Part shown: one piece after another, positions 1 to 64,000 of the stretch
How positions within the stretch are numbered: position 1 is the first letter of the stretch
Layout: each line of letters begins with the position of its first letter
Assembly: GCA_026989455.1 (NCBI GenBank)
Contig: JALSJH010000022.1
Coordinates: 29,146-93,145, forward strand
DNA: 64,000 nucleotides
Source of the DNA: Chromatiales bacterium
GTDB taxonomy: Bacteria; Pseudomonadota; Gammaproteobacteria; RBG-16-57-12
Reading direction: 5' to 3'
The notes under the pieces: model-generated
What the model was told of the DNA's origin: nothing
The model's input: the letters and a program-made list of their open reading frames with translations, nothing else
The model's database searches: none
Translations under genes and position numbers: made by a program

Positions 1-2
1 CG

Positions 3-317
3 TTGGCGCGTGAAAATGATGGTTTGACGGTCACCTTTAATGTGACAGATGGATTGGAGACCGTGCCGGTTAAATATGTTGGCATACTGCCGGATCTGTT
101 TAGAGAGGGGCAAGGCATTGTGGCTCAAGGAAAGTGGGACAGTGATTCACTTTTCACCGCAAATGAGGTGCTTGCCAAGCACGATGAAAACTACATGCCG
201 CCCGAAGTAGCCGAAGCGCTTGAAAAGGCTGAACAGGAAAAAGCGGCACGAAAAGCGGCGGCTGCTCAAGAGAATGAACCACCAACTGATACCCCTGTCG
301 AAGGCATCAGCAAATAA
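3..317 (+). CDS. ccmE: Cytochrome c-type biogenesis heme chaperone CcmE, C-terminal part; 5' end lies outside the window
   Basis: ORF 3..317. The C-terminal region ...[19 protein letters not shown]... is typical of CcmE. It directly precedes ccmF, as in ccm operons. Confidence 0.8.
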
Positions 318-348
318 TAATAGCCTGTAAGGTTAAGGAGTAGATTTA

Positions 349-2343
349 ATGATCCCAGAGATTGGTCACTTTTCGTTAATTCTGGCGCTCTGTATGGCGG
401 TGGTGCTAGGTACCCTGCCGATAATTGGCGCGGCTAAGGGTATTCACCCTTGGATGGCACTAGCGCGCCCAGTGGCGACCGGGCTGTTTGTTTTCATGAT
501 GATTTCGTATGTCTGTTTGACCTATGCTTTCATAACGGATGATTTTTCTGTTTTATACGTGGCAGGGCACTCTAATAGTTACCTTCCCATTCAATATAAA
601 ATTGCCGGTGTCTGGGGTGGCCACGAAGGGTCGATGCTCTTCTGGGTGACATCACTTACGCTCTGGATTGTGGGTGTCGCGGTCTTTAGTAAAAACTTAC
701 CGCTAGACATGGTTGCCCGCGTGTTGGGAGTAATGGGTGTGATTACGGTGGGTTTCATACTCTTTATGCTGTTGACATCCGATCCATTTGATCGCCTTTT
801 CCCCGCACCGCTCGATGGTCGTGACCTTAATCCGTTGCTGCAGGATCCTGGCCTGGTTATTCATCCACCGATGCTCTATTTAGGGTATGTTGGTTTTGCG
901 GTTGCCTTTGCTTTTGCCATTGCGGCACTGCTGAGTGGCCGTCTTGATTCAACTTGGGCACGCTGGTCGCGCCCATGGACAATCCTCGCCTGGGTCTTCC
1001 TGACGATTGGTATCGCACTGGGCTCCTGGTGGGCATATTATGAGCTTGGCTGGGGCGGCTGGTGGTTTTGGGATCCGGTCGAGAACGCATCGTTCATGCC
1101 GTGGCTGGTGGGTACCGCGTTACTCCACTCACTGATTGTTACTGAGAAACGAGGTAGCTTTAAAAACTGGACGGTACTGCTGGCAATTTTTGCATTCTCA
1201 CTTAGTCTGTTGGGTGCCTTCTTGGTGCGCTCTGGGGTGCTTACCTCAGTGCATGCCTTTGCAACCGACCCTGAGCGGGGTGGCTTTATTTTGATGTTCT
1301 TGCTGGTTACCATCGGTGTTTCGTTGGCACTTTACGCCTGGCGTGCACCAAAAGTTGGTCTTGGCGGGCGCTTCCAGCTCTTCTCCCGTGAATCACTGTT
1401 ATTGACTAATAATGTCCTGCTAGTGGTTGCAATGGCAGCGGTGCTGCTGGGAACACTTTATCCGTTGCTGCTGGACTCGATGGGGATGGGTAAGATTTCG
1501 GTTGGACCTCCTTACTTCAATGCGGTGTTTGTGCCGTTGATGTTGCCACTGCTGTTTTTGATGGGTATTGGACCACTGGCGCGTTGGAAAGGTGCCTCTG
1601 TGCCTGACCTCTGGTTGCGCCTGCGCTGGGCTTTCGCTGCATCGATTATTATTGGTCTGTTACTGCCCTTTACCATGGGCGAATGGCATGCGATGACCAG
1701 TATCACCCTGATTCTTGCGGTGTGGATTACAGCGTCAATGATACGCCAGTTCTATGACCGTCTGACTGCGGCAAGCAGTAAAGGCTCAATATTTGCGCGA
1801 CTAAGGAAAATTCCGCGCAACTTTTATGGTATGCAGGTGGCGCATCTTGGTATTGCGGTGCTGATTGTCGGTATTACGATGGTTGAAACCTATGAGCAAG
1901 AGAAAGATATGCGCATGGAAGTGGGTCAAACGGTAGAGATGGATGGATACGTGTTCCGTTTTGATGGCGTTGCCATGGTGCCGGGTCCAAATTATGACTC
2001 AAATATGGGCACCATTCAGGTGTTTAAAAATGGTGAGGAGTATGTTGTTCTGAATCCAGAAAAGCGTACCTACCGCATTCAAACCATGCCGATGACTGAG
2101 GCGGGCATTGATAGCGGAATATTTCGTGATCTTTATGTCTCACTTGGAGAGCCGGTGGGCAATGGTGCATGGAGTGTGCGTGTTTACTACAAGCCCTTCG
2201 TTAACTGGATTTGGGGGGGATGCTTCATCATGTCACTGGGTGGTTTGATTGCCGTCTCGGATAAGCGTTATCGAGTTAGAGCCAAGAAGAAGTTGCTGAC
2301 CAGTGATGGCAAAAAACCTGCGGCGGTAGAGGGGAGTGTCTGA
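349..2343 (+). CDS. ccmF: Cytochrome c-type biogenesis heme lyase CcmF
   Basis: 664-aa polytopic membrane protein with W-rich motifs (WGGWWFWDPVENAS). Position between ccmE and ccmG. Confidence 0.93.
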   Translation: MIPEIGHFSLILALCMAVVLGTLPIIGAAKGIHPWMALARPVATGLFVFMMISYVCLTYAFITDDFSVLYVAGHSNSYLPIQYKIAGVWGGHEGSMLFWVTSLTLWIVGVAVFSKNLPLDMVARVLGVMGVITVGFILFMLLTSDPFDRLFPAPLDGRDLNPLLQDPGLVIHPPMLYLGYVGFAVAFAFAIAALLSGRLDSTWARWSRPWTILAWVFLTIGIALGSWWAYYELGWGGWWFWDPVENASFMPWLVGTALLHSLIVTEKRGSFKNWTVLLAIFAFSLSLLGAFLVRSGVLTSVHAFATDPERGGFILMFLLVTIGVSLALYAWRAPKVGLGGRFQLFSRESLLLTNNVLLVVAMAAVLLGTLYPLLLDSMGMGKISVGPPYFNAVFVPLMLPLLFLMGIGPLARWKGASVPDLWLRLRWAFAASIIIGLLLPFTMGEWHAMTSITLILAVWITASMIRQFYDRLTAASSKGSIFARLRKIPRNFYGMQVAHLGIAVLIVGITMVETYEQEKDMRMEVGQTVEMDGYVFRFDGVAMVPGPNYDSNMGTIQVFKNGEEYVVLNPEKRTYRIQTMPMTEAGIDSGIFRDLYVSLGEPVGNGAWSVRVYYKPFVNWIWGGCFIMSLGGLIAVSDKRYRVRAKKKLLTSDGKKPAAVEGSV

Positions 2344-2915
2344 TGGTAAAATATCTCATTCCATTAGTTCTGTTTGTGGTGCTAGCTGGCTTTCTGTTCG
2401 CGGGGTTAGGTTTAAAACCACGGGAAGTGCCCTCACCCTTCATTGGCAAGGCTGCGCCGGATTTTAACCTTCCGCAGCTGATGCAGCCCGAAAAGAGCAT
2501 CAGTCGTGATGAGTTGTTGGGCAAGGTCTACCTGTTGAATGTGTGGGCCTCATGGTGTGTGACCTGTAAATATGAGCACCCGTTGTTGATGGAGCTTAAA
2601 AACGCAAGGTTGGTTGAGGTCTACGGCCTTAACTATAAAGACAAACGTGAAGATGCACGCTTGGTCTTACGACGCACTGGTGACCCCTATGTTGTCAATG
2701 CATATGATGAAGAGGGTCGTGTTGGCATCGATTACGGGGTTACCGGAACGCCTGAAACATTTTTGATTGATAAAAATGGTACGGTAGTACACAAGGTAAT
2801 TGGCGCTCTAACCCCCGATATTCTCCGCAATTGTATCCTTCCACTGGTCGAGCAGTTGAAGATGGCTGATCGACAAAATCAAATTTCGCGGGAGGCGGTT
2901 GAAGCATGCGTTTGA
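2343..2915 (+). CDS. ccmG: Thiol:disulfide interchange protein CcmG/DsbE
   Basis: Thioredoxin fold with WASWCVTCKYEHP active-site motif and an N-terminal membrane anchor. Its start overlaps the ccmF stop. Confidence 0.9.
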   Translation: MVKYLIPLVLFVVLAGFLFAGLGLKPREVPSPFIGKAAPDFNLPQLMQPEKSISRDELLGKVYLLNVWASWCVTCKYEHPLLMELKNARLVEVYGLNYKDKREDARLVLRRTGDPYVVNAYDEEGRVGIDYGVTGTPETFLIDKNGTVVHKVIGALTPDILRNCILPLVEQLKMADRQNQISREAVEACV

Positions 2916-3406
2916 TGAATCGAGTTTCGTGTTCAATCGCGGTGTTGTTGATGTTGGCAGGTACTTCTGTGATGGCTATGGAAGCGAAACCAATGGCCAA
3001 AGACACCGTCCTTGAAGAGAAAGTAATGGAGATCTCCTTTGAGCTGCGCTGCCTGGTTTGTCAAAATCAGACCATCGCTGACTCGGATGCCGAGCTTGCA
3101 GTTGACCTGCGAAATCAGGTGCGAGAGATGATCGTAGCGGGCAAAACGGAAGAGGAGATCGTTGACTACATGGTGGCGCGTTACGGTGATTTCATTCTCT
3201 ATCGTCCGCCTGTTCAGCCGACAACCTACCTCCTCTGGTTTGGCCCTTTTATTCTCTTTGCGGTAGGGCTGGGGGTTTTGGTCATGAATATTAGATCGCG
3301 ACGTAAAATTAGTGATGAGGAGGCCGCTGAGGAGCAACTCTCATCAGATGAACTCGCACGAGTGAAATCGCTGTTAAAGCAGTCGTCAGGAGATGAAAGT
3401 AAATGA
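2906..3406 (+). CDS. ccmH: Cytochrome c-type biogenesis protein CcmH
   Basis: Signal peptide, LRCxxC motif (LRCLVCQNQTIADSDAELA) and a C-terminal TM segment. Operon position. Confidence 0.85.
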   Translation: MRLMNRVSCSIAVLLMLAGTSVMAMEAKPMAKDTVLEEKVMEISFELRCLVCQNQTIADSDAELAVDLRNQVREMIVAGKTEEEIVDYMVARYGDFILYRPPVQPTTYLLWFGPFILFAVGLGVLVMNIRSRRKISDEEAAEEQLSSDELARVKSLLKQSSGDESK

Positions 3407-4662
3407 TGTTTTTCTGGGTTATTGTCGTATTGCTTATTATTGCAGCGCTGCTATTTGTGATACCGCCGCTTTTTGAAGAAGAAGCTGGAGATATTGAATC
3501 TGATCGAAGCAAGCGTGATGAGCTGAGTGTCGCTGTATTTAAGGACCAGGTTACGGAGCTTGAGCGTGATTTGAGTAACGGTTCGTTAAGTGAAGAGCAG
3601 TTCGAGCTTGCGAAGCAGGATATTGAACGTGAACTGCTCGAATCAACTCAGGCCGAGAAGGTGATGCTGAGCAGTGGTGACAAGATTGCCAATGCAATGG
3701 CGGCTAAGGCTTCCGCATGGGTCATTATTATTGCTTTGCCGATCATGACAATCGCTTTTTATCAATCGTTTGGTGGTGGTCCTGAGGCTTTTGATCCCTC
3801 ACTGATTCAGGCACAGGTTGATGCTGAAGGTCATCAAGGCAGTAATGTTGAGGAGATGATCGCCACACTTATTCAACGTCTGGAGGCGAACCCGGACGAC
3901 GCTGAAGGTTGGGCTATGTTGGGGCGCTCTTACTATTTTGTTCAACAATATGGTCCTTCAGCACAGTCGTATGCAAACGCAATTTCTAAGCAGCAAGTTG
4001 AGAACCCCGATCTCTACGCTGATTATGCCGATGCGCTGGCTCTTGCCAACAACCGCAGCCTTCAAGGCAAGCCCATGGAGGCGGTGATACGAGCGATAGA
4101 GCTTGATCCAAATCATACCAAGTCTCTTTGGTTAGCCGGTACTGGTGCTTATCAAGCGAAAGATTGGGCAGAGGCTAAGCGCCACTGGGAGCACCTGCTT
4201 AGCCTGATGCCCCAAGGGAGCGAAAATGCACAGATGATTGAGGCTAATCTCAGCGAAATATATCAACTTCTCGGCCAGGCTGCGCCAGAGCAGAGCGACA
4301 CTCAAGCGGTTGCAAATAGCGCAGTGCATGGCACGGTGGAGTTGGATCCGGCAATCAGCACGCAGGTATCACCTGATGATGTGGTGTTTATCTTTGCTCG
4401 CGCTGCCAATGGCCCCAGAATGCCCTTGGCGATCCTTCGTAAGCAAGTAAGTGACCTGCCCATGTCATTCACACTGGATGACTCGATGGCGATGACCCCA
4501 GAGATGAAACTCTCCAGCTTCTCCGAGTTGGTGATTGGTGCGCGGGTGAGTAAGTCCGGTACCGCAATGGCAGGTGCAGGCGATATTGAAGGGCTTAGTG
4601 GAGTTATTCGGTTATCTGATGGCAATGAGGTGAACCTGATTATTAGTGACATTATTAAATAA
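3403..4662 (+). CDS. ccmI: c-type cytochrome biogenesis protein CcmI/CycH (TPR-containing)
   Basis: N-terminal TM segment followed by a TPR-like region. It comes last in the ccm operon and overlaps the ccmH stop. Confidence 0.7.
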   Translation: MMFFWVIVVLLIIAALLFVIPPLFEEEAGDIESDRSKRDELSVAVFKDQVTELERDLSNGSLSEEQFELAKQDIERELLESTQAEKVMLSSGDKIANAMAAKASAWVIIIALPIMTIAFYQSFGGGPEAFDPSLIQAQVDAEGHQGSNVEEMIATLIQRLEANPDDAEGWAMLGRSYYFVQQYGPSAQSYANAISKQQVENPDLYADYADALALANNRSLQGKPMEAVIRAIELDPNHTKSLWLAGTGAYQAKDWAEAKRHWEHLLSLMPQGSENAQMIEANLSEIYQLLGQAAPEQSDTQAVANSAVHGTVELDPAISTQVSPDDVVFIFARAANGPRMPLAILRKQVSDLPMSFTLDDSMAMTPEMKLSSFSELVIGARVSKSGTAMAGAGDIEGLSGVIRLSDGNEVNLIISDIIK

Positions 4663-4809
4663 ATTGCTTGTTGAGGCCCCTGTTTGATCACTCGCCTCTG
4701 TCGTCTCAATGTGAAGTGCTGTTTTTTACATTGCAGTGGCAGAATGGGTGAATTGAACCGGGGTCTCGTGTTATATTCAGCTTGAGAATAGTGTGCAAGG
4801 AATAAAAAA

Positions 4810-5919
4810 ATGAACCATCGTCTGATAGTGGCAGTAGCCGCAACCGTCGCTCTCTTAAGTGGTTGTAGTGATGCCGATAAAACCGCATCCACTGCGCTGC
4901 CTACAGCGGCAGAGGTGGCGGCACAAGCACAGCTGGCACCTTATAGAGTTCAGGAGACCTTTCAAGTGGGCGAGGGTGTCTATGTGCGCTCTGTTGCGGA
5001 AGATACCACCACTAACTCGCTCTGGATCGGAACCTCGGTCGGTGTGTTGCAGATCGACCTTCAAACCAATGATATGAAAGCGACCTATACCCGAGAAGAT
5101 GGCCTTGCCAATGAGTATGTCTTTGCTATCTATACCGACAGTAAAGGGTACAAATGGTTCGGCACAGATGGGGGTGGTATGTCGCGTTATCGTGATGGCG
5201 AGTGGAAAACATACTTCCCGATGCATGGTCTGGCGGATTACTGGGTCTACTCTTTTGCGGAACAAAAAGATGGCACCATCTGGGTGGGGACTTGGGCCGG
5301 GCTTAATCGTATTGACGGTGAAACTGAAGTTTTCAGCACCTATCTTGAAGAGTTGGTTAATGAGTGGGTTTATGGCTTGGATATTGATGAGCAAGATCGC
5401 GTCTGGATTGGCACCGAGGGCGGGGTCAATATGTACGATGGCGTAACTTGGCACGTCTGGACTCACAATGAAGGGCTAGGGGCATCAAATGGGACTTCCC
5501 TTCCCGTAAGTGATAACACTGGCTTAGGCACCCGTAGTCGACATGACCTCAGCATCACCACAAATGGTATGGAGACATTTAATCCCAACTATGTCTTTGA
5601 TATTGAAGTGGCCAGCGATGGTGCTGTTTGGGCAGGCACATGGGGTGGCGGTGTAGGGCGCTATGATGGTACCCGCTGGACAAATTACACCACCACTGAA
5701 GGGCTGGCTGGGAATATCGTCTACAGCATTGCAGAAGGACCAGACGGCATGCTCTGGTTTGGTACCAACCGCGGCCTGAGTGGCTTCGATGGCAACCGCT
5801 GGTTTACTTACAATAGCAGTAATGGCCTGCTGGATAATAACGTCTACGACATTACAGTGACGCAAGATGGTAGGGTTTGGGTTGGCACACGAAACGGTGT
5901 TGCCATACTTGCGCAATGA
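4810..5919 (+). CDS. Periplasmic lipoprotein with two-component-regulator-propeller (Reg_prop) repeats
   Basis: Lipobox LLSGC. Repeated W(I/V)GT..G(L/V)..(Y/F)DG..W motifs typical of Reg_prop beta-propeller blades. Confidence 0.6.
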   Translation: MNHRLIVAVAATVALLSGCSDADKTASTALPTAAEVAAQAQLAPYRVQETFQVGEGVYVRSVAEDTTTNSLWIGTSVGVLQIDLQTNDMKATYTREDGLANEYVFAIYTDSKGYKWFGTDGGGMSRYRDGEWKTYFPMHGLADYWVYSFAEQKDGTIWVGTWAGLNRIDGETEVFSTYLEELVNEWVYGLDIDEQDRVWIGTEGGVNMYDGVTWHVWTHNEGLGASNGTSLPVSDNTGLGTRSRHDLSITTNGMETFNPNYVFDIEVASDGAVWAGTWGGGVGRYDGTRWTNYTTTEGLAGNIVYSIAEGPDGMLWFGTNRGLSGFDGNRWFTYNSSNGLLDNNVYDITVTQDGRVWVGTRNGVAILAQ

Positions 5920-5957
5920 TCGATTTGAAATAGATAAAACTTAGAAGGAAGCAGAAG

Positions 5958-7199
5958 ATGAACTTTAAGACACTGGGGATTGTTGTTGCTGTTGCAGCGG
6001 TGGTGGGTGGTCTGGCATACAATGCTGGAAGCAATCAATCCACACCCGCACCGGTCGCCATGCCCGCATCTCAACAGAGTATGTCTACGCCTGTTATGCC
6101 AGTGGCTGCAAACGCTCCAACAATGCCTGCTGCATCTCAGCCTGGGCTTCCTACAGGTCATGGTGCTTACGATCGCTTTACCCACTTTAATGTGGGTCAG
6201 CGTAACGTCAAAAGCATCTTTGTTGATGGAAATATTGCCTGGGTGGGAACCTCAGGAGGTGTTATTGAGTATGACATGACAACAGGTGCTCACATTTCAC
6301 ACAATGTTAATAGTGAAGCGCTGCTCTCTAACGGCGTTTTCCATGTCAGCAAAATTAATGGAAAAATTGCAGCGGGTACTTATGGCGGTGGTCTCAGCCT
6401 CTATGACACACAAAAAGGTAGCTGGAAGAACTACAATATTCCGGAAGGGCTGGGTGATCAGTTTGTTTACGATGCGATGACCACGGCAAATGGTGATGTC
6501 TGGGTGGCCACCTGGTCAGGTGCCACCTTGATTCGTGGTGGTGAGCTAGATAACCCGGATGCTTGGGTAACCCATACCGTGAATAACACCAATAATGGGC
6601 TGGCCAATGACTGGGTTTATGGGCTTCAAGAGGGTAAGAATGGTGATGTCTGGTTAGCCACTGAAGGTGGTCTGACTCTTTTCCGTGATGGTAAGTGGAG
6701 CTCATGGAACCATGACGATGGCTTAGGTGCCAAATATGATGAAGTTAAAGATGATATTAAATTCACCAATGACCCAGGTGATGCCAGTAAGCACCATGCA
6801 CGTCAAAAAGTAGAGCAGGGACTGGAAGAGGTTGACATTGCGTTCAACCCTAACTACATCATCTCTCTGGTTATCGACGATGACGGCAATGTTTGGTGTG
6901 GTACCTGGGGTGCGGGTCTATCGATGTTTGATGGTGAAAAATGGACCACCTATACTCAGTCTGATGGTCTTCCTGCCAATCACATCTTCATGCTGCACAA
7001 AGATAAGTTTGGCGACATCTGGGCGGGTACCAGTAAAGGTCTGGCTAAGTTCAAGGGTGAAGGGAAAGGCTTCGATGTTAAAACCAAGCTTGATGGCCTC
7101 TTCAGTGACAATGTCTTCTCAATGGCTGAAGCGGATAACGGTTCGGTATGGTTAGGTAGCTTTGGCGGTGTAGCGCTGTTCCGTGAGTTTGATTACTGA
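5958..7199 (+). CDS. Secreted Reg_prop beta-propeller protein, paralog of the upstream gene
   Basis: Signal peptide. A P/A/M-rich low-complexity linker is followed by the same WVGT/WVAT ... DG.W blade repeats. Confidence 0.6.
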   Translation: MNFKTLGIVVAVAAVVGGLAYNAGSNQSTPAPVAMPASQQSMSTPVMPVAANAPTMPAASQPGLPTGHGAYDRFTHFNVGQRNVKSIFVDGNIAWVGTSGGVIEYDMTTGAHISHNVNSEALLSNGVFHVSKINGKIAAGTYGGGLSLYDTQKGSWKNYNIPEGLGDQFVYDAMTTANGDVWVATWSGATLIRGGELDNPDAWVTHTVNNTNNGLANDWVYGLQEGKNGDVWLATEGGLTLFRDGKWSSWNHDDGLGAKYDEVKDDIKFTNDPGDASKHHARQKVEQGLEEVDIAFNPNYIISLVIDDDGNVWCGTWGAGLSMFDGEKWTTYTQSDGLPANHIFMLHKDKFGDIWAGTSKGLAKFKGEGKGFDVKTKLDGLFSDNVFSMAEADNGSVWLGSFGGVALFREFDY

Positions 7200-7225
7200 T
7201 AAATAAACACCTTTGCGTTAAAGAA

Positions 7226-7262
7226 AGGCCCACCCAGTGTAAAACGGGGCGGGCCTTTTTTG
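7226..7262. terminator. GC-rich hairpin plus T-tract between convergent genes (bidirectional terminator candidate)
   Basis: ggcccaccc...ggggcgggcc stem followed by ttttttt. Located between the + gene ending at 7199 and the - gene ending at 7283. Confidence 0.5.
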
Positions 7263-7282
7263 TGGGTTTATATCGTTAGCGA

Positions 7283-7654
7283 TTAATTGCTTTTCGCTTT
7301 CATCATATCCTGATAGCCACCGGCATTGAGTACATCGGTAAAGCCGTGCTCACGAAGAACCGCTTCAGCTTTTCCTGCACGCCCGCCACTACGGCAATAG
7401 AGGACGATCGTGCGTGACTTATCCCCGCCCAGCTCACTGACTCGACTGGCCAGCTGGTCATGTGGAATCAAAAGGGCATTGTAGAGGTGCCCTTGCTGGT
7501 ACTCTTCGGGTGTTCGTACATCAAGCAGTAGCGCCCCTTGATCAATCAACTCCCAAGCCTGCTTTTCGGTTGAATTATTATCTTCAACCTGGCTACAGCC
7601 TGCACTGAAAAGAAGAACGATAATGAGTAGTGAGATGGTGGCAATTTGTGGCAT
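7283..7654 (-). CDS. Single-domain rhodanese (sulfurtransferase), lipoprotein
   Basis: Lipobox FSAGCSQ and an active-site loop YCRSGGRAGKA. Confidence 0.8.
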   Translation of the reverse strand: MPQIATISLLIIVLLFSAGCSQVEDNNSTEKQAWELIDQGALLLDVRTPEEYQQGHLYNALLIPHDQLASRVSELGGDKSRTIVLYCRSGGRAGKAEAVLREHGFTDVLNAGGYQDMMKAKSN

Positions 7655-7934
7655 GAAGTAGCTCCTATGATAAGAATATGGTAATAAGCTTATTAACTCG
7701 GGAGGTAGACAATAAACTCGAGTAAAGATTCACTCTGTCGGTAAGTTTTTTTGATAGTACGTAGGAGCAAGCTTTAGCTTGCGATAAGCCTTGCGGAAAA
7801 ACAGTGACCGCGCACCCCCGCTTCGCCATCTGAAGATGGCTCCTACAAATCACTGGTGTCATTGATAGGAGTGCCATCAACCTTTTTACTGAAGCGCTGG
7901 TTCTGAGCCGCATAAACAGTCGGCTTGTAGAGGC

Positions 7935-9296
7935 TCATTTGATAACCGCAAGCCGGTACACTCTTTTTAGTCGTAATGGTAATAAAATAGCGGCTAATAA
8001 TAGCCCTAGGACAATACCCAGCCAAAAGCCTTGAACCCCCATTGGGGGAAAAATCCACTCGGTGAATGCAAATACATAGCCCAACCCTAAGCCAATACCC
8101 CAGTAACTAACGAGCGTTACGAGCATGGTGATGGTGGAGTCATGAAACCCTCTTAATGCCCCTGCGGCTGTCACTTGAATGGCATCAAAAACTTGGTAGA
8201 TGGCGGCAAAGACTAATAAGGAAGCCGCTAAATAAAGTACATCCGGCTCTTTTGAGTACACACTGACAATATCCACTCTTAAAAAGTAACTGATGACGGC
8301 TAATAACAGGCCTAAAACAATCGAAAAGAGAAAGCCTGTGAATAAACTTAAGCGCAATTGATCCGGGTTTTTTTCGCCATAACCTAGCCCTACCCGAACC
8401 GTAAGTGCCATCGCAAAGCTGAGCGGAATCATGAATGCAAGAGAGGTAAAGCTAATGGCAATTTGATGGCCTGCGATTACCACAGCACCTAAAGGGGCGA
8501 TAAAGAGCGCAACCATGCTAAAGAGGCTGATTTCAAACAGTAAGGCAAAAGTGGTTGGAACCCCTAAGCTTAAGATAGGTTTTAACCCCTCACGCCAATG
8601 GATGCCCAATAGAGTGTTTTGAAAAGCAAGAAAAGGTTGCGTCAGCTTTGACTTAGCCACATACAAAACTCCCAGCAGCAACATAACCCACATCACAATG
8701 CTACTGGCCACGCCACAGCCTGCGGCACCCATGGGTTCAATCGGCCCCATGCCATAGATAAAAATGGCATTTAATGGGACATTTAAAAACAGTGCAAAAA
8801 AGCTGATCCACATGGTGGGCAGTGTGGTGCCGAGTCCTTCCCAGAAAAAACGTAACGCTTGATAAAGTGCAATGGCGGGCATACCAAATGCGATGTAAAA
8901 AAGGTAATCTTGAGTCAGCTGATAAACCGCATCATTTAAACTTAGCAGCTCTAATACCCACTCAAGGTTCATTAAAACCACTAAACTGAGTCCGCCTAAC
9001 GGCAAAGAGAGCCATAATCCTTGGTTTAGATAGCGGGTGATTCGCTCCGGCTTAGACTCTCCTAGTGCCTTTGCCACCAACGGTGTAATTGCCAATAAAA
9101 TACCGGTTGAAAACATAAACACTGGCAACATAATACTGGAACCCAAACCAATCGCCGCAAGGTCATTGGTTCCAACTTGCCCTGACATGATCGTGTCGAT
9201 GACACCTAATCCTGTTAATGCGAGTTGTGCCAATAAAATAGGCAGCGCCAATTTTAAGAGTAACGTTGCTTCCGTTTTGATAGCTGGCACCTGCAC
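7935..9296 (-). CDS. MATE family multidrug/sodium efflux transporter
   Basis: 453 aa with 12 predicted TM segments and MATE-like N-terminal motifs (NorM/DinF-like). Confidence 0.88.
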   Translation of the reverse strand: MQVPAIKTEATLLLKLALPILLAQLALTGLGVIDTIMSGQVGTNDLAAIGLGSSIMLPVFMFSTGILLAITPLVAKALGESKPERITRYLNQGLWLSLPLGGLSLVVLMNLEWVLELLSLNDAVYQLTQDYLFYIAFGMPAIALYQALRFFWEGLGTTLPTMWISFFALFLNVPLNAIFIYGMGPIEPMGAAGCGVASSIVMWVMLLLGVLYVAKSKLTQPFLAFQNTLLGIHWREGLKPILSLGVPTTFALLFEISLFSMVALFIAPLGAVVIAGHQIAISFTSLAFMIPLSFAMALTVRVGLGYGEKNPDQLRLSLFTGFLFSIVLGLLLAVISYFLRVDIVSVYSKEPDVLYLAASLLVFAAIYQVFDAIQVTAAGALRGFHDSTITMLVTLVSYWGIGLGLGYVFAFTEWIFPPMGVQGFWLGIVLGLLLAAILLPLRLKRVYRLAVIK

Positions 9297-9460
9297 TAAT
9301 CAAATTTCCTCAGTTTATTCAGTATGTTTATATTTTTTCTTCTCCGTCAGGTATCGTTTTTTCGTGTGGGTATGGAACTATTGTGATGAGTAGAAAAAAC
9401 ACCAACCACTTATAAGCCGAATAAGCAGACACAATCATGGTAAGTATAAAGAGAAGCCTT

Positions 9461-10636
9461 TTATTCATCAGTGAAATAGAGCGTGCCATCATTCACCCAG
9501 CGCAGCAGCAGGCTGCTTAGCTGTGGATCATTGAGGTAGGGGGCGAGCTCGTCGTGGCAATAGTGGGTGTTATCACAAATAATATGCCCAAAACCGACCT
9601 GCTCTGGGTTTAATTGGTACTCATCACCATCGATAAAGAGGTTAATGGCACCACTAGTTAGGGTCGTGAAGTTGAATCGGCAGTGGGCATGACGAGTGAG
9701 AGGGCTTGTTTTAAAGCGTTGCAAGCACTGCTGGCTGGTGAGGGGTTGCTCCGGTAAATAGCGCGCCATGGGTTGATTCGGTTCGGTTGCAAAGCGGCCA
9801 AACCAGCGGCCGACACTTTCACTGTCAAACGGCATCTCTTGCAGTAATTGGGTCACTTTTTTGATTGTTTCTAGGGTGATTTCGCTGCGGTGCTGTTGTA
9901 CGGTGAGGGCGGGGTCAGAGAAGTGTCGTTTGCCATCGTGTTGTTCCAGTATGAAGTCAAAATAACTGGCAAGTAGCTCGCTTTGCGAGAGTGCGCGGTA
10001 GCCAATTGAGTAGGTAAGGCTTTCACCTTGAGCAACGCCATGATGTGCTACACCCGGTGGAAGATAGAGCATATCCCCCGCTTCAAGCGTCCACTCCTGT
10101 TCGCTGTGAAATGTTTTCATGATGCGGAGCTCGATGTCATCAATGACGTTATTTTCATCAACCGGCAGGGTGCTTATCTGCCAGTTTTTTCTCCCTTCAA
10201 CCTGCAGTAAGAAGACATCATAACGGTCATAGTGGGGGCCAACCGTCCCCTGGTCTGGGGAGTAGCTGATCATGATGTCATCCAGCCACCAACTGGGAAT
10301 GAAATCGAAAACATCGAGCAGTTCGGCTAGTTCGGGTATCTGTTTATTGGCCTCTTGTAGTAGTAAACTCCAGTGGCTCTCAGGCAGGCTGGTGAAGTCA
10401 CTCTCTTGGAAGGGGCCGTGGCGTAGCTCCCAAGGGTGGTTGCCCCCTTTTTCTATCACGATGCGCGATTCAACCTCATCTTCACAGGCAAGACCGGCTA
10501 ATTCATCGGCTGTTATTGGTGAGCTGAAACCGGTAAGTGCGCCCCGAATTAACAGTGGTTTTTTTTGCCAGTATTCGGCTAAAAACTGCTGTTTTGAAAT
10601 GTCGCCAAAAAGTGAGCGAGTGGGGCTGCTTTTCAT
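9461..10636 (-). CDS. Cupin/JmjC-domain protein, ribosomal protein L16 arginine hydroxylase (RoxA/YcfD)-like
   Basis: JmjC-type cupin core (HYDRYDVFLLQVEGRKNWQI, HHGVA). Size (391 aa) is similar to YcfD. Confidence 0.65.
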   Translation of the reverse strand: MKSSPTRSLFGDISKQQFLAEYWQKKPLLIRGALTGFSSPITADELAGLACEDEVESRIVIEKGGNHPWELRHGPFQESDFTSLPESHWSLLLQEANKQIPELAELLDVFDFIPSWWLDDIMISYSPDQGTVGPHYDRYDVFLLQVEGRKNWQISTLPVDENNVIDDIELRIMKTFHSEQEWTLEAGDMLYLPPGVAHHGVAQGESLTYSIGYRALSQSELLASYFDFILEQHDGKRHFSDPALTVQQHRSEITLETIKKVTQLLQEMPFDSESVGRWFGRFATEPNQPMARYLPEQPLTSQQCLQRFKTSPLTRHAHCRFNFTTLTSGAINLFIDGDEYQLNPEQVGFGHIICDNTHYCHDELAPYLNDPQLSSLLLRWVNDGTLYFTDE

Positions 10637-10672
10637 TGTGTCAGGGCCTAAATAAGTGGGGGTTGGGTGGTT

Positions 10673-11560
10673 TTACTCGTTTCCATAGCGGCGGGTGAGA
10701 TCCTGAAAGGCATCGATTCTACGGTCTCTAAAATAGGGCCAGATCCGGCGAACCTGCTCGGTGCGTGCTTTATCAATTGTAGTGACTAATATTTGTGGCT
10801 CATCATCTGCACTGCAGAGTAATTCACCTTGAGGGCCACAGATAAAACTACGCCCCCAGAATTGGATGCCTAGCCCTTGTGCGCTGGGGTCTGGCTCATG
10901 ACCACAACGGTTGCATGATAGCACCGGTAGGCCATTGGCGATGGCATGGCTGCGTTGGATGGTTATCCAGGCATCCTGCTGTCGCTGCTGCTCTGCATTG
11001 TCGTCGCTGGGATCCCAGCCTATTGCCGTGGGGTAGAGCAGCAACTCCGCGCCATTCATAGCCATCAGGCGTGCCGCTTCGGGGTACCACTGATCCCAGC
11101 AAATCAGTATGCCTAGTTTTCCCACCGAGGTGGCTATCGGTGTGAAGCCGAGGTCGCCGGGGGTGAAGTAAAATTTCTCATAAAATCCCGGGTCATCAGG
11201 GATATGCATTTTTCGATAGCGCCCGGCAATAGTGCCATTCGTTTCGATAACTACCGCAGTATTGTGGTAGAGACCGGGTGCGCGGTGTTCAAAAAGTGAA
11301 GCGACGATAACAATATCCAGCTCTGCGGCAATGCGCCCCAGTTGTTCGGTGCTGGAGCCGGGAATCGGCTCTGCAAGATCAAAGTGGCGGGTATCCTCTG
11401 TCTGGCAAAAGTAGGGGCCGGTATGCAACTCTTGCAACAGCACCAGTTTGGCCCCTTGTCCATGGGCTTCGCGGATGCCTTCAATGGAGATTGAGAGGTT
11501 CTCTGCGCGGCTTGGTGCCAGCTGTTGTTGAACTAGCCCTACGGTGAGATGTGTCTTCAT
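10673..11560 (-). CDS. aguB: N-carbamoylputrescine amidase (nitrilase-superfamily CN hydrolase)
   Basis: Carbon-nitrogen hydrolase motifs (catalytic Cys region ICWDQWYPE). Located immediately downstream of agmatine deiminase. Confidence 0.85.
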   Translation of the reverse strand: MKTHLTVGLVQQQLAPSRAENLSISIEGIREAHGQGAKLVLLQELHTGPYFCQTEDTRHFDLAEPIPGSSTEQLGRIAAELDIVIVASLFEHRAPGLYHNTAVVIETNGTIAGRYRKMHIPDDPGFYEKFYFTPGDLGFTPIATSVGKLGILICWDQWYPEAARLMAMNGAELLLYPTAIGWDPSDDNAEQQRQQDAWITIQRSHAIANGLPVLSCNRCGHEPDPSAQGLGIQFWGRSFICGPQGELLCSADDEPQILVTTIDKARTEQVRRIWPYFRDRRIDAFQDLTRRYGNE

Positions 11561-11565
11561 GGCGA

Positions 11566-12645
11566 TTACTCTTGCGCTATATTGCTATCAGGGAGAACAC
11601 CTTCCGGTAGTTGCATGGTAACGCAGTGCAGGCTGCCGAACTGCTGAATCAGTGGTAGCGATGGGATGCCAATGATCTCCCGGTCGGGGAAGCCCTGCTG
11701 TAGGCGCTTCAAGGCGCAGTTGTCTTGTGGGTCATGATAGGTCGGTACCAGCACCGCGCCATTTATCACTAAAAAGTTAGCATAACTGGCGGGCAGTTTA
11801 TCCCCTTTTTTATTATATTTTATCTGTGGCCATGGTAGTGGAATAAGCCGATAGGGTTCACCCTTGAGGGTGCGCATGGATTGCAGCTGCTGTTGCATAC
11901 GTTTCAGGGCGGGATAATGTTCATCATTAGTATCATCGCAGCTGACATAAGTGATGGTCTTTTCGTCACAGAATCGCGCCAGGGTATCGATATGGCTGTC
12001 GGTGTCATCACCCGCTAGGTAGCCATCATCCAGCCACAATACCCGTGATAGGCCCAATATTTTGCACAGCTGTTGCTCGATGCGGGCTTTGCTCATTTCG
12101 GGGTTTCGTGTAGATGAAAGCAGGCAGCGGGAGGTGGTGAGTAGCGTACCACAGCCATCGGATTCAATCGCACCGCCTTCAAGTACCATCTCGACCCGTT
12201 TAAGTGGGGTGTTACCGAAGGCACCTGCCGTATGCAGATGGGCGGTTATCTGGTTATCCAAATCCGCTGTGAATTTGTCACCCCATGCGTTAAAGGTGAA
12301 ATCAAGCAGTATGGGTCTGCCCGCCTCTAAAAGGGTGATAGGGCCATGATCTCGCGCCCAACTGTCATTGCTGTCCACAAGGTATAGTTTTATGTTTTCA
12401 ATATTTACTGCGGATTTTGTCAGCTGTGCGAGGATGTGCCGACGATGTTTTTCATTGTTAGCGCTAATGATGAGCAGCTGGCGGTGGGCAATCTGTTTGG
12501 TAATGGCAATAAAGACAGCCTCTACTTGATCGAGGTTTTCTCGCCAGTCGGTGTTAAGGTGAGGCCACGTGAGCATCACACCGCTCTGCGGTGCCCATTC
12601 CGCTGGAAGTGTCACCGCGCTGTGGGTTGTTGCTGTCAGTGGCAT
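11566..12645 (-). CDS. aguA: Agmatine deiminase
   Basis: Agmatine/peptidylarginine deiminase family motifs (DDTDSHIDTLARF) with a C-terminal catalytic Cys (GSLHCVTMQ). Confidence 0.85.
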   Translation of the reverse strand: MPLTATTHSAVTLPAEWAPQSGVMLTWPHLNTDWRENLDQVEAVFIAITKQIAHRQLLIISANNEKHRRHILAQLTKSAVNIENIKLYLVDSNDSWARDHGPITLLEAGRPILLDFTFNAWGDKFTADLDNQITAHLHTAGAFGNTPLKRVEMVLEGGAIESDGCGTLLTTSRCLLSSTRNPEMSKARIEQQLCKILGLSRVLWLDDGYLAGDDTDSHIDTLARFCDEKTITYVSCDDTNDEHYPALKRMQQQLQSMRTLKGEPYRLIPLPWPQIKYNKKGDKLPASYANFLVINGAVLVPTYHDPQDNCALKRLQQGFPDREIIGIPSLPLIQQFGSLHCVTMQLPEGVLPDSNIAQE

Positions 12646-12652
12646 GGTTGTT

Positions 12653-13918
12653 CTAAATTTTTCTCAGGTGTGGATAAATACGCACAGATTTAACCGTGTT
12701 CCCCTTGGTTTTAATGATGTCGATGGGGTAGCCCGCTAAGCGGAGGCTGGTGCCTGCCTTGGGGATATCTTCAAGATATTCGATAATTAAACCGTTGAGT
12801 GTTTTCGGGCCATCGGTGGGTAGGTCCCACTGCATCAGTTTGTTGAGTTGGCGGATATTGAGGCTGCCATCGATAATGTAACAGCCATCTGTTTGTTTAT
12901 GGATATCTTTATGGGCTGCCGATGGGTCGGAGGTGAATTCGCCGACAATCTCTTCCAGAATATCTTCCAGAGTAATCAGTCCCAACATTTCACCATACTC
13001 ATCCACCACCACCCCCATTCGCAGACGGTTATGCTGCATCTCTTGTAAGACATTGTGCAGCTGTGAACCCTCGGGCACAAAATAGGGTTCCTGGGTAATG
13101 TTGCGAATGGTTTCACGGGTCAGCTCGCCACGCATCTGTTTGTGTAAGGCATTTTTCAGGTGCAAAATACCGACAACATTATTGATATCACCATCATAAA
13201 CAAGAATTCGGGTGTGCTGGCTGCTGGTCAGTTGTTTAACGATTTTCTCTTCGCTGTTTTTAAGGTTAATGGCGAACACTTCATTGCGAGGAATCATAAT
13301 ATCCTCAACCGTCACTTTCTCTAGGTCGAGAATGCTCAGTAGCATCGCTTGGTGTCGGCGCGGGATCATGGCCCCCGCTTCATTGACTACGGTGCGCAGC
13401 TCCTCTCTTGAGAGAGTGTCACTGCTGTTTTTGTCCAAGGCAACGCCAAGCAGTCGAAGCACTGAATTTGCCATTAGGTTGGTGACCCAAACAAGAGGGT
13501 AGAGCAGCGTTAATAACGGCCTTAAAATGAAACTAACCGGAAAAGCGAAGCGCTCTGGGTGTCGTGCGGCAATGGTTTTTGGTGCGACTTCTGAAAATAT
13601 CAGAATGACAAAAGTCAGAATGCCGGTAGCGATGGCGATGCCGGCTTCACCGTAGAGGCGCATGCCGATGATTGTCGCCAGTGCAGAGGCGCAGATGTTG
13701 ACAAAGTTATTGCCGAGCAGAATAAGTCCAATCAGGCGGTCGGGCGTGCTCAGTAATTTTTGTGAGCGTATTGCACCGCGATTGCCTGATTTGGCCAGAT
13801 GCTTCAGTCGATAGCGGTTCAAGCTCATCAGGCTGGTTTCAGAGCCAGAAAAAAATCCAGAGAGCACTAATAAAAACGCTAAGATGCCAAAGAGCACCTC
13901 AATTGGTATCTCAGCCAA
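12653..13918 (-). CDS. HlyC/CorC (CNNM) family transporter: DUF21, CBS pair and CorC_HlyC domain
   Basis: N-terminal DUF21 membrane domain (FFSGSETSLMSLNRYRL), CBS region and a C-terminal transporter-associated domain. Synteny with ypjD and ffh matches E. coli. Confidence 0.85.
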   Translation of the reverse strand: MAEIPIEVLFGILAFLLVLSGFFSGSETSLMSLNRYRLKHLAKSGNRGAIRSQKLLSTPDRLIGLILLGNNFVNICASALATIIGMRLYGEAGIAIATGILTFVILIFSEVAPKTIAARHPERFAFPVSFILRPLLTLLYPLVWVTNLMANSVLRLLGVALDKNSSDTLSREELRTVVNEAGAMIPRRHQAMLLSILDLEKVTVEDIMIPRNEVFAINLKNSEEKIVKQLTSSQHTRILVYDGDINNVVGILHLKNALHKQMRGELTRETIRNITQEPYFVPEGSQLHNVLQEMQHNRLRMGVVVDEYGEMLGLITLEDILEEIVGEFTSDPSAAHKDIHKQTDGCYIIDGSLNIRQLNKLMQWDLPTDGPKTLNGLIIEYLEDIPKAGTSLRLAGYPIDIIKTKGNTVKSVRIYPHLRKI

Positions 13919-13980
13919 GGATGAATCCCTCAGTTAGTATGGTCAATGTATGTGGGTGGAGGTGGCGGTGAAGGATCATG

Positions 13981-14802
13981 TTACTGGGCGATGATAATTT
14001 CCAAAACCACCTTGCTTCCAAAGTAGGCAAGGAAGAGTAGTGCAAAGCCTGCCAGTGTCCAGCGGATGGCCGTGCGGCCGCGCCATCCGTGATAGTGACG
14101 ACCCCAGAGCAGGGTGGCAAAAACAGACCACGCAGTAATAGAGAGTATGCTTTTGTGTGCTAACTGCTGGGCAAACATATTTTCGATATAGAGCATCCCA
14201 GTCGCCAGGGCGATGGTGTGCAGTACAAAGCCTGTGGCGATAATTTGGAATAGCAGCGTCTCCATGGTCTGCAGCGGCGGCAGGGCGCGTATCAGTCCAC
14301 CGGGTTTGCGGCTGCGAAGATGCCGATCTTGCAATAGAATGATTAGCGACTGGATAGCGGCAACCGTGAGTGCGCTATAGGCCATGATGGAGATCAGTAT
14401 GTGGAACTTCAACTCACTCGATACATCGGCTGAGACGATATGGGTACTGGGTATGACTTGCTCTACCAATAGTGTTAGCGCCGCTGCTGGGAGAAATATG
14501 ACAATCAGACTCTCCAGTGGCAGCCGGAAGTTGGCCAAGATTAGGATCAGAGCAATTAACCATGTGATGAGTGCTGCCGCATTGGTGACACCCAGATTGA
14601 GGCCCGGTGCCAAAAAAATATCTTGAGAGAGCGCAGTGGCGTGCAGAAACAGCGCAAGCAATGCCAGTCCCATGATCAGGTTTTTCCCGCAAATTGCGCG
14701 GCTGTGCTGAGCGTTGCGTAAGGAATGGAAGCGATAGAACAGTAGCGTGGTGGCTGTCAAGTAAAGCAGGATAGCTCCGATACTGGTAAACGTCGAACTC
14801 AT
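13981..14802 (-). CDS. ypjD: Cytochrome c assembly family inner membrane protein YpjD (CcsA-like)
   Basis: Polytopic membrane protein with W-rich CcsA-like segments. Adjacent and divergent to ffh, as in E. coli. The start is probably the internal Met (MSSTFTSIG...). Confidence 0.7.
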   Translation of the reverse strand: MSSTFTSIGAILLYLTATTLLFYRFHSLRNAQHSRAICGKNLIMGLALLALFLHATALSQDIFLAPGLNLGVTNAAALITWLIALILILANFRLPLESLIVIFLPAAALTLLVEQVIPSTHIVSADVSSELKFHILISIMAYSALTVAAIQSLIILLQDRHLRSRKPGGLIRALPPLQTMETLLFQIIATGFVLHTIALATGMLYIENMFAQQLAHKSILSITAWSVFATLLWGRHYHGWRGRTAIRWTLAGFALLFLAYFGSKVVLEIIIAQ

Positions 14803-15121
14803 AGGGTAATTTTCTATTTGGTTGGTTGTATATGCGAATGATGGCACAACTGCGCAGTGCATAGAAGCGTTTGCTCAGATTACCGTGTTTTTTATCGTGC
14901 CACTTTTTAAATATTGTAATCGCTATCAGTGGGTGTGTGGTGCGCAGCTTCTTTTAGTGTAGACTGGGATTACGCACGTTCGTTTCAAATGATCGCTATA
15001 ATGGGCAATGAGTGCATGTGCCTCAAAATAGATGAGAGCAATTTCATCTTAACCTAAATTTAGCCGGCCTACTCAGGGGTTTTCTAAAAAATCCTGTCGG
15101 TATGGTAAAGTCTGGTGAATT

Positions 15122-15886
15122 ATGAAGTTGACAATTTTGGGCAGCAGCGGCGGCATCGGCGGTAAGCTGCGTACCACATCCCTGATGATCGATGATGATA
15201 TTCTTATCGATGCGGGTACTGGCATTAGTATACTCTCGTTGGCCGAAATGGAGAAGCTGCAACATATTTTTTTAACCCACTCCCACCTCGATCATATCGC
15301 CAACCTTCCTCTTCTTATCGACAGTATCTTCGAAAAAATAAAACGACCCATAACCGTGCATGCGCAGCCCGCCACCATAAAGGCACTCAAGGAACATATT
15401 TTCAATTGGGTGATCTGGCCAGATTTTAGCTGCCTGCCTAATGCGGAGAATCCCGTGATGCTCTTTAGCGAAATGGTGCCGGGAAAGTTGGTCACTATAG
15501 ATGATCGTGAGTTTGAAATGATACCGGTCAACCACACGGTGCCGAGTGTGGGTTACTATGTTCGCCAGGGTGAGAAATCATTCGCTTTTAGCGGCGACAC
15601 CACCACCAACGACACCTTCTGGGCTGGGCTTAATTTGCGTGAGGGGCTTGATGTTTTAATTATCGAAGTCGCCTTTCCAAATTCACAGATAGAGCTATCA
15701 AAGGCAGCATTCCATTACTGCCCCAGCTTGTTAGCCAGTGATATTGTCAAGCTGGAGCATACCCCGCGAATTTACATCTCACACCCGAAACCCGGTCAGG
15801 AGAAAATGATTGAGGCCGAGCTCAAAGCCTGTGGTGTCTGTGATGAATTTATATGTTTGCAGGGAGACGAATCTTTTACGGTATAA
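15122..15886 (+). CDS. MBL-fold hydrolase, class-II 3',5'-cyclic-nucleotide phosphodiesterase-like
   Basis: HSHLDH metal-binding motif. N-terminus ILGSSGG...IDAGTG resembles class-II cAMP phosphodiesterases. Confidence 0.65.
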   Translation: MKLTILGSSGGIGGKLRTTSLMIDDDILIDAGTGISILSLAEMEKLQHIFLTHSHLDHIANLPLLIDSIFEKIKRPITVHAQPATIKALKEHIFNWVIWPDFSCLPNAENPVMLFSEMVPGKLVTIDDREFEMIPVNHTVPSVGYYVRQGEKSFAFSGDTTTNDTFWAGLNLREGLDVLIIEVAFPNSQIELSKAAFHYCPSLLASDIVKLEHTPRIYISHPKPGQEKMIEAELKACGVCDEFICLQGDESFTV

Positions 15887-16002
15887 TGAGTGCTTTGCAC
15901 GATTTACTTTTTATTTGTTGTAACGAAAGATAAAGCTCCCATAATTAATGCATTCCACTCGTTACGCTTACTTACTTTTAAACAACAGGGTCTGTTACCA
16001 CC

Positions 16003-17385
16003 ATGTTTGAAAATTTAACTGATCGCCTTGGCCGCACGCTAAAAACATTGCGTGGACAAGGACGCCTGACCGAAGAGAATATCAAAGAGTCATTGCGTGA
16101 AGTGCGCATGGCACTGCTGGAGGCTGATGTTGCCTTGCCAGTAGTGCGTGATTTTGTGGGGCAGATTAAAACGCGTGCCGTGGGCGAAGAGGTGCATAAA
16201 AGCCTGACACCAGGGCAGGCGCTGATCAAGATCGTTAATGAAGAGCTGACCGCGCTGATGGGCTCTACCTGTGAAGAGCTGGATCTGGCAGCGCGTCCGC
16301 CTGCAGTTGTGCTTATGGCTGGCCTTCAGGGTTCAGGTAAAACCACTTCAGTGGGTAAGCTCTCTCGCTGGTTAAAAGAGCAAAAGAAAAAATCAGTGCT
16401 GGTAGTGAGTGCGGATATTTACCGCCCCGCTGCCATCGAGCAGTTGGAGACACTGGCAAAAGAGGTGGGTGTCGAATTTTTTCCAAGTCGTACCGACCAA
16501 GATCCGGTGGATATTGCACAGGCCGCTATTCAGCACGCAAAAATTAAGGCAATTGATGTTGTATTGGTCGATACCGCAGGACGGCTGCACATAGATGAAG
16601 CAATGATGGGGGAGATTATCCGCCTGCATGAGGCCATTGAGCCAGTTGAGACGCTGTTTGTAGTTGATGCAATGACCGGGCAGGATGCGGCAAATACCGC
16701 AAAGGCCTTTAATGAGGCGCTTCCTTTGACCGGCGTTATCTTGACCAAGACGGATGGCGATGCTCGTGGGGGTGCCGCGCTCTCCGTTCGCCATATCACC
16801 GGCAAACCGATTAAATTCCTCGGTGTGGGCGAAAAGAGCACCGCACTTGAGGCGTTTCATCCGGATCGTGTGGCATCGCGCATTCTAGGGATGGGCGATA
16901 TGTTGACGCTGATTGAAGAGGCGCAGCAGAAAGTTGACCACAAAGAGGCTGAAAAACTTGCTCGAAAGTTAAAAAAGGGTAAGAGCTTTGATCTGGATGA
17001 TTTTCGTGGTCAACTGCGCCAGATGAAAAAAATGGGTGGCATTACCAGCTTGATGGACAAGCTGCCCGGTGTTGCCAGCATACCTAAAAATGTAAAAAGC
17101 CAAGTGAATGATAACGAATTAGTGCGCCTTGAGGCGATCATTAACTCAATGACGCCAGGAGAGCGCCGCAAGCCGGAGATCATAAAGGGTTCTCGTAAGC
17201 GGCGTATCGCCGCAGGCTGTGGCTTGCAGATACAGGATGTCAATCGTCTGCTCAAACAGTTCAATCAGATGCAAAAAATGATGAAAAAAATGAACAGCAA
17301 AGGTGGCCTAGCCAAAATGATGCGCGGCATGGGTGGCCGGATGCCACCGGGTGGTGGATTGCCCCCTGGTGGAATGCCTTTTTGA
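16003..17385 (+). CDS. ffh: Signal recognition particle protein Ffh
   Basis: GTPase motifs (GLQGSGKTT, DTAGR, TKTDGD) and a Met-rich M domain with a C-terminal GG-rich tail. Confidence 0.97.
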   Translation: MFENLTDRLGRTLKTLRGQGRLTEENIKESLREVRMALLEADVALPVVRDFVGQIKTRAVGEEVHKSLTPGQALIKIVNEELTALMGSTCEELDLAARPPAVVLMAGLQGSGKTTSVGKLSRWLKEQKKKSVLVVSADIYRPAAIEQLETLAKEVGVEFFPSRTDQDPVDIAQAAIQHAKIKAIDVVLVDTAGRLHIDEAMMGEIIRLHEAIEPVETLFVVDAMTGQDAANTAKAFNEALPLTGVILTKTDGDARGGAALSVRHITGKPIKFLGVGEKSTALEAFHPDRVASRILGMGDMLTLIEEAQQKVDHKEAEKLARKLKKGKSFDLDDFRGQLRQMKKMGGITSLMDKLPGVASIPKNVKSQVNDNELVRLEAIINSMTPGERRKPEIIKGSRKRRIAAGCGLQIQDVNRLLKQFNQMQKMMKKMNSKGGLAKMMRGMGGRMPPGGGLPPGGMPF

Positions 17386-17844
17386 TTCCTAGGAGCTTGT
17401 CCGAGAATAGAAGCCGTAGCGAGGGGAAGCCGTTTTGAGTCCATTTTTTCGCCATATGAGGCAAATAGTTGTTCATATTTAACGAAAATGAGCGGGAAAA
17501 TGGGCCGAAGTGGCTTTTCCGCAGTAGGCTATCTACTCTCGGGCAGGCTCCTAGGGAATCTCTGATTAAGTCTGGATGAATTTAGGCTGAGAGGGAATTG
17601 TTCTCATTTGTTCCGAAATGCGCAGTAATAGTCGCTCTTATTGGTGCAATTTTCGGGATAAATGGGGGCGATTTCAGCCAGCATAAAGTATTCATGACTT
17701 GATCAGAGCTTCCCTTGAAGGCGGGGTCTAATATTTCTATTTCTATTTTCAGTAAAATTGGGTAAGATACGCGCCCAAATTCATTACGATTCTGTCGACT
17801 GGCAGCGTTGTTTAATTTATGTACAGAGAGAGGGTTTTTAGTTC

Positions 17845-18090
17845 ATGGTTACTATTCGTTTGTCACGCGGTGGCTGCAAGAAACGTCCATTTTACAGCAT
17901 TGTTGTAAAAGATAGCCGTGCTAAGCGTGACGGCCGCTTCATTGAGCGCCTTGGTTTCTTCAATCCAACCGCTCAGGGCGAAGAAGAGCGCCTGCGTATC
18001 GACAATGAGCGCGTATCATATTGGGTGGGTCAAGGTGCCCAGACTTCCGATCGCGTTGCTAACCTGCTTAAGTCAGTGGCGAGTGCATAA
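17845..18090 (+). CDS. rpsP: 30S ribosomal protein S16
   Basis: [17 protein letters not shown]... is the canonical S16 N-terminus. Confidence 0.95.
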
Positions 18091-18154
18091 ATTCCCCAGG
18101 AATTTTCTACGCGCACGCTTTAATTAGCGTGAGTCGTTGTTTTAAGGCGTTGGC

Positions 18155-18673
18155 ATGAGTCAGGATGAGCAGGATTTAATCCAGGTGGGCCGGATCTCCG
18201 GCCTTCACGGTGTTAAAGGGTGGGTTAAAATCTTCTCTTATACCGAGCCTCGAGAAGGTATTCTCAAATACACTCCGTGGCGAGTCAAAGTGGCTGGCCA
18301 GTGGCGCGCCTTGAAGCTTAAGGCGGGTCGAGCGCAGGGTAAAGGTGTTGTTGCACACATCGAGGGTTATGATGACCGAGACGTGGCAGCAACATTAATG
18401 AACTGCGATATTGCCATCTTGCGTGAGCAACTGCCAGTCGCAAAAAAAGGTGAATACTACTGGTTGGATCTTGTGGGTCTGGCGGTTATCAACGTCGAGG
18501 GTTTATCACTGGGTAGTGTTGAAAAAGTGATGCCCACCGGTGCCAACGATGTATTGGTTGTTGCGGGCGTTAACGGTGAAGAGCTACTGATCCCTTTTGT
18601 TAAGGATCTCTACGTTCTTGATGTTGATCTAGCGTCGCGATCGATCACGGTCGACTGGCAGCTCGATTACTGA
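18155..18673 (+). CDS. rimM: Ribosome maturation factor RimM
   Basis: RimM N-terminus ([15 protein letters not shown]) with a PRC barrel. Operon position. Confidence 0.9.
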
Positions 18674-19416
18674 TGCGTATAGAGCTGGTGACGCTATTCC
18701 CGGAGATGTTCGATGCCATAATGGACTATGGTGTAACGGGACGCGCTGTTGATCGGGGTCTTTTAGAGCTGGGCTTTAATAATCCACGAGATTATGCCAC
18801 AGACCGCCATCGCACAGTCGATGATCGTCCCTACGGTGGCGGCCCCGGTATGTTGATGAAGGTGGAGCCGCTGAGAGAGGCGATTCAAACCGCTCGTAGC
18901 CGAATATCGGGTGAGGCGAAGGTGATCTATCTATCGCCCCAGGGGCGTGTGCTGGATCAGGCTGGTGTCAAAGAGCTTAGTCAGCGTGATAATTTAATTG
19001 TTATTGCGGGGCGTTATGAAGGGGTTGATGAGCGCTTGATTCAGTCGCAAGTGGATGAAGAGTGGTCCATTGGTGATTACGTGCTCAGTGGCGGCGAGTT
19101 GGCTGCCATGGTGATGATTGATAGTGTGGCAAGGTTGCTGCCGGGTGTCTTGGGTCATCAGGAGTCAGCTGTTCAGGACTCTTTTTATCAAGGGTTGCTG
19201 GATCATCCTCACTATACTCGCCCCGAAAAAATGGCCGAGGGCGAAGTGCCGAAGGTGCTGCTGAGCGGTGATCATAAGGCAATTGAGCGCTGGCGACACA
19301 TGCAAGCACTGGGGCGGACGTGGTTAAGACGGCCAGAATTGCTGGCTGATCATCCGCTTACTGATGAACAACAAAAACTCTTGCATAATTTTTTGCAAGA
19401 AAACGAACAGAGTTAA
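18673..19416 (+). CDS. trmD: tRNA (guanine37-N1)-methyltransferase TrmD
   Basis: SPOUT-class TrmD motifs ([11 protein letters not shown]). Confidence 0.95.
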
Positions 19417-19458
19417 GAATTTTGGCGTATAATGCGCGCATAATTTCGGGAGCAGGAA

Positions 19459-19815
19459 ATGAGCAATATTATTGATCAAATTAACGCGGAGCAGATGGGC
19501 CGTAAATTAGTGGACTTCGCGCCGGGTGACACGGTTGTGGTTCAAGTTAAAGTTAAAGAGGGCACGCGTGAGCGTTTGCAGGCATTTGAAGGTGTTTGTA
19601 TTGCTAAGCGTAACCGTGGTTTAAACTCTTCATTCACCGTGCGTAAAATATCTCACGGCGAAGGTGTTGAGCGTGTTTTCCAGACCTACAGCCCAGTTGT
19701 TGCGGATCTTCAGGTTAAGCGTCGTGGTGATGTACGTCGCGCCAAACTTTACTATCTGCGTGGCCTGGAAGGTCGTGCGGCGCGTATCAAAGAGAAGCTG
19801 GTTGCTAAGAAGTAA
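19459..19815 (+). CDS. rplS: 50S ribosomal protein L19
   Basis: Canonical L19 sequence ([16 protein letters not shown]). Confidence 0.95.
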
Positions 19816-19852
19816 TAACCCGCTGTTTTCGCTGTAATGGCGAATAGCGTTA

Positions 19853-19892
19853 AAAGCAGCTGTCATGAGAAGATGACAGCTGCTTTTTTGTG
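19853..19892 (+). terminator. Rho-independent terminator of the rpsP operon
   Basis: agcagctgtcat-gagaa-gatgacagctgct hairpin followed by tttttt. Confidence 0.8.
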
Positions 19893-19949
19893 CCTGCTTG
19901 AAAGCTATTCTGAAAAGAGTCCTATTGATAGGTACAGGTGGTTTTGTCC

Positions 19950-20867
19950 ATGAGTGTAATGGATCAGCTTAGCCTAGATCAGCAACAGTTGATTGAACTG
20001 TTTATTGATGCTCTGTGGATGGAGCGAGGCCTGAGTGACAACACGCTTGCCGCTTATAAAGCCGATTTGGCAAGCCTATCGGCATGGCTTTATCGCCAGA
20101 GCTCGATGGGTTTGCTTGAAGCGAATAACAGAGATCTTTTAGATTATTTGGCCTACCGCGTTCAGCAAAAAACAAGCTCACGTTCAACGGCTCGTATGCT
20201 CTCTTCAATTCGTCGTTTTTACCGTTATCAATTGCGAGAAAAGTGCATTGTCGAGGATCCCACTGCGCGTATTGAGGCACCTAAAATTGGACGAAGCCTA
20301 CCTAGCGCACTATCAGAATCCGAAGTAGACGCGCTACTGGATGCGCCTGATACGCAACGGCCAAACGAACTTCGCGACCGCGCAATGCTGGAGGTGATGT
20401 ATGCTTCAGGTTTGCGGGTCACTGAGTTAATTGGCTTGCAGCAGTCGCAGATTAACCTGCGCCAGGGGGTTGCGAGGATTTTTGGCAAGGGGTCTAAGGA
20501 GCGCATTGTTCCCTTGGGAGAGGAGTCTATTGAGTGGCTTCAGCTCTATTTTTCACAGGCTCGCCCCAGTCTGGCAAAAGGGGCTGCAAGTGAGACGCTC
20601 TTTATCTCCTCTCGAGGGACACAAGTGACACGCCAAACATTTTGGTACGCCATTAAGCGTTACGCCCAGCGTGCTGGTATTAGCAAAAAACTCTCACCAC
20701 ACACCCTCCGGCACTCCTTTGCGACCCATCTTCTTAATAACGGCGCTGACTTGAGAGTTGTGCAAATGCTATTAGGACACAGTGACCTCTCCACAACCCA
20801 GATCTATACACACATCGCCAAAGCAAGGTTGCAGGCGCTGCATGCTAAACATCACCCCAGAGGTTGA
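19950..20867 (+). CDS. xerD: Site-specific tyrosine recombinase XerD
   Basis: XerD-like N-terminus (FIDALWMERGLSDNTLAAYKADL) and C-terminal catalytic RHSFATHLL...LGHSD...Y motifs. The start is probably an internal Met within ORF 19938. Confidence 0.88.
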   Translation: MSVMDQLSLDQQQLIELFIDALWMERGLSDNTLAAYKADLASLSAWLYRQSSMGLLEANNRDLLDYLAYRVQQKTSSRSTARMLSSIRRFYRYQLREKCIVEDPTARIEAPKIGRSLPSALSESEVDALLDAPDTQRPNELRDRAMLEVMYASGLRVTELIGLQQSQINLRQGVARIFGKGSKERIVPLGEESIEWLQLYFSQARPSLAKGAASETLFISSRGTQVTRQTFWYAIKRYAQRAGISKKLSPHTLRHSFATHLLNNGADLRVVQMLLGHSDLSTTQIYTHIAKARLQALHAKHHPRG

Positions 20868-20972
20868 TCTGGAGTCTCTGGGTTAGAAACTCAGGTAAAA
20901 CTATGGCATAGTTACGCGGTCATAGGTAACAGCCCGGCTGAAAAGCGATCAATAACTTAGGTAAATAATATA

Positions 20973-21707
20973 ATGAAGAGAATGCTGGTGGCCATGCTGG
21001 CCCTGTTGATAAGCGGCATCACCCTTGCGGATGACGCTGAAAATGATATTCGCCAGGCGATGAGCAAGCTTGCTCCTGACCTGAAATTGGATTCGGTGAA
21101 GGCATCACCTATTGAAGGGTTGTATGAGGTGATATTTGGCTCGGAAGTGATCTACCTCTCCAGTGATGGAAAATATCTGATCCAAGGGAGTATTATCGAG
21201 ACTGCAACCCGCAAAAACCTGACAGAGGATGCGCGCAGTGCGGGTCGTACTACGCTTCTCAATAGTCTGAAAGATGAAGATACGGTGATCTTCGCCCCCG
21301 AAGAGACCAAGCATGTCGTGACGGTCTTTACCGATATCGACTGTGGTTATTGTCGCAAGCTGCATGACGAAATGGATGCATACAATGCGCTGGGTATTGC
21401 AATCCGCTATGTCGCTTATCCGCGGGCGGGCGTGGGTTCTGCGGCGTTTAATAAGGCGGAGATTGTCTGGTGTGCAGAAGATAAGTTGAATGCTATGACC
21501 ATCGCAAAAGCGGGTAAGTCACTGGATAAGAAGATTGAATCAGGTGAGATAGTGCTTAAGAAAGATTGTGTCTCACCGGTAAGCGATCAATACATGCTGT
21601 CCCGTGCTCTTAATTTGAGCGGTACCCCCGCACTCTTTTTGGAGAGTGGTGAATTGATTCCAGGCTATGTTTCTGCGGAGCGTCTGATTGAAACGCTTGA
21701 AAAATAA
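20973..21707 (+). CDS. dsbC: Thiol:disulfide interchange protein DsbC
   Basis: Signal peptide, a dimerisation domain, and a thioredoxin domain with a CGYC active site. Follows xerD as in E. coli. Confidence 0.85.
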   Translation: MKRMLVAMLALLISGITLADDAENDIRQAMSKLAPDLKLDSVKASPIEGLYEVIFGSEVIYLSSDGKYLIQGSIIETATRKNLTEDARSAGRTTLLNSLKDEDTVIFAPEETKHVVTVFTDIDCGYCRKLHDEMDAYNALGIAIRYVAYPRAGVGSAAFNKAEIVWCAEDKLNAMTIAKAGKSLDKKIESGEIVLKKDCVSPVSDQYMLSRALNLSGTPALFLESGELIPGYVSAERLIETLEK

Positions 21708-21749
21708 CGAGTGCAACAGGGTTGAACTCGTTTTACTCAGAGACCAACT

Positions 21750-22040
21750 ATGAAGCAGCAGCTACGATTCCTGTTTTCCCCGCTCCTCAGCCGGTTTGAG
21801 TCGGGAAACGAGCCATTCGATTACAAACCGTCTAACCGGGCTATTTTGGTGATTTTGGGTAGCCTGTTTGTCGGGCTGGCGACGCTGGTAACTGCATTTT
21901 CAAGCGGGGAAGATCTTAGCTATCTCTTCCCGGTGGTCGTTTTTGGTGGTATTGGTGCATTAAGCTTGGTGATCGGTTTTCTTGGTACGGATCGTGCGGT
22001 AGCGACGATATGGGGTAGTAAAAGAAAAAAACAGGGGTAA
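21750..22040 (+). CDS. Small two-TM membrane protein of unknown function
   Basis: 96-aa ORF with two hydrophobic helices. Its stop codon lies inside the terminal repeat of MITE copy A. Confidence 0.4.
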   Translation: MKQQLRFLFSPLLSRFESGNEPFDYKPSNRAILVILGSLFVGLATLVTAFSSGEDLSYLFPVVVFGGIGALSLVIGFLGTDRAVATIWGSKRKKQG

Positions 22041-22178
22041 CCATTCAGCGCATTCGTCTTCTGCCCCAACGCTTGGTTATTTTCGTGCTCAATCGGTCAC
22101 ATATTCCCTATATGCTCTCTTTTTGCGTGCGAAAAACACCTCAACTTGAGGCAAGGTCTAACTACGCTAAATAGTTAC
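22037..22178 (+). mobile_element. MITE-like element, copy A (about 85 percent identical to copy B)
   Basis: Shares terminal inverted repeats (gtaaccattcagcg ... cgctaaatagttac) and the internal hairpins with copies at 52793-52934 and 42186-42326. Confidence 0.65.
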
Positions 22179-22227
22179 AAATAAGAAAAAATTTTGCTAA
22201 CAACTTACGCTCACACTACTGTGAATT

Positions 22228-22977
22228 ATGAAAATAGATGCTCTCAGCTATAATATTCATAAGGGGTTCAGTCCGCTTAATCGTAAGTTTACACTCCATG
22301 ATATTAAAGCATTTTTTAAAAGCACCCATGCTGATATTGTTTTTCTTCAAGAGGTTGTTGGCGAAAATCAACACCATGCAAATTCAGTGGGGCAGTGGCC
22401 CGACAACTCCCAATATGAATTTCTCGCGGATGAGCTTTGGCCGCACCACGCTTATGCTAAAAATGCAGTTTATGAAAAGCGCCATCACGGCAATGTCATT
22501 CTTAGTAAATACCCGATCATTGAAACAAACCAGATTAATATCTCTAAGAATCAGTGGGAAAAGCGCGGCATCCTTTTCGCCCGGCTTGAAATGCCGGATG
22601 GCAAACATCTCGACACCTACTGCGTTCACCTGAATCTATTAGGTAAAGATAGGGCATTGCAATACGCCGACCTCAGGCGAATTATTAAACACTACAGCAG
22701 CAACCGCCCCATAATATTGGCTGGTGACTTTAATGATTGGAATAGAAAGGCCACACCAGGGCTTGCGGCTTTGGGGATCCATGATGCCTACAAACGTGTG
22801 CATGGACACTATGCCAAGACATTTCCATCACTTTTTCCATTGGTGCCCCTTGATCGCTGCTACACCAACCTTGAGGTAGTGAATGCCAAGGTTCTCTATG
22901 AGTGGTCAAACCCCCTTCTATCGGATCATTGTCCTATTTTATTGGAGGTCAAATATGATGCGCACAAAGGTCTCTAA
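22228..22977 (+). CDS. Endonuclease/exonuclease/phosphatase (EEP) family protein
   Basis: EEP motifs are present (FLQEV near the N-terminus, ...GDFND..., SDHCPI at the C-terminus). Confidence 0.75.
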   Translation: MKIDALSYNIHKGFSPLNRKFTLHDIKAFFKSTHADIVFLQEVVGENQHHANSVGQWPDNSQYEFLADELWPHHAYAKNAVYEKRHHGNVILSKYPIIETNQINISKNQWEKRGILFARLEMPDGKHLDTYCVHLNLLGKDRALQYADLRRIIKHYSSNRPIILAGDFNDWNRKATPGLAALGIHDAYKRVHGHYAKTFPSLFPLVPLDRCYTNLEVVNAKVLYEWSNPLLSDHCPILLEVKYDAHKGL

Positions 22978-22999
22978 ATTACCCTGCGGGATAGTCACG

Positions 23000-24292
23000 A
23001 TGCAAAAAAACATACTCTCTCTCTTTATGCTGATTGCCTTGCTGCTGCCTTGGTCAGCTCAGAGTGCACCACTCACCTTAATCTACTCCGGTGACTTTAA
23101 TGGTGAGCTGGAGCCGTGCGGCTGTAGCGAAGGTGGAAACTACGGGGGTGTGTTGCGGCGTTCAACCACCCTGAAAATGCTGCGCGAAGAGCAGCCTGCT
23201 TTGGTCGCTATATCGGCAGGGCAGTTGTTGGCGAATGAGTCGAGAAGGGATCAACTGAAGAGTGAGTATATTCTGAAAGCCTTTTCAACCTTTCAATATG
23301 ATGCGGTCGCGGTACGCTGGCGAGACCTTGCTTATGGTACGGCGTTTATTGAGGGCTACCACATCCCCTGGCTGGTGGGGAACTGGCAGCATCCCGACAG
23401 CGTTGTCACCACATCACGCAAGATTGAACGTGAGGGGGTTACCTTGCGGGTCTTTAGTTGGTTGAGTCCCAAACGCTCCCCCTTTCGGCAGATGGATCAG
23501 AGCCAGTGGCTGACGACGGATGATATGAGCACGGTGCAGCAGGGGCTTAAAGAGGCCAGCGAGCGGGGCGAGCTGACGGTGTTATTAACCGCGTGGCCGC
23601 TGCGTAAGGTGGAGCGAGAGTTTGATCTTGCTGATGTGGATATTTTAGTGGTGCGTGCGGCGCATGAACTCTTTTCAGAGCCGCAGCTGACGGGGGAGAC
23701 TCTGGTGTTACAACCAGGCTCTCGCGGTATGCGTCTAGGGCGGCTGGACTTAGAGTTTAGTGATGGAAAAATCGAAGAGTATCAGCATCAAGTGATTGAG
23801 ATGCCAGAATCTGTCGCTGATGATGAGCGCTTGCGCCCATGGTACGATGAGTACAATGCTAAGGTAAAAGCGGCCTATCTGGCGGAAGTGGCGGTTAAAA
23901 AGCGGCTCGCATCAGGTGATCGTGACTATCTAGGTGCCGATGCCTGCGCAAGCTGCCATCAGGCGCAGTTTGAGGCATGGCAGGGTATGAAACATGCCGA
24001 TGCTTTCGCCACGCTGGAAAATGTCGGCAAGTCGTTTGATCCAGACTGTATTGTTTGCCACACCGTTGGCTTTGATAAGGGGGGATTTATTGACTTTACG
24101 ATCACCCCGGAGTTGATGAATGTTCAGTGTGAAAATTGTCACGGTGCCGGAAAAGCCCATGTGGAGAGCCGGGGAGAGGTGACAACCCCCAATCAGTCAA
24201 TGCCGCCGCAAGCGCGATGTCAGCAGTGTCACGTGGGCAGCCATAGTCCTGATTTTAGCTATGATCGTTATTGGCCTAAGGTTGCCCACTGA
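23000..24292 (+). CDS. Secreted protein with a C-terminal tetraheme c-type cytochrome domain
   Basis: Signal peptide, then about 330 aa of unassigned domain, then four CxxCH motifs (CASCH, CIVCH, CENCH, CQQCH). The start was chosen at the Met preceding the signal peptide. Confidence 0.7.
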   Translation: MQKNILSLFMLIALLLPWSAQSAPLTLIYSGDFNGELEPCGCSEGGNYGGVLRRSTTLKMLREEQPALVAISAGQLLANESRRDQLKSEYILKAFSTFQYDAVAVRWRDLAYGTAFIEGYHIPWLVGNWQHPDSVVTTSRKIEREGVTLRVFSWLSPKRSPFRQMDQSQWLTTDDMSTVQQGLKEASERGELTVLLTAWPLRKVEREFDLADVDILVVRAAHELFSEPQLTGETLVLQPGSRGMRLGRLDLEFSDGKIEEYQHQVIEMPESVADDERLRPWYDEYNAKVKAAYLAEVAVKKRLASGDRDYLGADACASCHQAQFEAWQGMKHADAFATLENVGKSFDPDCIVCHTVGFDKGGFIDFTITPELMNVQCENCHGAGKAHVESRGEVTTPNQSMPPQARCQQCHVGSHSPDFSYDRYWPKVAH

Positions 24293-24339
24293 GGCGCAGG
24301 CACAACCGATCGATGTTGATAACAAACAGAAGGTATTCG

Positions 24340-25329
24340 ATGAAATGGGCTAAGTTTTTTCTCTTTTTTCTCTCTCTCTTCTACGCGGTGGCTGCGATCA
24401 GCACGCCGCTACAGACGACGCCTCTGAGTGAGCTGGTGGTCTACCCGCAGAACTCCGCACCGGCGAGTGTGGTGGCGAAAAACAACAGCCAGATCTCCAC
24501 CGAAGTGAGTGGTGTGGTGCAGGCGATATGGGTCGATGTGGGTGATCAGGTTGATAAAGATCAGGCCCTGCTACAGCTTGATGTTTTCAATTATCGTCAG
24601 CAGCAGCGGCAGCTAGAGGCGACAATCGAAGGCATCGAGGCTCGTATCGCCCTGGCTGAGTTTCAGTTGCAACAGTCTCAACGCTTAGGCAAAAGCCACA
24701 ACATTTCAGAAGAGTTGTTACAGCAGCGCCAAACCAATTTGCAGGTGCTTAAAGCGGAGTTAAATGTCCAACAGGCACAATGGGATCAGCTGCAGCGATC
24801 TATCGACGATGGCACCGTAAAGGCACCCTTTTTAGGGGTTATCGTTGAGCGTCAAGTGCAATTAGGTGAGTGGGTCACCCCAGGCACCCCGCTACTACGA
24901 CTGCTGGCGACTGAGGGCCAGCAAGTGCGTGCCGATCTGCACCCACAGGATGCACAACATCTGCACCAGGGGCATGAGTTGAGATTTGAAAGCGGTGGAA
25001 AGCAGTACCCATTGCGGCTGAATACGCGCTTGCCGATGCTTCACCCCCAGCAACGCACGCAGCAGGCGCGGCTCAGTTTTACCCATGAAACAGCACTGGT
25101 AGGTGCCAGTGGTCGATTGGAGTGGCGAGACCCTCGCCCCACACTACCGGCAACCTATCTACAGCGTCGAAAGGGTGAGCTGGGTATTTTTGTCCTACGG
25201 CAGGGCGAGCTGGTTTTTTTACCACTGCCCAATGCACAAGAGGGTCGAGCAGTCAGGGTCGAACAGCTTCCCCTGACGACAGAAGTGGTGCTGGATCGCG
25301 TCTTGTTGCAGCAGAGCTTGGAGCCCTAA
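24340..25329 (+). CDS. RND efflux periplasmic adaptor (membrane fusion protein, HlyD family)
   Basis: Signal/TM segment, coiled-coil region and beta-barrel motifs. Immediately upstream of an RND permease. Start set at MKWAKFF, which has an aagg RBS. Confidence 0.85.
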   Translation: MKWAKFFLFFLSLFYAVAAISTPLQTTPLSELVVYPQNSAPASVVAKNNSQISTEVSGVVQAIWVDVGDQVDKDQALLQLDVFNYRQQQRQLEATIEGIEARIALAEFQLQQSQRLGKSHNISEELLQQRQTNLQVLKAELNVQQAQWDQLQRSIDDGTVKAPFLGVIVERQVQLGEWVTPGTPLLRLLATEGQQVRADLHPQDAQHLHQGHELRFESGGKQYPLRLNTRLPMLHPQQRTQQARLSFTHETALVGASGRLEWRDPRPTLPATYLQRRKGELGIFVLRQGELVFLPLPNAQEGRAVRVEQLPLTTEVVLDRVLLQQSLEP

Positions 25330-25335
25330 CCCATC

Positions 25336-28300
25336 ATGCTTGAACGCTTCCTGACAAACCATGTATTGGCAAACCTGACTTTTGCTATTGTTCTGGTGAT
25401 GGGGGTGGTCTCCTACTTTGCAATGCCTCGGGAGCAGGACCCTGAAGTCAACTTTAATTGGATCAGCATCAACACCGTATTACCGGGTGCATCTGCTGAA
25501 GATGTCGAAAAATTGGTCACTAATCCACTGGAGGATGCCTTAACTCAAGTGGCCGATGTACGCTTTGTACAGAGCAGTTCCCGGGAGGGATTTTCTGACA
25601 TCACCATCCGCTTCAATGACATTGATGAGCGCACCTTCGATAAGCGAATTAACGACCTGCGCCGAGAAATTCAAAATAAAGCAAATACCGAGCTGCCGGA
25701 TACCGCAGAAGACCCCTATATTTTTGAAATCACCTCAAGCAACTCGATGCCGACCGCCATGCTGGTGGTGCAGGGTCTGGAAGATGATGAGCAGTTGCGC
25801 CGCCACGCCAACGCCATAAAAGAGGATCTGGAGCGGCTTAAAGGGGTAGATGGCGTTAGCGCTGCCGGACTGCACCCGCCCGAGCTGCGGGTCGAGTTTG
25901 ATCCGATGAAATTAGCGCAATATGGCGTTGCCGCCACTGCCGTCGCTGATACGATTCAAGCTAATTTCAGAGACCTCTCTGCCGGTGTCATGCTCAACCA
26001 GGAGCGTGAGTGGTTAGTCCGCATTCTGGGAGCCAATGCTGACCCTGAATATATCGCAGGGCTACCGATAATGACCGCGCAGGGAGAGGTGCCACTGAGT
26101 GTTCTGGCAATGGTCAGTCGAGCACGGGCTGAGGCGCAGCAACGGGTGCGTTATCAGGGGCAGCCAGCGGTGTTGATGGCGATCACTAAAAAAAGCTATA
26201 CCAATACCCTAGGGTTGGTGGAGCAGCTGAAAGCCTATATTGAAACACAAAACAGAAGCCGTGCGATCGAAGGGGTTCAGGTCTACCTGCTGGATGATCA
26301 AACAGTCCCCACCCGTGAAGCCATCAATATTATGCAGACCAATGCCCTGTATGGCTTGCTGATGGTAACGCTGGTCACTTGGCTCTTTCTAGGCTCGCGT
26401 ATCGCCTTTTTTATCGGTATTGGTATCCCCTTTACACTGGCGGGAACTTTTTGGCTCTTGAATTCAACGGGTTCAACCCTGAATGTTTCGGTACTGTTGG
26501 GGTTGGTGTTGGTGCTCGGTATGCTGGTGGATGATGCCGTGGTGGTAGTGGAGGCGATCTATTACCGAATTCAGCGTGGAATGGGTGCCCTGCAAGCAGC
26601 ACAGGAGGCTTTGGTTGAGGTTTTTACTCCGGTTACGGCGGCTATTGTCACCACCATGGCCGCCTTCTTACCCTTGATGCTGTTGCCCGGCATCCTCGGC
26701 GATTTTATGTTTGTTATCCCCTTTGTCGTGACCGTCGCACTGGCGATTTCACTACTGGAAGCTTACTGGCTACTGCCGGTACACGTCTCCATGATGAAGG
26801 TCAATTTTAATAAGCCATCAAGGGTGCATCATTACCGAGTCCGTTATACCCACCTGCTTAGAGTCAAATACAGTCGACTGTTGATTAAGGTTTTACGCCG
26901 GCCTATCCGCTCTCTATTGGGTGTTGCTTTGGTGATGCTGGCGGCGGTGGGTATCTTTTTTAGCGATATGGTCAAGGTGCAGTTTTTTGCCTTTGACCCG
27001 CTGCGCCTCTACTACGTGAATGTGACGATGCCCCCTGGTTCATCGCTGGAGAAGACCCTGGAGCATGTCACCCTGTTAGAGAGCGAGGTGCGTAAACACG
27101 TTGATGAATCCGAACTGCGTGGTATCAGTGTTGCTGCGGGCCAGATGTTCACTGAAACAGAGCCTTTTTTTGGCGACCGCTATGGGCAGATTGCAGTCAG
27201 CTTGCAGCCCAGAGGGAGAGGGATGCGGGGTGTTGACGAAGTGATTGACTCGATGCGTGCCGACATCCAAAAGAGTGCAGGCAGTGCCAAGGTGGTCATT
27301 TTGCGTCTTGCGGGAGGTCCGCCTACGGAAATGCCGATCAAAGTGAAGGTGCGAGGTGAGGCGTTTGAGCAGATACGTCTGGTGACAGACCACTTGGCGA
27401 ACTACCTGGAGACGTTGCCCGCAGTCAAGGATATTAGTGACGACGATGCACCTGGAAAACAGGAGCTGCGGCTGACGCTGAATCAGGATGCCATCAGACG
27501 TGCCGGACTGATACCGTCTGATGTGATGCGAAATATTCGGCTGCTGTTTGATGGTGAGGTGGTCGCCTCAACGCAGGATGGTGGCGAAAAAGTAGAGGTG
27601 CGGGTGCGCGCCGTATCCAATGAACATCAAAGTATTGAACATCTGTTGCGTACACCGTTGGCACTGCCATCCGGTGGATACATTCCATTGGGTGAGGTGG
27701 TTGATGCCGAAAGCTCGCGGGGTAAGGCAAAAATTCGCCACTACAATTTCCGCCGTGCCATCACCTTAAGCGCCGACCTGGATAAAGGGGTGATGGATAC
27801 CCTTGAGGCAAATGATCTGCTGAAAACAGAGTGGCTAACCATCCGTGATCAATATCCCGGGGTTAATCTGGATTTTACCGGCGAGCTGGAAGATATTAAC
27901 GAAAGTATTGAAGCGCTGGCGCAGCTGATGCTGTTCGGCCTTGGCCTGATCTACCTTATCTTAGGTACCCTGTTTCGCAGTTACTTCCAGCCGTTGATGA
28001 TCTTAGCGACCGTCCCCATGGCATTTGCCGGTGTCATTTTTGGCCTGTTAGTGACCCAAAATCCACTGAGCCTCTATACGCTTTATGGTGTAGTAGCCCT
28101 AGCGGGTATCGCCGTTAATGCCGCCATTGTGATGATCGATGCTGCGAATACCCGCCTTGGATCGGGGATGAGCGTGCTGCACGCCACCGTCTATGCTGCA
28201 AGACGGCGCGTAGTGCCGGTACTGATCACCTCGCTGACCACCATCGCCGGACTCTTCTCACTGGCAACCGGCATCGGCGGAGACTCATTGATGTGGGGGC

Positions 28301-28431
28301 CTGTCGCCTCCGCCATTGTCTGGGGGCTTGGCTTCTCAACCGTGCTTACACTATTTGTTATTCCACTGCTCTACTGTATCTTTATGGGCAGAAGTAAGCC
28401 AAAACACCTCTTTGTTGGGCAAGTTGAGTGA
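25336..28431 (+). CDS. RND family efflux permease (AcrB/AcrD/AcrF-like)
   Basis: 1031 aa with a 12-TM architecture and large periplasmic loops, and RND motifs. Confidence 0.95.
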   Translation: MLERFLTNHVLANLTFAIVLVMGVVSYFAMPREQDPEVNFNWISINTVLPGASAEDVEKLVTNPLEDALTQVADVRFVQSSSREGFSDITIRFNDIDERTFDKRINDLRREIQNKANTELPDTAEDPYIFEITSSNSMPTAMLVVQGLEDDEQLRRHANAIKEDLERLKGVDGVSAAGLHPPELRVEFDPMKLAQYGVAATAVADTIQANFRDLSAGVMLNQEREWLVRILGANADPEYIAGLPIMTAQGEVPLSVLAMVSRARAEAQQRVRYQGQPAVLMAITKKSYTNTLGLVEQLKAYIETQNRSRAIEGVQVYLLDDQTVPTREAINIMQTNALYGLLMVTLVTWLFLGSRIAFFIGIGIPFTLAGTFWLLNSTGSTLNVSVLLGLVLVLGMLVDDAVVVVEAIYYRIQRGMGALQAAQEALVEVFTPVTAAIVTTMAAFLPLMLLPGILGDFMFVIPFVVTVALAISLLEAYWLLPVHVSMMKVNFNKPSRVHHYRVRYTHLLRVKYSRLLIKVLRRPIRSLLGVALVMLAAVGIFFSDMVKVQFFAFDPLRLYYVNVTMPPGSSLEKTLEHVTLLESEVRKHVDESELRGISVAAGQMFTETEPFFGDRYGQIAVSLQPRGRGMRGVDEVIDSMRADIQKSAGSAKVVILRLAGGPPTEMPIKVKVRGEAFEQIRLVTDHLANYLETLPAVKDISDDDAPGKQELRLTLNQDAIRRAGLIPSDVMRNIRLLFDGEVVASTQDGGEKVEVRVRAVSNEHQSIEHLLRTPLALPSGGYIPLGEVVDAESSRGKAKIRHYNFRRAITLSADLDKGVMDTLEANDLLKTEWLTIRDQYPGVNLDFTGELEDINESIEALAQLMLFGLGLIYLILGTLFRSYFQPLMILATVPMAFAGVIFGLLVTQNPLSLYTLYGVVALAGIAVNAAIVMIDAANTRLGSGMSVLHATVYAARRRVVPVLITSLTTIAGLFSLATGIGGDSLMWGPVASAIVWGLGFSTVLTLFVIPLLYCIFMGRSKPKHLFVGQVE

Positions 28432-28470
28432 TGTACTCGCTCCGTTTAGTCTAATCCTGTAAGCACAGGG

Positions 28471-30639
28471 GTGGTTATTGAAACAGGACAGGAACAAGGT
28501 ATGAACTCAAGAAGAAATGCCCCGTGTATTTGTGGAAGCGGAAAAAAATTTAAAAAATGTTGTGAAAAAAAGAAAAATCGGCGTTCTGCTAGCCCTTCAG
28601 ATGTAGAGTTTAACCCGCTTGTTAATCTCTACAATTTAGGTCGTTACAGTGAGCTGGAGCGAGGGAGCCGTTCTCTGATTGAGCAATTTCCAGACGCAGG
28701 CCTTGCTTGGAAACTTTTGAGCGTGGCCTTATTGATGCAGGGGAAAGCGGCACTGCCAGCGTTTCAGAAAACGGTGCTGTTGATGCCTGGCGATGCTCAG
28801 GCGCATTTTAATTTAGGCTCTGTTTTGAAGAATTTGGGTCGCCTTGAAGAGGCGATAGCTTGTTTTCGTAGGGCGCTTAAAATTAACCCCGCTTACAGTG
28901 AGGCATTAAGCAATATGGGCAGCGCCCAAAGTGATCTTGGCAAATTCACTGAGGCGGTGGCTAGCTTTAGTCGAGCGCTGAAAGTTGCTCCAAACAGTGC
29001 CATAGCGCATAACAATATGGGGATATCGCTGAGGAAACTTGGAAAAACAGTTGAGGCGGTGAATAGTTTTAATTGCGCGTTGAAGCTCAACTCCGGCTAT
29101 GTTGAGGCGATCAATAATTTGGGCAATGCTCAGATTGATCTTGGTCAATTCAGTGAAGCAAAGGATTGCTTTGAGCGTGTATTGGCAATTGACCCTGGCA
29201 ATGCAGCGGCTTATTGCAATTTGGGTAATGCTCAAACCGAACTTGGGGCGCTTAATGAAGCGGTTGATTGCTTTAGGCATGCACTGACCATTAATCCAAG
29301 ATTCTCAAAAGCATTAAATAATTTGGCTAATGTACAGTGTGATTTTGGTCAGCTTGACAATGCGATAGAGAGCATTCGTCAAGCTTTGAAAATAGACCCT
29401 GAATTTCCTACGGCCTTTAGTAGTCTGCTTTTTCTGCAGAACTACTCTGCCGCGCACATCTCCCCCTCTTTTTTAGAGGACGCTGATCAGTATGGTCAAA
29501 TGGTCACTAAAAAAGCGCTATCGCCATTTACTTCATGGCGGTGTGCCGCTTCTCCCGAGCGATTGCGTGTCGGTATTGTCTCAGGAGATTTGCGTGCTCA
29601 CCCTGTTGGATATTTTTTAGAAGGGCTGTTGGCTCAAATAGATCCTACAAAAATTGAGTTAATTGCTTACCCTACTCACCCCAAGTCTGATGAGCTCACT
29701 GATCGTATAAAGCCGCTATTTAGCAGCTGCAAACCACTGTTTGGCCAAAGTGACCAAGCCGCTGCAGAGCTAATACAGGGAGATGCGGTACATGTTTTGA
29801 TTGATCTTTCTGGGCACTCGATACATAACCGGTTGCCGGTATTTGCATGGAAACCTGCGCCGGTGCAGGTGAGTTGGTTGGGCTATTTTGCAACCACGGG
29901 CGTGAAAGAGATCGATTATCTGTTAGCCGATAAGATCTGCGTACCCGAAGAGCGGCAGGGTGATTTCAGTGAAAAGGTGTGGTATTTGCCGGATACTCGA
30001 TTGTGTTTTACACCACCAGAGGGCGCGTCTACAGTCGTAACCCTGCCCGCGTTGAAAAATGGTTTTATCACTTTTGGTTGTTTTCAGGTCTTAGCAAAGG
30101 TTAATGATGAAGTGCTTGATGCATGGTCAAAGATACTCTCTGCTTTACCCGATGCTCGCTTGCGTTGGCAATGCAAGCAATTTGCAAGTGCTGATGTGGT
30201 GGAAAAGGTCACTCAACGCATGCAGCAGCATGGAATCAATCTTGAACAGGTTGATATGTATGAAGCAATATCTCGAGAGGCTTATCTGATGTCACACTCT
30301 AATATCGATATGATATTGGATACATTCCCCTACCCCGGGGGGACGACAACGTGTGAGGCGCTATGGATGGGGGTGCCGACACTGACACTGGCTGGGGAGG
30401 CGCTGCTGGCCAAGCAGGGGGAGAGCATAAATAGGGTCGTAGGATTAGATGAGTGGGTCGTGAGCAGTGCAGCGGACTACATTGAAAAGGCGGTTACCTT
30501 GACTAACGATCTGCCTCGGTTGGCAGCACTTCGTTCTGGGTTGCGTGAGCAAATTAGCTCATCACCACTGTTCGACTCTGCTCGATTTTCAAGGAATTTA
30601 GAAAATGCATTGTGGGGAATGTGGCAGGGGCGAGCTTAG
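28471..30639 (+). CDS. SEC-C motif / TPR repeat / GT41 (O-GlcNAc-transferase-like, SPINDLY family) protein
   Basis: N-terminal CICGSGKKFKKCC (SEC-C metal-binding motif), about 8 TPR repeats, and a C-terminal COG3914-like glycosyltransferase domain. Confidence 0.8.
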   Translation: MVIETGQEQGMNSRRNAPCICGSGKKFKKCCEKKKNRRSASPSDVEFNPLVNLYNLGRYSELERGSRSLIEQFPDAGLAWKLLSVALLMQGKAALPAFQKTVLLMPGDAQAHFNLGSVLKNLGRLEEAIACFRRALKINPAYSEALSNMGSAQSDLGKFTEAVASFSRALKVAPNSAIAHNNMGISLRKLGKTVEAVNSFNCALKLNSGYVEAINNLGNAQIDLGQFSEAKDCFERVLAIDPGNAAAYCNLGNAQTELGALNEAVDCFRHALTINPRFSKALNNLANVQCDFGQLDNAIESIRQALKIDPEFPTAFSSLLFLQNYSAAHISPSFLEDADQYGQMVTKKALSPFTSWRCAASPERLRVGIVSGDLRAHPVGYFLEGLLAQIDPTKIELIAYPTHPKSDELTDRIKPLFSSCKPLFGQSDQAAAELIQGDAVHVLIDLSGHSIHNRLPVFAWKPAPVQVSWLGYFATTGVKEIDYLLADKICVPEERQGDFSEKVWYLPDTRLCFTPPEGASTVVTLPALKNGFITFGCFQVLAKVNDEVLDAWSKILSALPDARLRWQCKQFASADVVEKVTQRMQQHGINLEQVDMYEAISREAYLMSHSNIDMILDTFPYPGGTTTCEALWMGVPTLTLAGEALLAKQGESINRVVGLDEWVVSSAADYIEKAVTLTNDLPRLAALRSGLREQISSSPLFDSARFSRNLENALWGMWQGRA

Positions 30640-30649
30640 CCCAAATAAC

Positions 30650-31096
30650 TCATGAATTATCCGGGTTAAGTCTCACTCCATTGGTATGTTCGTCTAGCTC
30701 TGAAAAGAAGTCGTCACCCTGCTGGATGGTGCGCCGCTCACTCTTGCGGCGCTCTGTCTTGCTCCAGGGACGCTCGCGCCAATTGACTGCGCGTCGCTCA
30801 TTCATATACCCCCGAGTGTGGTGCTCTCTTACAATCAACCGGTGACCCTCTACGGTTTTTAAGTTGAGCCGTCGAATGGCGAGCAGTGCAATTTCATTGG
30901 TTTCAATGTGTACCACAAAATAGCGCCGGGGCTTACCGGATACCCGTTTTATAATCTGCTTGACCTGTACTTTGTGAATGCCTAGGCGTTTCCAGAAAAA
31001 AAACTTCTTTCTGGATTTTGCGATTGTTCTAATGAAAAGCTGCTGTATGGTCGCCCTAGTAAAGCGGGGTGGGGCGTTTCCGACAAAGATATCCAA
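30650..31096 (-). CDS. Hypothetical RRM-like RNA-binding protein with an Arg-rich tail
   Basis: RNP-2-like DIFVGN at the N-terminus, an RNP-1-like RRYFVVHI, and a basic C-terminus. Divergent RRM with an insertion. Confidence 0.45.
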   Translation of the reverse strand: MDIFVGNAPPRFTRATIQQLFIRTIAKSRKKFFFWKRLGIHKVQVKQIIKRVSGKPRRYFVVHIETNEIALLAIRRLNLKTVEGHRLIVREHHTRGYMNERRAVNWRERPWSKTERRKSERRTIQQGDDFFSELDEHTNGVRLNPDNS

Positions 31097-31499
31097 TAGA
31101 TTGACTCCGGGCTTATGTGGATAAAATACTCCTGTATTGTCGGCGTTTTCTGCTGAGAATGTAGTGCTAATTTTAAGCTATGTTGGGTTTGGGTTGTGAG
31201 TAGCCATATGGTTCATAGGTTCTGTTCTTTGCTGGGAGATTTGGCGGATTACAGATCGGCAGTGTGAGCTATACTGGTGGGGCGAGGTTTTTTTTGTGAA
31301 CCTCCTTGCCGCATAGAGGTGTTCGCGGTGAGTGGTAATAGTGGGCGCTGGTGTTTAGTCGTTGTGGTTATGCGGCTTCAGGTGTAAGATTAGAGGGTTC
31401 TAATTTAGAATTGATCTAGATAGCTTGAGTTGAGTGGAATTTTACGGCGCGATAACTGAATTTAATTTTTAAATTCAGAGTGACAGTAGAGAGAGTGCA

Positions 31500-33923
31500 A
31501 TGGGGTTTTTCAGTAAAAAAACATCTATTCTTTTGTTGATGGCGCTGCTGGTGCCTCTTCACGCGACTGCCGAAAGAATTTCAGATATCACTAACACAAA
31601 GCATAATCTTTCAATATCCAGCCCTGGGACGGTGAAGGCTGATATCGAGAATGAGCTTTGTGTTTTTTGTCATACCCCCCATAGTGCCAATATCAGCGTG
31701 CAAGCACCGCTTTGGAATCGTGCCATATCGGGTGCTACCTATGAGATGTACAGTTCGAGCTCAATGGAGTCGAGTGTGCCGGCAGCACCTTCTAACTCTT
31801 CGAAGCTCTGTTTAAGTTGCCATGATGGTGTGCTTGCGGTCGGCTCTGTCAATGTCCTTAACGGCCAGTTTACCGATCAGGTGGCAGAGAGTGAAGATAT
31901 TGCCATGAGTGGAACCGGCCTTGCGGGTGTTATGCCGGATGGCTCGGGTGCTAATAGCGGTTTTACCCGTAACTTGGGGGTAAACCTGACCAATGATCAC
32001 CCCATCTCATTTGCCTACGATAGTACGCTGGTTTTAAATGATGGCGAGTTACGTGATCCACTGGCAACACCCGCTATTGGTGTGCGCTCGCCGGGTGTGA
32101 GGCCGAGCATTCCGTTGATTGTTGATCATGTTGATGGTGCTGCCAAGCTTGAATGTGTGAGCTGTCACGATCCCCATATTCGGGACGACACGGGAGAGGA
32201 TATTAAATTCTTGCGTCTGAATCGTTTCCAGAATAACGCAGCGCCCGTTAACAGCGATTTTAATGCGGATAATGATATTATTTGTCTGGCTTGCCACAAT
32301 AAAGAGGGGTGGACCTATTCCGCGCATGCCAATGAGTTGGTGGCGGATGAGGTCTACACGGCCACGGCAGCAGCACAACGTGACTTCCCCAATGCGATTC
32401 CCGTGTGGCGAGCGGCCTGCCTGAATTGCCACGATACGCACACGGTGCAAGGCTCTAGGCGTTTGCTGCGAGAGGGGACGGATAGCACCACATCGCCTAA
32501 ATCTGGGGGCGGCTCTGCTATTGAAGAGAGTTGTTACCAGTGTCACTCAGCTACTGGTGCTACGCTCACCTCTCAGGGGCTTAATACTCAGGTTCCCGAT
32601 ATAAAAACAGATTTTATGCTAGCTCGGCGTATGCCCATTGCAACGTCCGATCAAGCGGCTACAAGCGAAGTGCATGATATCGGTACTCAAGGAGTAGGTT
32701 CGGGTAAAGATTTTCTTGAGTCTCCGCTGCTACTGGGTAAGGGTAATTTGGTTAATCGCCACGTTGAGTGTACCGATTGTCATAATCCTCATCGGGTGAC
32801 TAAAAAACAGTTGGCCAATAGTGACCCTAGCTTACCTGATAGTAGCGGCACCCATGTGCATACGGCAGGGGTTATGCATACCAATATTGCTTCTGGTGTG
32901 TTGCGAGGTTCTTGGGGGGTAGAGCCGGTCTATGTTCAGACCGAATTCAATACTTCTCCCATCAATTTTGAAATTAAAAAAGGACTCCCTGGAGCCACTA
33001 TGAACGTGACCGATGGCTGGGTGAGTCGTGAATATCAGGTCTGTTTGAAGTGTCACTCTAATTACGGCTTTGATGATGCTAATCCGCCTCAATTAGGTTC
33101 GTTTATCGGTGGAACCCCCTCAGGCACTAACGGTGTCACGGAGTACACCAATCAGGCGATGGAGTTTCAAGCGCCTGTTAACCACCAAGGTGAGGGTACT
33201 GCGCTGGGTACGGGTGCTCACGCCAATTATGCTACAAACAACCACCGCTCTTGGCACCCGGTGATGGGTGAGACTGGCCGTACCCCGGTTGAGCGGGGTG
33301 GGCTTGATGCCAATATTTTCTTGCCGCCTTTTAATACCGGGGTTGGCTCCCAAACCATGTATTGCTCAGACTGTCACGGTTCGGATACGGCGGCAGGTAC
33401 CGTGGTTCCAAATGGTGGTGAGAATGGTAATCCTTGGGGGCCACACGGCTCCAATAACAACTTCCTGCTTAAAGGTGGTTGGGATAATGAAACTGGCACT
33501 GGGCGCGCGGGTGATCTTTGCTTTAAGTGTCACAGCTACAATGACTATGCAGATCCTAATAATAATAACCCTCAGTTAAGTGGCTTTCGAGGCAGTGGCG
33601 GGCGTTGCGGGATGTCTTCAGCATTGATTTCAAGGAATCTGCACACCGCCCATGCGCGGCGTCTTGGTCGCATGGAGTGCACCTGGTGTCATGTGTCGGT
33701 GCCCCATGGCTGGAAAAACAAAGCCTTGCTGGTTAACCTCAATGATGTAGGCCCCGAGGCGGGTTTGCCTGCGGGTACGAGTGTCTCTACACCGTATACC
33801 AATGGGCCGTATTACAATCAAAGCATGTTGAAGGTTACCAACTTTGCGGTGAGTGGTAGCTGGGTTTCATCTGACTGTACCAGTCGTATGTGGATGATGA
33901 TGAGTTGTGGTAACCCGCCTTAG
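31500..33923 (+). CDS. Secreted undecaheme c-type cytochrome (doubled CXXCH family)
   Basis: Signal peptide and 11 CxxCH motifs, several of them as CxxCHxPH. Confidence 0.85.
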   Translation: MGFFSKKTSILLLMALLVPLHATAERISDITNTKHNLSISSPGTVKADIENELCVFCHTPHSANISVQAPLWNRAISGATYEMYSSSSMESSVPAAPSNSSKLCLSCHDGVLAVGSVNVLNGQFTDQVAESEDIAMSGTGLAGVMPDGSGANSGFTRNLGVNLTNDHPISFAYDSTLVLNDGELRDPLATPAIGVRSPGVRPSIPLIVDHVDGAAKLECVSCHDPHIRDDTGEDIKFLRLNRFQNNAAPVNSDFNADNDIICLACHNKEGWTYSAHANELVADEVYTATAAAQRDFPNAIPVWRAACLNCHDTHTVQGSRRLLREGTDSTTSPKSGGGSAIEESCYQCHSATGATLTSQGLNTQVPDIKTDFMLARRMPIATSDQAATSEVHDIGTQGVGSGKDFLESPLLLGKGNLVNRHVECTDCHNPHRVTKKQLANSDPSLPDSSGTHVHTAGVMHTNIASGVLRGSWGVEPVYVQTEFNTSPINFEIKKGLPGATMNVTDGWVSREYQVCLKCHSNYGFDDANPPQLGSFIGGTPSGTNGVTEYTNQAMEFQAPVNHQGEGTALGTGAHANYATNNHRSWHPVMGETGRTPVERGGLDANIFLPPFNTGVGSQTMYCSDCHGSDTAAGTVVPNGGENGNPWGPHGSNNNFLLKGGWDNETGTGRAGDLCFKCHSYNDYADPNNNNPQLSGFRGSGGRCGMSSALISRNLHTAHARRLGRMECTWCHVSVPHGWKNKALLVNLNDVGPEAGLPAGTSVSTPYTNGPYYNQSMLKVTNFAVSGSWVSSDCTSRMWMMMSCGNPP

Positions 33924-34314
33924 ACTGAATGATTCGTAAGTTATACGCACTTTCACTTGTCCACTGATTTCATGGAGCCTTCCTCATGGAGACTCTGGAG
34001 AAGTGATTGATGCTACCTTCTTCGCCCCCACCACCATGCGTGATTTTTATAAAAACCTCTAAGCTAATGGCCGGAAAAACACTCCTCTCTGATTGCCTGT
34101 CTTCTGTTTATATAGGCTATTTTCAACCCATCCAGTTCACACCCAGCATAGCAAGGTGTAAGAAGCTTGGGTGGGTGGTGGGTGGCTCCTCTGTTTTCTG
34201 ATCATTGGTAATCGTAGATGAATAGTATTGAAACTATCGATTGGCTTTAGGGTTGAATCGTATATACTCTTGGCTTCGACGAATTCAATCAACCACAGCA
34301 GGAGTGAGCTGACT

Positions 34315-35727
34315 ATGGCAAAGAAATATGATGCCGGTGTAAAAGAGTACCGCGATGTGTACTGGGCTGCGGATTATGTTCCGCTTGATACTGATCTTTT
34401 GGCATGCTTCAAGGTTACACCTCAAGATGGTGTACCGAATGAAGAGGCTGCTGCTGCTGTTGCGGCTGAGTCGTCAACAGGTACTTGGAGTACTGTATGG
34501 TCAGAGCTATTGACCGATATGGAGTTCTATAAAGGTCGTGCGTATCGCATTGAAGATGTTCCCGGTGACAAAGAGGCTTTCTACGCGTTCATCGCATATC
34601 CTCTCGATCTGTTCGAAGAGGGTTCAGTTGTCAACGTATTGACTTCATTAGTAGGTAACGTATTCGGCTTTAAAGCGATTAAGTTCCTGCGTCTGGAAGA
34701 TATCCGTTTCCCAATCGCATTTGTTAAGACTTGCCTCGGCCCACCAAGCGGCATCCAGGTAGAGCGTGACAAGTTGAATAAATACGGTCGCCCAATGCTG
34801 GGTTGTACTATCAAGCCTAAATTGGGTCTTTCTGCTAAAAACTACGGTCGTGCTGTTTATGAGTGTCTTCGTGGTGGTCTTGATCTGACTAAAGATGATG
34901 AGAATGTTAACTCTCAGCCGTTCATGCGCTGGCAGAATCGTTTCGAGTTTGTTGCGATGGCAGTAGAGAAAGCTCAGGCAGAGACAGGCGAAGTTAAGGG
35001 TCATTATCTGAATGTTACGGCTAATACACCTGAAGAGATGTATGAGCGTGCTGACTTCGCTAAGGATCTGGGTCAGCCAGTTATCATGCATGACTTCCTG
35101 ACAGGCGGTTTCACGGCTAATGGCGGTTTGGCTGCATGGTGTCGCAAGCACGGTATTTTGCTGCACATCCATCGTGCAATGCACGCAGTAATCGATCGTA
35201 ATCCTAAGCATGGTATCCACTTCCGCGTGCTGGCTAAATGCCTGCGTCTGTCGGGTGGTGATCATCTGCATACCGGTACGGTTGTTGGTAAGTTGGAAGG
35301 TGATCGTGCTTCAACACTGGGTTATGTTGATCTGCTACGTGAGTCATTTGTTCCTGAAGATCGTCGTCGTGGTATCTTCTTCGACCAGGATTGGGGTTCA
35401 ATGCCAGGCGTATTTGCAGTAGCTTCAGGTGGTATCCATGTATGGCACATGCCTGCGCTGGTTAACATCTTTGGTGATGATTCAATTCTACAGTTTGGTG
35501 GTGGTACACAGGGTCACCCATGGGGTAACGCTGCAGGTGCAGCTGCTAACCGTGTTGCTTTGGAAGCGTGTGTTAAAGCGCGTAACGAAGGTCGCGAACT
35601 GGAGAAAGAGTCAAAAGATATTATGGAAGGCGCTGCTCGTAATAGCCCAGAGCTTGCGGTTGCGATGGAGACTTGGAAAGAGATCAAGTTTGAATTCGAA
35701 ACGGTAGATAAACTGGACCTTAACTGA
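34315..35727 (+). CDS. cbbL: RuBisCO large subunit, form IA (carboxysomal)
   Basis: [17 protein letters not shown]... and active-site motifs ([17 protein letters not shown]). RBS aggagtg. ORF 34228 was trimmed to the canonical Met. Confidence 0.98.
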
Positions 35728-35761
35728 GTTTGTCAACGTCATCAAAGATTAGGAGAAAGCA

Positions 35762-36109
35762 ATGATTTCAAATAACACTATGGGTGATTATCGTACTACC
35801 CAGACTCTGGAAACTTTTTCTTTCCTGCCACCGCTGACACAGCAGGAAGTTCATGACCAGATTGCTTATATGATCGCTGAAGGTTTAACCCCTGCGATTG
35901 AGCATGAAGATCCATCAAAAGCCACTAGCTACTACTGGACTATGTGGAAACTTCCCTTCTTCGGTGAGAAAGATTTGAATGCAGTGGTTGCTGAGCTTGA
36001 GTCTTGTCACCGTACATACCCTGATCACCATGTTCGTCTGATCGGTTATGACAGCTATACCCAAAGTCAGGGTGTTTGCTTTGTCGTATACCGTGGTAAG
36101 ACGTGGTAA
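35762..36109 (+). CDS. cbbS: RuBisCO small subunit
   Basis: 115 aa. [12 protein letters not shown]...YYW.MWKLP is typical of form IA CbbS. Confidence 0.95.
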
Positions 36110-36122
36110 GACGTGGTTGATG

Positions 36123-36164
36123 GATTGGCAGTGGAGCTAACGTGTTAGTTAGTTGCTGCCAATC
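36123..36164 (+). other. Intergenic hairpin between cbbS and csoS2
   Basis: gattggcag ... ctgccaatc inverted repeat (9-bp stem). Confidence 0.4.
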
Positions 36165-36196
36165 AGGGTTTGTCAGTAATAGATGGGGTAATAGTA

Positions 36197-38128
36197 ATGG
36201 CCATTAAAGATTTATCAGGACGTAATGCCGCCAAAGCCCGTCGCGATGCGCAACTTAACGGCTCCGCGACACTGCCGGCTAAGGCCAGCTCGAGCACTGC
36301 TCCACGGGTTCGCCCAAAGAGAAGTGCAAGTGCTGATAGCCAGCCCTCGGTCACTGTGACAGCCAAGCCAACTATTAGTAATGCACCTCGTGCCAAAGTG
36401 AAGACAGCGAGTGCCGGTCGTGAAGCATCACGCTCACGCCGTCACGCGATGTCTTCTCGCGGCAAGAGTGGCGTTGCCAGTAGTGATCGTCAGCGTGTTT
36501 TGGATGTTGCGCGCACTGCTCGTAAGAGTGCTCAAACTCAAGATTGCGGTTGTGGTTGCAAAGGTAAAGGCGATTGTGGTGATGCCGGTGTAGCAGTGAA
36601 TTCTGCGCCAGCGGTATCAACAGCAAATGCATCGGCAACACCGCGCCGCAGTCGCCATGATATTAAGGTGGTAACGGCGAGTAGTGCGGGTCGCATCAAT
36701 TCAAAAATGCGTCGCGATGCGATGGCAGCACACGGTAAAACAGGTGTGGATAGCTACCGTAAAGGGGTTAGTTCAGCGCAGATGGTGCGCAAGCAAAACC
36801 CTGATATTACCGGTCGTGAATTGGCGCGCACCGTGCGTGCTCAGCGCAGTGTTAGTGGTGGCAGCCAGAGTGCGGCGCGCTCGACAGGTCGCCGCCGTCC
36901 GGAACGCCCTGGGAGAGACGTGAGTGGCACCGTTGTGTCGCACAGCGAAAAAACCACGGGTGATGAGACGGGGCTTTGTCGTTCAGTGACGGGGACAGAC
37001 TACTTCTCAAGTGAGGTTTTTACTGAGTTTTGTCAGGACGAGGCACCTAATGTGCCGCGTAAAGTCGAAGCCAGTGAGAATCTGAGTGGTGGAGTGATTA
37101 CCGCGAGTGGCAAGGTAGGTCTTAGCGAAAAGGTGACGGGTAATGATCGCGGTAGTTGTAATGCGGTTACCGGTATTGAGTATGTGGGTCGTGAGCAGTA
37201 TGACAACTTTTGCAGCAGCAAGCCTGAGCCAGGCAGTGCAAAAGTAAGCTTTTCACAGACAACGCGTGGTCAGGTTGTATCGGGTTCCAAGCCAGCAAGA
37301 TCAGATCGGGTTAGTGGCAACGAAGCAGGTTCATGCGAAGTTGTTACCGGCACGCCCTATACCGGTACTGAGCACTATCAAAAGTACTGTGATACGGGCG
37401 CTGTCAAACAGGTCAAGCTGCGCACTGTGCGCCCTGCTGTTAATGCCGGGCGTGATATTACTGGTGTTCAGCCAGGTGTTACCAGTTTGACGGGTGCTGG
37501 CAAAGGTGTCTGCAGCGAAGTGAGTGGTACTGCATATCTTGGTGCCGAGCAGCAGGTTGAAGCTTGTGGTGTGTCACCAGCGGCAGTAAATGAGCCAGAC
37601 TTTCCGCAGCCATTGACGGATGCCCCTTGGGGTGCGTTCAGTGTAGTTGCTCCCGCTCAGGCGAGTCAGCCTGTTCAGGAGAGTCGACCAACAGCGATAT
37701 CGGATTCAGTTACCGGTATTCGTTATGAGCAAGGCCGCGTCAGTGGTACTTTCTCTCTTGGTGAGGGTAAGATTACCGGAACTGAACAGTTTCGTTTTGG
37801 TAATCCAAAGAGTCGCAACGAGACAGTAGCTACTAGTGCGAAAGCTGCACCGGTGGAAGATGTCGTCTCAAAAGTGACAGGTGAAGGTCTTGATGCAGGT
37901 TTGAAAATAACCGGCAATGATTGGAACCGAGGTGATCGAGTGACGGGAACGGAAGGTAGGTCTGCGGTTAAGCGCAACCCTACACGACGTGGCCCTGTTA
38001 GTGCGATGCCTTCTTCAGAACCTAAGCGTAATGAAGATGTTGATCGTAATGATATCAACGTTACCGGTGGAAGTGGCAGCACAGAAAGTGGTGCCCTGGT
38101 GACGCTATCAGGCGGTGCCCGAGGGTAA
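36197..38128 (+). CDS. csoS2: Carboxysome assembly protein CsoS2
   Basis: N-terminal Arg-rich repeats (RxxxxxRxxxxxGK-like, e.g. GRNAAKARRDAQLNGS). Middle repeats with paired Cys and VTG/VSG motifs. No other homolog class shows this pattern. The start was trimmed to MAIKDLSG. Confidence 0.9.
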   Translation: MAIKDLSGRNAAKARRDAQLNGSATLPAKASSSTAPRVRPKRSASADSQPSVTVTAKPTISNAPRAKVKTASAGREASRSRRHAMSSRGKSGVASSDRQRVLDVARTARKSAQTQDCGCGCKGKGDCGDAGVAVNSAPAVSTANASATPRRSRHDIKVVTASSAGRINSKMRRDAMAAHGKTGVDSYRKGVSSAQMVRKQNPDITGRELARTVRAQRSVSGGSQSAARSTGRRRPERPGRDVSGTVVSHSEKTTGDETGLCRSVTGTDYFSSEVFTEFCQDEAPNVPRKVEASENLSGGVITASGKVGLSEKVTGNDRGSCNAVTGIEYVGREQYDNFCSSKPEPGSAKVSFSQTTRGQVVSGSKPARSDRVSGNEAGSCEVVTGTPYTGTEHYQKYCDTGAVKQVKLRTVRPAVNAGRDITGVQPGVTSLTGAGKGVCSEVSGTAYLGAEQQVEACGVSPAAVNEPDFPQPLTDAPWGAFSVVAPAQASQPVQESRPTAISDSVTGIRYEQGRVSGTFSLGEGKITGTEQFRFGNPKSRNETVATSAKAAPVEDVVSKVTGEGLDAGLKITGNDWNRGDRVTGTEGRSAVKRNPTRRGPVSAMPSSEPKRNEDVDRNDINVTGGSGSTESGALVTLSGGARG

Positions 38129-38235
38129 TCGCAAAGCGATCTATAGTGTCGAGTGGTGAGGCGCAGTTTGTGCCTTGCCCCTCAGCTCTTAAATGAAGTG
38201 ATGTTTAACAAGAATTTTGGGTAGGCGGGTTGAGA

Positions 38236-39741
38236 ATGTTCAACAAAAAGACAAAAAGCAGGCGTCCAATGCAACGGCAGCAGTCGATGCAGCGGAGTGC
38301 GCAGCCCCCGGGCCACGCGTTAGCCAGTGGCACTTTGTCGAATAATGCACTGCACCCGTTTACCCGCAGTGCTGAAAATAGCCGCCTGTTTGCGTATGAG
38401 CAGCAGGTGAAGCAGGCATTTTCAGCTATTGAACCTTTTTTGCAGCGTCTTTCGGCGATGCAACATGAGGCCGATTTTGAGGCGCGTGCCCAGCAGCTTG
38501 CCAGTAGTGAGCTTGGATTTGAATTGCCAGCAACACTACTTGTTGATAGCTGGATTAAACCATTGGATATTGGTCAGCTTTACGCATGGTGCGTATTTGA
38601 GACCTTCCGCAGCATGTCGGATGATTTTTTTGATAGCAAGCCGTTGGCGGATGGTGATGATGCAGAGTTTCAGGCATTTTTAGAGCAGTGTGGCTTTCAT
38701 ACATTGGATGTTTCGCCCTGCGCTGATGGTCGTTTGGCTCACGTTATTCGTTATGTGTTACGTCTGCCATATAGAGCAGTCCGTCGTAAATCATATGCGG
38801 GTGCCATGTTTGATGTTGATGATAGCTTGCAGAAGTGGAGTGAAACGGAGATGCGTCGCTACCGCGAAGGGTATCCGAATCAGGCGGATGCGCCGACCCG
38901 CTATCTGAAAGTTGCAGTTTACCACCACAGCTCAAGCCAGCCCAACTGCGAAGGATGTGCAGCGCATGGCAGTGATACTCAGCGAGCGGCAGATGCCGCG
39001 CTGGAGCGTCTAAAGGATTTTCGTCAAGCTGTGGAGAATAGTTTTTGCTGTGGTGCATCAATCGACTTGTTGCTGATTGGCCTAGATACGGACAATGATG
39101 TGATTCGCCTGCATCTACCTGATGCCGATGGTGAAATAGACGCTTCGAGCTATATCGATGCGGCTGAGCTGCATCAGGCAACAAAAAGTGCCTCAACGAG
39201 CGGTGCTGAGACAGTTATTAGTGAGTACTTAAAAGCACAGAGTAGCTCGTTGCCCAGCGAAGGCATGGTGCAGTTGGCAGCCCGTCTTTTGTGTGGCAAT
39301 TTGTCACAAATTGATTATGTGCGCCAGTACCACAGCGGCTGCTATCAGGATATTGGGCATCAAGAGTGTTTCATCGGCATGGGAATCGGTTTTGAAGAGG
39401 TTCAACTGCGCAACCTAACTTACTTCGCCTATCTGCAAACGGTAGAAGAAGGGGCTAAGGATATGGATGTGGGTATCAAAATCTTCACTGGGCTGAATGC
39501 CAACCGAGGTTTGCCGATTCCAGTGGTGATTCGCTATGACTATCACAGCCATGTGCCGGGCGCGAGAGCGCGGGCTGAGGGGCGTTGCCATCAGATGGAT
39601 GCAGCGCTACGCAGCCGCTTTAGTGAGTACGCTGAGCGCGGCCTTTTGCACACCTTGTTGATGGTGCGGGATTGCAGTAACGATGCCAAAGCGGAGACGG
39701 TTGGTAGTTCTCTGAAACTAAATGAACAGGTAGCTCACTAG
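38236..39741 (+). CDS. csoSCA: Carboxysomal carbonic anhydrase CsoSCA (CsoS3)
   Basis: About 500 aa, at the canonical position after csoS2. Cys/His-containing catalytic region. Confidence 0.85.
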   Translation: MFNKKTKSRRPMQRQQSMQRSAQPPGHALASGTLSNNALHPFTRSAENSRLFAYEQQVKQAFSAIEPFLQRLSAMQHEADFEARAQQLASSELGFELPATLLVDSWIKPLDIGQLYAWCVFETFRSMSDDFFDSKPLADGDDAEFQAFLEQCGFHTLDVSPCADGRLAHVIRYVLRLPYRAVRRKSYAGAMFDVDDSLQKWSETEMRRYREGYPNQADAPTRYLKVAVYHHSSSQPNCEGCAAHGSDTQRAADAALERLKDFRQAVENSFCCGASIDLLLIGLDTDNDVIRLHLPDADGEIDASSYIDAAELHQATKSASTSGAETVISEYLKAQSSSLPSEGMVQLAARLLCGNLSQIDYVRQYHSGCYQDIGHQECFIGMGIGFEEVQLRNLTYFAYLQTVEEGAKDMDVGIKIFTGLNANRGLPIPVVIRYDYHSHVPGARARAEGRCHQMDAALRSRFSEYAERGLLHTLLMVRDCSNDAKAETVGSSLKLNEQVAH

Positions 39742-39992
39742 TGAAAATTTGTAAGGTTGAAAAACCCCTGGTGGCGACAAACCGCATCCCTGGTATGGAA
39801 CACAAGCATCTGCAAGTTGTGCTGGATGGAACTACCCGTATGGTCGCTGTGGATGCAGTTGGTTGTAATCCGGGTGATTGGGTGATTTGTGTAGGCAGTT
39901 CTGCTGCTCGTGAAGCGGCTGGAAGTAAAGAGTACCCGAGTGATCTGACTATTGTTGGCATTATCGATTATTGGGGTGAGGCCGCGGACTGA
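39741..39992 (+). CDS. csoS4A: Carboxysome vertex (pentamer) protein CsoS4A (EutN/CcmL family)
   Basis: 83 aa, KICKVEKPLVATNRIPG..., with a GTG start overlapping the csoSCA stop. Confidence 0.85.
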   Translation: MKICKVEKPLVATNRIPGMEHKHLQVVLDGTTRMVAVDAVGCNPGDWVICVGSSAAREAAGSKEYPSDLTIVGIIDYWGEAAD

Positions 39993-40282
39993 TGGAGATC
40001 TTGCAAGTGACGGGGTCACTGGTTTGTACTTTGCGCCACCCGGGGCTTTATCAAAATAGCTTGCGGGTGTTGCGAAGCAGTAGTGGCAAGTTGCAGGTTG
40101 CAGTAGATACCTGCGGTTGTCGTGATGGCAACTGGGTGTTCGTAGTGAGTGGTTCTGCCGCACGTTATGCATGCGGAGATCCGACACTGATGACTGATCT
40201 TACGATTGGTGGGATTATCGATTTTTGGGATGAAGAAACAGGACAGACGGAGCCGTCTGCCGAAGGTAGTGCTCTAAGTTAG
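39992..40282 (+). CDS. csoS4B: Carboxysome vertex protein CsoS4B
   Basis: Paralog of CsoS4A (MEILQVTGSLVCTLRHPGL...). The ATG overlaps the csoS4A stop. Confidence 0.85.
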   Translation: MEILQVTGSLVCTLRHPGLYQNSLRVLRSSSGKLQVAVDTCGCRDGNWVFVVSGSAARYACGDPTLMTDLTIGGIIDFWDEETGQTEPSAEGSALS

Positions 40283-40336
40283 GGTGCGAGAATTTTAAAT
40301 TAACAAGTAACGATTTACCAAGACGGAGATAGAGCA

Positions 40337-40639
40337 ATGAGCGAAAACAATTATGGTATTGCACTGGGCATGATTGAAACACGCGGTTTGGTTCCTGCTA
40401 TTGAAGCAGCAGACGCAATGACTAAGGCTGCTGAAGTACGCCTGATTGGACGTGAGTTTGTTGGTGGCGGTTACGTGACCATTCTGGTTCGTGGTGAGAC
40501 TGGCGCTGTTAATGCTGCTGTCCGTGCGGGTGCTGATGCCTGTGAGCGTGTGGGCGATGGCCTGGTTGCTGCTCACATCATTGCACGTCCACACAAAGAA
40601 GTTGAGCCTGTGCTGAGCATGAGCATTGGCGCTAGCTAA
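40337..40639 (+). CDS. csoS1: Carboxysome shell hexamer protein CsoS1 (BMC-H), copy 1
   Basis: Canonical BMC domain (YGIALGMIETRGLVPAIEAADAMTKAAEV...). Confidence 0.95.
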   Translation: MSENNYGIALGMIETRGLVPAIEAADAMTKAAEVRLIGREFVGGGYVTILVRGETGAVNAAVRAGADACERVGDGLVAAHIIARPHKEVEPVLSMSIGAS

Positions 40640-40685
40640 ACCACCCTGTAACTTTAAATTTTTTGATTAATGAAGGAGTATCACC

Positions 40686-40976
40686 ATGGCAAATGAAACA
40701 TATGGTATTGCACTGGGCATGATTGAGACCCGCGGTTTAGTTCCTGCTATCGAAGCAGCGGACGCAATGACTAAAGCGGCAGAAGTACGTCTAATCGGAC
40801 GTGAGTTTGTTGGCGGCGGTTATGTGACTATCTTGGTTCGTGGCGAAACAGGTGCTGTTAATGCAGCTGTTCGTGCAGGCGCTGATGCTTGTGAGCGTGT
40901 TGGTGATGGCCTTGTGGCAGCACACATCATTGCGCGTCCGCACAAAGAAGTTGAGCCGGTACTTGGTAGCAAGTAA
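40686..40976 (+). CDS. csoS1: Carboxysome shell hexamer protein CsoS1 (BMC-H), copy 2
   Basis: Core is identical to copy 1 at the protein level. It differs at the N- and C-termini and at synonymous sites. Confidence 0.95.
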   Translation: MANETYGIALGMIETRGLVPAIEAADAMTKAAEVRLIGREFVGGGYVTILVRGETGAVNAAVRAGADACERVGDGLVAAHIIARPHKEVEPVLGSK

Positions 40977-40991
40977 AGGCAATACGGCGAT

Positions 40992-41047
40992 GAGTCGGGA
41001 TATGACTGGAAGTTCTCCCTCTTTTTTATTCCAGTCATCTCCGACTC
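40992..41047 (+). other. Long intergenic hairpin between csoS1 and the bfr-like gene (attenuator/terminator candidate)
   Basis: gagtcgggatatgactggaa ... ttccagtcatctccgactc is a near-perfect 19-bp inverted repeat. The loop is T-rich. Confidence 0.5.
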
Positions 41048-41077
41048 AACATCGTTTATAGAGAGGCGTCTAAAATA

Positions 41078-41521
41078 ATGACACAGGATCCAGTAGTTCT
41101 CGGATATCTGGGACGCGCACTAAGCTTTGAGTTGTCTGCGGTACAGCAGTATATGTCGCTGGCAAAATTATTAGAGCTACGTGGTATGCCTCAGGCCGGG
41201 AAAAAATTCCGACATGAAGCAATGACTGAGATGGAGCATGTAGAGCGCCTGATTGGTCGAATGCTGGCTTTGGGGGTTTCACCCAATACCAGTTGTCTAA
41301 AACGCCCGCGCCTTAACGGTGCATTGCCAGAGCTGATTAAACACATCAGTGATTTGGAGGGTGAGATTATCAACTTTTATGAACAGGCGGTGCTCTATTG
41401 TAGCCAACGCCAGGATCATGAAAACCGAATTTTTTTTGCAGCATTGCTCAAAGATGAGCAGCAACATGCTACTGAGCTTAATAGCTGGTGGCAGGACATC
41501 ATGGAAGGTAAAGCCATTTAG
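41078..41521 (+). CDS. Carboxysome-associated bacterioferritin-like (ferritin-fold) protein
   Basis: Ferritin-like four-helix motifs (E..E..H). This position is typical in alpha-carboxysome operons. Confidence 0.8.
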   Translation: MTQDPVVLGYLGRALSFELSAVQQYMSLAKLLELRGMPQAGKKFRHEAMTEMEHVERLIGRMLALGVSPNTSCLKRPRLNGALPELIKHISDLEGEIINFYEQAVLYCSQRQDHENRIFFAALLKDEQQHATELNSWWQDIMEGKAI

Positions 41522-41541
41522 CATATAGATAGTTGAGTTGA

Positions 41542-41832
41542 TTGAGGAGAGACACCATGGGCTTGAATTGGAGTTTGCGAAAAAACCCAGTACGCCTTGA
41601 ATGCCGTGTTGAGTTTTCTGATTATGATGAGACTCGTGATTTTCTTGATCGGGCTGCGGAGTTAGCGGAAAAGCAAGGGTATTATCCTGATATGAGCTTT
41701 GGCCGGACTCACGTCTCAATAACACTGAGTCCGTTGGATGACTCAGGTGTCATCAGTGATGAGTTGAAAAACTATGCCGATTTGATGGATGAGTTGGTTC
41801 CCACTGAGCAGATTGTCGACCAAACCAAGTGA
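41542..41832 (+). CDS. Pterin-4a-carbinolamine-dehydratase-like protein (acRAF-type RuBisCO assembly factor)
   Basis: PCD fold signature (GYYPDMSFGRTHVSITLSPLDDSGVISD). Follows the bfr-like gene, as in other cso operons. Confidence 0.75.
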   Translation: MRRDTMGLNWSLRKNPVRLECRVEFSDYDETRDFLDRAAELAEKQGYYPDMSFGRTHVSITLSPLDDSGVISDELKNYADLMDELVPTEQIVDQTK

Positions 41833-41854
41833 TTAATGGCAAAAGGATAACAAA

Positions 41855-42154
41855 ATGACTGTTAATGAAAAAAATGTGGCTGGCTCAAAAAGCTCCACAG
41901 CAGCCGCAAAGCCCGCGACCACAAAGAAAGCCCCGGCAGTTACCAAGCCGCAGGTTAAAAAAACGCCCTCCGCTAGCCGCACTAAACCAAAACCTTCAAC
42001 CGCTACGGTCGCGCCCAAGAAGCCTCAGGTTAAAAAGCCGACTTCTGCAGCCGCAACAAAATCACCTGCCAAAAGAGTGACTCCCCGTACTAAGGCTCAG
42101 CAGCCAGAAAGTTCAGGCTCACTCTCTGCTTCTCGCCGGGTTTGGCCTGACTAA
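41855..42154 (+). CDS. Lys/Pro/Ala/Thr-rich, intrinsically disordered basic protein (McdB-like or histone-H1/AlgP-like)
   Basis: 99 aa of low complexity (KPATTKKAPAVTKPQVKK...) ending ...RRVWPD. RBS aagga 8 nt upstream. Last gene of the cso operon. Confidence 0.5.
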   Translation: MTVNEKNVAGSKSSTAAAKPATTKKAPAVTKPQVKKTPSASRTKPKPSTATVAPKKPQVKKPTSAAATKSPAKRVTPRTKAQQPESSGSLSASRRVWPD

Positions 42155-42185
42155 GATAGTAAACGTGTTGTTGCGTTGATAATTC

Positions 42186-42326
42186 GTAACTATTCAGTGT
42201 GTTTAGATTTTGCTTCAAATCAAGGCATTTTCGCACGGAGAGAGGGAGCATATAGGAGGTGTGTGACCGATTGAGTACGAAAATAACGAAGAGTTGAGGG
42301 AAAAGATGAATACGCTGAGTAGTTAC
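42186..42326 (-). mobile_element. MITE-like element, copy C (inverted), with an 8-bp target-site duplication GATAATTC
   Basis: Reverse complement aligns full-length to copies A and B. Flanked by a perfect direct repeat gataattc at 42178-42185 and 42327-42334. Confidence 0.75.
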
Positions 42327-42428
42327 GATAATTCATATGTACGGTTTTGTTTATAACGAAACCATCACTGTCCAGAGATAATGTAGGTTGTTTAGGCGCC
42401 GCCTAGCAGCGAGTGTAAGGAGCTAAAA

Positions 42429-43469
42429 ATGTCGAATCTGAGCAATTTACTGTTACCCGCAGTACTGTTTTTTGCGCTTGGTGTCATCGCTAGATTAATC
42501 AAGTCAGATCTTAAATTCCCCCCTGACCTAGCAAAGGTTCTATCTATTTACCTATTGATGGCGATAGGTCTGCATGGTGGCTATGAGTTGGCTAAGGCTG
42601 ACCTAGTGATCGCTATGAACTCCATTATGTGGGCGCTGATTCTGGGCTTTACCTTGCCAATAATTGGCTATCTAGCACTGGTGATGACGCGTAAAGTTAA
42701 CCCACTGGATGCCGCTGCAATCTCGGCTCATTATGGTTCAGTGAGTGCTGGAACCTTTCTTACCGCAATCGCCTATCTTGATAATGTCGGTGTTACTTAC
42801 GAAACCTATCCATTGATCATGTTGGCAGTAATGGAGTCACCTGCGATTGTTGTAGGTTTGATCCTTGCCGCCAAAGCGCGTCATAGTATTGCTGCTCGTG
42901 AAAAAGCACCCATCTCGGGTGGAGGCGCTGATCTTACAACCACAGCCGTGGCTGCTGACAGCCCAGGCGGGAAGTTTACTGATCTTCTCCGCGAGGCCTT
43001 TACTAATGGCAGTGTAGTGGTGCTGATAGGCTCAATGGTTATTGGTGCTATCTCTACGCCAAGTGGCATGCAGCAGCTCTTCCCTTTCATCGATGAGATC
43101 TTCATGGGCGTGCTCTGCTTGTTCTTGTTCGATATGGGTATGGTTGCGGCACGTCGTATTGGTGACTTCCGCCAAGTGGGGTGGTTGCTGGCTCTATTCG
43201 GGATTGTTATGCCACTTTTTGGCGGCGTGATAGGTGCCTATGTTGGCCACTCTATTCTCGGCTTTAGTGTCGGTGGCGCAACGTTGGTTGCGGTGCTGGG
43301 TGCCAGCGCATCTTATATTGCGGTGCCGCCTGCTATGCGACTGGCAATACCAGAAGCTAATCCATCGTTTTATCTAACCCTCTCATTGGGAATAACCTTT
43401 CCCTTTAATGTTATAGTGGGTATACCCATTTACCACAGTTTGGTACAGGCAATGGCCGCAGCCGGTTGA
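42429..43469 (+). CDS. sbtA: Sodium-dependent bicarbonate transporter SbtA family permease
   Basis: About 10-TM permease with an SbtA/DUF897-like inverted-repeat architecture. Followed by a PII-like sbtB. Confidence 0.8.
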   Translation: MSNLSNLLLPAVLFFALGVIARLIKSDLKFPPDLAKVLSIYLLMAIGLHGGYELAKADLVIAMNSIMWALILGFTLPIIGYLALVMTRKVNPLDAAAISAHYGSVSAGTFLTAIAYLDNVGVTYETYPLIMLAVMESPAIVVGLILAAKARHSIAAREKAPISGGGADLTTTAVAADSPGGKFTDLLREAFTNGSVVVLIGSMVIGAISTPSGMQQLFPFIDEIFMGVLCLFLFDMGMVAARRIGDFRQVGWLLALFGIVMPLFGGVIGAYVGHSILGFSVGGATLVAVLGASASYIAVPPAMRLAIPEANPSFYLTLSLGITFPFNVIVGIPIYHSLVQAMAAAG

Positions 43470-43506
43470 GGCTGCTCTGCCCAATAGACTAATAAGAGGT
43501 GACCTA

Positions 43507-43827
43507 ATGATAAAGTTGTACCCTGAAAAGCTGCTGAGTATTATCACCAATGACTCGATGCAGGAACGCCTAGAGTGTATGTTCAAAAAATATGATATTT
43601 CTGGTTTTACCATTTTGCAAGCAACTGGGGAAGGCTCCTCAGGAATGGAATCAGCAATGTCTGGCTTTGATGGTAATATTCTGGTGAAAGTAATCGTCAC
43701 CGAGAGCCAGTTGCAGATCCTGCTTGAGAGCGTTGAACGTAAGTTGCAAAAAGGTTACCACCTTACGGTTTTTGTCTCTGATGTTGAGGTCATCACGCCT
43801 GAAAAATTTAAGAACAGATCGAAGTAG
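43507..43827 (+). CDS. sbtB: PII-like signalling protein SbtB
   Basis: 106-aa PII-fold protein (FKKYDISGFTILQATGEG...) directly downstream of sbtA. Confidence 0.8.
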   Translation: MIKLYPEKLLSIITNDSMQERLECMFKKYDISGFTILQATGEGSSGMESAMSGFDGNILVKVIVTESQLQILLESVERKLQKGYHLTVFVSDVEVITPEKFKNRSK

Positions 43828-43861
43828 CATTGGAAGTACCGTTGTATTTGACTGGAAATAG

Positions 43862-44881
43862 ATGATGACCGAACAGCGTGACTCCAGATTTAAAGATGGG
43901 TTGCCGGATTACCTGATTCGTAATACTACCTTTAGGCAGATGCAAATTTTTGAAGCGGTAGCGCGCTTGGGCAGCTTTACCCGTGCCGCTGAAGAGCTTT
44001 TTTTGACACAACCCACGGTCTCCACGCAGCTCAAGAAAATGACAGATGTGATGGGTTTACCGCTACTCGACCAATCATCTCGTCAAATTAAACCGACTGA
44101 GGCGGGTGAGGAGCTTTACCGCGCTGTACGGAGGATTTTTGACTCCTTGTCTGACCTTGATACGCGGATAGCGGCACTCAAGGGGTTGCAGCATGGCCGC
44201 TTGCGTTTAGGGGTTATCACCACCGCCAAGTATTTTGCTCCAGAGATATTGGGCGATTTTTGGCGTGAGTATCCAGGTGTGGATATTTCGCTAAAAGTGA
44301 CCAACCGCAACCGTATCATCGAACGCATTCAAAATAATGAAGACGACCTCTATATTTTGGGGCAACCACCGGATAAAGAGTTTAATCTTGCGGCCTACCC
44401 ATTTGCACCTAACCCGATGGTGGTGATTGCGGGAAAGGATCACCCCCTCTACCAGGAGTCCAGTATCTCTCTTGAGCGCTTGGCTGAAGAGCCTTTTATC
44501 TCACGAGAAGTTGGCTCAGGTATCCGCGATACCACAATGAAACGGTTTGCAGAGCATGGGCTATCACCCAATATTCGCATGGATTTGGGTAGTAATGAAG
44601 CGATTAAACATGCGGTAATCGGTGGCTTGGGGGTGGCTATTCTCTCCCTGCATACGCTGGTGTTGGATGGGGCAGATGGCCCACTTGGGGTGCTTGATGT
44701 TGAAGGTTTCCCCATCGCCAGAACGTGGTACCTTGCGCATCCAAAGGATAAAGAGCTCTCTCCTATGGCGCAGACTTTTCTCGATTTTGCTAGGGCGAGC
44801 GAACCGGTTATCAGTGAGCGCATGCGGAGTTTGTACGCGCAGTTTTCTGCCCGCCACAAGAGTATAGCGACTACTAAATAG
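43862..44881 (+). CDS. LysR-family transcriptional regulator (CbbR-like) embedded in the CCM cluster
   Basis: N-terminal HTH (FRQMQIFEAVARLGSFTRAAEELFLTQPTVSTQLKKM) and a LysR substrate-binding domain. Confidence 0.9.
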   Translation: MMTEQRDSRFKDGLPDYLIRNTTFRQMQIFEAVARLGSFTRAAEELFLTQPTVSTQLKKMTDVMGLPLLDQSSRQIKPTEAGEELYRAVRRIFDSLSDLDTRIAALKGLQHGRLRLGVITTAKYFAPEILGDFWREYPGVDISLKVTNRNRIIERIQNNEDDLYILGQPPDKEFNLAAYPFAPNPMVVIAGKDHPLYQESSISLERLAEEPFISREVGSGIRDTTMKRFAEHGLSPNIRMDLGSNEAIKHAVIGGLGVAILSLHTLVLDGADGPLGVLDVEGFPIARTWYLAHPKDKELSPMAQTFLDFARASEPVISERMRSLYAQFSARHKSIATTK

Positions 44882-44933
44882 TAGAGCTAAGCAGAAATAA
44901 TCTTTGAAATTTTCGAGGCGATAGAAGCGCAAT

Positions 44934-45575
44934 ATGATCAAGTTACGAACCTACATATTTATTGATTCGCTACAGCCTCAGCTAGCCGTCTATCTTGGCA
45001 CTGTTTCACAAGGCTTTTTACCTGTACCGGGCGATGCCTGTTTGTGGATTGAGGTTGCGCCAGGTATGGCCGTGCACAGGCTCACTGATGTCGCGCTTAA
45101 ATCCACCCGTGTCCATCTAGGTCAACAGGTTGTTGAGCGAGCTTTTGGCTCAATGATTTTTCACCATCGTGACCAGAGTGACGTTATTGAGGCGGGTAGC
45201 TCGGTTTTAAACCAGCTTAAAACCACTGAAGATCAACGTCAAAAGTGTCGTGTCGCCTGGAGTGAAGTGGTGCGCTCGATTACACCCGATCACGCGGTGT
45301 TGATTAATCGTCAAGATCGTAAAGGCTCGATGATTCTGCCTGGGCAGAGCCTGTTTATTTTAGAAACCGAACCAGCGGGCTATATTGTTTATGCGGCCAA
45401 TGAGGCGGAAAAGGCGGCAAATATCACTCTGGTTGACTGTCGTGCAGTGGGTGCTTTTGGTCGACTCACCCTTGCAGGGAAAGAGGCCGATATTGATGCG
45501 GCAGCCCACGCTGCAGTGGCTGCGGTGCAACGTCTCTCTGGGGTAGTTGCCCATGCGCAAGTTCACCACCACTGA
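44934..45575 (+). CDS. csoS1D: Tandem-BMC-domain shell protein (CsoS1D-like pseudohexamer)
   Basis: Two degenerate BMC-like domains. The second contains [29 protein letters not shown]. Confidence 0.65.
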
Positions 45576-45653
45576 TTTGACCTGAGTCAAGGTTGTTTTA
45601 GGCCAATGTGATTGACTGTTCTACCTCTCTATAAACTTCTGTAGGGTATATGT

Positions 45654-47921
45654 ATGAATGAAGCACCACAAAATGGGCTAAAAGGCCTCAAACATTGGCG
45701 TTACGATCTGCTGGCAGGCCTACAGGTTGCGCTGGTCTCACTGCCTCTCTCTCTGGGTATCGCTATTGCATCGGGTGCCCCTCCGGTTACCGGTCTTATC
45801 TCAGCTATTATCGCGGGTTTTATTTTCCCTTTTCTAGGGGGTGCCTATGTCACCATTAGCGGTCCTGCTGCTGGCCTAGCTCCTGCTTTATTAGCGGGAA
45901 TGTTGTTGCTGGGTGGTGGTGATCTGGCGGTGGGTTATCCGCTGTTGTTGGTGGCTATCTGTCTTACCGGCATGGTGCAAATTATATTGGCTTTTTTTAA
46001 GACCGGCCGTTACGCAATTTTCCTTCCCGTTACTGTGGTAGAGGCGATGCTCGCCGCTATTGGGCTGATGATTATTATCAAACAGATTCCATCTCTGATG
46101 GGAGCTATATCACCCGCATCACAAAGTATGCTGGAGACGATCAGTAAACTACCCTTGGCGATTCCTCAGCTGGAGTGGAGTATCTTTTTTATTGGCGCTC
46201 TGAGTCTATTCTTGATGTTTTATCTGAATGCCTCGCGCCATGATTGGATGCGTAAAATCCCACCGCCACTACTTGTTGCCTGTCTTGGTATCGGCTTGGG
46301 TTATCTTTTTAACCTTGATGGTAAATTTCTGATTACCATGCCAGAAAATCTACTGGAAGGTGGGATTACATTTCCAGCTTTTGATGAAGTGTTGAACCGT
46401 CCTGAGTTGTGGTGGAGTGTACTGTTGGTGGTGATTACACTGACGCTGATCGATGGCGTTGAATCATTGGCAACCATCAAGGCGGTGGACAAAATTGATC
46501 CTTTTCAGCGTAAATCAGATGCTAATATTACCTTGCGCACCATGGGTATTTCCAATTCACTCTCCAGTGTTTTTGGTGGCTTAACGATTATTCCGGGTGG
46601 TGTCAAAAGCCGCGTTAATATCGATGCTGGTGGGCGTACATTGTGGGCGAATTTTTATAACGCTATTTTTCTACTTATTTTCCTGTTTGTGGCTATCGAT
46701 GTCATTGCTAGGGTTCCTCTGGCTGCGATTGCGGCAATCTTGATCTACGTTGGTTGGAAATTATGTGAATACAAAGTATTCACCAAAACCTACGCTATTG
46801 GCCGTGATCAGATTGTAATTTTCGTTATTACGGTTCTCGCTATTTTAGCGACAGATCTGCTGTCTGGGATTCTACTAGGTGTTGCGGCAGAAGTGTTGAT
46901 GCTGCTCTATCTGCTGACACCATCATTTCGCGCTGTATTGACCGGGCGACTGGGGTTGGGGCAATCTTTTTCATTGGTGTGGGTAAATCTGCGAGGCCTA
47001 TTTTGTGATCCGGTGATTACGGTTGCCCAGAAGGCGCGTAATGGTGAGCCTCACTATGAGGTGACATTATCATCTGTTGTCTGCTTTAATCTGATACATC
47101 TTGATAAGCTGCTTGCCAATCTCCCTCCACAGGCGGGTGTTACGCTGATTATTACTGAGTCTGGTCGTATTATTGATCATACCGGTATGGAGTATCTTCA
47201 CCAGTTCCAAGATGAGTGCATGCGCGATAAGCGGGCTTTTGAGCTGCTGGGGCTGGAAAATTTTTTCCAATTCACTAATCACTCACTCTCAGCACGTATG
47301 CAGGATTCAACCGTGCTCAAGGAGGAGCGGAAGCGCTCGGAACGTGAAATCCAGATGGAGAAGTTCGCACAGCAGTGGGGGCTGAAGTTAGAGCTGGGTA
47401 CGGCCACGATTCATAATGAACATGACTTCGTCTACCTGCGTCGGGGTTCAGACAAGCAGGAGTGTAACGTGATGTCTGGCAGTGTCCATGGCTATGATAT
47501 TCGATTGGCTGACTACAGTCATACGGCTGCACCAGACTACTATTCAAAACATTGGCACACTACGATCACTTCACAATGCCCTGTTTCAGGTGTTGCTGAT
47601 TTTGTTATTGCTCCTGGCCATTATCTACGACGTTATCTGGCCGATTATCGTGAAATTGAGTCAGTGAGAGAGGGCGCTCTTCCTGGTAATTATCGACTTT
47701 ACGCCAAAGAGGGTGAAGATCCTTCACCCTACATCTCTTCTGGACTACTCGCCTTTTTGCAAAGCAATGAGGGACTCTACCTAGAGGTTAGAAACGGTAA
47801 CATGTTGGCTTTCAATCGAAATAAAGAGTTGCTGAGTGCAGCGGAAATAGAGCAGCTGTTTGCGCTGGTGGAGATGTTAAATGGGGCTTGTACCGAAGCG
47901 TTGAGTCAAAACGAAGAGTAA
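45654..47921 (+). CDS. SulP-family anion transporter (BicA-like bicarbonate transporter candidate) with STAS domain and an unassigned ~200-aa C-terminal extension
   Basis: SulP signature LKHWRYDLLAGLQVALVSLPLSLGIAIASGAPPVTGL and a STAS-like region. At 755 aa it is longer than typical SulP proteins. Confidence 0.88.
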   Translation: MNEAPQNGLKGLKHWRYDLLAGLQVALVSLPLSLGIAIASGAPPVTGLISAIIAGFIFPFLGGAYVTISGPAAGLAPALLAGMLLLGGGDLAVGYPLLLVAICLTGMVQIILAFFKTGRYAIFLPVTVVEAMLAAIGLMIIIKQIPSLMGAISPASQSMLETISKLPLAIPQLEWSIFFIGALSLFLMFYLNASRHDWMRKIPPPLLVACLGIGLGYLFNLDGKFLITMPENLLEGGITFPAFDEVLNRPELWWSVLLVVITLTLIDGVESLATIKAVDKIDPFQRKSDANITLRTMGISNSLSSVFGGLTIIPGGVKSRVNIDAGGRTLWANFYNAIFLLIFLFVAIDVIARVPLAAIAAILIYVGWKLCEYKVFTKTYAIGRDQIVIFVITVLAILATDLLSGILLGVAAEVLMLLYLLTPSFRAVLTGRLGLGQSFSLVWVNLRGLFCDPVITVAQKARNGEPHYEVTLSSVVCFNLIHLDKLLANLPPQAGVTLIITESGRIIDHTGMEYLHQFQDECMRDKRAFELLGLENFFQFTNHSLSARMQDSTVLKEERKRSEREIQMEKFAQQWGLKLELGTATIHNEHDFVYLRRGSDKQECNVMSGSVHGYDIRLADYSHTAAPDYYSKHWHTTITSQCPVSGVADFVIAPGHYLRRYLADYREIESVREGALPGNYRLYAKEGEDPSPYISSGLLAFLQSNEGLYLEVRNGNMLAFNRNKELLSAAEIEQLFALVEMLNGACTEALSQNEE

Positions 47922-47951
47922 GCGGAAACGATAACTTATCCGCTCCCTTGA

Positions 47952-48503
47952 TTATGCTCGCATGCGTCGAACTTTCTGTACCATGCGATGCAGTGAGCGC
48001 GCATGGTTAAAGTGAGAAACCTGATCTAACGGTATCCAGCCAATCTGATGGGACTCATCATTACCCGGAATGGGTATAGAGTCATCAATCTCCAGCAAAA
48101 AACGGATATCAAAGTGTTGATGGCGCTCATCATGCGCATTGGGGTGGATAGTATGCACGTCCACATCAAAAATATTTTCACTCACCAGCCGGATATTCTC
48201 TATATCAACGCCGGACTCCTCCGATGTCTCCTTCAATACTACGCGAATAATATCGTGATCCCCATCGGCATGGCCACCCGGTTGCAACCAGCGGTCAAGC
48301 TTACGATGGTGCATCATCAGAGCATGGGTGCGTGAAGGATTCACCACCCAAGATGACCCCGTTACATGACCCGCAGCAAGAGTGCGATCAAAGCAGTTCT
48401 GATGCTGTGCGACAAAACGGCGGGAACGTGCCACCATGGCAGCCTCTTCCATAAAGGGTGTTTTGTAGTCGGTGAGTAGTTGCAGAAGTTGTTGTCTGTG
48501 CAT
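47952..48503 (-). CDS. NUDIX hydrolase
   Basis: Nudix box GGHADGDHDIIRVVLKETSEESG. Confidence 0.85.
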   Translation of the reverse strand: MHRQQLLQLLTDYKTPFMEEAAMVARSRRFVAQHQNCFDRTLAAGHVTGSSWVVNPSRTHALMMHHRKLDRWLQPGGHADGDHDIIRVVLKETSEESGVDIENIRLVSENIFDVDVHTIHPNAHDERHQHFDIRFLLEIDDSIPIPGNDESHQIGWIPLDQVSHFNHARSLHRMVQKVRRMRA

Positions 48504-48723
48504 GGTAATAAATATCTACATCGATGAAAGAGCTGACCGCTAGAAGAATAACTGTTTTTTTAAATATACGCGAATCTGAGTGGGCTTTAATATTCAAATT
48601 CTCTCTGTTTCTATGCGAGGATTAGGGGTGTTCAACTGAACTTGTTGCCAGGTCTAATGTGCTTTGGCGTGATACATGCATTATTTTGGTTATGTGTAAA
48701 TATATTGACGCAAGGGGGCTTGA

Positions 48724-49521
48724 TTGAACATCTGGGCGGTTGCCAATCAGAAAGGGGGGGTTGGTAAAACAACGACAACGGTCTCCCTGGCAGGACTGCT
48801 CTCCGCCAAGGGGTATCGTACCTTAGTGGTTGATATGGATCCCCATGGCTCGCTAACGGTCTATTTTGGCCATGACCCTGACACCATAGAAAGGAGTGTC
48901 TATTCGCTGTTCCAAGTGCCTAACATTGCTTCCAGCGACATGCCCAGGCGGGTGATAAAGCAGACTCGCTTTGAAGGTCTTGATTTACTACCCGCATCGA
49001 CGGCTATGGCAACGCTTGACCGCCAGTTGGGAACTCAGGATGGTAAAGGGTTGGTAATCCTTAGGGCGCTACAGCAATTGGCTGATCGTTATGACTATGT
49101 TTTGATCGACTGTCCACCGATTTTAGGGGTTTTAATGGTTAACGCCATGGCGGCCTGTCAGAGCTTATTGATTCCGGTGCAGACCGAGTTTTTGGCGTTG
49201 AAGGGGCTGGAGAGAATGATGCGTACTACCGCGATGATTACTAGAGCACGCAGAAGCCCGCTCGGGTTGCACATTGTTCCCACGATGTTTGATCGTCGCA
49301 CCCGCGCCTCCCATGAGGCACTTAAGCAGTTACAGAGCGATTACCCCGAGCAGCTCTGGGATGCCGTGATACCCATCGATACCCAGTTTCGTGAGGCGAG
49401 CCGCAAAGGGGTGCCTCTGCCCATTATGCGAGCGAATAGCCGCGGCTCGATTGCTTATCGTGAGCTACTGACGTGGCTGCAGGAGATCTATCCAGCTGAC
49501 AGCAGAGCAGCCGAGTCGTGA
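48724..49521 (+). CDS. parC: ParA/MinD-family ATPase of the chemotaxis-associated ParC type
   Basis: Deviant Walker A (NQKGGVGKTTT). Resembles Vibrio ParC. Followed by a ParP-like CheW-domain protein and cheW. Start is TTG. Confidence 0.8.
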   Translation: MNIWAVANQKGGVGKTTTTVSLAGLLSAKGYRTLVVDMDPHGSLTVYFGHDPDTIERSVYSLFQVPNIASSDMPRRVIKQTRFEGLDLLPASTAMATLDRQLGTQDGKGLVILRALQQLADRYDYVLIDCPPILGVLMVNAMAACQSLLIPVQTEFLALKGLERMMRTTAMITRARRSPLGLHIVPTMFDRRTRASHEALKQLQSDYPEQLWDAVIPIDTQFREASRKGVPLPIMRANSRGSIAYRELLTWLQEIYPADSRAAES

Positions 49522-50219
49522 TGGCACAGTTTGAAGATGAAAATGACTCTAAAGCGCTGGTAGAGCAGAAGCAGGCGCTGAGCAATTATCTGGATGCTCT
49601 GTTCAGGGAGCTGCCAGTGATTGAACCTGAACCCATAGCTAGCCCTGTGGCGGATGAGGTTGTGGTGGCTAAAGTGGCCGCAACGGATCTGCCTAAAGAA
49701 CCCGTAGTGGCATCCTCGGAGGAGGTGACTGCTCAGGCGGCTGAAAATGAAGAGCCAGTGCCTGTATACTTTCAGCCCACGGCACCCTTTCAGGTGCTGT
49801 TTTTTAGTCTTGGTAAGTTGAATCTTGCGGTGCCATTGGAACATCTTTCGGGTGTTTTGAAAGTTGCCGATGAGAAGGTGACCCCGATCCCTGGCTATGC
49901 GGAGTGGCACCTTGGATTGATGAAATACCACGGGGCAACGGTGAGTGTCATCGATACGGCAAAACTGATCATGCCTGCCCATCGTCAGGACGTTGTCCAA
50001 GATCAACGTAAATATCGCTACTTTATTCTATTGGGTGAGCGTCGCTGGGGGCTGGGCTGCCACGCCATAGCAGAAGTGGTAAAACTTGATCCCGGTGAAG
50101 TGAAGTGGCGTAAAAATCGCACTCTTCAGCCATGGTTGGCGGGCACGGTTATCAATAAAATGTGTGCATTGATTGATGTTGATGGTTTCCTTAAACTTCT
50201 AAGCAAGGGTTACTTATAA
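49518..50219 (+). CDS. parP: ParP-like protein (acidic disordered N-terminus plus CheW-like domain)
   Basis: The N-terminal E/P/A-rich region is followed by a CheW-like fold. Position between parC and cheW. Confidence 0.65.
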   Translation: MMAQFEDENDSKALVEQKQALSNYLDALFRELPVIEPEPIASPVADEVVVAKVAATDLPKEPVVASSEEVTAQAAENEEPVPVYFQPTAPFQVLFFSLGKLNLAVPLEHLSGVLKVADEKVTPIPGYAEWHLGLMKYHGATVSVIDTAKLIMPAHRQDVVQDQRKYRYFILLGERRWGLGCHAIAEVVKLDPGEVKWRKNRTLQPWLAGTVINKMCALIDVDGFLKLLSKGYL

Positions 50220-50294
50220 AGCTTTGTTGTTGCTTGACGATACAATCAACCTTAGAAGTAGAAAGAATTAATCCTAAGCATGGGGATAAAATAG

Positions 50295-50768
50295 ATGAGC
50301 GAAAGTGCAACGATGGGCGACGACGCTAACCGTTGGGTCACCTTTAGGCTTGAGAGCGAGACCTACGGTATTAATGTGATGCAGGTGCAAGAGGTGCTGC
50401 GTGTCTCCGAAATTGCACCGGTACCGGGTGCAGCTGATTATGTGATTGGCATTATCAATCTGCGAGGAAATGTAGTGACCGTGGTCGATACCCGCCGCCG
50501 CTTTGGTATGGTTGAAAAAGAGGTGGATGATCTCTCGCGTATTATCATTATCGAAACAGAAGAGCAGGTAGTAGGGATTCTGGTTGATAGCGTTGCAGAG
50601 GTGGTTGAAATACCCGCATCTGAAATTGAAACTGCCCCCAATGTGGGTACGGAAGAGAGTGCCAAATATATTCTGGGAGTTACCAGTCGTGAGAATGAGT
50701 TGCTGATCCTTGTTGATCTGAATAAATTTCTCAGTGAAGAGGAGTGGAATGAGGTGGGTCAGTTTTAA
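50295..50768 (+). CDS. cheW: Chemotaxis coupling protein CheW
   Basis: Canonical CheW (WVTFRLESETYGINVMQVQEVLRVSEIAPVPGAADYVIGIINLRGNVVTVVDTRRRF). Confidence 0.9.
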   Translation: MSESATMGDDANRWVTFRLESETYGINVMQVQEVLRVSEIAPVPGAADYVIGIINLRGNVVTVVDTRRRFGMVEKEVDDLSRIIIIETEEQVVGILVDSVAEVVEIPASEIETAPNVGTEESAKYILGVTSRENELLILVDLNKFLSEEEWNEVGQF

Positions 50769-51157
50769 TGCTGGAGTGGCCTGGAATTGTATTTTTGATT
50801 GTGCTGACGGCTCTGTCGATAATGGTTTTTGTGGTGACGCAAAAACAGCAGAAAAGAGTTCAGCAGCAGTTGCAGCAACAACGCTCAGAGTGTGAGCAGT
50901 TGCAGTCGCAATTTAAACTTTTGGTGAGTGGTGCCCAAGGAATGGGTGAACGAATTCACTCTGTAGAGCATGCCCTCTCGACTTCAAAAAAGGCCGCCAC
51001 ACAAAATAACAGGGCAGCGAGCGGTGATGTTTCGGTGCGCCAGGCGATTGAGCTGGCTCGAAAAGGCGCGACAGTGGACGAGTTAGTTGATATTTGTGGC
51101 TTATCCCGTGGCGAGGCTGAGTTGATGAGCACTATCCATAACGTAGAGGCTCGTTAA
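50768..51157 (+). CDS. DUF2802 family membrane protein (flagellar/chemotaxis-associated)
   Basis: N-terminal TM segment, a Q-rich coiled coil, and a C-terminal ...AIELARKGATVDELVDICGLSRGEAEL... motif. Confidence 0.7.
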   Translation: MLEWPGIVFLIVLTALSIMVFVVTQKQQKRVQQQLQQQRSECEQLQSQFKLLVSGAQGMGERIHSVEHALSTSKKAATQNNRAASGDVSVRQAIELARKGATVDELVDICGLSRGEAELMSTIHNVEAR

Positions 51158-51160
51158 GGA

Positions 51161-51203
51161 ATCTCTGACTAAGCCTAAACCCATCCAGGCTTAGTCAGAG
51201 ACC
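51161..51203. terminator. Bidirectional hairpin terminator between convergent genes
   Basis: tctctgactaagcc ... ggcttagtcagaga is a perfect 14-bp inverted repeat. Confidence 0.7.
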
Positions 51204-51205
51204 CC

Positions 51206-51484
51206 TTAATCACTACAATCGGGGGTTTTATCACTGAGCCAATAGGCAAACGCAATAATCTCTGCAACGGAGAGGTAGAGCTCTTCAGGGATTTCATCCC
51301 CTAGGTTCAATGCAAGCAGTAGCTCTACCAGATAGGCGTTTTCCATCAGCGGAATATTGCTCTGCTGTGCTAATTCAATAATCTGTTCAGCAAGCTCCCC
51401 TTGTCCTATCGCACTGACTGTTGGTGCGTTTTCCTTATCATAGCTGAGCGCGATTGCACGGCGCACTTTCTCACTTCTTTTCAT
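51206..51484 (-). CDS. FlhB C-terminal-domain-like protein (EscU/YscU/HrcU family switch domain)
   Basis: About 90 aa (AIALSYDKENAPTVSAIGQGELAEQIIELAQQSNIPLMENAYLVELL) that resembles the FlhB C-terminal domain. Confidence 0.8.
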   Translation of the reverse strand: MKRSEKVRRAIALSYDKENAPTVSAIGQGELAEQIIELAQQSNIPLMENAYLVELLLALNLGDEIPEELYLSVAEIIAFAYWLSDKTPDCSD

Positions 51485-52767
51485 GCTTTAACATCCAGTA
51501 AACCACGGAGTGATTTTGGAGGCTGTGGTGGTGTGGGTATCCCTTGGTGACAATTGATTTCGGCAACGGTGAGCCCCTGTTTTTCCAGTCCTCTCTTGAG
51601 CACTTCCAGGTAGGGGGTGATCAGTTGCGACTCTTCGCTCCAGAGATGGGTGATCAGCTCCCTCCCTTTTAAATTGACGTTAACACGCAAAAGCCCCAAA
51701 TGGGGCAGCGTGAGTTCTATAGTGACTTGCCAACTCGCTTGTAGGTTATCAGTTCCACCGGTGCTGTTTTGTTGAATGTGCAGCTTCAGTAGCGAGAGTT
51801 CACCATTTTTTATAACCGGAATCTCAACATACCAAGGGGGCCTGGCATCATCTTGAGTGGGCAGGTTGGTGAGCTGGTTTAACTGCTGCCTAGCCAGCGC
51901 CCCCTCCACCTTTTCACCCAGGTTTTTTAACAGTTTTAATGAGGGTTGCAGCTCCTGACTGCTGTTACCTGTTTCAGGTTTATGACTCCGTGTGGCTGCC
52001 TTTTGTTCCCTTTTAAACAGTAGATCCCAAAGTGACATGGGTGAGGTGATAGGGTGGAGGGTGGTTTTTGAAGTATGAGCTGATAGTGTGAGATGGCTCT
52101 GCTGAGCCGTACGACTCTCTTTGATGAGCAACGCAAGCCGTAGCAGCTGTGCTTTAAGGTCATGGTTAACCGCATGGCCACTTTTTAGGTTGCCCATCAG
52201 CTCTTTTGCCAGGCTTTGCTCTAAAAAGGGCCCTGAGTTTAGGAGCGCTTGCTTCAGGCTATGGGCCTGACTGATTGCACGACTATCGGGTAGTGATTTT
52301 TGAATCTTTAGGAGTGCCTTTGTAATTGAATCAGGCAAAAGGCCGGCACTGTTTTGTTTTAAGAGCGTGCTCAGTGTTTGATCGAGTGGTAACTGCTTTA
52401 CAACTGCACTACGCAGGGCTTGCTGAATGTTCTGTTGTGCGGGGGTGGGTGATGCCATTCGCAATTGCAGGGTTGGGTGAGTGCGCGTCACAACCAGCTC
52501 AACTTTTTGGCCGACTTGTAAGGGGAGGGCGCTTTTAAGCTGTAGCTGAAGGTTGCCACTTTTTAAGGTGTATTGTTGGGAGGAGCTGTAGTTGCTGACA
52601 CGAGCTGTTAGCTGCTCGCCCAGTTTAAGTAAGCTGTGCCCAGTTTGGCGTTGTGATTTTGCTTGAGTCACCTCAAGCATCGGTTGAAGGCGGTTTGTCT
52701 GTGGGCTCTCGATCTTCATCTGTTGGTTTTTACCGCTGCTTGAGGTGGATATATAGCCGTCGGCCAA
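51481..52767 (-). CDS. Flagellar hook-length control protein FliK-like
   Basis: Q/L/S-rich 428-aa protein directly upstream of the flhB-like gene. This pairing is typical. Confidence 0.65.
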   Translation of the reverse strand: MADGYISTSSSGKNQQMKIESPQTNRLQPMLEVTQAKSQRQTGHSLLKLGEQLTARVSNYSSSQQYTLKSGNLQLQLKSALPLQVGQKVELVVTRTHPTLQLRMASPTPAQQNIQQALRSAVVKQLPLDQTLSTLLKQNSAGLLPDSITKALLKIQKSLPDSRAISQAHSLKQALLNSGPFLEQSLAKELMGNLKSGHAVNHDLKAQLLRLALLIKESRTAQQSHLTLSAHTSKTTLHPITSPMSLWDLLFKREQKAATRSHKPETGNSSQELQPSLKLLKNLGEKVEGALARQQLNQLTNLPTQDDARPPWYVEIPVIKNGELSLLKLHIQQNSTGGTDNLQASWQVTIELTLPHLGLLRVNVNLKGRELITHLWSEESQLITPYLEVLKRGLEKQGLTVAEINCHQGIPTPPQPPKSLRGLLDVKA

Positions 52768-52792
52768 CGCGTCGCGTTAATGAAGTTTTTTG

Positions 52793-52934
52793 GTAACTAC
52801 TCAGCGTATTCATCTTTTGCCCCAACTCTTTGTTATTTTCGTACTCAATCGGTCACATATTCCCTATATGTTCCCTCTTTGCGTACGAAAATGCCTCGAT
52901 TTGAGGAAAAATATAAACACGCTGAATAGTTACG
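52793..52934 (+). mobile_element. MITE-like element, copy B, with imperfect TSD gtttttt(g/a)
   Basis: TIRs gtaactactcagcg ... cgctgaatagttac. Two internal hairpins and a promoter-like TTGAGG-N16-TGAATA at its 3' end. Confidence 0.7.
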
Positions 52935-53028
52935 TTTTTTATCATTACGGTGAAGTGAATAATGGTTAGCTGTACGGGGAAGAGATAAACGGGGACAAGT
53001 GGCCCCTAAGCCCATATAATAATGCGTT

Positions 53029-53847
53029 ATGAATGAATCAGTTGAAAAAGTGGCTCCATCACTCTTTGTTGAGGCTCGTCGTTGCTTGGATGCGTGCAGC
53101 CTGGAAGATAAAACCAGCCTCACCCAGCAACTTGCAGCAGCCTGGCGGAGAGGGGAGCTCTCGCTGCGGGAGCAGCAGCCACCGCAAACGGCGGTCACCG
53201 CAGGCCATCCACAGAACCCTCAATTGGTTGCTCCCCGAGACCTACCCAAGCGCTCGTTTTATACGCCCGTAGGCCGGGCGGCACTTTTTCACTCGATTGC
53301 TCATATTGAATTTAATGCGATTAATCTCGCATTGGATGCGGTTTATCGTTTTCGGGGCATGCCAGAGTCGTTCTATGGTGACTGGCTAAAAGTGGCTGAC
53401 GAGGAGGCTTACCACTTTGGGTTGATTCGGGCTCACCTGCAACAGCTGGGTTATGAGTACGGTGACTTTACAGCGCACAGTGGTTTGTGGGAGAGTGCAC
53501 AGCAAACCGCATATGATGTGATGGTGCGCATGGCCTTGGTACCTCGTGTTTTGGAGGCGAGGGGCTTGGATGTCGCACCCGCCATCATGGAGCGTCTAGC
53601 GCGTACCGGGGATGATGAGGCGGTTGAAATTTTAAAAATAATTCAACGTGATGAGATCGGTCATGTTGAAATTGGCAGTCGCTGGTTTCACCACTGCTGT
53701 GCAGAGAGGGGTCTCGACTCCGAAGCAACTTTTTTCGATTTGATCAATCAGTATATGAAGGGTGTTTTAAAGGGGCCGTTCAATATTGAGGCGCGTCTTA
53801 AGGCTGGTTTCAGTGCTAGTGAGTTAAATAAACTTCAGGGAGTTTAA
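53029..53847 (+). CDS. DUF455 ferritin-like domain protein
   Basis: DUF455 (COG2833) ferritin-like fold with E/H-containing helices. Sequence shows ...AHIEFNAINLALDAV...EEAYHF... Confidence 0.7.
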   Translation: MNESVEKVAPSLFVEARRCLDACSLEDKTSLTQQLAAAWRRGELSLREQQPPQTAVTAGHPQNPQLVAPRDLPKRSFYTPVGRAALFHSIAHIEFNAINLALDAVYRFRGMPESFYGDWLKVADEEAYHFGLIRAHLQQLGYEYGDFTAHSGLWESAQQTAYDVMVRMALVPRVLEARGLDVAPAIMERLARTGDDEAVEILKIIQRDEIGHVEIGSRWFHHCCAERGLDSEATFFDLINQYMKGVLKGPFNIEARLKAGFSASELNKLQGV

Positions 53848-53848
53848 T

Positions 53849-54517
53849 GTGAATAGGTGGTTTAAGGTTTTGTCGCTGGTGCTATGTGGTTTGGGCGTGA
53901 CAGCGTGCAGCACAACAATCAAAGAAGTCTCTGATGCGCGAGGCACATTGCTTGATTTTACCGAGAGTGTGGGTGAGCATCGTACCAACCTTGTTTATAT
54001 GGTTCACGCGGACCTGGTGAGAATCGATTATGGTCAGAGTGGCAGCTATACACTGTTTGATCGTAGAACAAAAACGATCTATGACGTTAATGAGCGGGAG
54101 CAGACGGTTACGGAGATCAAGGGCACGCAACCGATTTTGAGCGAGCAGGCGCTGGGTGTCACCATTGTTGAGAGCGAAAGCGGACTGGTTGGTGATGGCT
54201 CCAGTACACACTTCATCTTTAAACGAGGTGATGAAGTTTGCCTTAACGTGGTTGGCTTGCGTGACTTCTTGCCAGCCGTCGAGGTGGCGATGGATGAGAT
54301 GGCGGCGGTGCGAGCCAATGATCCACGTTTGGCGGATATTGACCCCCAGAGTTGTGAATACATTATACGTGTTTTTGCCAACTCGAAAACAGCGGTGCTG
54401 GGGATGCCAGTGCGGCAGTGGAGCAACAGTGGTTACAGTAAGTTTTTGAACACCTACCAGGTTCAACTGGACCTATCCGAAAATACGCTATGGTACAAAC
54501 TCCCTGAGTGGTATTGA
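53849..54517 (+). CDS. Lipoprotein of unknown function
   Basis: Lipobox LGVTAC. No recognisable domain. Translationally coupled to the DUF455 gene. Confidence 0.5.
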   Translation: MNRWFKVLSLVLCGLGVTACSTTIKEVSDARGTLLDFTESVGEHRTNLVYMVHADLVRIDYGQSGSYTLFDRRTKTIYDVNEREQTVTEIKGTQPILSEQALGVTIVESESGLVGDGSSTHFIFKRGDEVCLNVVGLRDFLPAVEVAMDEMAAVRANDPRLADIDPQSCEYIIRVFANSKTAVLGMPVRQWSNSGYSKFLNTYQVQLDLSENTLWYKLPEWY

Positions 54518-54538
54518 ATCTGATTAAACAAGCAGATT

Positions 54539-55267
54539 ATGCGTGTTCCTCGCCTCTACGTTGATGCTCCACTGCAAAACGGCCTCGAAGTTGAGCTGGC
54601 TGGTGCGGTCGCTAACCACTGTGTCAGGGTGTTGCGGTTGAAGCCAGGTGCTCGATTAACCCTTTTTAACGGGCGGGGCGGTGAGTTCAGTGCACATCTG
54701 GTTTTAGTAGAAAAACGTCGTGCTACAGCCCTATTGGATGAGTGGCATGAGCGAGAAGTAGAATCCCCTCTACAGGTAGAGATTGCGCAGTGTATCTCCC
54801 GAGGTGAGCGCATGGATTACACGGTTCAAAAGGTAGTTGAATTGGGTGCGAGTGGTATTACCCCGATCATCGCTGAACGTACGGTGGTTAACCTAAAGGG
54901 GGAGCGCGCCGAAAAACGTCGACTGCACTGGCAGGGCGTAGTGGTCTCCGCTTGTGAGCAGTCGGGGCGCAACCGAATTCCTGCGGTGCAACCGCTAATT
55001 CACTTCAAACAGTGGGTCAACCAGCCCCGTGAAGGACTAAAGTTGGTATTGCACCATCGCGCAGCGCAGGAGATGCGCAATATGACACGCCCAAAAAAGG
55101 GAGTGACACTGCTGATCGGCCCTGAAGGTGGTTTGAGTGAGCAGGAGATTAGGCTGGCTGAGCAGGCGGGGTTTGTCTCAGTTTGCTTGGGCCCTCGCGT
55201 ACTGCGAACAGAGACCGCAGCACTCAGTACACTCTCATTGCTGCAACTGTTGTGGGGAGATTTCTGA
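54539..55267 (+). CDS. rsmE: 16S rRNA (uracil1498-N3)-methyltransferase RsmE
   Basis: RsmE N-terminus (RVPRLYVDAPL) and a C-terminal SPOUT motif (GPEGGLSEQE). Confidence 0.9.
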   Translation: MRVPRLYVDAPLQNGLEVELAGAVANHCVRVLRLKPGARLTLFNGRGGEFSAHLVLVEKRRATALLDEWHEREVESPLQVEIAQCISRGERMDYTVQKVVELGASGITPIIAERTVVNLKGERAEKRRLHWQGVVVSACEQSGRNRIPAVQPLIHFKQWVNQPREGLKLVLHHRAAQEMRNMTRPKKGVTLLIGPEGGLSEQEIRLAEQAGFVSVCLGPRVLRTETAALSTLSLLQLLWGDF

Positions 55268-55427
55268 TTTTTTGTAACATACGATCTACTCCTTTCCCCT
55301 GCCACATAGGCGATTCCCATTTATATTTTAAATAACCTCCCGCAAACGACCGACCTAATACCCTGATCCTGCGAGTTTCTATTCGGGGGTTAGGATAATA
55401 CTATAGTGTTGCGATACTGGAGTCACA

Positions 55428-56642
55428 ATGAAGTTGGGTCGATTCTACAAAAGTGAAAAGGGCGCTGTGCGGCCTGCAAAAATCGGGCTGGTACTGGCGG
55501 GTGGTGGTGCGCGAGCAGCCTACCAAGTGGGTGTTTTGAAGGGGATTGCTGAGTTTGTACCGGTGGGTGAGTCTAACCCGTTTCCCATTATCAGTGGTAC
55601 CTCTGCCGGAGCGATTAACGGCGCGGCACTGGCGATCTATGCGCCACATTTTCATGGTGCTGTTCGTAGGCTCTGCTCTGTGTGGGAAAATTTTCATGTC
55701 TCCCACGTCTTTCGCTCAGATCCGGCGGGGATGCTACAAAATGGTAGCTTGTGGATGTTGGCGATGCTGCTGGGTGGGTTAGGCAAACACAACCCTCAGG
55801 CATTGCTGAACCGGCAGCCGCTGCATGAGTTATTATCAAGAAGATTACCTTGTGCGCGCATTCAAAAGTCGATTGATGACGGCTTTTTAGATGCCTTTGG
55901 GGTGAGTTGCTCCGGTTACAGCAGCGGCCAGTCGGTGACTTTTTTTCAGGGGCGAGATGAGATAAACCCCTGGCAGCGGGTTCGGCGGGTAGGTACGCGT
56001 TCGGTAATCACCACCGAACACTTGATGGCATCCTCCGCACTACCGTTTATTTTTCGCCCCGAAAAAATTCATCGTGAATATTACGGTGATGGCTCGATGC
56101 GCCAAATGGCACCCCTGAGCCCGGCGCTGCATATGGGGGCTGAACGCCTTTTGGTGATCGGGGTGCGGCTGGATGATGGCCAGCAGCCCGAGCGAGCAGT
56201 GGATGCAGTGATTCCTACGGTAGCGCAAGTGGCGGGACATGCGCTTAACAGCATTTTTCTGGACTCACTAGATGCAGATCTTGAGCGGCTGCACCGCATC
56301 AATAAGACCGTGGATCTAATTCCCCGTCGCAAAGGGAGTGAAACATCACTGCGCCGGGTTGAGAGCCTAGTGATTTCACCCAGTCGTCACCTGAGTGAAA
56401 TTGCAGAAGAGTATGCAGCACTGCTACCGAGGTCGGTTGCTTACTTTTTTCGCGGTATTGGTGTCTATAAAAAAGATGGTTCCGATTTTTTAAGTTACCT
56501 GCTGTTTGAGCGAGAGTATTGCCAAGCGTTAATTGAGCTGGGGTATCACGATGCCATGGCGCAGCGTGAAAATATTATCAGTTTTCTGAATGATAAAGAT
56601 TACCAGACCCCCATAGAAGAGGCTGAGGATACCGACTTTTAA
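55428..56642 (+). CDS. Patatin-like phospholipase
   Basis: Oxyanion hole GGGARAAYQVG, GTSAG nucleophile elbow, and a DGG catalytic Asp region. Confidence 0.85.
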   Translation: MKLGRFYKSEKGAVRPAKIGLVLAGGGARAAYQVGVLKGIAEFVPVGESNPFPIISGTSAGAINGAALAIYAPHFHGAVRRLCSVWENFHVSHVFRSDPAGMLQNGSLWMLAMLLGGLGKHNPQALLNRQPLHELLSRRLPCARIQKSIDDGFLDAFGVSCSGYSSGQSVTFFQGRDEINPWQRVRRVGTRSVITTEHLMASSALPFIFRPEKIHREYYGDGSMRQMAPLSPALHMGAERLLVIGVRLDDGQQPERAVDAVIPTVAQVAGHALNSIFLDSLDADLERLHRINKTVDLIPRRKGSETSLRRVESLVISPSRHLSEIAEEYAALLPRSVAYFFRGIGVYKKDGSDFLSYLLFEREYCQALIELGYHDAMAQRENIISFLNDKDYQTPIEEAEDTDF

Positions 56643-57003
56643 GCCAGCACCCTGCCAGGCGCGTAGACTAATACAGCGCAATAGATAACCTTGCAGAGCA
56701 GGTGCAATGCCTGATCCTGATGGAAGCTTAGCTTCCCCTCGCATTTTAGAAAATCGATGACCGTATGCAGGCATGTCTCAATAAGCCCCAATAACAGGCT
56801 TTCGGTGATCAGCAGAACAATCCCGCCGTGAATCAGAGTATGTGCTCCTAGCCAGTATTGCCAAGGTGGGAAGTGCTTACTTTTGCGCTTATGGATCGCA
56901 CCATGGCGGCTTTTAGCCGCTGCCATCACATCACTCTGCAAAACAAAGTCTGCCAGTGCATGACCTGCAATCAGTAAAAAAAATAGTGTAAAAAATTCAG
57001 TCA
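56639..57003 (-). CDS. DUF3307 family membrane protein
   Basis: GHALADFVLQSD (H..D..Q signature). Start set at MTEFFTLFF within the longer ORF 56639..57130. Confidence 0.55.
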
Positions 57004-57311
57004 TGGCACTGCTTGTTCTTAGTGTTGTATAGCTTGAAGTCTTAATTGTTAGCGGAGCTTGTAAGGCAACTTTAGCATGATGGAGGTGCTTATTGATATT
57101 GCGGTTCAAAAATAGGGTCTGGGGTCTCATTTGTTCTGATTTGTCGGTATTTTTTACAGCTGTAGGTTGTTTGTGGTTTTGGTGTTATTTTTGATATAAA
57201 AAACAGGCGGTTACGGAAGGTTTTTTTTGGCTTATTTTTTGCTTGTTTACTTTTCGTATTTTAAGTTTTTTGAACCATGTTAAGTAAAAACAATAAATGG
57301 AGAGTTGTCAT

Positions 57312-58241
57312 ATGAAAAATGGTATTTGGGCTGCGCCCTTTCAGAAAAATGCACTATCAGCGGCGGTTTGTCTTGGTTTGATTGTGGCGGCATCTAATGC
57401 CCAGGCCGCTGTTCTTACCGCAGGGGCAGCGGTTGATCTACAGACAGCAGCAACGGTGAGTACAACCGCTACAGATCCAGCATGGGTATCTGTTGGTGAA
57501 TATGAGTCTGACGCTACCGGCCAAGGTTTCGCATCGGGTTCGGGTAGTGACGATGGTTTCATGTTCTCCCGTGCTAGTGGTGATGGCTTCTTCTCTGCAG
57601 AGGGTTATATTCAACAAACGGTTGAGTTCACTAACACCAGCGGCATCGCACAAAACTACTTTTTCGACTTTACTATCAACAATGGTGCCTTGAGTACATA
57701 TAACTATGTCCCGCTGCTTGCGGGTGAGTATGTGCAGGCGGGCAATACGGTTGCGATTCAATTAAATGGTGCAGATATTTATACCAGTAACGCAACACTG
57801 CTGACGGATGACACTGGTTCCAGCCTTACCACAACGGGTTCTGTGCTGGGGAGTTATACCGCTGGATCGGATTACTACAGCTGGGGAACCTACAGCGGAA
57901 CACTGGATCTGGGGGTTTTTAACCCGGGTGAAAGCTTTCTGCTTGAGTACGATATATTCACCTTTGCCGATAGTAACGTTGACAGGTTAGACTCGGGTTA
58001 TGGTGAGTGTGGTTATGGTGGCTGGGGCGGTGATGAATTATGGCTTGTAGAGGAGTGTGGTGGTTGGTTTGTGACTTCTGCCGGTTCACGTTTCGGTGAC
58101 CCTAATGGTATCAGTGGTATGCCGATTAACCCAACGACTGTAACCAGTACCTCTGTACCTGAGCCAGGTCTGCTGTTCTTGCTGGGCGGTGGTGTTGCCG
58201 GGCTTGCTTTTGCGAGAAGAAACAGAGCGCGTAAAGGCTAG
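57312..58241 (+). CDS. PEP-CTERM sorting-domain secreted protein, paralog 1
   Basis: Signal peptide and C-terminal VPEPGLLFLLGGGVAGLAFARRNRARKG. RBS GGAGAG 7 nt upstream of the internal ATG, conserved with the paralog. Confidence 0.85.
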   Translation: MKNGIWAAPFQKNALSAAVCLGLIVAASNAQAAVLTAGAAVDLQTAATVSTTATDPAWVSVGEYESDATGQGFASGSGSDDGFMFSRASGDGFFSAEGYIQQTVEFTNTSGIAQNYFFDFTINNGALSTYNYVPLLAGEYVQAGNTVAIQLNGADIYTSNATLLTDDTGSSLTTTGSVLGSYTAGSDYYSWGTYSGTLDLGVFNPGESFLLEYDIFTFADSNVDRLDSGYGECGYGGWGGDELWLVEECGGWFVTSAGSRFGDPNGISGMPINPTTVTSTSVPEPGLLFLLGGGVAGLAFARRNRARKG

Positions 58242-58324
58242 TTTTTCTGCTGCATCGGCATGTCACCTCTTTGAATGGAGGTAGGCTTGCTGGTCAGTGC
58301 TGGCTTTAAGCTCTCAGTAAAAAA

Positions 58325-58348
58325 GGCACCTAACGGTGCCTTTTTTAT
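58325..58348 (+). terminator. Rho-independent terminator
   Basis: ggcacc-taac-ggtgcc followed by tttttt. Confidence 0.8.
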
Positions 58349-58609
58349 TGGCCGAACGGTATGTTGCAGAGGTTGAGGGCTTTCCCTCGTGACGACCCCT
58401 ATTCTCGGGCAGCTTCCTAGTCACTCTTTTATGGCTTAAGTGTGTTGATTTGTCGGTTTTTTTTACGGTTATTTGTTTGCTTAAATTACATTATTTTTTT
58501 TAATATAAAAAACAGCGGGTTATCCTGGTTGTTTTTAGTGGCCTGTATTTTGCTTTGTTATGCAATAAGCGTTCTGTGAGTGATGAGCAATATTAAGGAG
58601 AGTTGTAAT

Positions 58610-59542
58610 ATGAAAAGTTCTATGTGGGTTACGCCCTTTCAGAAAAATGCGCTATCAGCAGCGGTTTGCCTTGGATTGGTTGCGATGGTGCCCGCTGCAC
58701 AGGCAACTATTTTGACCGCCAGCGCAACTGTTGAAATGCAGTCATATGGTCCGCTAACCGATACTGAAACAGACCCCTCATCTGTGAGCGTGGATGTCTA
58801 TAGCAACGGTGCCGACAGCACAGGTTATGCCTATAGCGCGGCTTGGGGCAATGAGAGTGGAGATATGTTCTCCCGTGCCAGTGGTGATGGCTTCTTTTCT
58901 GCTGAGGGTCATATTCAGCAAGTGGTGGAGTTCACCAATAACAGCGGTACCGCGCAGAACTATTTTTTCGACTTCACCATAAATAGTGGCAGCCTGTGGG
59001 CGCAAAACTACGCCACTTTAGGCACGGGTGAGTATGTGCAGGCGGGCAATGCGGTTGCGATTAAATTAAATGGTGTGGATATTTTTACCAGTGAGGCGAC
59101 ATTGCTGAATGATGAGAGTGGCTTAAGTCTCTCGACCAGCGGTGTTGCACTGGGTAGTTATGTGGCCGGCTCAAGCAACTATGGCTGGGGAAACTACACC
59201 GGTACCTTGGATCTGGGAATCTTTAATGCAGGTGACAGCTTTCTGCTTGAGTACGATATTTTCACCTTTGCTGATAGTAACGCAGCAACGTTATCCAATT
59301 GTGAAGAGGGATACGGTGGATTGAGTGATGGCAATGGCGGAGATGAGGAGATGTTATGTTGGTTCACCTCTTATGGCTCTTCACGTTTCGGTGACCCCAA
59401 TGGCATTAATGGTATGCCGATCACAAATAATACCGTAACCAGCACATTGGCACAGGTGCCTGAGCCAGCTCTGTTGTTTTTGCTGGGCGGTGGTGTTGCA
59501 GGGCTTGCTTTTGCGAGAAGAAACAGAGCGCGTAAAGGCTAG
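58610..59542 (+). CDS. PEP-CTERM sorting-domain secreted protein, paralog 2
   Basis: Same architecture; the C-terminal 30 aa are identical to paralog 1. Confidence 0.85.
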   Translation: MKSSMWVTPFQKNALSAAVCLGLVAMVPAAQATILTASATVEMQSYGPLTDTETDPSSVSVDVYSNGADSTGYAYSAAWGNESGDMFSRASGDGFFSAEGHIQQVVEFTNNSGTAQNYFFDFTINSGSLWAQNYATLGTGEYVQAGNAVAIKLNGVDIFTSEATLLNDESGLSLSTSGVALGSYVAGSSNYGWGNYTGTLDLGIFNAGDSFLLEYDIFTFADSNAATLSNCEEGYGGLSDGNGGDEEMLCWFTSYGSSRFGDPNGINGMPITNNTVTSTLAQVPEPALLFLLGGGVAGLAFARRNRARKG

Positions 59543-59624
59543 TTTTACCACTGCATCGGCATGCCACCCCTTTGAGTGGAGGTAGGCCTGCTGGTCGGTA
59601 CTGGCTTTAAGCTCTCAGTAAAAA

Positions 59625-59650
59625 AGGCACCTCACGGTGCCTTTTTTATG
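59625..59650. terminator. Rho-independent terminator (also abuts the 3' end of the convergent GT gene)
   Basis: ggcacc-tcac-ggtgcc followed by tttttt. Confidence 0.75.
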
Positions 59651-60842
59651 GGTTGAGCAGTGTCTCGCAGGCGAAGAGCATCTCATCCAGTTGCTGTTGT
59701 GAGCTAAAGCCTTTGTAGTGCTCTGAAAATTGTTTTGCCTGCTTTTGGCAGGTGTCATCATTGAGCGTGGATCGAAGCTCCTCAGCAAAGTCAGGCTGCT
59801 CAGCGCTTCTGGGGTCGATGTGATGGGAGAGTTTGAAATGGCTTAATTTGCCAGCTAACAGCAGTTGTTCGAGCTGTGTAGGTAGTAACAGCAGTGGTAT
59901 ACCCATCAGTAAACAGGCGGCAACGGTTCCGTGCCCCGCATGGCATATAACAAGGTCTGCTTTCTCCGCTATGCTCTCTATTCGAATTGGATCCAGTGAG
60001 AAGTGAGTGTTTTTTGCACGATAGCTCTCCGCAGTAGCGCTATCCATTTCCGAGCAGTGGATAATGAAGTTGGCATCGATATTAATCAAACTTAATAGCA
60101 GTGCATCTAACCATTTGTATCGGCTGTTTGTATAAACAAAAATATTTTTCTGGCCATTTTCTGGCCAACTTGCCTCGGCTCCGCTGCTGTTGGTGAAGCG
60201 AGGCCCCCAGTAGGCATCCATGCGGCGCGCTGGGTAGTGATCAAGCTCTGGCAACGTGCATAAAAAACTCTCTCCCACATCAAATAGTTGATGCAGATAC
60301 TCCAACTCAGTGGTGTCGAAGTGACGCAATACGCTGTTTATGGCCTCTAAAACACACGCCTCTATATGAAGCAGAAAATTTGGCTGGGTATTTAGCCAAG
60401 GAGTGATTGAGGGGAGTGGATAGAGTGCCGGGGGTAACGAGAAGCCCGTGCCTGAAGCGGCTGCGGGTATTTTTAGTGTTCTTGCGGCAATTAACGCGGT
60501 GGGTGAGTGGTCCGCGATAATTAGCTCGGTAGCCGATGCACTCAACTTGTCTCGCCACTGTTGAACCAAGGGTAGCAAGGATTCGCTCGAGTCATATCCG
60601 CAGCGCTGCAAAATGTCAGCATAGCTGATGGTTGGTGAGGTCTGTTTTCTCTGCTGCTTATGGAGTGGAGCCTGCAGACAGGTGACCGAATCGGCATCAA
60701 GAAACTTAGTGGCATGAGTGGTGTCACGCAGCAGTGCTGAAAGCGAGTGTCCCTTGGCGGTTAATTTTTCAACCAGTGGAGAGAAAGAGGCCAGGTGGCC
60801 ATAACCTCCGCCGAGCTCCCAGCAAAATGTAATATTGGACAT
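59646..60842 (-). CDS. GT1-family glycosyltransferase (MGT/UDP-glycosyltransferase-like)
   Basis: N-terminal GGGYGH motif and a C-terminal HAGHGT..A...G.P motif typical of GT-B UDP-glycosyltransferases. Confidence 0.75.
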   Translation of the reverse strand: MSNITFCWELGGGYGHLASFSPLVEKLTAKGHSLSALLRDTTHATKFLDADSVTCLQAPLHKQQRKQTSPTISYADILQRCGYDSSESLLPLVQQWRDKLSASATELIIADHSPTALIAARTLKIPAAASGTGFSLPPALYPLPSITPWLNTQPNFLLHIEACVLEAINSVLRHFDTTELEYLHQLFDVGESFLCTLPELDHYPARRMDAYWGPRFTNSSGAEASWPENGQKNIFVYTNSRYKWLDALLLSLINIDANFIIHCSEMDSATAESYRAKNTHFSLDPIRIESIAEKADLVICHAGHGTVAACLLMGIPLLLLPTQLEQLLLAGKLSHFKLSHHIDPRSAEQPDFAEELRSTLNDDTCQKQAKQFSEHYKGFSSQQQLDEMLFACETLLNP

Positions 60843-60926
60843 GTCGAAATAGACTCACTATTAAACCAGTATGGAGAGGGTAGAATTGCCTGCTTTAAAT
60901 GTCCACCTATATCCAACCTGCTTGGT

Positions 60927-62594
60927 TTATTGAACCTGTGCTGTGCCGATACCTCTGGGGTCACTTGCGGCGGTCACTCTGTTGAGCTTTTTATCCCACA
61001 AAATCGCCTGCATTCCACCGTATTGATGGTCGAGTCGTTTCATTTTATGGCCGCGTGTTTGCAACGCATTGACCAGTTCATTGCTGAGTGCGCCGGGTTC
61101 ATACTGAATTTGGTCGGGTAGGTATTGGTGGTGAAACCGTGGGCGATTCACCCATGCGTCAACGGTGCTGTTTTCTGCAAATTCAAGTGTTGCCAGTAGC
61201 AGCATGGTGATGATGCGGCTGCCACCGGGCGTGCCCAGAATAGCCACACGATCAGCTGTTTCCAAAAAGCTGGGGGTCATACTCGAGAGCGGGCGTTTGC
61301 CGGGTTCGATGGCATTGGCCTCGGCACCGACCAGGCCGTAGGCGTTGGGTGTGCCCGGTTTACTGGAGAAATCATCCATCTCATCATTGAGTAAAACCCC
61401 GGTGCCGGGAGGCACAAAGCCGGAGCCAAAGGGGTAGTTGATACTCATGGTGGCCGAGACGCGGTTGCCCTGTTTGTCGATGATTGAGAAGTGAGTGGTA
61501 TCACGCCCCTTTTCATAACCCTCAATGGCTCCCGGCAGTAGTTTGCTGGGGGTGGCCTGATGGGGGTGAATGGCGGCGCGCAAGCCGGCGGCGTACTGTT
61601 TGCTGGTGAGCAGTTGCTGGGGGACTTCAATAAAATCACCATCACCCAAGTACTCGGCACGATCACGGTAGGCGCGTCGCATCGCTTCCACTATGAGATG
61701 AGTGCGCTGAGCATCATCCATGCTATTGAGTGGGTAACCTTCCAGGATGTTCAGCATGGTGGATAACACAATGCCACCGGACGAGGGCAGCGCCGCTGAG
61801 GTAAGGGTGATGTTGTGGTACTGGCTACGAATCGGCTCCCGTACAATCAGTTGGTAGTTTTCCAGATCATGGTGCGTCCAGATTCCCCCCGCCTGTTGGA
61901 CACCGTGGATAAGCCGCTTGGCGACATCACCTTGGTAAAAGCCTTTGGCACCCTGTATTGCAATGGCTTTAAGCGTATTGGCAAGGTCCGGCTGTTTAAG
62001 GATGAAGTGATCACCGGGTGGTTGATTGTTTTCAAGGAAAATAGCGGCCGCCGCAGATGAGTCTTGTAACGCTTTGAGGCGAAAGTTAGCCATTCTCTGG
62101 TAGGGTTTATCGATGTTAAACCCCTGCTCGGCATAGCGGATGGCGGCTGAGAGTGATTGGCTAAGGGGGAGTTTTCCATATTGGCTTGCAAGGTACTCCA
62201 TAGCCGCTGGTGTGCCGGGAATTCCGGCCGCCAGCGGGCCATTCATGGAGAGATTGGGGATTACCTCACCCTGTGCATCCAGATACATATTACGGTGCGC
62301 TTTAGCGGGAGCCATTTCACGGCCATCAATCATCCACGCTCTGTTCTGTTGGGCATCATGAATCAACCAAAAGCCACCGCCGCCTAAACCCGAGCCGGTA
62401 GGTTCTACTACCGCCAGTGCTGCGGTGACTGCCACGGCAGCATCAAATGCATTCCCCCCTTGTTCAAGAATCTCCATGCCGGCTTGAGTGGCGAGTGGAT
62501 GGGCGGTTACAACCGCTGCTTGGGGCGGATTCTCTTGAGCCAGACAGAGGCTGCTGATAAGAAAGAGAGAGATCAGGGTTAGGGCTCGTCGCAT
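60927..62594 (-). CDS. ggt: Gamma-glutamyltranspeptidase
   Basis: Ntn-hydrolase motifs (TTHFSIIDKQGN; GGSRIIT). Signal peptide. The start was trimmed to MRRALTLISL. Confidence 0.9.
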   Translation of the reverse strand: MRRALTLISLFLISSLCLAQENPPQAAVVTAHPLATQAGMEILEQGGNAFDAAVAVTAALAVVEPTGSGLGGGGFWLIHDAQQNRAWMIDGREMAPAKAHRNMYLDAQGEVIPNLSMNGPLAAGIPGTPAAMEYLASQYGKLPLSQSLSAAIRYAEQGFNIDKPYQRMANFRLKALQDSSAAAAIFLENNQPPGDHFILKQPDLANTLKAIAIQGAKGFYQGDVAKRLIHGVQQAGGIWTHHDLENYQLIVREPIRSQYHNITLTSAALPSSGGIVLSTMLNILEGYPLNSMDDAQRTHLIVEAMRRAYRDRAEYLGDGDFIEVPQQLLTSKQYAAGLRAAIHPHQATPSKLLPGAIEGYEKGRDTTHFSIIDKQGNRVSATMSINYPFGSGFVPPGTGVLLNDEMDDFSSKPGTPNAYGLVGAEANAIEPGKRPLSSMTPSFLETADRVAILGTPGGSRIITMLLLATLEFAENSTVDAWVNRPRFHHQYLPDQIQYEPGALSNELVNALQTRGHKMKRLDHQYGGMQAILWDKKLNRVTAASDPRGIGTAQVQ

Positions 62595-62720
62595 GGTATT
62601 TCCCGGTTTATGTTTGGCTGGCACTCATCTGGATCGGTACAATGGATTTTCACACGTGAAGCGTGTTGTACTCAACCGTTATGTGTTCGGTTGGCGGGTA
62701 GATGGTCAATGGTAAGGGGG

Positions 62721-63191
62721 ATGGCGTTGAAACGATTAATAACATGGATATTCTGGGGTGTGGTACTACACGGGCTGCTATCCGTTGCGTTTGCGGCACA
62801 GCCACCGGACTGGAACAGTGTCGCGATTGAGTGGAATGATTACAGTCAGGGCATTAAAATTGCGCAGCAGAATAACAAGCCCATTATGATTATTTTCTAT
62901 GCCGACTGGTGTCCTACTTGTCACGCCTATAAAAATATCTTCAATAAACCATCCGTTATCGCATTAGCCAAAAAATTGGTGATGATCAAGGTGAATGTGG
63001 ATCAGTTTCCGCAGCTTAGCCAGCAGTTTGAGTTTGATGGTAGCTATGTGCCGCGCACTTTTGTGATGAATAGCGATGGGGTGGTGTTTGCTGCCTTGTA
63101 TCCGGAAAAGCGCTATAAATATTTTATCAAAGCACAGGATGTTGAGTCTTTTGAAAAGTTGATGGCGGCGGCTGTGGCTCAGGCGGGTTGA
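62721..63191 (+). CDS. Thioredoxin-fold periplasmic protein
   Basis: Signal peptide and a WCPTC active site (MIIFYADWCPTCHAYK). Start chosen at the Met preceded by aaggggg. Confidence 0.7.
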   Translation: MALKRLITWIFWGVVLHGLLSVAFAAQPPDWNSVAIEWNDYSQGIKIAQQNNKPIMIIFYADWCPTCHAYKNIFNKPSVIALAKKLVMIKVNVDQFPQLSQQFEFDGSYVPRTFVMNSDGVVFAALYPEKRYKYFIKAQDVESFEKLMAAAVAQAG

Positions 63192-63250
63192 AAGGGTCGT
63201 TAATGCCCCTTCCAAGTGCCGAAAGCACACACCATCAGAGCTTTCCTAAC

Positions 63251-63493
63251 TCACTCTTTTATCAGCAGGTTATAGATTTTATCCTTGAGTGCCAGACACT
63301 GTTTCTTTTTATTCTCAGTATACTCGTCTGAGGGTGTCTCTATCTGCTGTTCGATACGATAAATCTCTTTAGCTACCGCCTCATATTCCGATACCAGTTT
63401 GGAAAAGTGGGCATTGCTGGATTTTAATTGATGTATTTTATCTTTGAGGCTTGGGAATTCAGCGGCAAGATCAGAGTGGTGTTCACCAAACAT
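63251..63493 (-). CDS. DUF465 (YdcH-like) family protein
   Basis: 80-aa coiled-coil protein (LKDKIHQLKSSNAHFSKLVSEYEAVAKEI). Confidence 0.6.
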   Translation of the reverse strand: MFGEHHSDLAAEFPSLKDKIHQLKSSNAHFSKLVSEYEAVAKEIYRIEQQIETPSDEYTENKKKQCLALKDKIYNLLIKE

Positions 63494-63620
63494 GGCGTGC
63501 TCCTTTTTAGTTAGTGTTGCGGATTGTGTTTACTCTTAAATTATGAACCTATCTGCTCTGTTTTGACAGCAATGAAGTAAGTTTTTTGAAGGGTTTTAAT
63601 GCGGTACTGGGGCGCTCAGT

Positions 63621-64000
63621 TTATGAGTTGTCGGGGTAGCTTATCTCAACCACATAGAGCAGCTTCTCCCCTTGAGGTGTGATGACTTTTACCTCATCAT
63701 CCAGGCATTTTTTTAACAGGGCACGGGCCATGGGGGAATCGACACTAATGCGGCCAGATGCGGGGTCAATTTCATCGGGGCCAACAATTTGATAGCGTGC
63801 CTGCTCTCCGTCAAGATCTTCCACACTGACCCATGCACCAAAGAATATTCGGTTTTTATCAGCAGGGGCGTGGTGAACAACAGTGAGTGCCGGCAGGCGT
63901 TTTTGCAGGTAACGGATACGCCGGTCAATACCGCGTAGCTCTTTCTTGCGGTAGATGTACTCGGCATTCTCAGAACGATCCCCCTCGGCAGCCGCAGCGG
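63621..64000 (-). CDS. greB: Transcription elongation factor GreB/GreA family, C-terminal part; 5' end lies outside the window
   Basis: C-terminal FKBP-like domain ([48 protein letters not shown]...). The reading frame continues in-frame to the window edge. Confidence 0.8.

Follow-up and report, generated by a model that had tools for sequence, protein, structure and literature searches.

The window, meaning the whole 64-kb stretch of DNA that was analysed, carries on its forward strand an alpha-carboxysome (cso) block composed of the genes cbbL, cbbS, csoS2, csoSCA, csoS4A, csoS4B, two copies of csoS1, a ferritin-like gene, and a Pterin_4a (acRAF-type) gene (Table 1). Pfam matches in this block comprise the large and small RuBisCO subunits, CsoS2, CsoSCA, two EutN/CcmL proteins (csoS4A and csoS4B), and two BMC proteins (csoS1). 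The mechanically delimited open reading frame (ORF) of cbbL (34228-35727, + strand) starts with a TTG at 34228, but an ATG at 34315 (MAKKYDAG...) is the likelier start, and the RuBisCO N-terminal domain begins 16 residues past it. Just 5' of cbbL, positions 31500-33923 (+) encode an 807-aa multihaem cytochrome with 11 CxxCH motifs and a match to an MtrC/MtrF-like domain, and positions 28471-30639 (+) encode a 722-aa protein in which an N-terminal SEC-C motif is combined with many TPR repeats and a GT41 (O-GlcNAc-transferase-like) domain. At the other end of the block, the stop codon of the Pterin_4a gene at 41832 stands directly before a 99-aa ORF, which is the subject of this work and which, as is characteristic of the alpha-McdB proteins discussed below, is encoded in the cso operon region.

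Table 1. Features of the cso region and of the downstream ParA cluster in the 64-kb window.
Feature	Position	Strand	Basis and remarks
Alpha-carboxysome (cso) block	34315..41832	+	Pfam; gene calls on the identical contig L003
Ferritin-like gene	41078-41521	+	Pfam
Ribosome-binding site AAGGA	41843..41847	+	7 nt 5' of the ATG; read off the sequence
mcdB-type gene (very probably orphan, alpha-McdB type 2)	41855..42154	+	99 aa; composition, motif, profile match, and conservation in L001
N-terminus MTVNEK	41855..41872	+	Identical in P0001; differs from DKTGxKLVxSIRKTK
Two imperfect basic repeats, APAVTKPQVKKTPSAS (residues 26-41) and TVAPKKPQVKKPTSAA (residues 51-66)	41930..42052	+	Translation
C-terminal SRRVWPD with the R(V/I)WPD signature	42131..42151	+	Presumed, by analogy, to be a carboxysome-shell binding peptide
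Chemotaxis-type ParA cluster	48724-51157	+	ParA, CheW-domain protein with an N-terminal extension of ~90 aa, second CheW, DUF2802

The gene is followed by a gap (42155-42428) of 274 nt, against 129 nt at the corresponding place of L001, the contig of a close relative described below. No + strand terminator, sigma-70-like promoter, or Rfam match was predicted in this gap, and a Rfam gathering scan of the whole window returned zero RNA families. Beyond the gap, a carbon-concentrating module (42429-47921, +) continues on the same strand with genes for a SbtA-like transporter (Sbt_1 match, E 1.6e-112), a 106-aa PII-like protein, a LysR regulator, a CsoS1D-type shell protein with tandem BMC domains, and a SulP transporter of 755 aa in which the Pfam matches cover only residues 17-393, with ~360 C-terminal residues beyond them. 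The succession of an orphan mcdB, the SbtA-like/PII-like pair, and then LysR and CsoS1D is also found in five other loci (L001, L008, L013, L017, and L059). In the original prediction, the cso operon closed with the 99-aa ORF. This ORF does end the core block, but with no + strand terminator predicted behind it and carbon-concentrating genes following on the same strand, it is not confirmed as the end of the transcript.

The ORF begins with an ATG and comprises 99 codons plus the stop; its translation is MTVNEKNVAGSKSSTAAAKPATTKKAPAVTKPQVKKTPSASRTKPKPSTATVAPKKPQVKKPTSAAATKSPAKRVTPRTKAQQPESSGSLSASRRVWPD. Several elements of the original prediction could be read directly from the sequence, namely the good ribosome-binding site at an ORF that follows the acRAF-type gene, the low-complexity, K/P/A/T-rich basic character of the product, and its SRRVWPD end with a Trp close to the C-terminus. 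Lys (17 residues), Ala (16), Thr, Ser, and Pro (13 each) dominate the protein, so that A/P/K/S/T make up 73% of it, whereas F/I/L/M/V/W/Y account for 11%; the net charge is +19, the pI 11.6, and the GRAVY index -0.95. The sole Trp is the third residue from the C-terminus, inside the SRRVWPD motif, and the extended C-terminal peptide reads ...SLSASRRVWPD. Of the 731 stop-to-stop ORFs that reach at least 40 aa in the window, only the 99-aa ORF ends in [VI]WPD. The interior of the protein contains two imperfect basic repeats (Table 1), and Tandem Repeats Finder detected no DNA-level tandem repeat in the gene. AlphaFold2, run with a two-sequence alignment, modelled neither helix nor strand (mean pLDDT 62, pTM 0.12), so the protein is predicted to be intrinsically disordered over essentially its whole length, as the original prediction had supposed.

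One close homologue, P0001 (89 aa), is encoded in identical synteny on the NCBI MAG contig L001 (positions 4818-5087). It was the sole homologue retrieved with the 99-aa protein in a word-indexed search of 5.8 billion proteins, and it alone matched in an exhaustive phmmer search of 1.84 billion representatives; it is itself a cso-operon protein ending in WPD. The two proteins are 60.6% identical, compared with 87-100% for the neighbouring proteins of the window and L001. The two genes differ by two indels, of 8 and 2 codons, both in frame, and the 8-codon deletion in the L001 gene sits right after the second KKPQVKK repeat. Both ends of the protein (MTVNEK and SRRVWPD) are kept between the two sequences, as are the cores KPKPSTAT and KKPQVK, the latter being the core of the internal repeat. 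Between the window and L001, the dN of the gene (0.205) is about tenfold that of its neighbours (0.012-0.019) at similar dS, and its dN/dS is 0.34 against 0.02-0.07 for three neighbours. The 99-aa ORF is a real gene, and with this level of identity, its in-frame indels, its kept ends and cores, and this dN/dS, it behaves like one encoding a fast-evolving yet selected disordered protein.

These traits can be compared with those of the carboxysome-positioning protein McdB as surveyed across alpha-carboxysome proteobacteria by MacCready et al. 2021 (Mol Microbiol, PMC8359340); every one of their 250 genomes (100%) had McdB, and ~91% had McdA. In that survey, all alpha-McdBs end in V(I)WPD and are hydrophilic, disordered, and biased towards A/P/K/S/T, and one of three gene arrangements has mcdB alone inside the cso operon, either in genomes where no McdA was found or in genomes with a distant mcdA accompanied by a second mcdB. 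In the orphan paralogues the charged N-terminus is missing, and the operons that carry them group in one clade (PMC8359340); a review in mBio the same year named them alpha-McdB type 2 (PMC8262871). Basalla et al. 2024 (PMC11321042) gave R(V/I)WPD as the C-terminal consensus and 51-169 aa as the length range, and established that the invariant Trp is needed for association with carboxysomes, for which the last 10 residues of the Halothiobacillus neapolitanus McdB are both necessary and sufficient. The window protein has this C-terminus, with the invariant Trp-Pro-Asp in ...SRRVWPD, and its length, its A/P/K/S/T content, and its GRAVY index are those of an alpha-McdB.

To place the gene among its counterparts, 80 cso loci were fetched with a CsoS1 query, of which 43 had the proteobacterial gene order and 37 (594 kb, 7817 ORFs) were of the cyanobacterial type. 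In 39 of the 43 proteobacterial loci, a single ORF of 40 aa or more ended in [VI]WPD, always on the operon strand and 1-2.5 kb after csoS1, which is the slot of the window ORF; the 37 cyanobacterial-type loci had none. Three of the four exceptions (L024, L056, and L070) end before or within this position. The fourth, L022, has at the McdB position (9248-9472, +) a 74-aa ORF with 45% A/P/K/S/T that ends in GGLRWPD, with Leu where the literature reports an invariant V/I. Across the 39 McdB ORFs, V/I-W-P-D is universal and Arg occupies position -5 in 37. A profile built from them ranked the window ORF first of 733 window ORFs (E 2.9e-5, 21 bits), the next one having an E of 0.62, and scored the window protein at 23.5 bits against a maximum of 4.8 for 1000 shuffled versions, all 1000 of which it surpassed. 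This match is partly circular because a [VI]WPD ending was the criterion by which the ORFs behind the profile were selected; no such selection acted on the S-x-R-R flank, on composition, or on genomic position, and the shuffled sequences provide a further control. Scanning the protein against Pfam (E up to 10) and NCBIfam (E up to 1) brought up no meaningful match. Since single-sequence searches find one homologue only, membership in the family rests on motif, position, and composition and not on alignable homology, and distant McdBs cannot be reached by a single-sequence search. The original prediction had put forward an orphan McdB-like candidate, and the RRVWPD end, the size, the composition, the predicted disorder, the slot shared with 39 of 43 loci, the lack of an adjacent McdA, and the match, partly circular as it is, to an alpha-McdB profile all support that proposal.

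The 39 McdB ORFs fall into two groups, 24 that follow a 206-211-aa ParA (alpha-McdA) and 15 that do not. A profile of the N-terminal motif DKTGxKLVxS[IM]RKTK separates them sharply, giving 14-41 bits on all 24 McdA-adjacent McdBs and no more than 0.3 bits on any of the 15 other orphans; it scored 0.0 bits on the window protein and did not match P0001. The two groups also differ in the flank that precedes R[VI]WPD. In McdA-adjacent McdBs this flank reads D-P-Y-Q-S-G (the type 1 counterpart peptide is ...DPYQSGRRVWPD), 21 of 24 carrying Y at -10 and 17 of 24 carrying Q at -9, whereas the orphans have F at -9 in 7 of 15 and often S at -7; in the window protein, positions -10 and -9 are L and S. 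To judge from these sequences, the two McdB types may contact the shell differently. In the six cso operons nearest to that of the window by CsoSCA identity (60-77%; L008, L014, L059, L017, L005, and L013), the order is always ferritin-like gene, acRAF, and orphan mcdB, whereas in McdA-containing operons the CsoSCA is 55-63% identical to that of the window. This pattern fits the published clade of orphan operons. One of the six, L014, belongs to a MAG labelled Candidatus Tenderia. The original prediction had made its reading depend on the gene being present in the cso operons of close relatives, and there it is found, as the gene itself in L001 and as an orphan mcdB in the nearest operons.

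The window protein thus has in common with type 1 McdB of H. neapolitanus the R(V/I)WPD signature, disorder, small size, basic charge, A/P/K/S/T richness and, presumably by analogy, shell binding by the Trp-containing C-terminal peptide; it differs from it in that its gene follows a Pterin_4a/acRAF-type gene and not mcdA, in its lack of the charged DKTGxKLVxSIRKTK-type N-terminus, and in the residues at -10 and -9. With the published type 2 proteins (PMC8359340, PMC8262871) it shares the position in the cso operon after an acRAF-type gene without an adjacent mcdA, the R-V-W-P-D end, the predicted full disorder, the A/P/K/S/T bias, the lack of the charged N-terminal motif, and membership in a cso-operon group in which every operon has an orphan. 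It departs from them by its internal repeat and by being longer (99 aa, where the median of the 15 other orphans is 64 aa) and more basic (+19, where their median is +6). In length and charge its body resembles those of type 1 proteins (median 79 aa and +11.5, with net charges ranging from +6 to +16).

The low complexity of the sequence, its lack of any family match, and the alternative ORFs that overlap it on both strands might suggest a chance ORF in the spacer after the cso operon and no real gene at all. Against this stand the ribosome-binding site at its proper distance, the conservation of position and frame in L001 with in-frame indels and a dN/dS of 0.34, and a terminal motif kept across 39 loci over a background of zero; this reading is effectively refuted, and we leave it only a trace of probability. 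The basic composition invites another interpretation, also raised in the original prediction, in which an H1/AlgP/Hc1-like nucleoid protein has been recruited to the operon, its K/P/A/T-rich chain binding DNA non-specifically and its WPD end being incidental. The net charge of +19, the pI of 11.6, and segments of the KKP, TKP, and SPAK types do recall histone H1 tails, and the protein is more basic than the other orphan McdBs. Yet the McdBs that partner McdA are also strongly basic (+6 to +16), so that basic charge and K/P/A content are family traits and not histone-like evidence. No H1, Hc1, HC2, or AlgP-type match appeared in Pfam or NCBIfam at the thresholds given above, the NCBIfam scan yielding only noise (E 0.095, DnaX linker), and the only phmmer match was P0001, a WPD-ending protein of a cso operon. 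Nor is the C-terminal motif incidental, since the SRRVWPD-type end and the position after acRAF are common to 39 other cso loci and absent from the 594 kb of control loci. The likeness to H1-like and AlgP-type proteins is one of composition only (Lys/Pro/Ala-rich, very basic, low complexity), with no detectable homology and with a carboxysome C-terminal motif and an operon position that are foreign to them. The original prediction would have yielded to clear H1/AlgP homology combined with dissimilarity to McdB profiles; no such homology was found and the partly circular McdB profile did match, and we consider its nucleoid-protein alternative highly improbable. Because the protein is extreme among orphans in length and charge and has an internal imperfect repeat, direct DNA binding may nevertheless be an added property of it.

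The remaining alternative concerns a working ParA partner, with the protein acting as a type 1-like McdB together with an ATPase from another part of the genome, or with the ParA-type protein encoded at 48724. The length, charge, and A/P/K/S/T content of the window protein are closer to those of McdA-adjacent McdBs than to those of other orphans, and in the window, as also in L001, this ParA gene shares the strand of the 99-aa ORF and follows it at a distance of 6.6 kb. The N-terminal motif present in all 24 McdA-adjacent McdBs is missing, though (0.0 bits), and the ParA protein itself is unlike McdAs, being 265 aa long instead of 206-211 aa, 24-31% identical to McdAs that are 47-92% identical among themselves, and scoring 51.6 bits with a profile of 24 McdAs on which true McdAs reach 310-354 bits. 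It is also followed not by a small WPD-ending ORF but by a 233-aa protein with a CheW domain from residue 92, a second CheW, and DUF2802, and we rejected it as an McdA candidate. We take this succession of ParA, N-extended CheW, CheW, and DUF2802 to be a ParC/ParP chemotaxis arrangement. It resembles that system in its ParA gene and in the N-terminally extended CheW-domain protein encoded next to it (48724-50219), and as a separate system with its own adaptor it is linked to the 99-aa protein by proximity only, a proximity not conserved beyond the closest relative, since L008, L013, L017, and L059 have no ParA in the 10 kb downstream of the cso region. The original prediction is borne out on these points, as it had found no ParA-type McdA next to the gene and had regarded the only ParA-like gene nearby as a chemotaxis ParC; the gene upstream is of the Pterin_4a/acRAF type, the sole deviant Walker A motif in the window is that of this ParA (at 48751), and no McdA was found within the 64 kb. 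A functional pairing with a ParA partner appears quite unlikely.

We conclude that the window gene is very probably an orphan mcdB encoding an alpha-McdB of type 2, a class whose defining companions, a distant mcdA and a second mcdB, would lie outside the 64 kb covered here; inside the window, the gene sits in the cso operon with no neighbouring mcdA and its product has no charged N-terminal motif. Carboxysome association through the C-terminal Trp and formation of condensates in vitro are known only for the McdB of H. neapolitanus, and in the literature searched we found no experiments on any type 2 alpha-McdB, so the shell binding considered here is extrapolated from the type 1 protein of another species. 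To judge from the position of the gene and its ribosome-binding site, the 99-aa protein would be made together with the carboxysome proteins. By analogy with H. neapolitanus, its ...SRRVWPD peptide, with the invariant Trp at its centre, would then dock on the alpha-carboxysome shell, leaving the remaining ~90 residues as an unfolded, repetitive, polycationic chain that may coat the shell and probably makes condensate-like multivalent contacts. The protein does not have the N-terminal motif of McdA-adjacent McdBs and therefore probably does not itself stimulate McdA; more likely, it would modulate the surface properties, spacing, or aggregation of carboxysomes, acting alongside an McdA/McdB type 1 pair encoded elsewhere or independently of it. 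A bolder version supposes that the organism has no McdA at all and that this long, basic (+19) type 2 McdB is a true orphan that would position or segregate carboxysomes with no ATPase dedicated to the task. Its H1-like polycationic chain might tether the shell-bound protein directly to nucleoid DNA, with carboxysomes hitch-hiking on the nucleoid, or it might borrow a different ParA, such as the ParC-like protein. We think this version unlikely.

The class to which we assign the protein was already published in 2021, together with its signature motif and precisely this arrangement of genes, and in this respect the finding is ordinary. The window protein adds a further, rather extreme example of a type 2 orphan. 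It also illustrates a simple annotation rule, by which a small ORF after acRAF ending in R[VI]WPD is an McdB, of type 1 if it has an N-terminal KLVxSIRKTK and of type 2 if it does not; the 99-aa protein itself had no match to a Pfam or NCBIfam model. The sharp split between orphan and McdA-linked proteins, visible in the N-terminal motif as well as in the residues that flank the Trp motif, provides the residues to mutate in order to examine the role of type 2 McdBs.

Follow-up and report, generated by a model that had tools for sequence, protein, structure and literature searches.

A 141-bp MITE-like insertion with IS66-type termini between the cso operon and sbtAB

Does the 141-bp segment that separates the cso operon from sbtAB in the 64-kb stretch of DNA analysed here (the window) belong to this junction, or did it arrive there by transposition? 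Ferritin-like and pterin-4a-like genes and a 99-aa ORF lie upstream of the segment, and genes for Sbt_1, P-II and LysR proteins lie downstream (Pfam; coordinates in Table 1). Between the stop codon of the last ORF of the cso cluster (42154) and the ATG of sbtA (42429) the spacer measures 274 bp; the initial annotation had placed the segment in the right spacer but gave its length as 275 bp. The genes sbtA, sbtB (P-II) and lysR, a CsoS1D-like BMC gene and a gene for a 755-aa SulP-family transporter (together 42429-47921) directly follow the cso operon, and the block from sbtA to the SulP gene is syntenic in four of four relatives (L060-L066). This arrangement suggests that the cso operon and the sbtA-SulP block form one conserved CO2-concentrating supercluster.

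Table 1. Coordinates of the element, its flanking features and related copies (window positions unless a locus is named).
Feature	Coordinates	Strand	Remarks
Last ORF of the cso cluster, 99 aa, no Pfam family	41855..42154	+	Conserved in relatives; stop codon 31 nt upstream of the element
Target-site duplication, left copy GATAATTC	42178..42185	.	Window sequence; only one TGATAATTC in the relative L060
141-bp MITE, as judged from family membership	42186..42326	+	+ is the G/U-rich strand that folds well, in the sense of cso and sbtA
Left terminal inverted repeat GTAACTATTCAGTG	42186..42199	+	Sequence and family consensus; same termini on 1.7-kb IS66-family elements
Right terminal inverted repeat CGCTGAGTAGTTAC	42313..42326	+	Reverse complement GTAACTACTCAGCG; same termini on 1.7-kb IS66-family elements
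Target-site duplication, right copy GATAATTC	42327..42334	.	Window sequence
sbtA (Sbt_1 bicarbonate transporter)	42429..43469	+	Pfam E 1.6e-112; ATG 102 nt after the element
sbtB (P-II-like)	43507..43827	+	Pfam
Diverged MITE copy	22037..22178	- (G/U-rich strand)	Flanking 8-mers AAACAGGG and AAATAAGA, 5/8 match
Third MITE copy	52793..52933	- (G/U-rich strand)	Target-site duplication GTTTTTTG at 52785-52792 and GTTTTTTA at 52934-52941, 7/8
Sister elements, examples	L076 4325-4503; L077 1108-1238; L099 4653-4806; L116 5445-5598; L176 2363-2537		

On both sides the segment is directly abutted by an exact copy of the AT-rich octamer GATAATTC, as read from the window sequence. The initial annotation had described a MITE with a perfect 8-bp duplication at 42178-42334, and this description was borne out. 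The inverted ends of 14 bp are likewise present. However, this copy has 12 complementary positions out of 14 and not 13 as had been stated, both mismatches being G·U-compatible on the + strand, and the terminal sequences that had been quoted for it are those of the copy at 52793 and of the family consensus. The consensus ends recur in at least 90% of the copies. The element, of 141 bp here and 132-143 bp across the family copies, is non-coding and too small for a transposase. One of its ends had also been read as promoter-like and pointing back into the cso operon, but a sigma-70 consensus scan of 41800-42600 returned no site on either strand. In the same interval the scan for intrinsic terminators on the + strand was negative.

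A profile search of the window found only three copies, with nhmmer E-values of 1e-45 to 1e-47. As previously noted, the 42186 copy is the reverse complement of the other two, with which it aligns end to end at 78% identity (22037-22178) and 89% identity (52793-52933; the end of this third copy had been set at 52934). Similarity among the three stops exactly at GTAAC...GTTAC. The copy at 22037-22178 is an older, more diverged copy of the same MITE. A 96-aa ORF without a Pfam family (21750-22040) has its stop codon TAA at 22038-22040, within the first four bases (GTAA) of this copy; the ORF may therefore have received its end, or a new one in place of the old, from the insertion. The third copy separates two divergent genes and is upstream of both: a FliK-like gene (51481-52767, - strand), whose start is 26 bp away, and a DUF455 gene (53029-53847, + strand), at a distance of 96 bp. 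The - strand, on which this copy folds well, has the sense of the FliK-like gene. A weak nhmmer match at 49524-49588 (E = 0.043) has none of the end sequences of the element and was not counted as a further copy.

Outside the window the element belongs to a dispersed family. For the family search one genome per species was scanned for the invariant core TTTCGTNCTCAATCGGTCAC, which returned 57 loci, 56 of them from four gammaproteobacterial MAGs: MC-02 (JAFLJP01), 13_Jan_SF_Bin23 (JAOTSL01), a "Polarisedimenticolaceae" bin (JAKITT01) and an "Ectothiorhodospiraceae" bin (CALZJE01). None of these MAG loci stems from the window genome. The remaining locus, in a Mycobacteriales bin, was a chance match that the profile did not hit. 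The further copies that the initial annotation had proposed to look for are numerous, since nhmmer reports 69 in the 56 loci of the four MAGs, most of them 140-141 bp long and spanning the profile end to end, and at least 53 matches to the 141-bp family were added by metagenome contigs. Similarity between family copies always stops at GTAAC...GTTAC. Partial nhmmer hits (L001 3189-3252, L018 and L054) have no transposase-sized ORF adjoining them and resemble truncated remnants. The MITE had no match among PLSDB plasmids (blastn-distant).

The flanks of these copies bear directly on the question of transposition. The 8-nt flanks of 44 full-length copies are identical in 18 cases and match at seven of eight positions in another 10 (28/44 together), all in the same register, and two more of the 44 copies show a perfect flanking repeat after a 1-nt shift of the boundary. 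When left and right flanks of different copies were paired as a control, matches of 8/8 arose in 0% and matches of 7/8 in 0.3% of the pairs, and the flanking octamer is thus not the coincidence that had been considered as an objection. The insertion targets of the family are A/T-rich, of 83 copies none interrupts a long ORF, and the same element sequence adjoins unrelated genes elsewhere. Judged on sequence, the element is a MITE: every feature of a prokaryotic MITE that can be tested at this level was found, which supports the earlier interpretation of 42186-42326 as the product of a transposition event. It is an ordinary kind of element, cleanly documented here.

The site before insertion can be seen in related genomes. 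The SbtA of the window also occurs on an ENA contig (L058), which matches window 36429-49469 at 99.985% identity with the element included, and on a Logan contig (L059), the first base of which corresponds to window 42271, inside the element. ENA ERZ27262642 and SRR7968108 contain the strain of the window as well. Four relatives encode SbtA proteins that are 96, 94, 93 and 92% identical to the window SbtA. Their contigs share the order csoSCA, two EutN, two BMC, ferritin, pterin-4a, small ORF, sbtA, sbtB, lysR, csoS1D-like and SulP, and the spacers between the small ORF and sbtA measure 138, 147, 136 and 141 bp, respectively, compared with the much longer spacer of the window. In all four (L060, L061, L065 and L066) the element is a clean gap in the spacer alignment, and in the window it sits upstream of a spacer segment that is conserved between the relatives. 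If the element and one GATAATTC are removed, the alignment of the window with its closest relative (L060, GCA_054044125.1) passes through just one TGATAATTC and continues into RTATGT...GGTTTT.GTTTATAACGAA, which both have in common. This is the empty site with a single octamer at the orthologous cso-sbtA junction that the initial annotation had anticipated. MC-02 has at least 24 family copies elsewhere in its genome, and its cso-sbtA site is empty. The gap in the four relatives, including one with so many copies at other places, means that the insertion is specific to the lineage of the window and that a conserved cso-sbtA junction does not include the element.

Which transposase could have moved an element of this size? 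Scanning of metagenomes with the terminal 18-mer GTAACTACTCAGCGTRTT returned at least 120 loci. In at least seven of them correctly oriented pairs of termini stand 1705-1724 bp apart, each pair enclosing one ORF of ~ 469 aa that matches the Pfam domain DDE_Tnp_IS66 (PF03050, E 9.2e-46) and the NCBIfam model transpos_IS66 (NF033517, 292 bits at a cut-off of 180). The transposases of the other loci are 61-81% identical to that of L091. All of the 1.7-kb elements are bounded by GTAACTACTCAGCG...CGCTGAGTAGTTAC, and their 14-18-nt ends are identical to those of the MITE. Perfect 8-bp duplications flank the elements in L092 and L110, and several other IS copies are without a clean duplication. Most IS copies share ~ 18 nt with the MITE and one shares up to ~ 40 nt; in L106, 30 of the first 40 nt of the IS end are in common with the MITE arm. 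Homologues annotated as "IS66 family transposase" are found in Methyloprofundus, in methanotrophic symbionts of Bathymodiolus and in other marine Gammaproteobacteria, most of them on stand-alone contigs of ~ 1.7-2.5 kb. Orphan TIR-like matches in MAG loci (L027, L046, L052 and others) were considered as IS ends and rejected, as the neighbouring ORFs are ordinary genes, e.g. for cNMP-binding/rhodanese proteins, radical SAM proteins or biotin synthase.

Within the IS66 family, elements of the ISBst12 group have a size of ~ 1.4-1.9 kb. The group is defined by a single ORF and the lack of the accessory genes tnpA/tnpB, and its member ISDge4 of Deinococcus geothermalis, for which transposition was observed experimentally, has the TIRs GTGACTACTCAGCA and GTAACTGCTCAGCA and an 8-bp repeat (PMC12898284). 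For IS66 itself, inverted repeats starting with GTAAGCG and direct repeats of 8 bp are described (PMC11946415). The 1.7-kb elements fit the ISBst12 group by their single ORF, their length, inverted repeats that start with GTAA (GTAAC) and 8-bp repeats. The element in the window resembles this group in its near-identical termini (GTAACTATTCAGTG/GTAACTACTCAGCG), in the 8-bp target duplication that it has in common with ISDge4, and through its 1.7-kb relatives with a single transposase ORF carrying the DDE_Tnp_IS66 domain; an IS with matching ends and 8-bp duplications, as the initial annotation had envisaged, is thus at hand. In contrast to these elements, the window element has 141 bp and no ORF and is therefore not an IS, and its interior is a palindrome that is unrelated to the IS interior beyond ~ 18-40 nt.

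The same ends are found on other short elements. At least 35 further elements of 127-260 bp (examples in Table 1) have the same GTAACTACTCAGCG termini and unrelated interiors, and 22 of the 35 have flanking repeats that match at seven or eight of eight positions, 15 of them being perfect 8-bp repeats. From their sequences, these ends look like a mobilisation system with several independent MITE families. No IS66-type transposase was found within the 64-kb window or in the retrieved parts of the MITE-bearing MAGs, and blastn of the IS-bearing metagenome contigs against the window lineage gave a single 66-nt match only, so these contigs are not tied to that lineage; for these reasons we can only infer that the MITE and its IS66-type partner reside in one genome. 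A limited search of the literature gave no IS66-derived MITE in the publications examined, and IS66 is unmentioned in a 2024 review and in a 2024 survey of prokaryotic MITEs. On plasmid pA of Oceanisphaera sp. IT1-181 (NZ_CP136857.1, ~ 13.5-15.1 kb; L188 377-1946) a 1570-bp element of the IS66/ISBst12 type was encountered, apparently intact and with GTAACTATTCAGCT inverted repeats. Its transposase and the metagenomic one share 52% amino acid identity, in a tblastn match of two joined pieces that leaves room for an interrupted ORF; no CDS is listed for the element in the gene table of PLSDB, a table that is incomplete.

The interior of the element has a structure of its own. All 141 nt form an imperfect palindrome, and when folded as RNA the 42186 copy reaches a minimum free energy of -58.9 kcal/mol on the + strand, as one long hairpin (z = -10.4), compared with -25.4 kcal/mol on the - strand. 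Of 79 distinct copies, 78 show this asymmetry, the means of the two strands being -60.8 and -43.5 kcal/mol. Its source is the large number of stem positions that pair as G·U on one strand and are hence A·C on the other. The sister families are strongly self-complementary too, but their strand asymmetry is much weaker. In an alignment of 40 sequences the consensus hairpin comprises 47 pairs and 96.4% of the cells are paired. Seventeen of the 47 pairs have changed on both sides, whereas shuffled alignments gave 6.1 ± 1.8 (0 of 500 reached 17) and slid controls 6-11, and in some subfamilies (L007, L035, L039 and L069) the inner arms are entirely different yet still complementary. Minor pair states common to at least three copies are 14 G·U, 9 alternative (compensated) Watson-Crick and 2 A·C, whereas those private to one copy are mostly disruptive, with 9 G·U, 13 A·C and 32 other mismatches; the two distributions differ (Fisher p = 0.006). 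Because of this difference between common and private variants, the hairpin seems to be maintained on one strand in propagating lineages and to decay after insertion. That the full-length hairpin is under selection on one particular strand in the propagating lineages, and not in the individual inserted copies, is a tentative idea that we hold to be doubtful. If it were true, the single-stranded form of one strand, as transcript or as DNA hairpin, would matter for the life cycle of IS66/ISBst12-type MITEs. Where the flanking genes are co-directional, 17 copies are in sense and 9 in antisense orientation to them (p = 0.17, with a crude longest-ORF gene caller), and since this bias is not significant the orientation split gives no support for an RNA role at the level of the host.

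We consider it very probable that the element is a non-autonomous MITE with the termini of the ISBst12 group of IS66, mobilised in trans and inserted in the lineage of this strain. An ISBst12-group transposase supplied in trans would have recognised the 14-18-bp termini GTAACTAYTCAGCG, which the element has in common with the ISBst12 group, the single-ORF branch of the IS66 family, and would have integrated the element into the AT-rich GATAATTC. Staggered cuts 8 bp apart, followed by repair, would then have left the flanking duplication. The insertion would have taken place after the strain of the window split from its closest sequenced relative. Mobilisation in trans by the IS66-type transposase is probably what happened in this host as well, as far as the identity of the ends can tell. 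Any read-through transcript from cso to sbtAB would contain a stem of ~ 65 bp, beginning 31 nt past the last stop codon of the cso cluster and ending 102 nt before the start of sbtA, because the better-folding strand is the sense strand here.

Other explanations have to be weighed against this one. A position between functionally linked CO2-concentrating genes, in an intergenic spacer, and a very stable hairpin on the sense strand are what one would expect from a conserved cis-regulatory RNA or DNA element proper to the cso-sbtAB junction, such as an attenuator, a riboswitch or an operator. With the element missing from the junction in the four closest relatives, one of which retains a single octamer, with the same sequence standing beside unrelated genes elsewhere, and with no Rfam match at the gathering threshold over the window or even at E ≤ 1 over 42100-42450, we regard this explanation as extremely improbable. 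A repeat of the REP/BIME or ERIC type, spread by recombination or by a Y1 enzyme (RAYT/IS200-IS605 type) and flanked by the same 8-mer through coincidence, would also be palindromic, intergenic and multi-copy, and the strand-asymmetric hairpin is reminiscent of single-strand recognition. However, most copies of the family and of the sister families with the same termini are directly flanked by 8-bp duplications, the termini match those of a DDE element of the IS66 family, and elements of the RAYT/IS200 type are not known to make duplications, all of which leaves hardly any probability for such a repeat. The MITE could instead have been moved by a transposase that is not of the IS66/ISBst12 type, the shared termini being convergent or derived from an unrelated element. 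The IS6, ISL3, IS256 and IS1595 families make 8-bp duplications as well, and the window and the retrieved MAG loci yielded no partner IS that shares a genome with the MITE. But the end sequences of those families differ from IS66-type ends, and the exact match of 14-18 terminal nucleotides to at least seven diverse IS66-family elements, and to ISDge4, makes a different transposase very unlikely.

The remaining alternative accepts the insertion and adds a function. This MITE copy might have been co-opted, its sense-strand hairpin now acting as an RNase III/E site or as a 3' stabiliser that uncouples or tunes the expression of cso and sbtAB. Read-through from cso to sbtA is plausible because neither a + strand terminator nor a sigma-70-like promoter was detected between the cso cluster and sbtA, and the strand that folds well is the sense strand at this locus. 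In the apical stem of the 42186 copy, A-to-G changes have kept the pairing only via G·U. Correia and ERIC MITEs are known targets of RNase III/E (PMC10969869), and insertions of hairpin MITEs are often described as co-transcribed with neighbouring genes (PMC10969869; PMC2229807). By analogy with these MITEs the hairpin could be a processing or stabilising site in a cso-sbtAB mRNA, and from the predicted fold it may affect the processing or stability of the cso or sbtAB mRNA and the expression of sbtAB. Nevertheless, we hold co-option to be unlikely: the insertion is recent and strain-specific, the orientation bias is not significant, and the private mutations are mostly disruptive and lack a bias towards G·U (9 G·U versus 13 A·C), which speaks for decay after insertion rather than for selection at the level of the host.

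As a MITE with IS66-type ends, the element can be compared with the known families of small bacterial repeats. Neisseria Correia/CREE, enterobacterial ERIC/IRU and pneumococcal RUP elements are of 100-200 bp, intergenic and multi-copy, with TIRs and a target-site duplication, and pair along their whole length; the window element is similar in all of this. The conserved full-length hairpin, predicted here from the alignment, is a further point of resemblance to RNA-active MITEs of the Correia/ERIC type. Unlike these families, to which it has no sequence similarity, the window element is flanked by a duplication of 8 bp, whereas Correia and ERIC elements duplicate TA. In addition, a matching autonomous partner of the IS66 family can be identified here, and there is no promoter-like site at the window element in the scan of 41800-42600. 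REP/BIME sequences with their RAYT enzymes are likewise palindromic intergenic repeats with strand-specific hairpin features. The window element has no sequence relation to REPs, which are ~ 20-40 bp long, lack the architecture of TIR and target-site duplication and are tied to Y1 transposases, while 8-bp duplications, DDE-type termini and a unit of 141 bp are found here.

Occupied site, empty site, duplication, family and autonomous partner together make an unusually complete case from sequence alone, and they connect a MITE family, together with several sister families that end alike, with the ISBst12 group of IS66. Strains with and without the insertion are a natural pair in which an intercistronic stem of 65 bp can be set against the coupling of both halves of the CO2-concentrating mechanism. 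Many copies lie at ends of MAG and Logan contigs, among them those in L010, L016, L026, L043 and L049 of MC-02 and at position 1 of L059, where the contig begins inside the window element. The MITE repeat is therefore a recurrent assembly breakpoint in these genomes, and it contributes to the fragmentation of genomes of uncultured sulfur-oxidiser-like Gammaproteobacteria. On two contigs, copies were found in close pairs ~ 140-310 bp apart (L019, 4349-4489 and 4803-4943, in the same orientation; L160, 12498-12638 and 12777-12917), which hints at local hopping or at an insertion hotspot.

Follow-up and report, generated by a model that had tools for sequence, protein, structure and literature searches.

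A family of hairpin-forming MITEs with strand-asymmetric pairing in sulfur-cycle gammaproteobacteria

The described systems closest to the repeat examined here are the Correia elements of Neisseria (CREE or NEMIS) and the ERIC/IRU and YPAL elements of enterobacteria. Correia and ERIC elements both have a TA duplication, and the 26-bp terminal repeats of Correia elements are unrelated in sequence to those of our repeat. ERIC/IRU and YPAL elements are imperfect palindromes over their whole length of ~127-170 bp, an architecture like that of our repeat, and in either orientation they are transcribed together with genes. In Yersinia, an ERIC element inserted at a gene's 3' end alters transcript levels via an RNase E site (PMC10969869). 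A published description of Correia elements (PMC2649163) presents them as MITEs of ~100-155 bp that have a conserved core as well as terminal inverted repeats, are dispersed between genes, and form a long RNA hairpin in read-through transcripts, all of which are points of likeness to our repeat; the same paper (PMC2649163) describes a promoter generated at the element ends, an IHF site, and cleavage by RNase III. Our repeat differs from Correia elements in its 8-bp duplication, its GTAAC ends, and its lack of a promoter consensus, and from ERIC and YPAL in having no sequence similarity to them and no Rfam match, and in that a strand bias of wobble pairs could be quantified across its subfamilies. 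Its architecture is closest to these two groups, but it is a member of neither, because both the terminal-repeat sequence and the duplication length differ.

Integron attC sites are imperfect palindromes with conserved outer parts and a variable but complementary central stem, and they function through the fold of one strand. They are a conceptual analogue only. The MITE likewise has conserved outer parts and a variable complementary stem, but attC sites lack such terminal inverted repeats, are not dispersed elements, and do not duplicate a target; their tyrosine recombinase acts on single-stranded hairpins, whereas single-strand recombination of the MITE is hypothetical.

We analyzed a 64-kb window (the whole stretch of DNA studied, 64,000 nucleotides), in which an earlier note had flagged 158 bases (52785-52942) as a structured repeat. 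These bases consist of one copy of a 141-bp non-coding element, here copy B, and its flanks (Table 1). The strings quoted in that note for copy B are all present at the positions given, and those quoted for two further copies, A and C, are correct. The three are ~88% identical and belong to one family. The imperfect direct repeat gtttttt(g/a) that had been seen around copy B is also real, and is the 8-bp target-site duplication. Two features had been overlooked, the 14-bp terminal inverted repeats (GTAACTACTCAGCG / CGCTGAATAGTTAC in copy B) and the imperfect palindrome that spans all 141 bp. The 14-mer GTAACTACTCAGCG has seven matches in the window at two or fewer mismatches (0.45 expected), six of which are the two ends of copies A, B, and C. 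No part of the window matches Rfam 15 at the gathering threshold; at E<=10, the only notable match is to MIR7993 on the minus strand (22 bits; gathering score, 100), as would be given by a generic long hairpin. We consider it very probable that the flagged feature is a copy of a non-autonomous MITE of ~141 bp that is mobilized by a transposase in trans and folds into a hairpin over its whole length, with the promoter-like motif as a by-product.

Table 1. Positions of the MITE copies in the window and of the parts of copy B.
Feature	Position	Strand	Description
MITE copy A	22037-22178	+	142 bp; degenerate duplication AAACAGGG / AAATAAGA, 5/8
MITE copy B	52793-52933	+	141 bp; whole-length imperfect palindrome; no conserved ORF; nhmmer E = 5.5e-44
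MITE copy C	42186-42326	-	141 bp; perfect 8-bp duplication GAATTATC at 42327-42334 and 42178-42185
Left 8-bp target-site duplication, copy B	52785-52792	+	GTTTTTTG; 7/8 match to 52934-52941
Right 8-bp target-site duplication, copy B	52934-52941	+	GTTTTTTA
Left terminal inverted repeat, copy B	52793-52806	+	14 bp, GTAACTACTCAGCG
Right terminal inverted repeat, copy B	52920-52933	-	GTAACTATTCAGCG on the - strand; includes TGAATA 52923-52928
Inner stem (hairpin 1)	52835-52892	.	arms 52835-52844 ATTTTCGTAC and 52883-52892 GTACGAAAAT; 38-nt loop
Hairpin 2	52894-52906	+	CCTCGATTTGAGG; local alternative fold, main subfamily only

To collect relatives, we scanned one genome per species for an exact pattern, which yielded 56 loci in four gammaproteobacterial MAGs (Polarisedimenticolaceae D96SM.bin.49, MC-02, 13_Jan_SF_Bin23, and Ectothiorhodospiraceae FO_M_Gamma_061.1), and a metagenome scan contributed 97 further stretches. 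A profile search over the MAG loci and metagenome stretches recovered 189 copies, which lie in unrelated contexts; 110 are distinct and full-length, and all but one of the 110 are 132-146 bp long. Copies differ in whether the apical loop has 4 or 5 nt, which shifts the reading frame, and the element thus has no conserved ORF. Among 78 cleanly bounded sites, the 8-bp flanks are identical in 32 and differ by one mismatch in 19 more (51/78 with at most one mismatch), compared to 0/78 in a control shifted by 12 nt; other duplication lengths give random-level identity. The duplicated targets at these sites are 72% A+T against a background of 55%. The terminal repeats are conserved in 60-67 of the 78 copies, 60 of which start with GTAACT. 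One site, filled in L121 with the duplication CAATAAAG, is empty in the orthologous L019, which has a single copy of the target between flanks that are 74-83% identical to those of L121. The small size, terminal repeats, fixed duplication, dispersed copies, and presence/absence polymorphism therefore identify the element as a MITE. For copy B itself, an exact-protein look-up for an empty site led back to the same organism and no other, with the MITE in place. Neither a plasmid collection (blastn, E<=1) nor viral contigs yielded a match. None of the papers searched links MITEs with Sedimenticolaceae, a family name that we assumed to be relevant to these lineages. The MITE family seems to be new to description. 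The three intergenic structured repeats of the window can thus be assigned to one mobile family, together with hundreds in MAGs of related sulfur-cycle gammaproteobacteria.

IS66 elements are 2-3 kb long and have transposase genes (the IS66 genes are tnpA, tnpB, and tnpC), whereas the MITE is non-coding. IS66 inverted repeats start with GTAAGCG, and the direct repeats are 8 bp (PMC11946415); GTAACCG variants of this end consensus also occur (PMC11946415, PMC12888890), and ends of the form GTAACCGTCC... are present in ISPa75 and ISPsy43 (PMC12888890). The MITE resembles these elements in its GTAA ends and 8-bp target duplication (PMC11946415, PMC12888890). An IS66-type transposase probably mobilizes the family, being the best fit, a suggestion drawn only from the GTAA ends and the 8-bp length of the duplication. 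The likeness has a limit: the MITE ends read GTAACTA rather than the usual GTAAGCG, about 8 of 14 positions are common with published ends, and agreement with the IS66 consensus is confined to the first 4-5 nt. In the proposed mechanism, a transposase acting in trans would recognize the GTAAC... terminal inverted repeats and insert the element into AT-rich targets through an 8-bp staggered cut, which would leave the 8-bp duplication; terminal repeats together with such a duplication are hallmarks of a DDE enzyme. A 2024 review of prokaryotic MITEs mentions neither IS66 nor 8-bp duplications (PMC10969869).

We searched for a parent IS in 0.47-1.18 Mb of flanking DNA by a fuzzy terminal-repeat search outside the MITE copies, by looking for pairs of GTAA...TTAC inverted repeats spaced 0.7-4.5 kb and flanked by 8-bp duplications, and by clustering ORFs to find multi-copy genes. 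No autonomous partner with matching ends was present in the 1.18 Mb of flanking DNA fetched. A terminal-repeat-like match in L005 was considered as an IS end and rejected, as it adjoins what appears by eye to be the C-terminus of an NAD synthetase (NadE). A half copy in L017 is a truncated MITE and not an IS.

Copy B folds end to end on both strands, with z-scores against dinucleotide shuffles of -8.9 (+ strand) and -12.7 (- strand), and a profile built from the element also hits the element's reverse strand (E ~1e-10). Across the full structure, compensatory changes occur in at least one copy at 33 of 59 pairs. They amount to 214 cells, compared to 68 +/- 6 after column shuffling and 31-73 in slid controls with partners moved by 1-3 columns. 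Between its ends, the element is a single long imperfect hairpin that has four parts. One helix is formed by the terminal repeats, and another, subterminal one contains a tandem G.A loop and two wobble pairs that are fixed. A third part, 12-16 bp long, has a completely different sequence from one subfamily to the next but is complementary in many of them; the fourth is the inner stem, hairpin 1, which closes an apical domain. The role of this hairpin is something that we infer, and we return to it below.

The earlier note had described two independent hairpins, of which the first stands. In alignments of 48, and then 109, distinct copies, hairpin 1 is well preserved: 95.8% of its cells are paired, and one pair alternates between AU (28 copies) and GC (13). 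The apical domain that it encloses has a stem, CATAT/ATATG, and a variable loop of 4-5 nt. Hairpin 1 forms only the inner portion of the hairpin that runs from terminal repeat to terminal repeat. Hairpin 2 is paired in 91.7% of cells, but no pair in it has changed on both sides, and it is absent from ~20 divergent subfamilies, in which the equivalent of its TTGAGG pairs with the 5' arm. In RNA folds of both strands, the TTGAGG of copy B (52901-52906) pairs long-range with CCCCAA/CCTCAA at ~52821-52826. This long-range helix shows compensatory changes on either strand, and is the minimum-energy RNA choice on both.

Just outside hairpin 1, the 12-16-bp segment has a wholly different sequence in ~20 subfamilies, while its arms remain complementary (for example, CAGATGCCGCGTTAT/ATAACGCGGCATCTG, CAGAAGCATCACTAT/ATAGTGATGCTTCTG, and CAGAATTGACG/CGTCAATTCTG), and in L127 both arms are longer by ~23 complementary bases. 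Pairing of this segment is not obligatory, because in the main subfamily, the most abundant one and the one that includes the window copies, it is an internal loop of 8-9 nt, at a place that is fully paired in other subfamilies; the 3' arm can there also form hairpin 2. The idea that the variable stem acts as a guide found no signal, with 95 matches of its 12-mers elsewhere in the loci compared to ~200 expected by chance. We also considered whether the apical domain is exceptionally conserved. It is 96% identical to the consensus in the full set, both collection scans having required parts of it, but 84% identical in five copies that did not come from the search patterns and were picked up only as neighbors of other copies. 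The same five copies are 81% identical in the terminal repeats, 85% in the subterminal parts, 66% in the variable stem, and 55% in the loop. The apparent excess is thus largely ascertainment.

The two strands of the element do not pair equally well. The earlier note had reported an asymmetry of the wobble type, which exists, but its direction is the reverse of that proposed: the strand complementary to the one on which the note had read the structure (the sense strand) has the lower RNA minimum free energy in 48 of 48 copies, and then in 109 of 110 (means -62.2 and -43.7 kcal/mol). The ranking is unchanged with DNA parameters, in 109/110 copies (-27.4 and -21.9), and the RNAalifold consensus energy is -34.1 kcal/mol on the complementary strand compared to -3.6 on the sense strand. 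When one set of 53 pairs is scored on each strand, the paired share of cells is 95.8% on the complementary strand and 86.3% on the sense strand. Three pairs that are G.U on the complementary strand in ~95% of copies are C.A on the sense strand, and two symmetric 2x2 loops are tandem G.A/A.G on the former and U.C/C.U on the latter. The only conserved pair to favor the sense strand is that of GTAC/GTGC, which is U.G there in 45/48 copies and C.A on the other strand in 103/109. Nor does every stem substitution preserve pairing in the sense orientation, as had been claimed: the hairpin 1 variant GTGCAAAAA, in 10 of 48 copies, is C.A on the sense strand and G.U on the complementary strand, and hairpin 2 of copy C (CCTTGA/TTGAAG) has a C.A mismatch on the sense strand.

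To separate variants that spread from those that arose after insertion, we took variants found in more than three copies as having been transmitted through amplification. Among these shared wobble variants, 19 favor the complementary strand and 2 the sense strand (binomial p = 2e-4; 19 to 3 once the conserved C.A position is included). Wobble variants found in three or fewer copies, which are mostly private and post-insertion, split 34 to 48, a difference that is not significant. A mutation bias on one strand was rejected as the cause, since single-column transitions at paired sites are balanced (C>T plus A>G, 19; G>A plus T>C, 15). Because the shared variants are biased and the private ones are not, the data suggest that the strand-wise pairing constraint acts on amplifying lineages rather than on each insertion. 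Two further observations fit this reading. The orientation of elements in tandem gene contexts is unbiased (20 sense and 27 antisense, from rough ORF calls of which at least two are wrong), and in the orthologous pair L062/L032, one copy is decaying at about the rate of its flanks. A counter-example is the pair L070/L151, in which the element lies at the same junction beside a start codon, between flanks that are ~80% identical and with a decayed duplication. Of the 13 pairs that differ between the two copies, 10 have changed on both sides and 1 is broken; in-situ selection, conversion from a paralogue, or template-switch repair (PMC7202029) are possible causes.

The model of the earlier note is very improbable. 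It has the element encode a sense-strand RNA that folds into two independent hairpins, and takes TTGAGG-N16-TGAATA as a sigma-70 promoter acting outward on the next gene. In its favor are the conservation of hairpin 1, one conserved U.G pair and two wobble positions of hairpin 2 that fit the sense strand, the co-oriented genes downstream of copies A and B, and the precedent of outward promoters in Correia elements (PMC2649163). Against it, the opposite strand folds better in all but one of 110 copies and hairpin 2 shows no covariation, as described above, and the promoter does not hold up. TTGAGG matches the -35 consensus at 4/6 positions, but TGAATA, 16 nt downstream, matches TATAAT at 2/6 and lacks both A2 and T6. 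It lies inside the right terminal repeat, where exact complementarity to the left repeat would give TGAGTA, and it varies as that repeat varies: among 78 distinct copies, the hexamer is TGAGCA in 24, TGAATA in 21, TGAGTA in 16, TGAACA in 5, and others in the rest. None of the 78 attains a minimal sigma-70 match: none has A2 and T6, and none reaches 9/12 matches with the -35 included. A consensus scan found no promoter-like site on either strand inside copy B, L037, or L070, while the space from copy B to the next gene contains a better candidate, GGGACA-17-TATAAT (10/12), at 52992-53020. At only 41 of 84 sites does the element have its 3' end toward a gene start (rough ORF calls), and the 3' end of copy C is directed at the 3' end of a convergent gene (41855-42154). 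The -35/-10 motif is best read as a by-product of the hairpin arm and the right terminal repeat, and not as a promoter. It is also very improbable that the repeat is a small RNA gene in its own right, or belongs to a known RNA family, and is present in several copies by chance. The strong structure, the covariation, and the tandem G.A loops typical of structured RNAs would suit such a gene, but the Rfam search at the gathering threshold was negative, the element has no internal promoter on either strand and no intrinsic terminator-like site (in copy B, L037, and L070), and its terminal repeats, 8-bp duplications, and random contexts are marks of mobility. All 144 exact matches of the apical pattern lie within MITE copies, so the apical domain is not a separate gene. 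An antisense translation start, with GAGGGAG 11-12 nt before an AUG, was likewise rejected, as UGA directly follows the AUG and all three frames have stops.

For the role and upkeep of the hairpin in the MITE, the explanations considered are all tentative. Arm complementarity may have been kept by template switching in quasi-palindromes or by arm-to-arm conversion, with no selection on the fold, a reading that we regard as possible but rather unlikely. E. coli is known to perfect quasi-palindromes by template switching (PMC7202029), many single-copy variants have variable stems made up of Watson-Crick pairs only, the arms of L127 have lengthened symmetrically, and the double changes between L070 and L151, with their single broken pair, are of the kind expected. 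Such a process predicts the loss of all mismatches, however, and three G.U pairs, one C.A pair, and two tandem G.A loops persist (in ~95% of copies, across subfamilies), as does the large internal loop of the main subfamily; nor does it predict the 19:2 bias of shared wobble variants. Co-option by the host, with the hairpin serving in read-through transcripts as an RNase III or RNase E site, an mRNA stabilizer, or an attenuator, seems to us unlikely. The RNA hairpin is very stable (-50 to -87 kcal/mol), copies lie within tens of nucleotides of gene ends, the L070/L151 copy has been kept beside its start codon in two genomes even though its duplication has decayed, and Correia and ERIC elements provide precedents (PMC10969869, PMC2649163). 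Selection at individual insertions is, however, at odds with private mutations that are unbiased for pairing on either strand, with the lack of orientation bias relative to flanking genes, and with the decay of one copy in L062/L032. That propagation itself depends on a strand-specific single-stranded fold, either of DNA in a replicative or copy-out step or of RNA, is a speculative and doubtful proposal. It is suggested by the same 19:2 bias among shared variants and its absence among private ones, by the conserved G.U and tandem G.A positions, and by replaced stems that stay complementary. On this proposal, the hairpin would bring the terminal repeats together, and would consist of a paired stem free to evolve in sequence and a recognizable apical domain, a logic akin to that of attC sites or IS200/IS605 ends. 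A point against the transposition mechanism favored above is that double-strand cut-and-paste gives no reason for strand-specific pairing. As for a bias toward one replication strand, GC skew in the flanks is not significant (61/103 sites, p = 0.08), and AT skew is weakly negative in 66/103.

Were propagation through a single-stranded fold correct, the family would combine terminal inverted repeats, a target-site duplication, and a duplication-making transposase with a structural cis-requirement on one strand; otherwise, it is an ordinary MITE. The family provides a data set in which pairing survives the wholesale replacement of a stem and in which strand bias appears only in the variants that spread, and so makes it possible to test whether single-strand folding is required for the movement of some MITEs.

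For annotation, the motifs of the element should not be labeled as promoters or small-RNA genes. Many copies are located at contig ends, and the family thus also breaks assemblies. By eye only, the element contains an IHF-like sequence, ACTCAATCGGTCA, with two mismatches to WATCAANNNNTTR. In copy A, the left terminal repeat supplies the TAA (22038-22040) that ends the ORF at 21750-22040.

The same insertion of the GTAAC-MITE, a 141-bp mobile element family with 14-bp terminal inverted repeats and an 8-bp target-site duplication, was found at orthologous positions in two of the collected loci, L070 and L151. On one side lies a gene which, judging by eye from its first residues, we take to be of the TatD family, and on the other a divergent gene whose ATG adjoins the element. 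The target-site duplication has decayed, but between L070 and L151 the hairpin that spans the whole element has been preserved through 10 double substitutions.

In one subfamily (L116 and L114) the element is longer by 31 nt, and the added stretch holds a second right terminal repeat, a perfect one, ATACGCTGAGTAGTTAC. Since the 8-bp duplication (GTTTTCCC and GTATTTTT) brackets the long form, the outer right terminal repeat is the one used. The L127 copy has both hairpin arms symmetrically longer by ~23 complementary nt (GCCTAAAGCGCCTACTTTTGGTG / CACCAAAAGTAGGCGCTGTTAGGC), with a fold energy of -105 kcal/mol. The L130 copy hosts a nested insertion: its apical loop is interrupted by an unrelated ~210-bp element with the ends GGGATGTAGAA...TTCTACATCCC.

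Coordinates of variant and orthologous GTAAC-MITE copies and of other features in the window
Feature	Sequence	Coordinates
Orthologous insertion	L070	1281-1420
Orthologous insertion	L151	599-739
Extended subfamily	L116	11914-12085
Extended subfamily	L114	6152-6323
Lengthened arms	L127	1335-1520
Nested insertion	L130	10020-10322
ORF ending in copy A	window	21750-22040
Stop codon of that ORF	window	22038-22040
~170-bp MITE-like element	window	17386-17557
~150-bp repeat	window	17555-17708
40-nt related piece	window	51155-51194
Tandem duplication	window	57299-59670
Tandem duplication	window	40352-40963

On the element's + ('sense') strand, the duplicated target is T-rich and the AT skew of the +/-4-kb flanks was negative at 66 of the 103 insertion sites from all loci; GC skew of the same flanks, across these 103 sites, was not significant. 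Copy A, one of three in the window, has a degenerate target-site duplication, and the neighboring ORF takes its TAA stop codon from within the left terminal repeat of this copy, whose insertion probably replaced the end of the gene.

The window also holds a second MITE-like element of ~170 bp, with imperfect inverted ends of 44 nt (CCTAGGAGCTTGTCCGAGAATAG... / ...CTCTCGGGCAGGCTCCTAGG) and further copies in L022 (three) and L033 at 72-79% identity. Directly adjoining it is a member of a third repeat family, ~150 bp long with ends AGGGAATCTCTGATTAAGTC / GACTTGATCAGAGCTTCCCT, to which a 40-nt piece elsewhere in the window is related. This family also has copies in L001 and L007, the latter 84% identical and adjoining a GTAAC-MITE. 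Separately, the window contains two tandem duplications, with units of ~1.3 kb (71-89% identity) and 349 bp (87% identity), in the order tabulated.

In many loci (for example L009, L015, L025, L042, L048 and L155), GTAAC-MITE copies sit at extreme contig ends, indicating that the repeat breaks short-read assemblies; L155, from the window's own organism, terminates within copy B.
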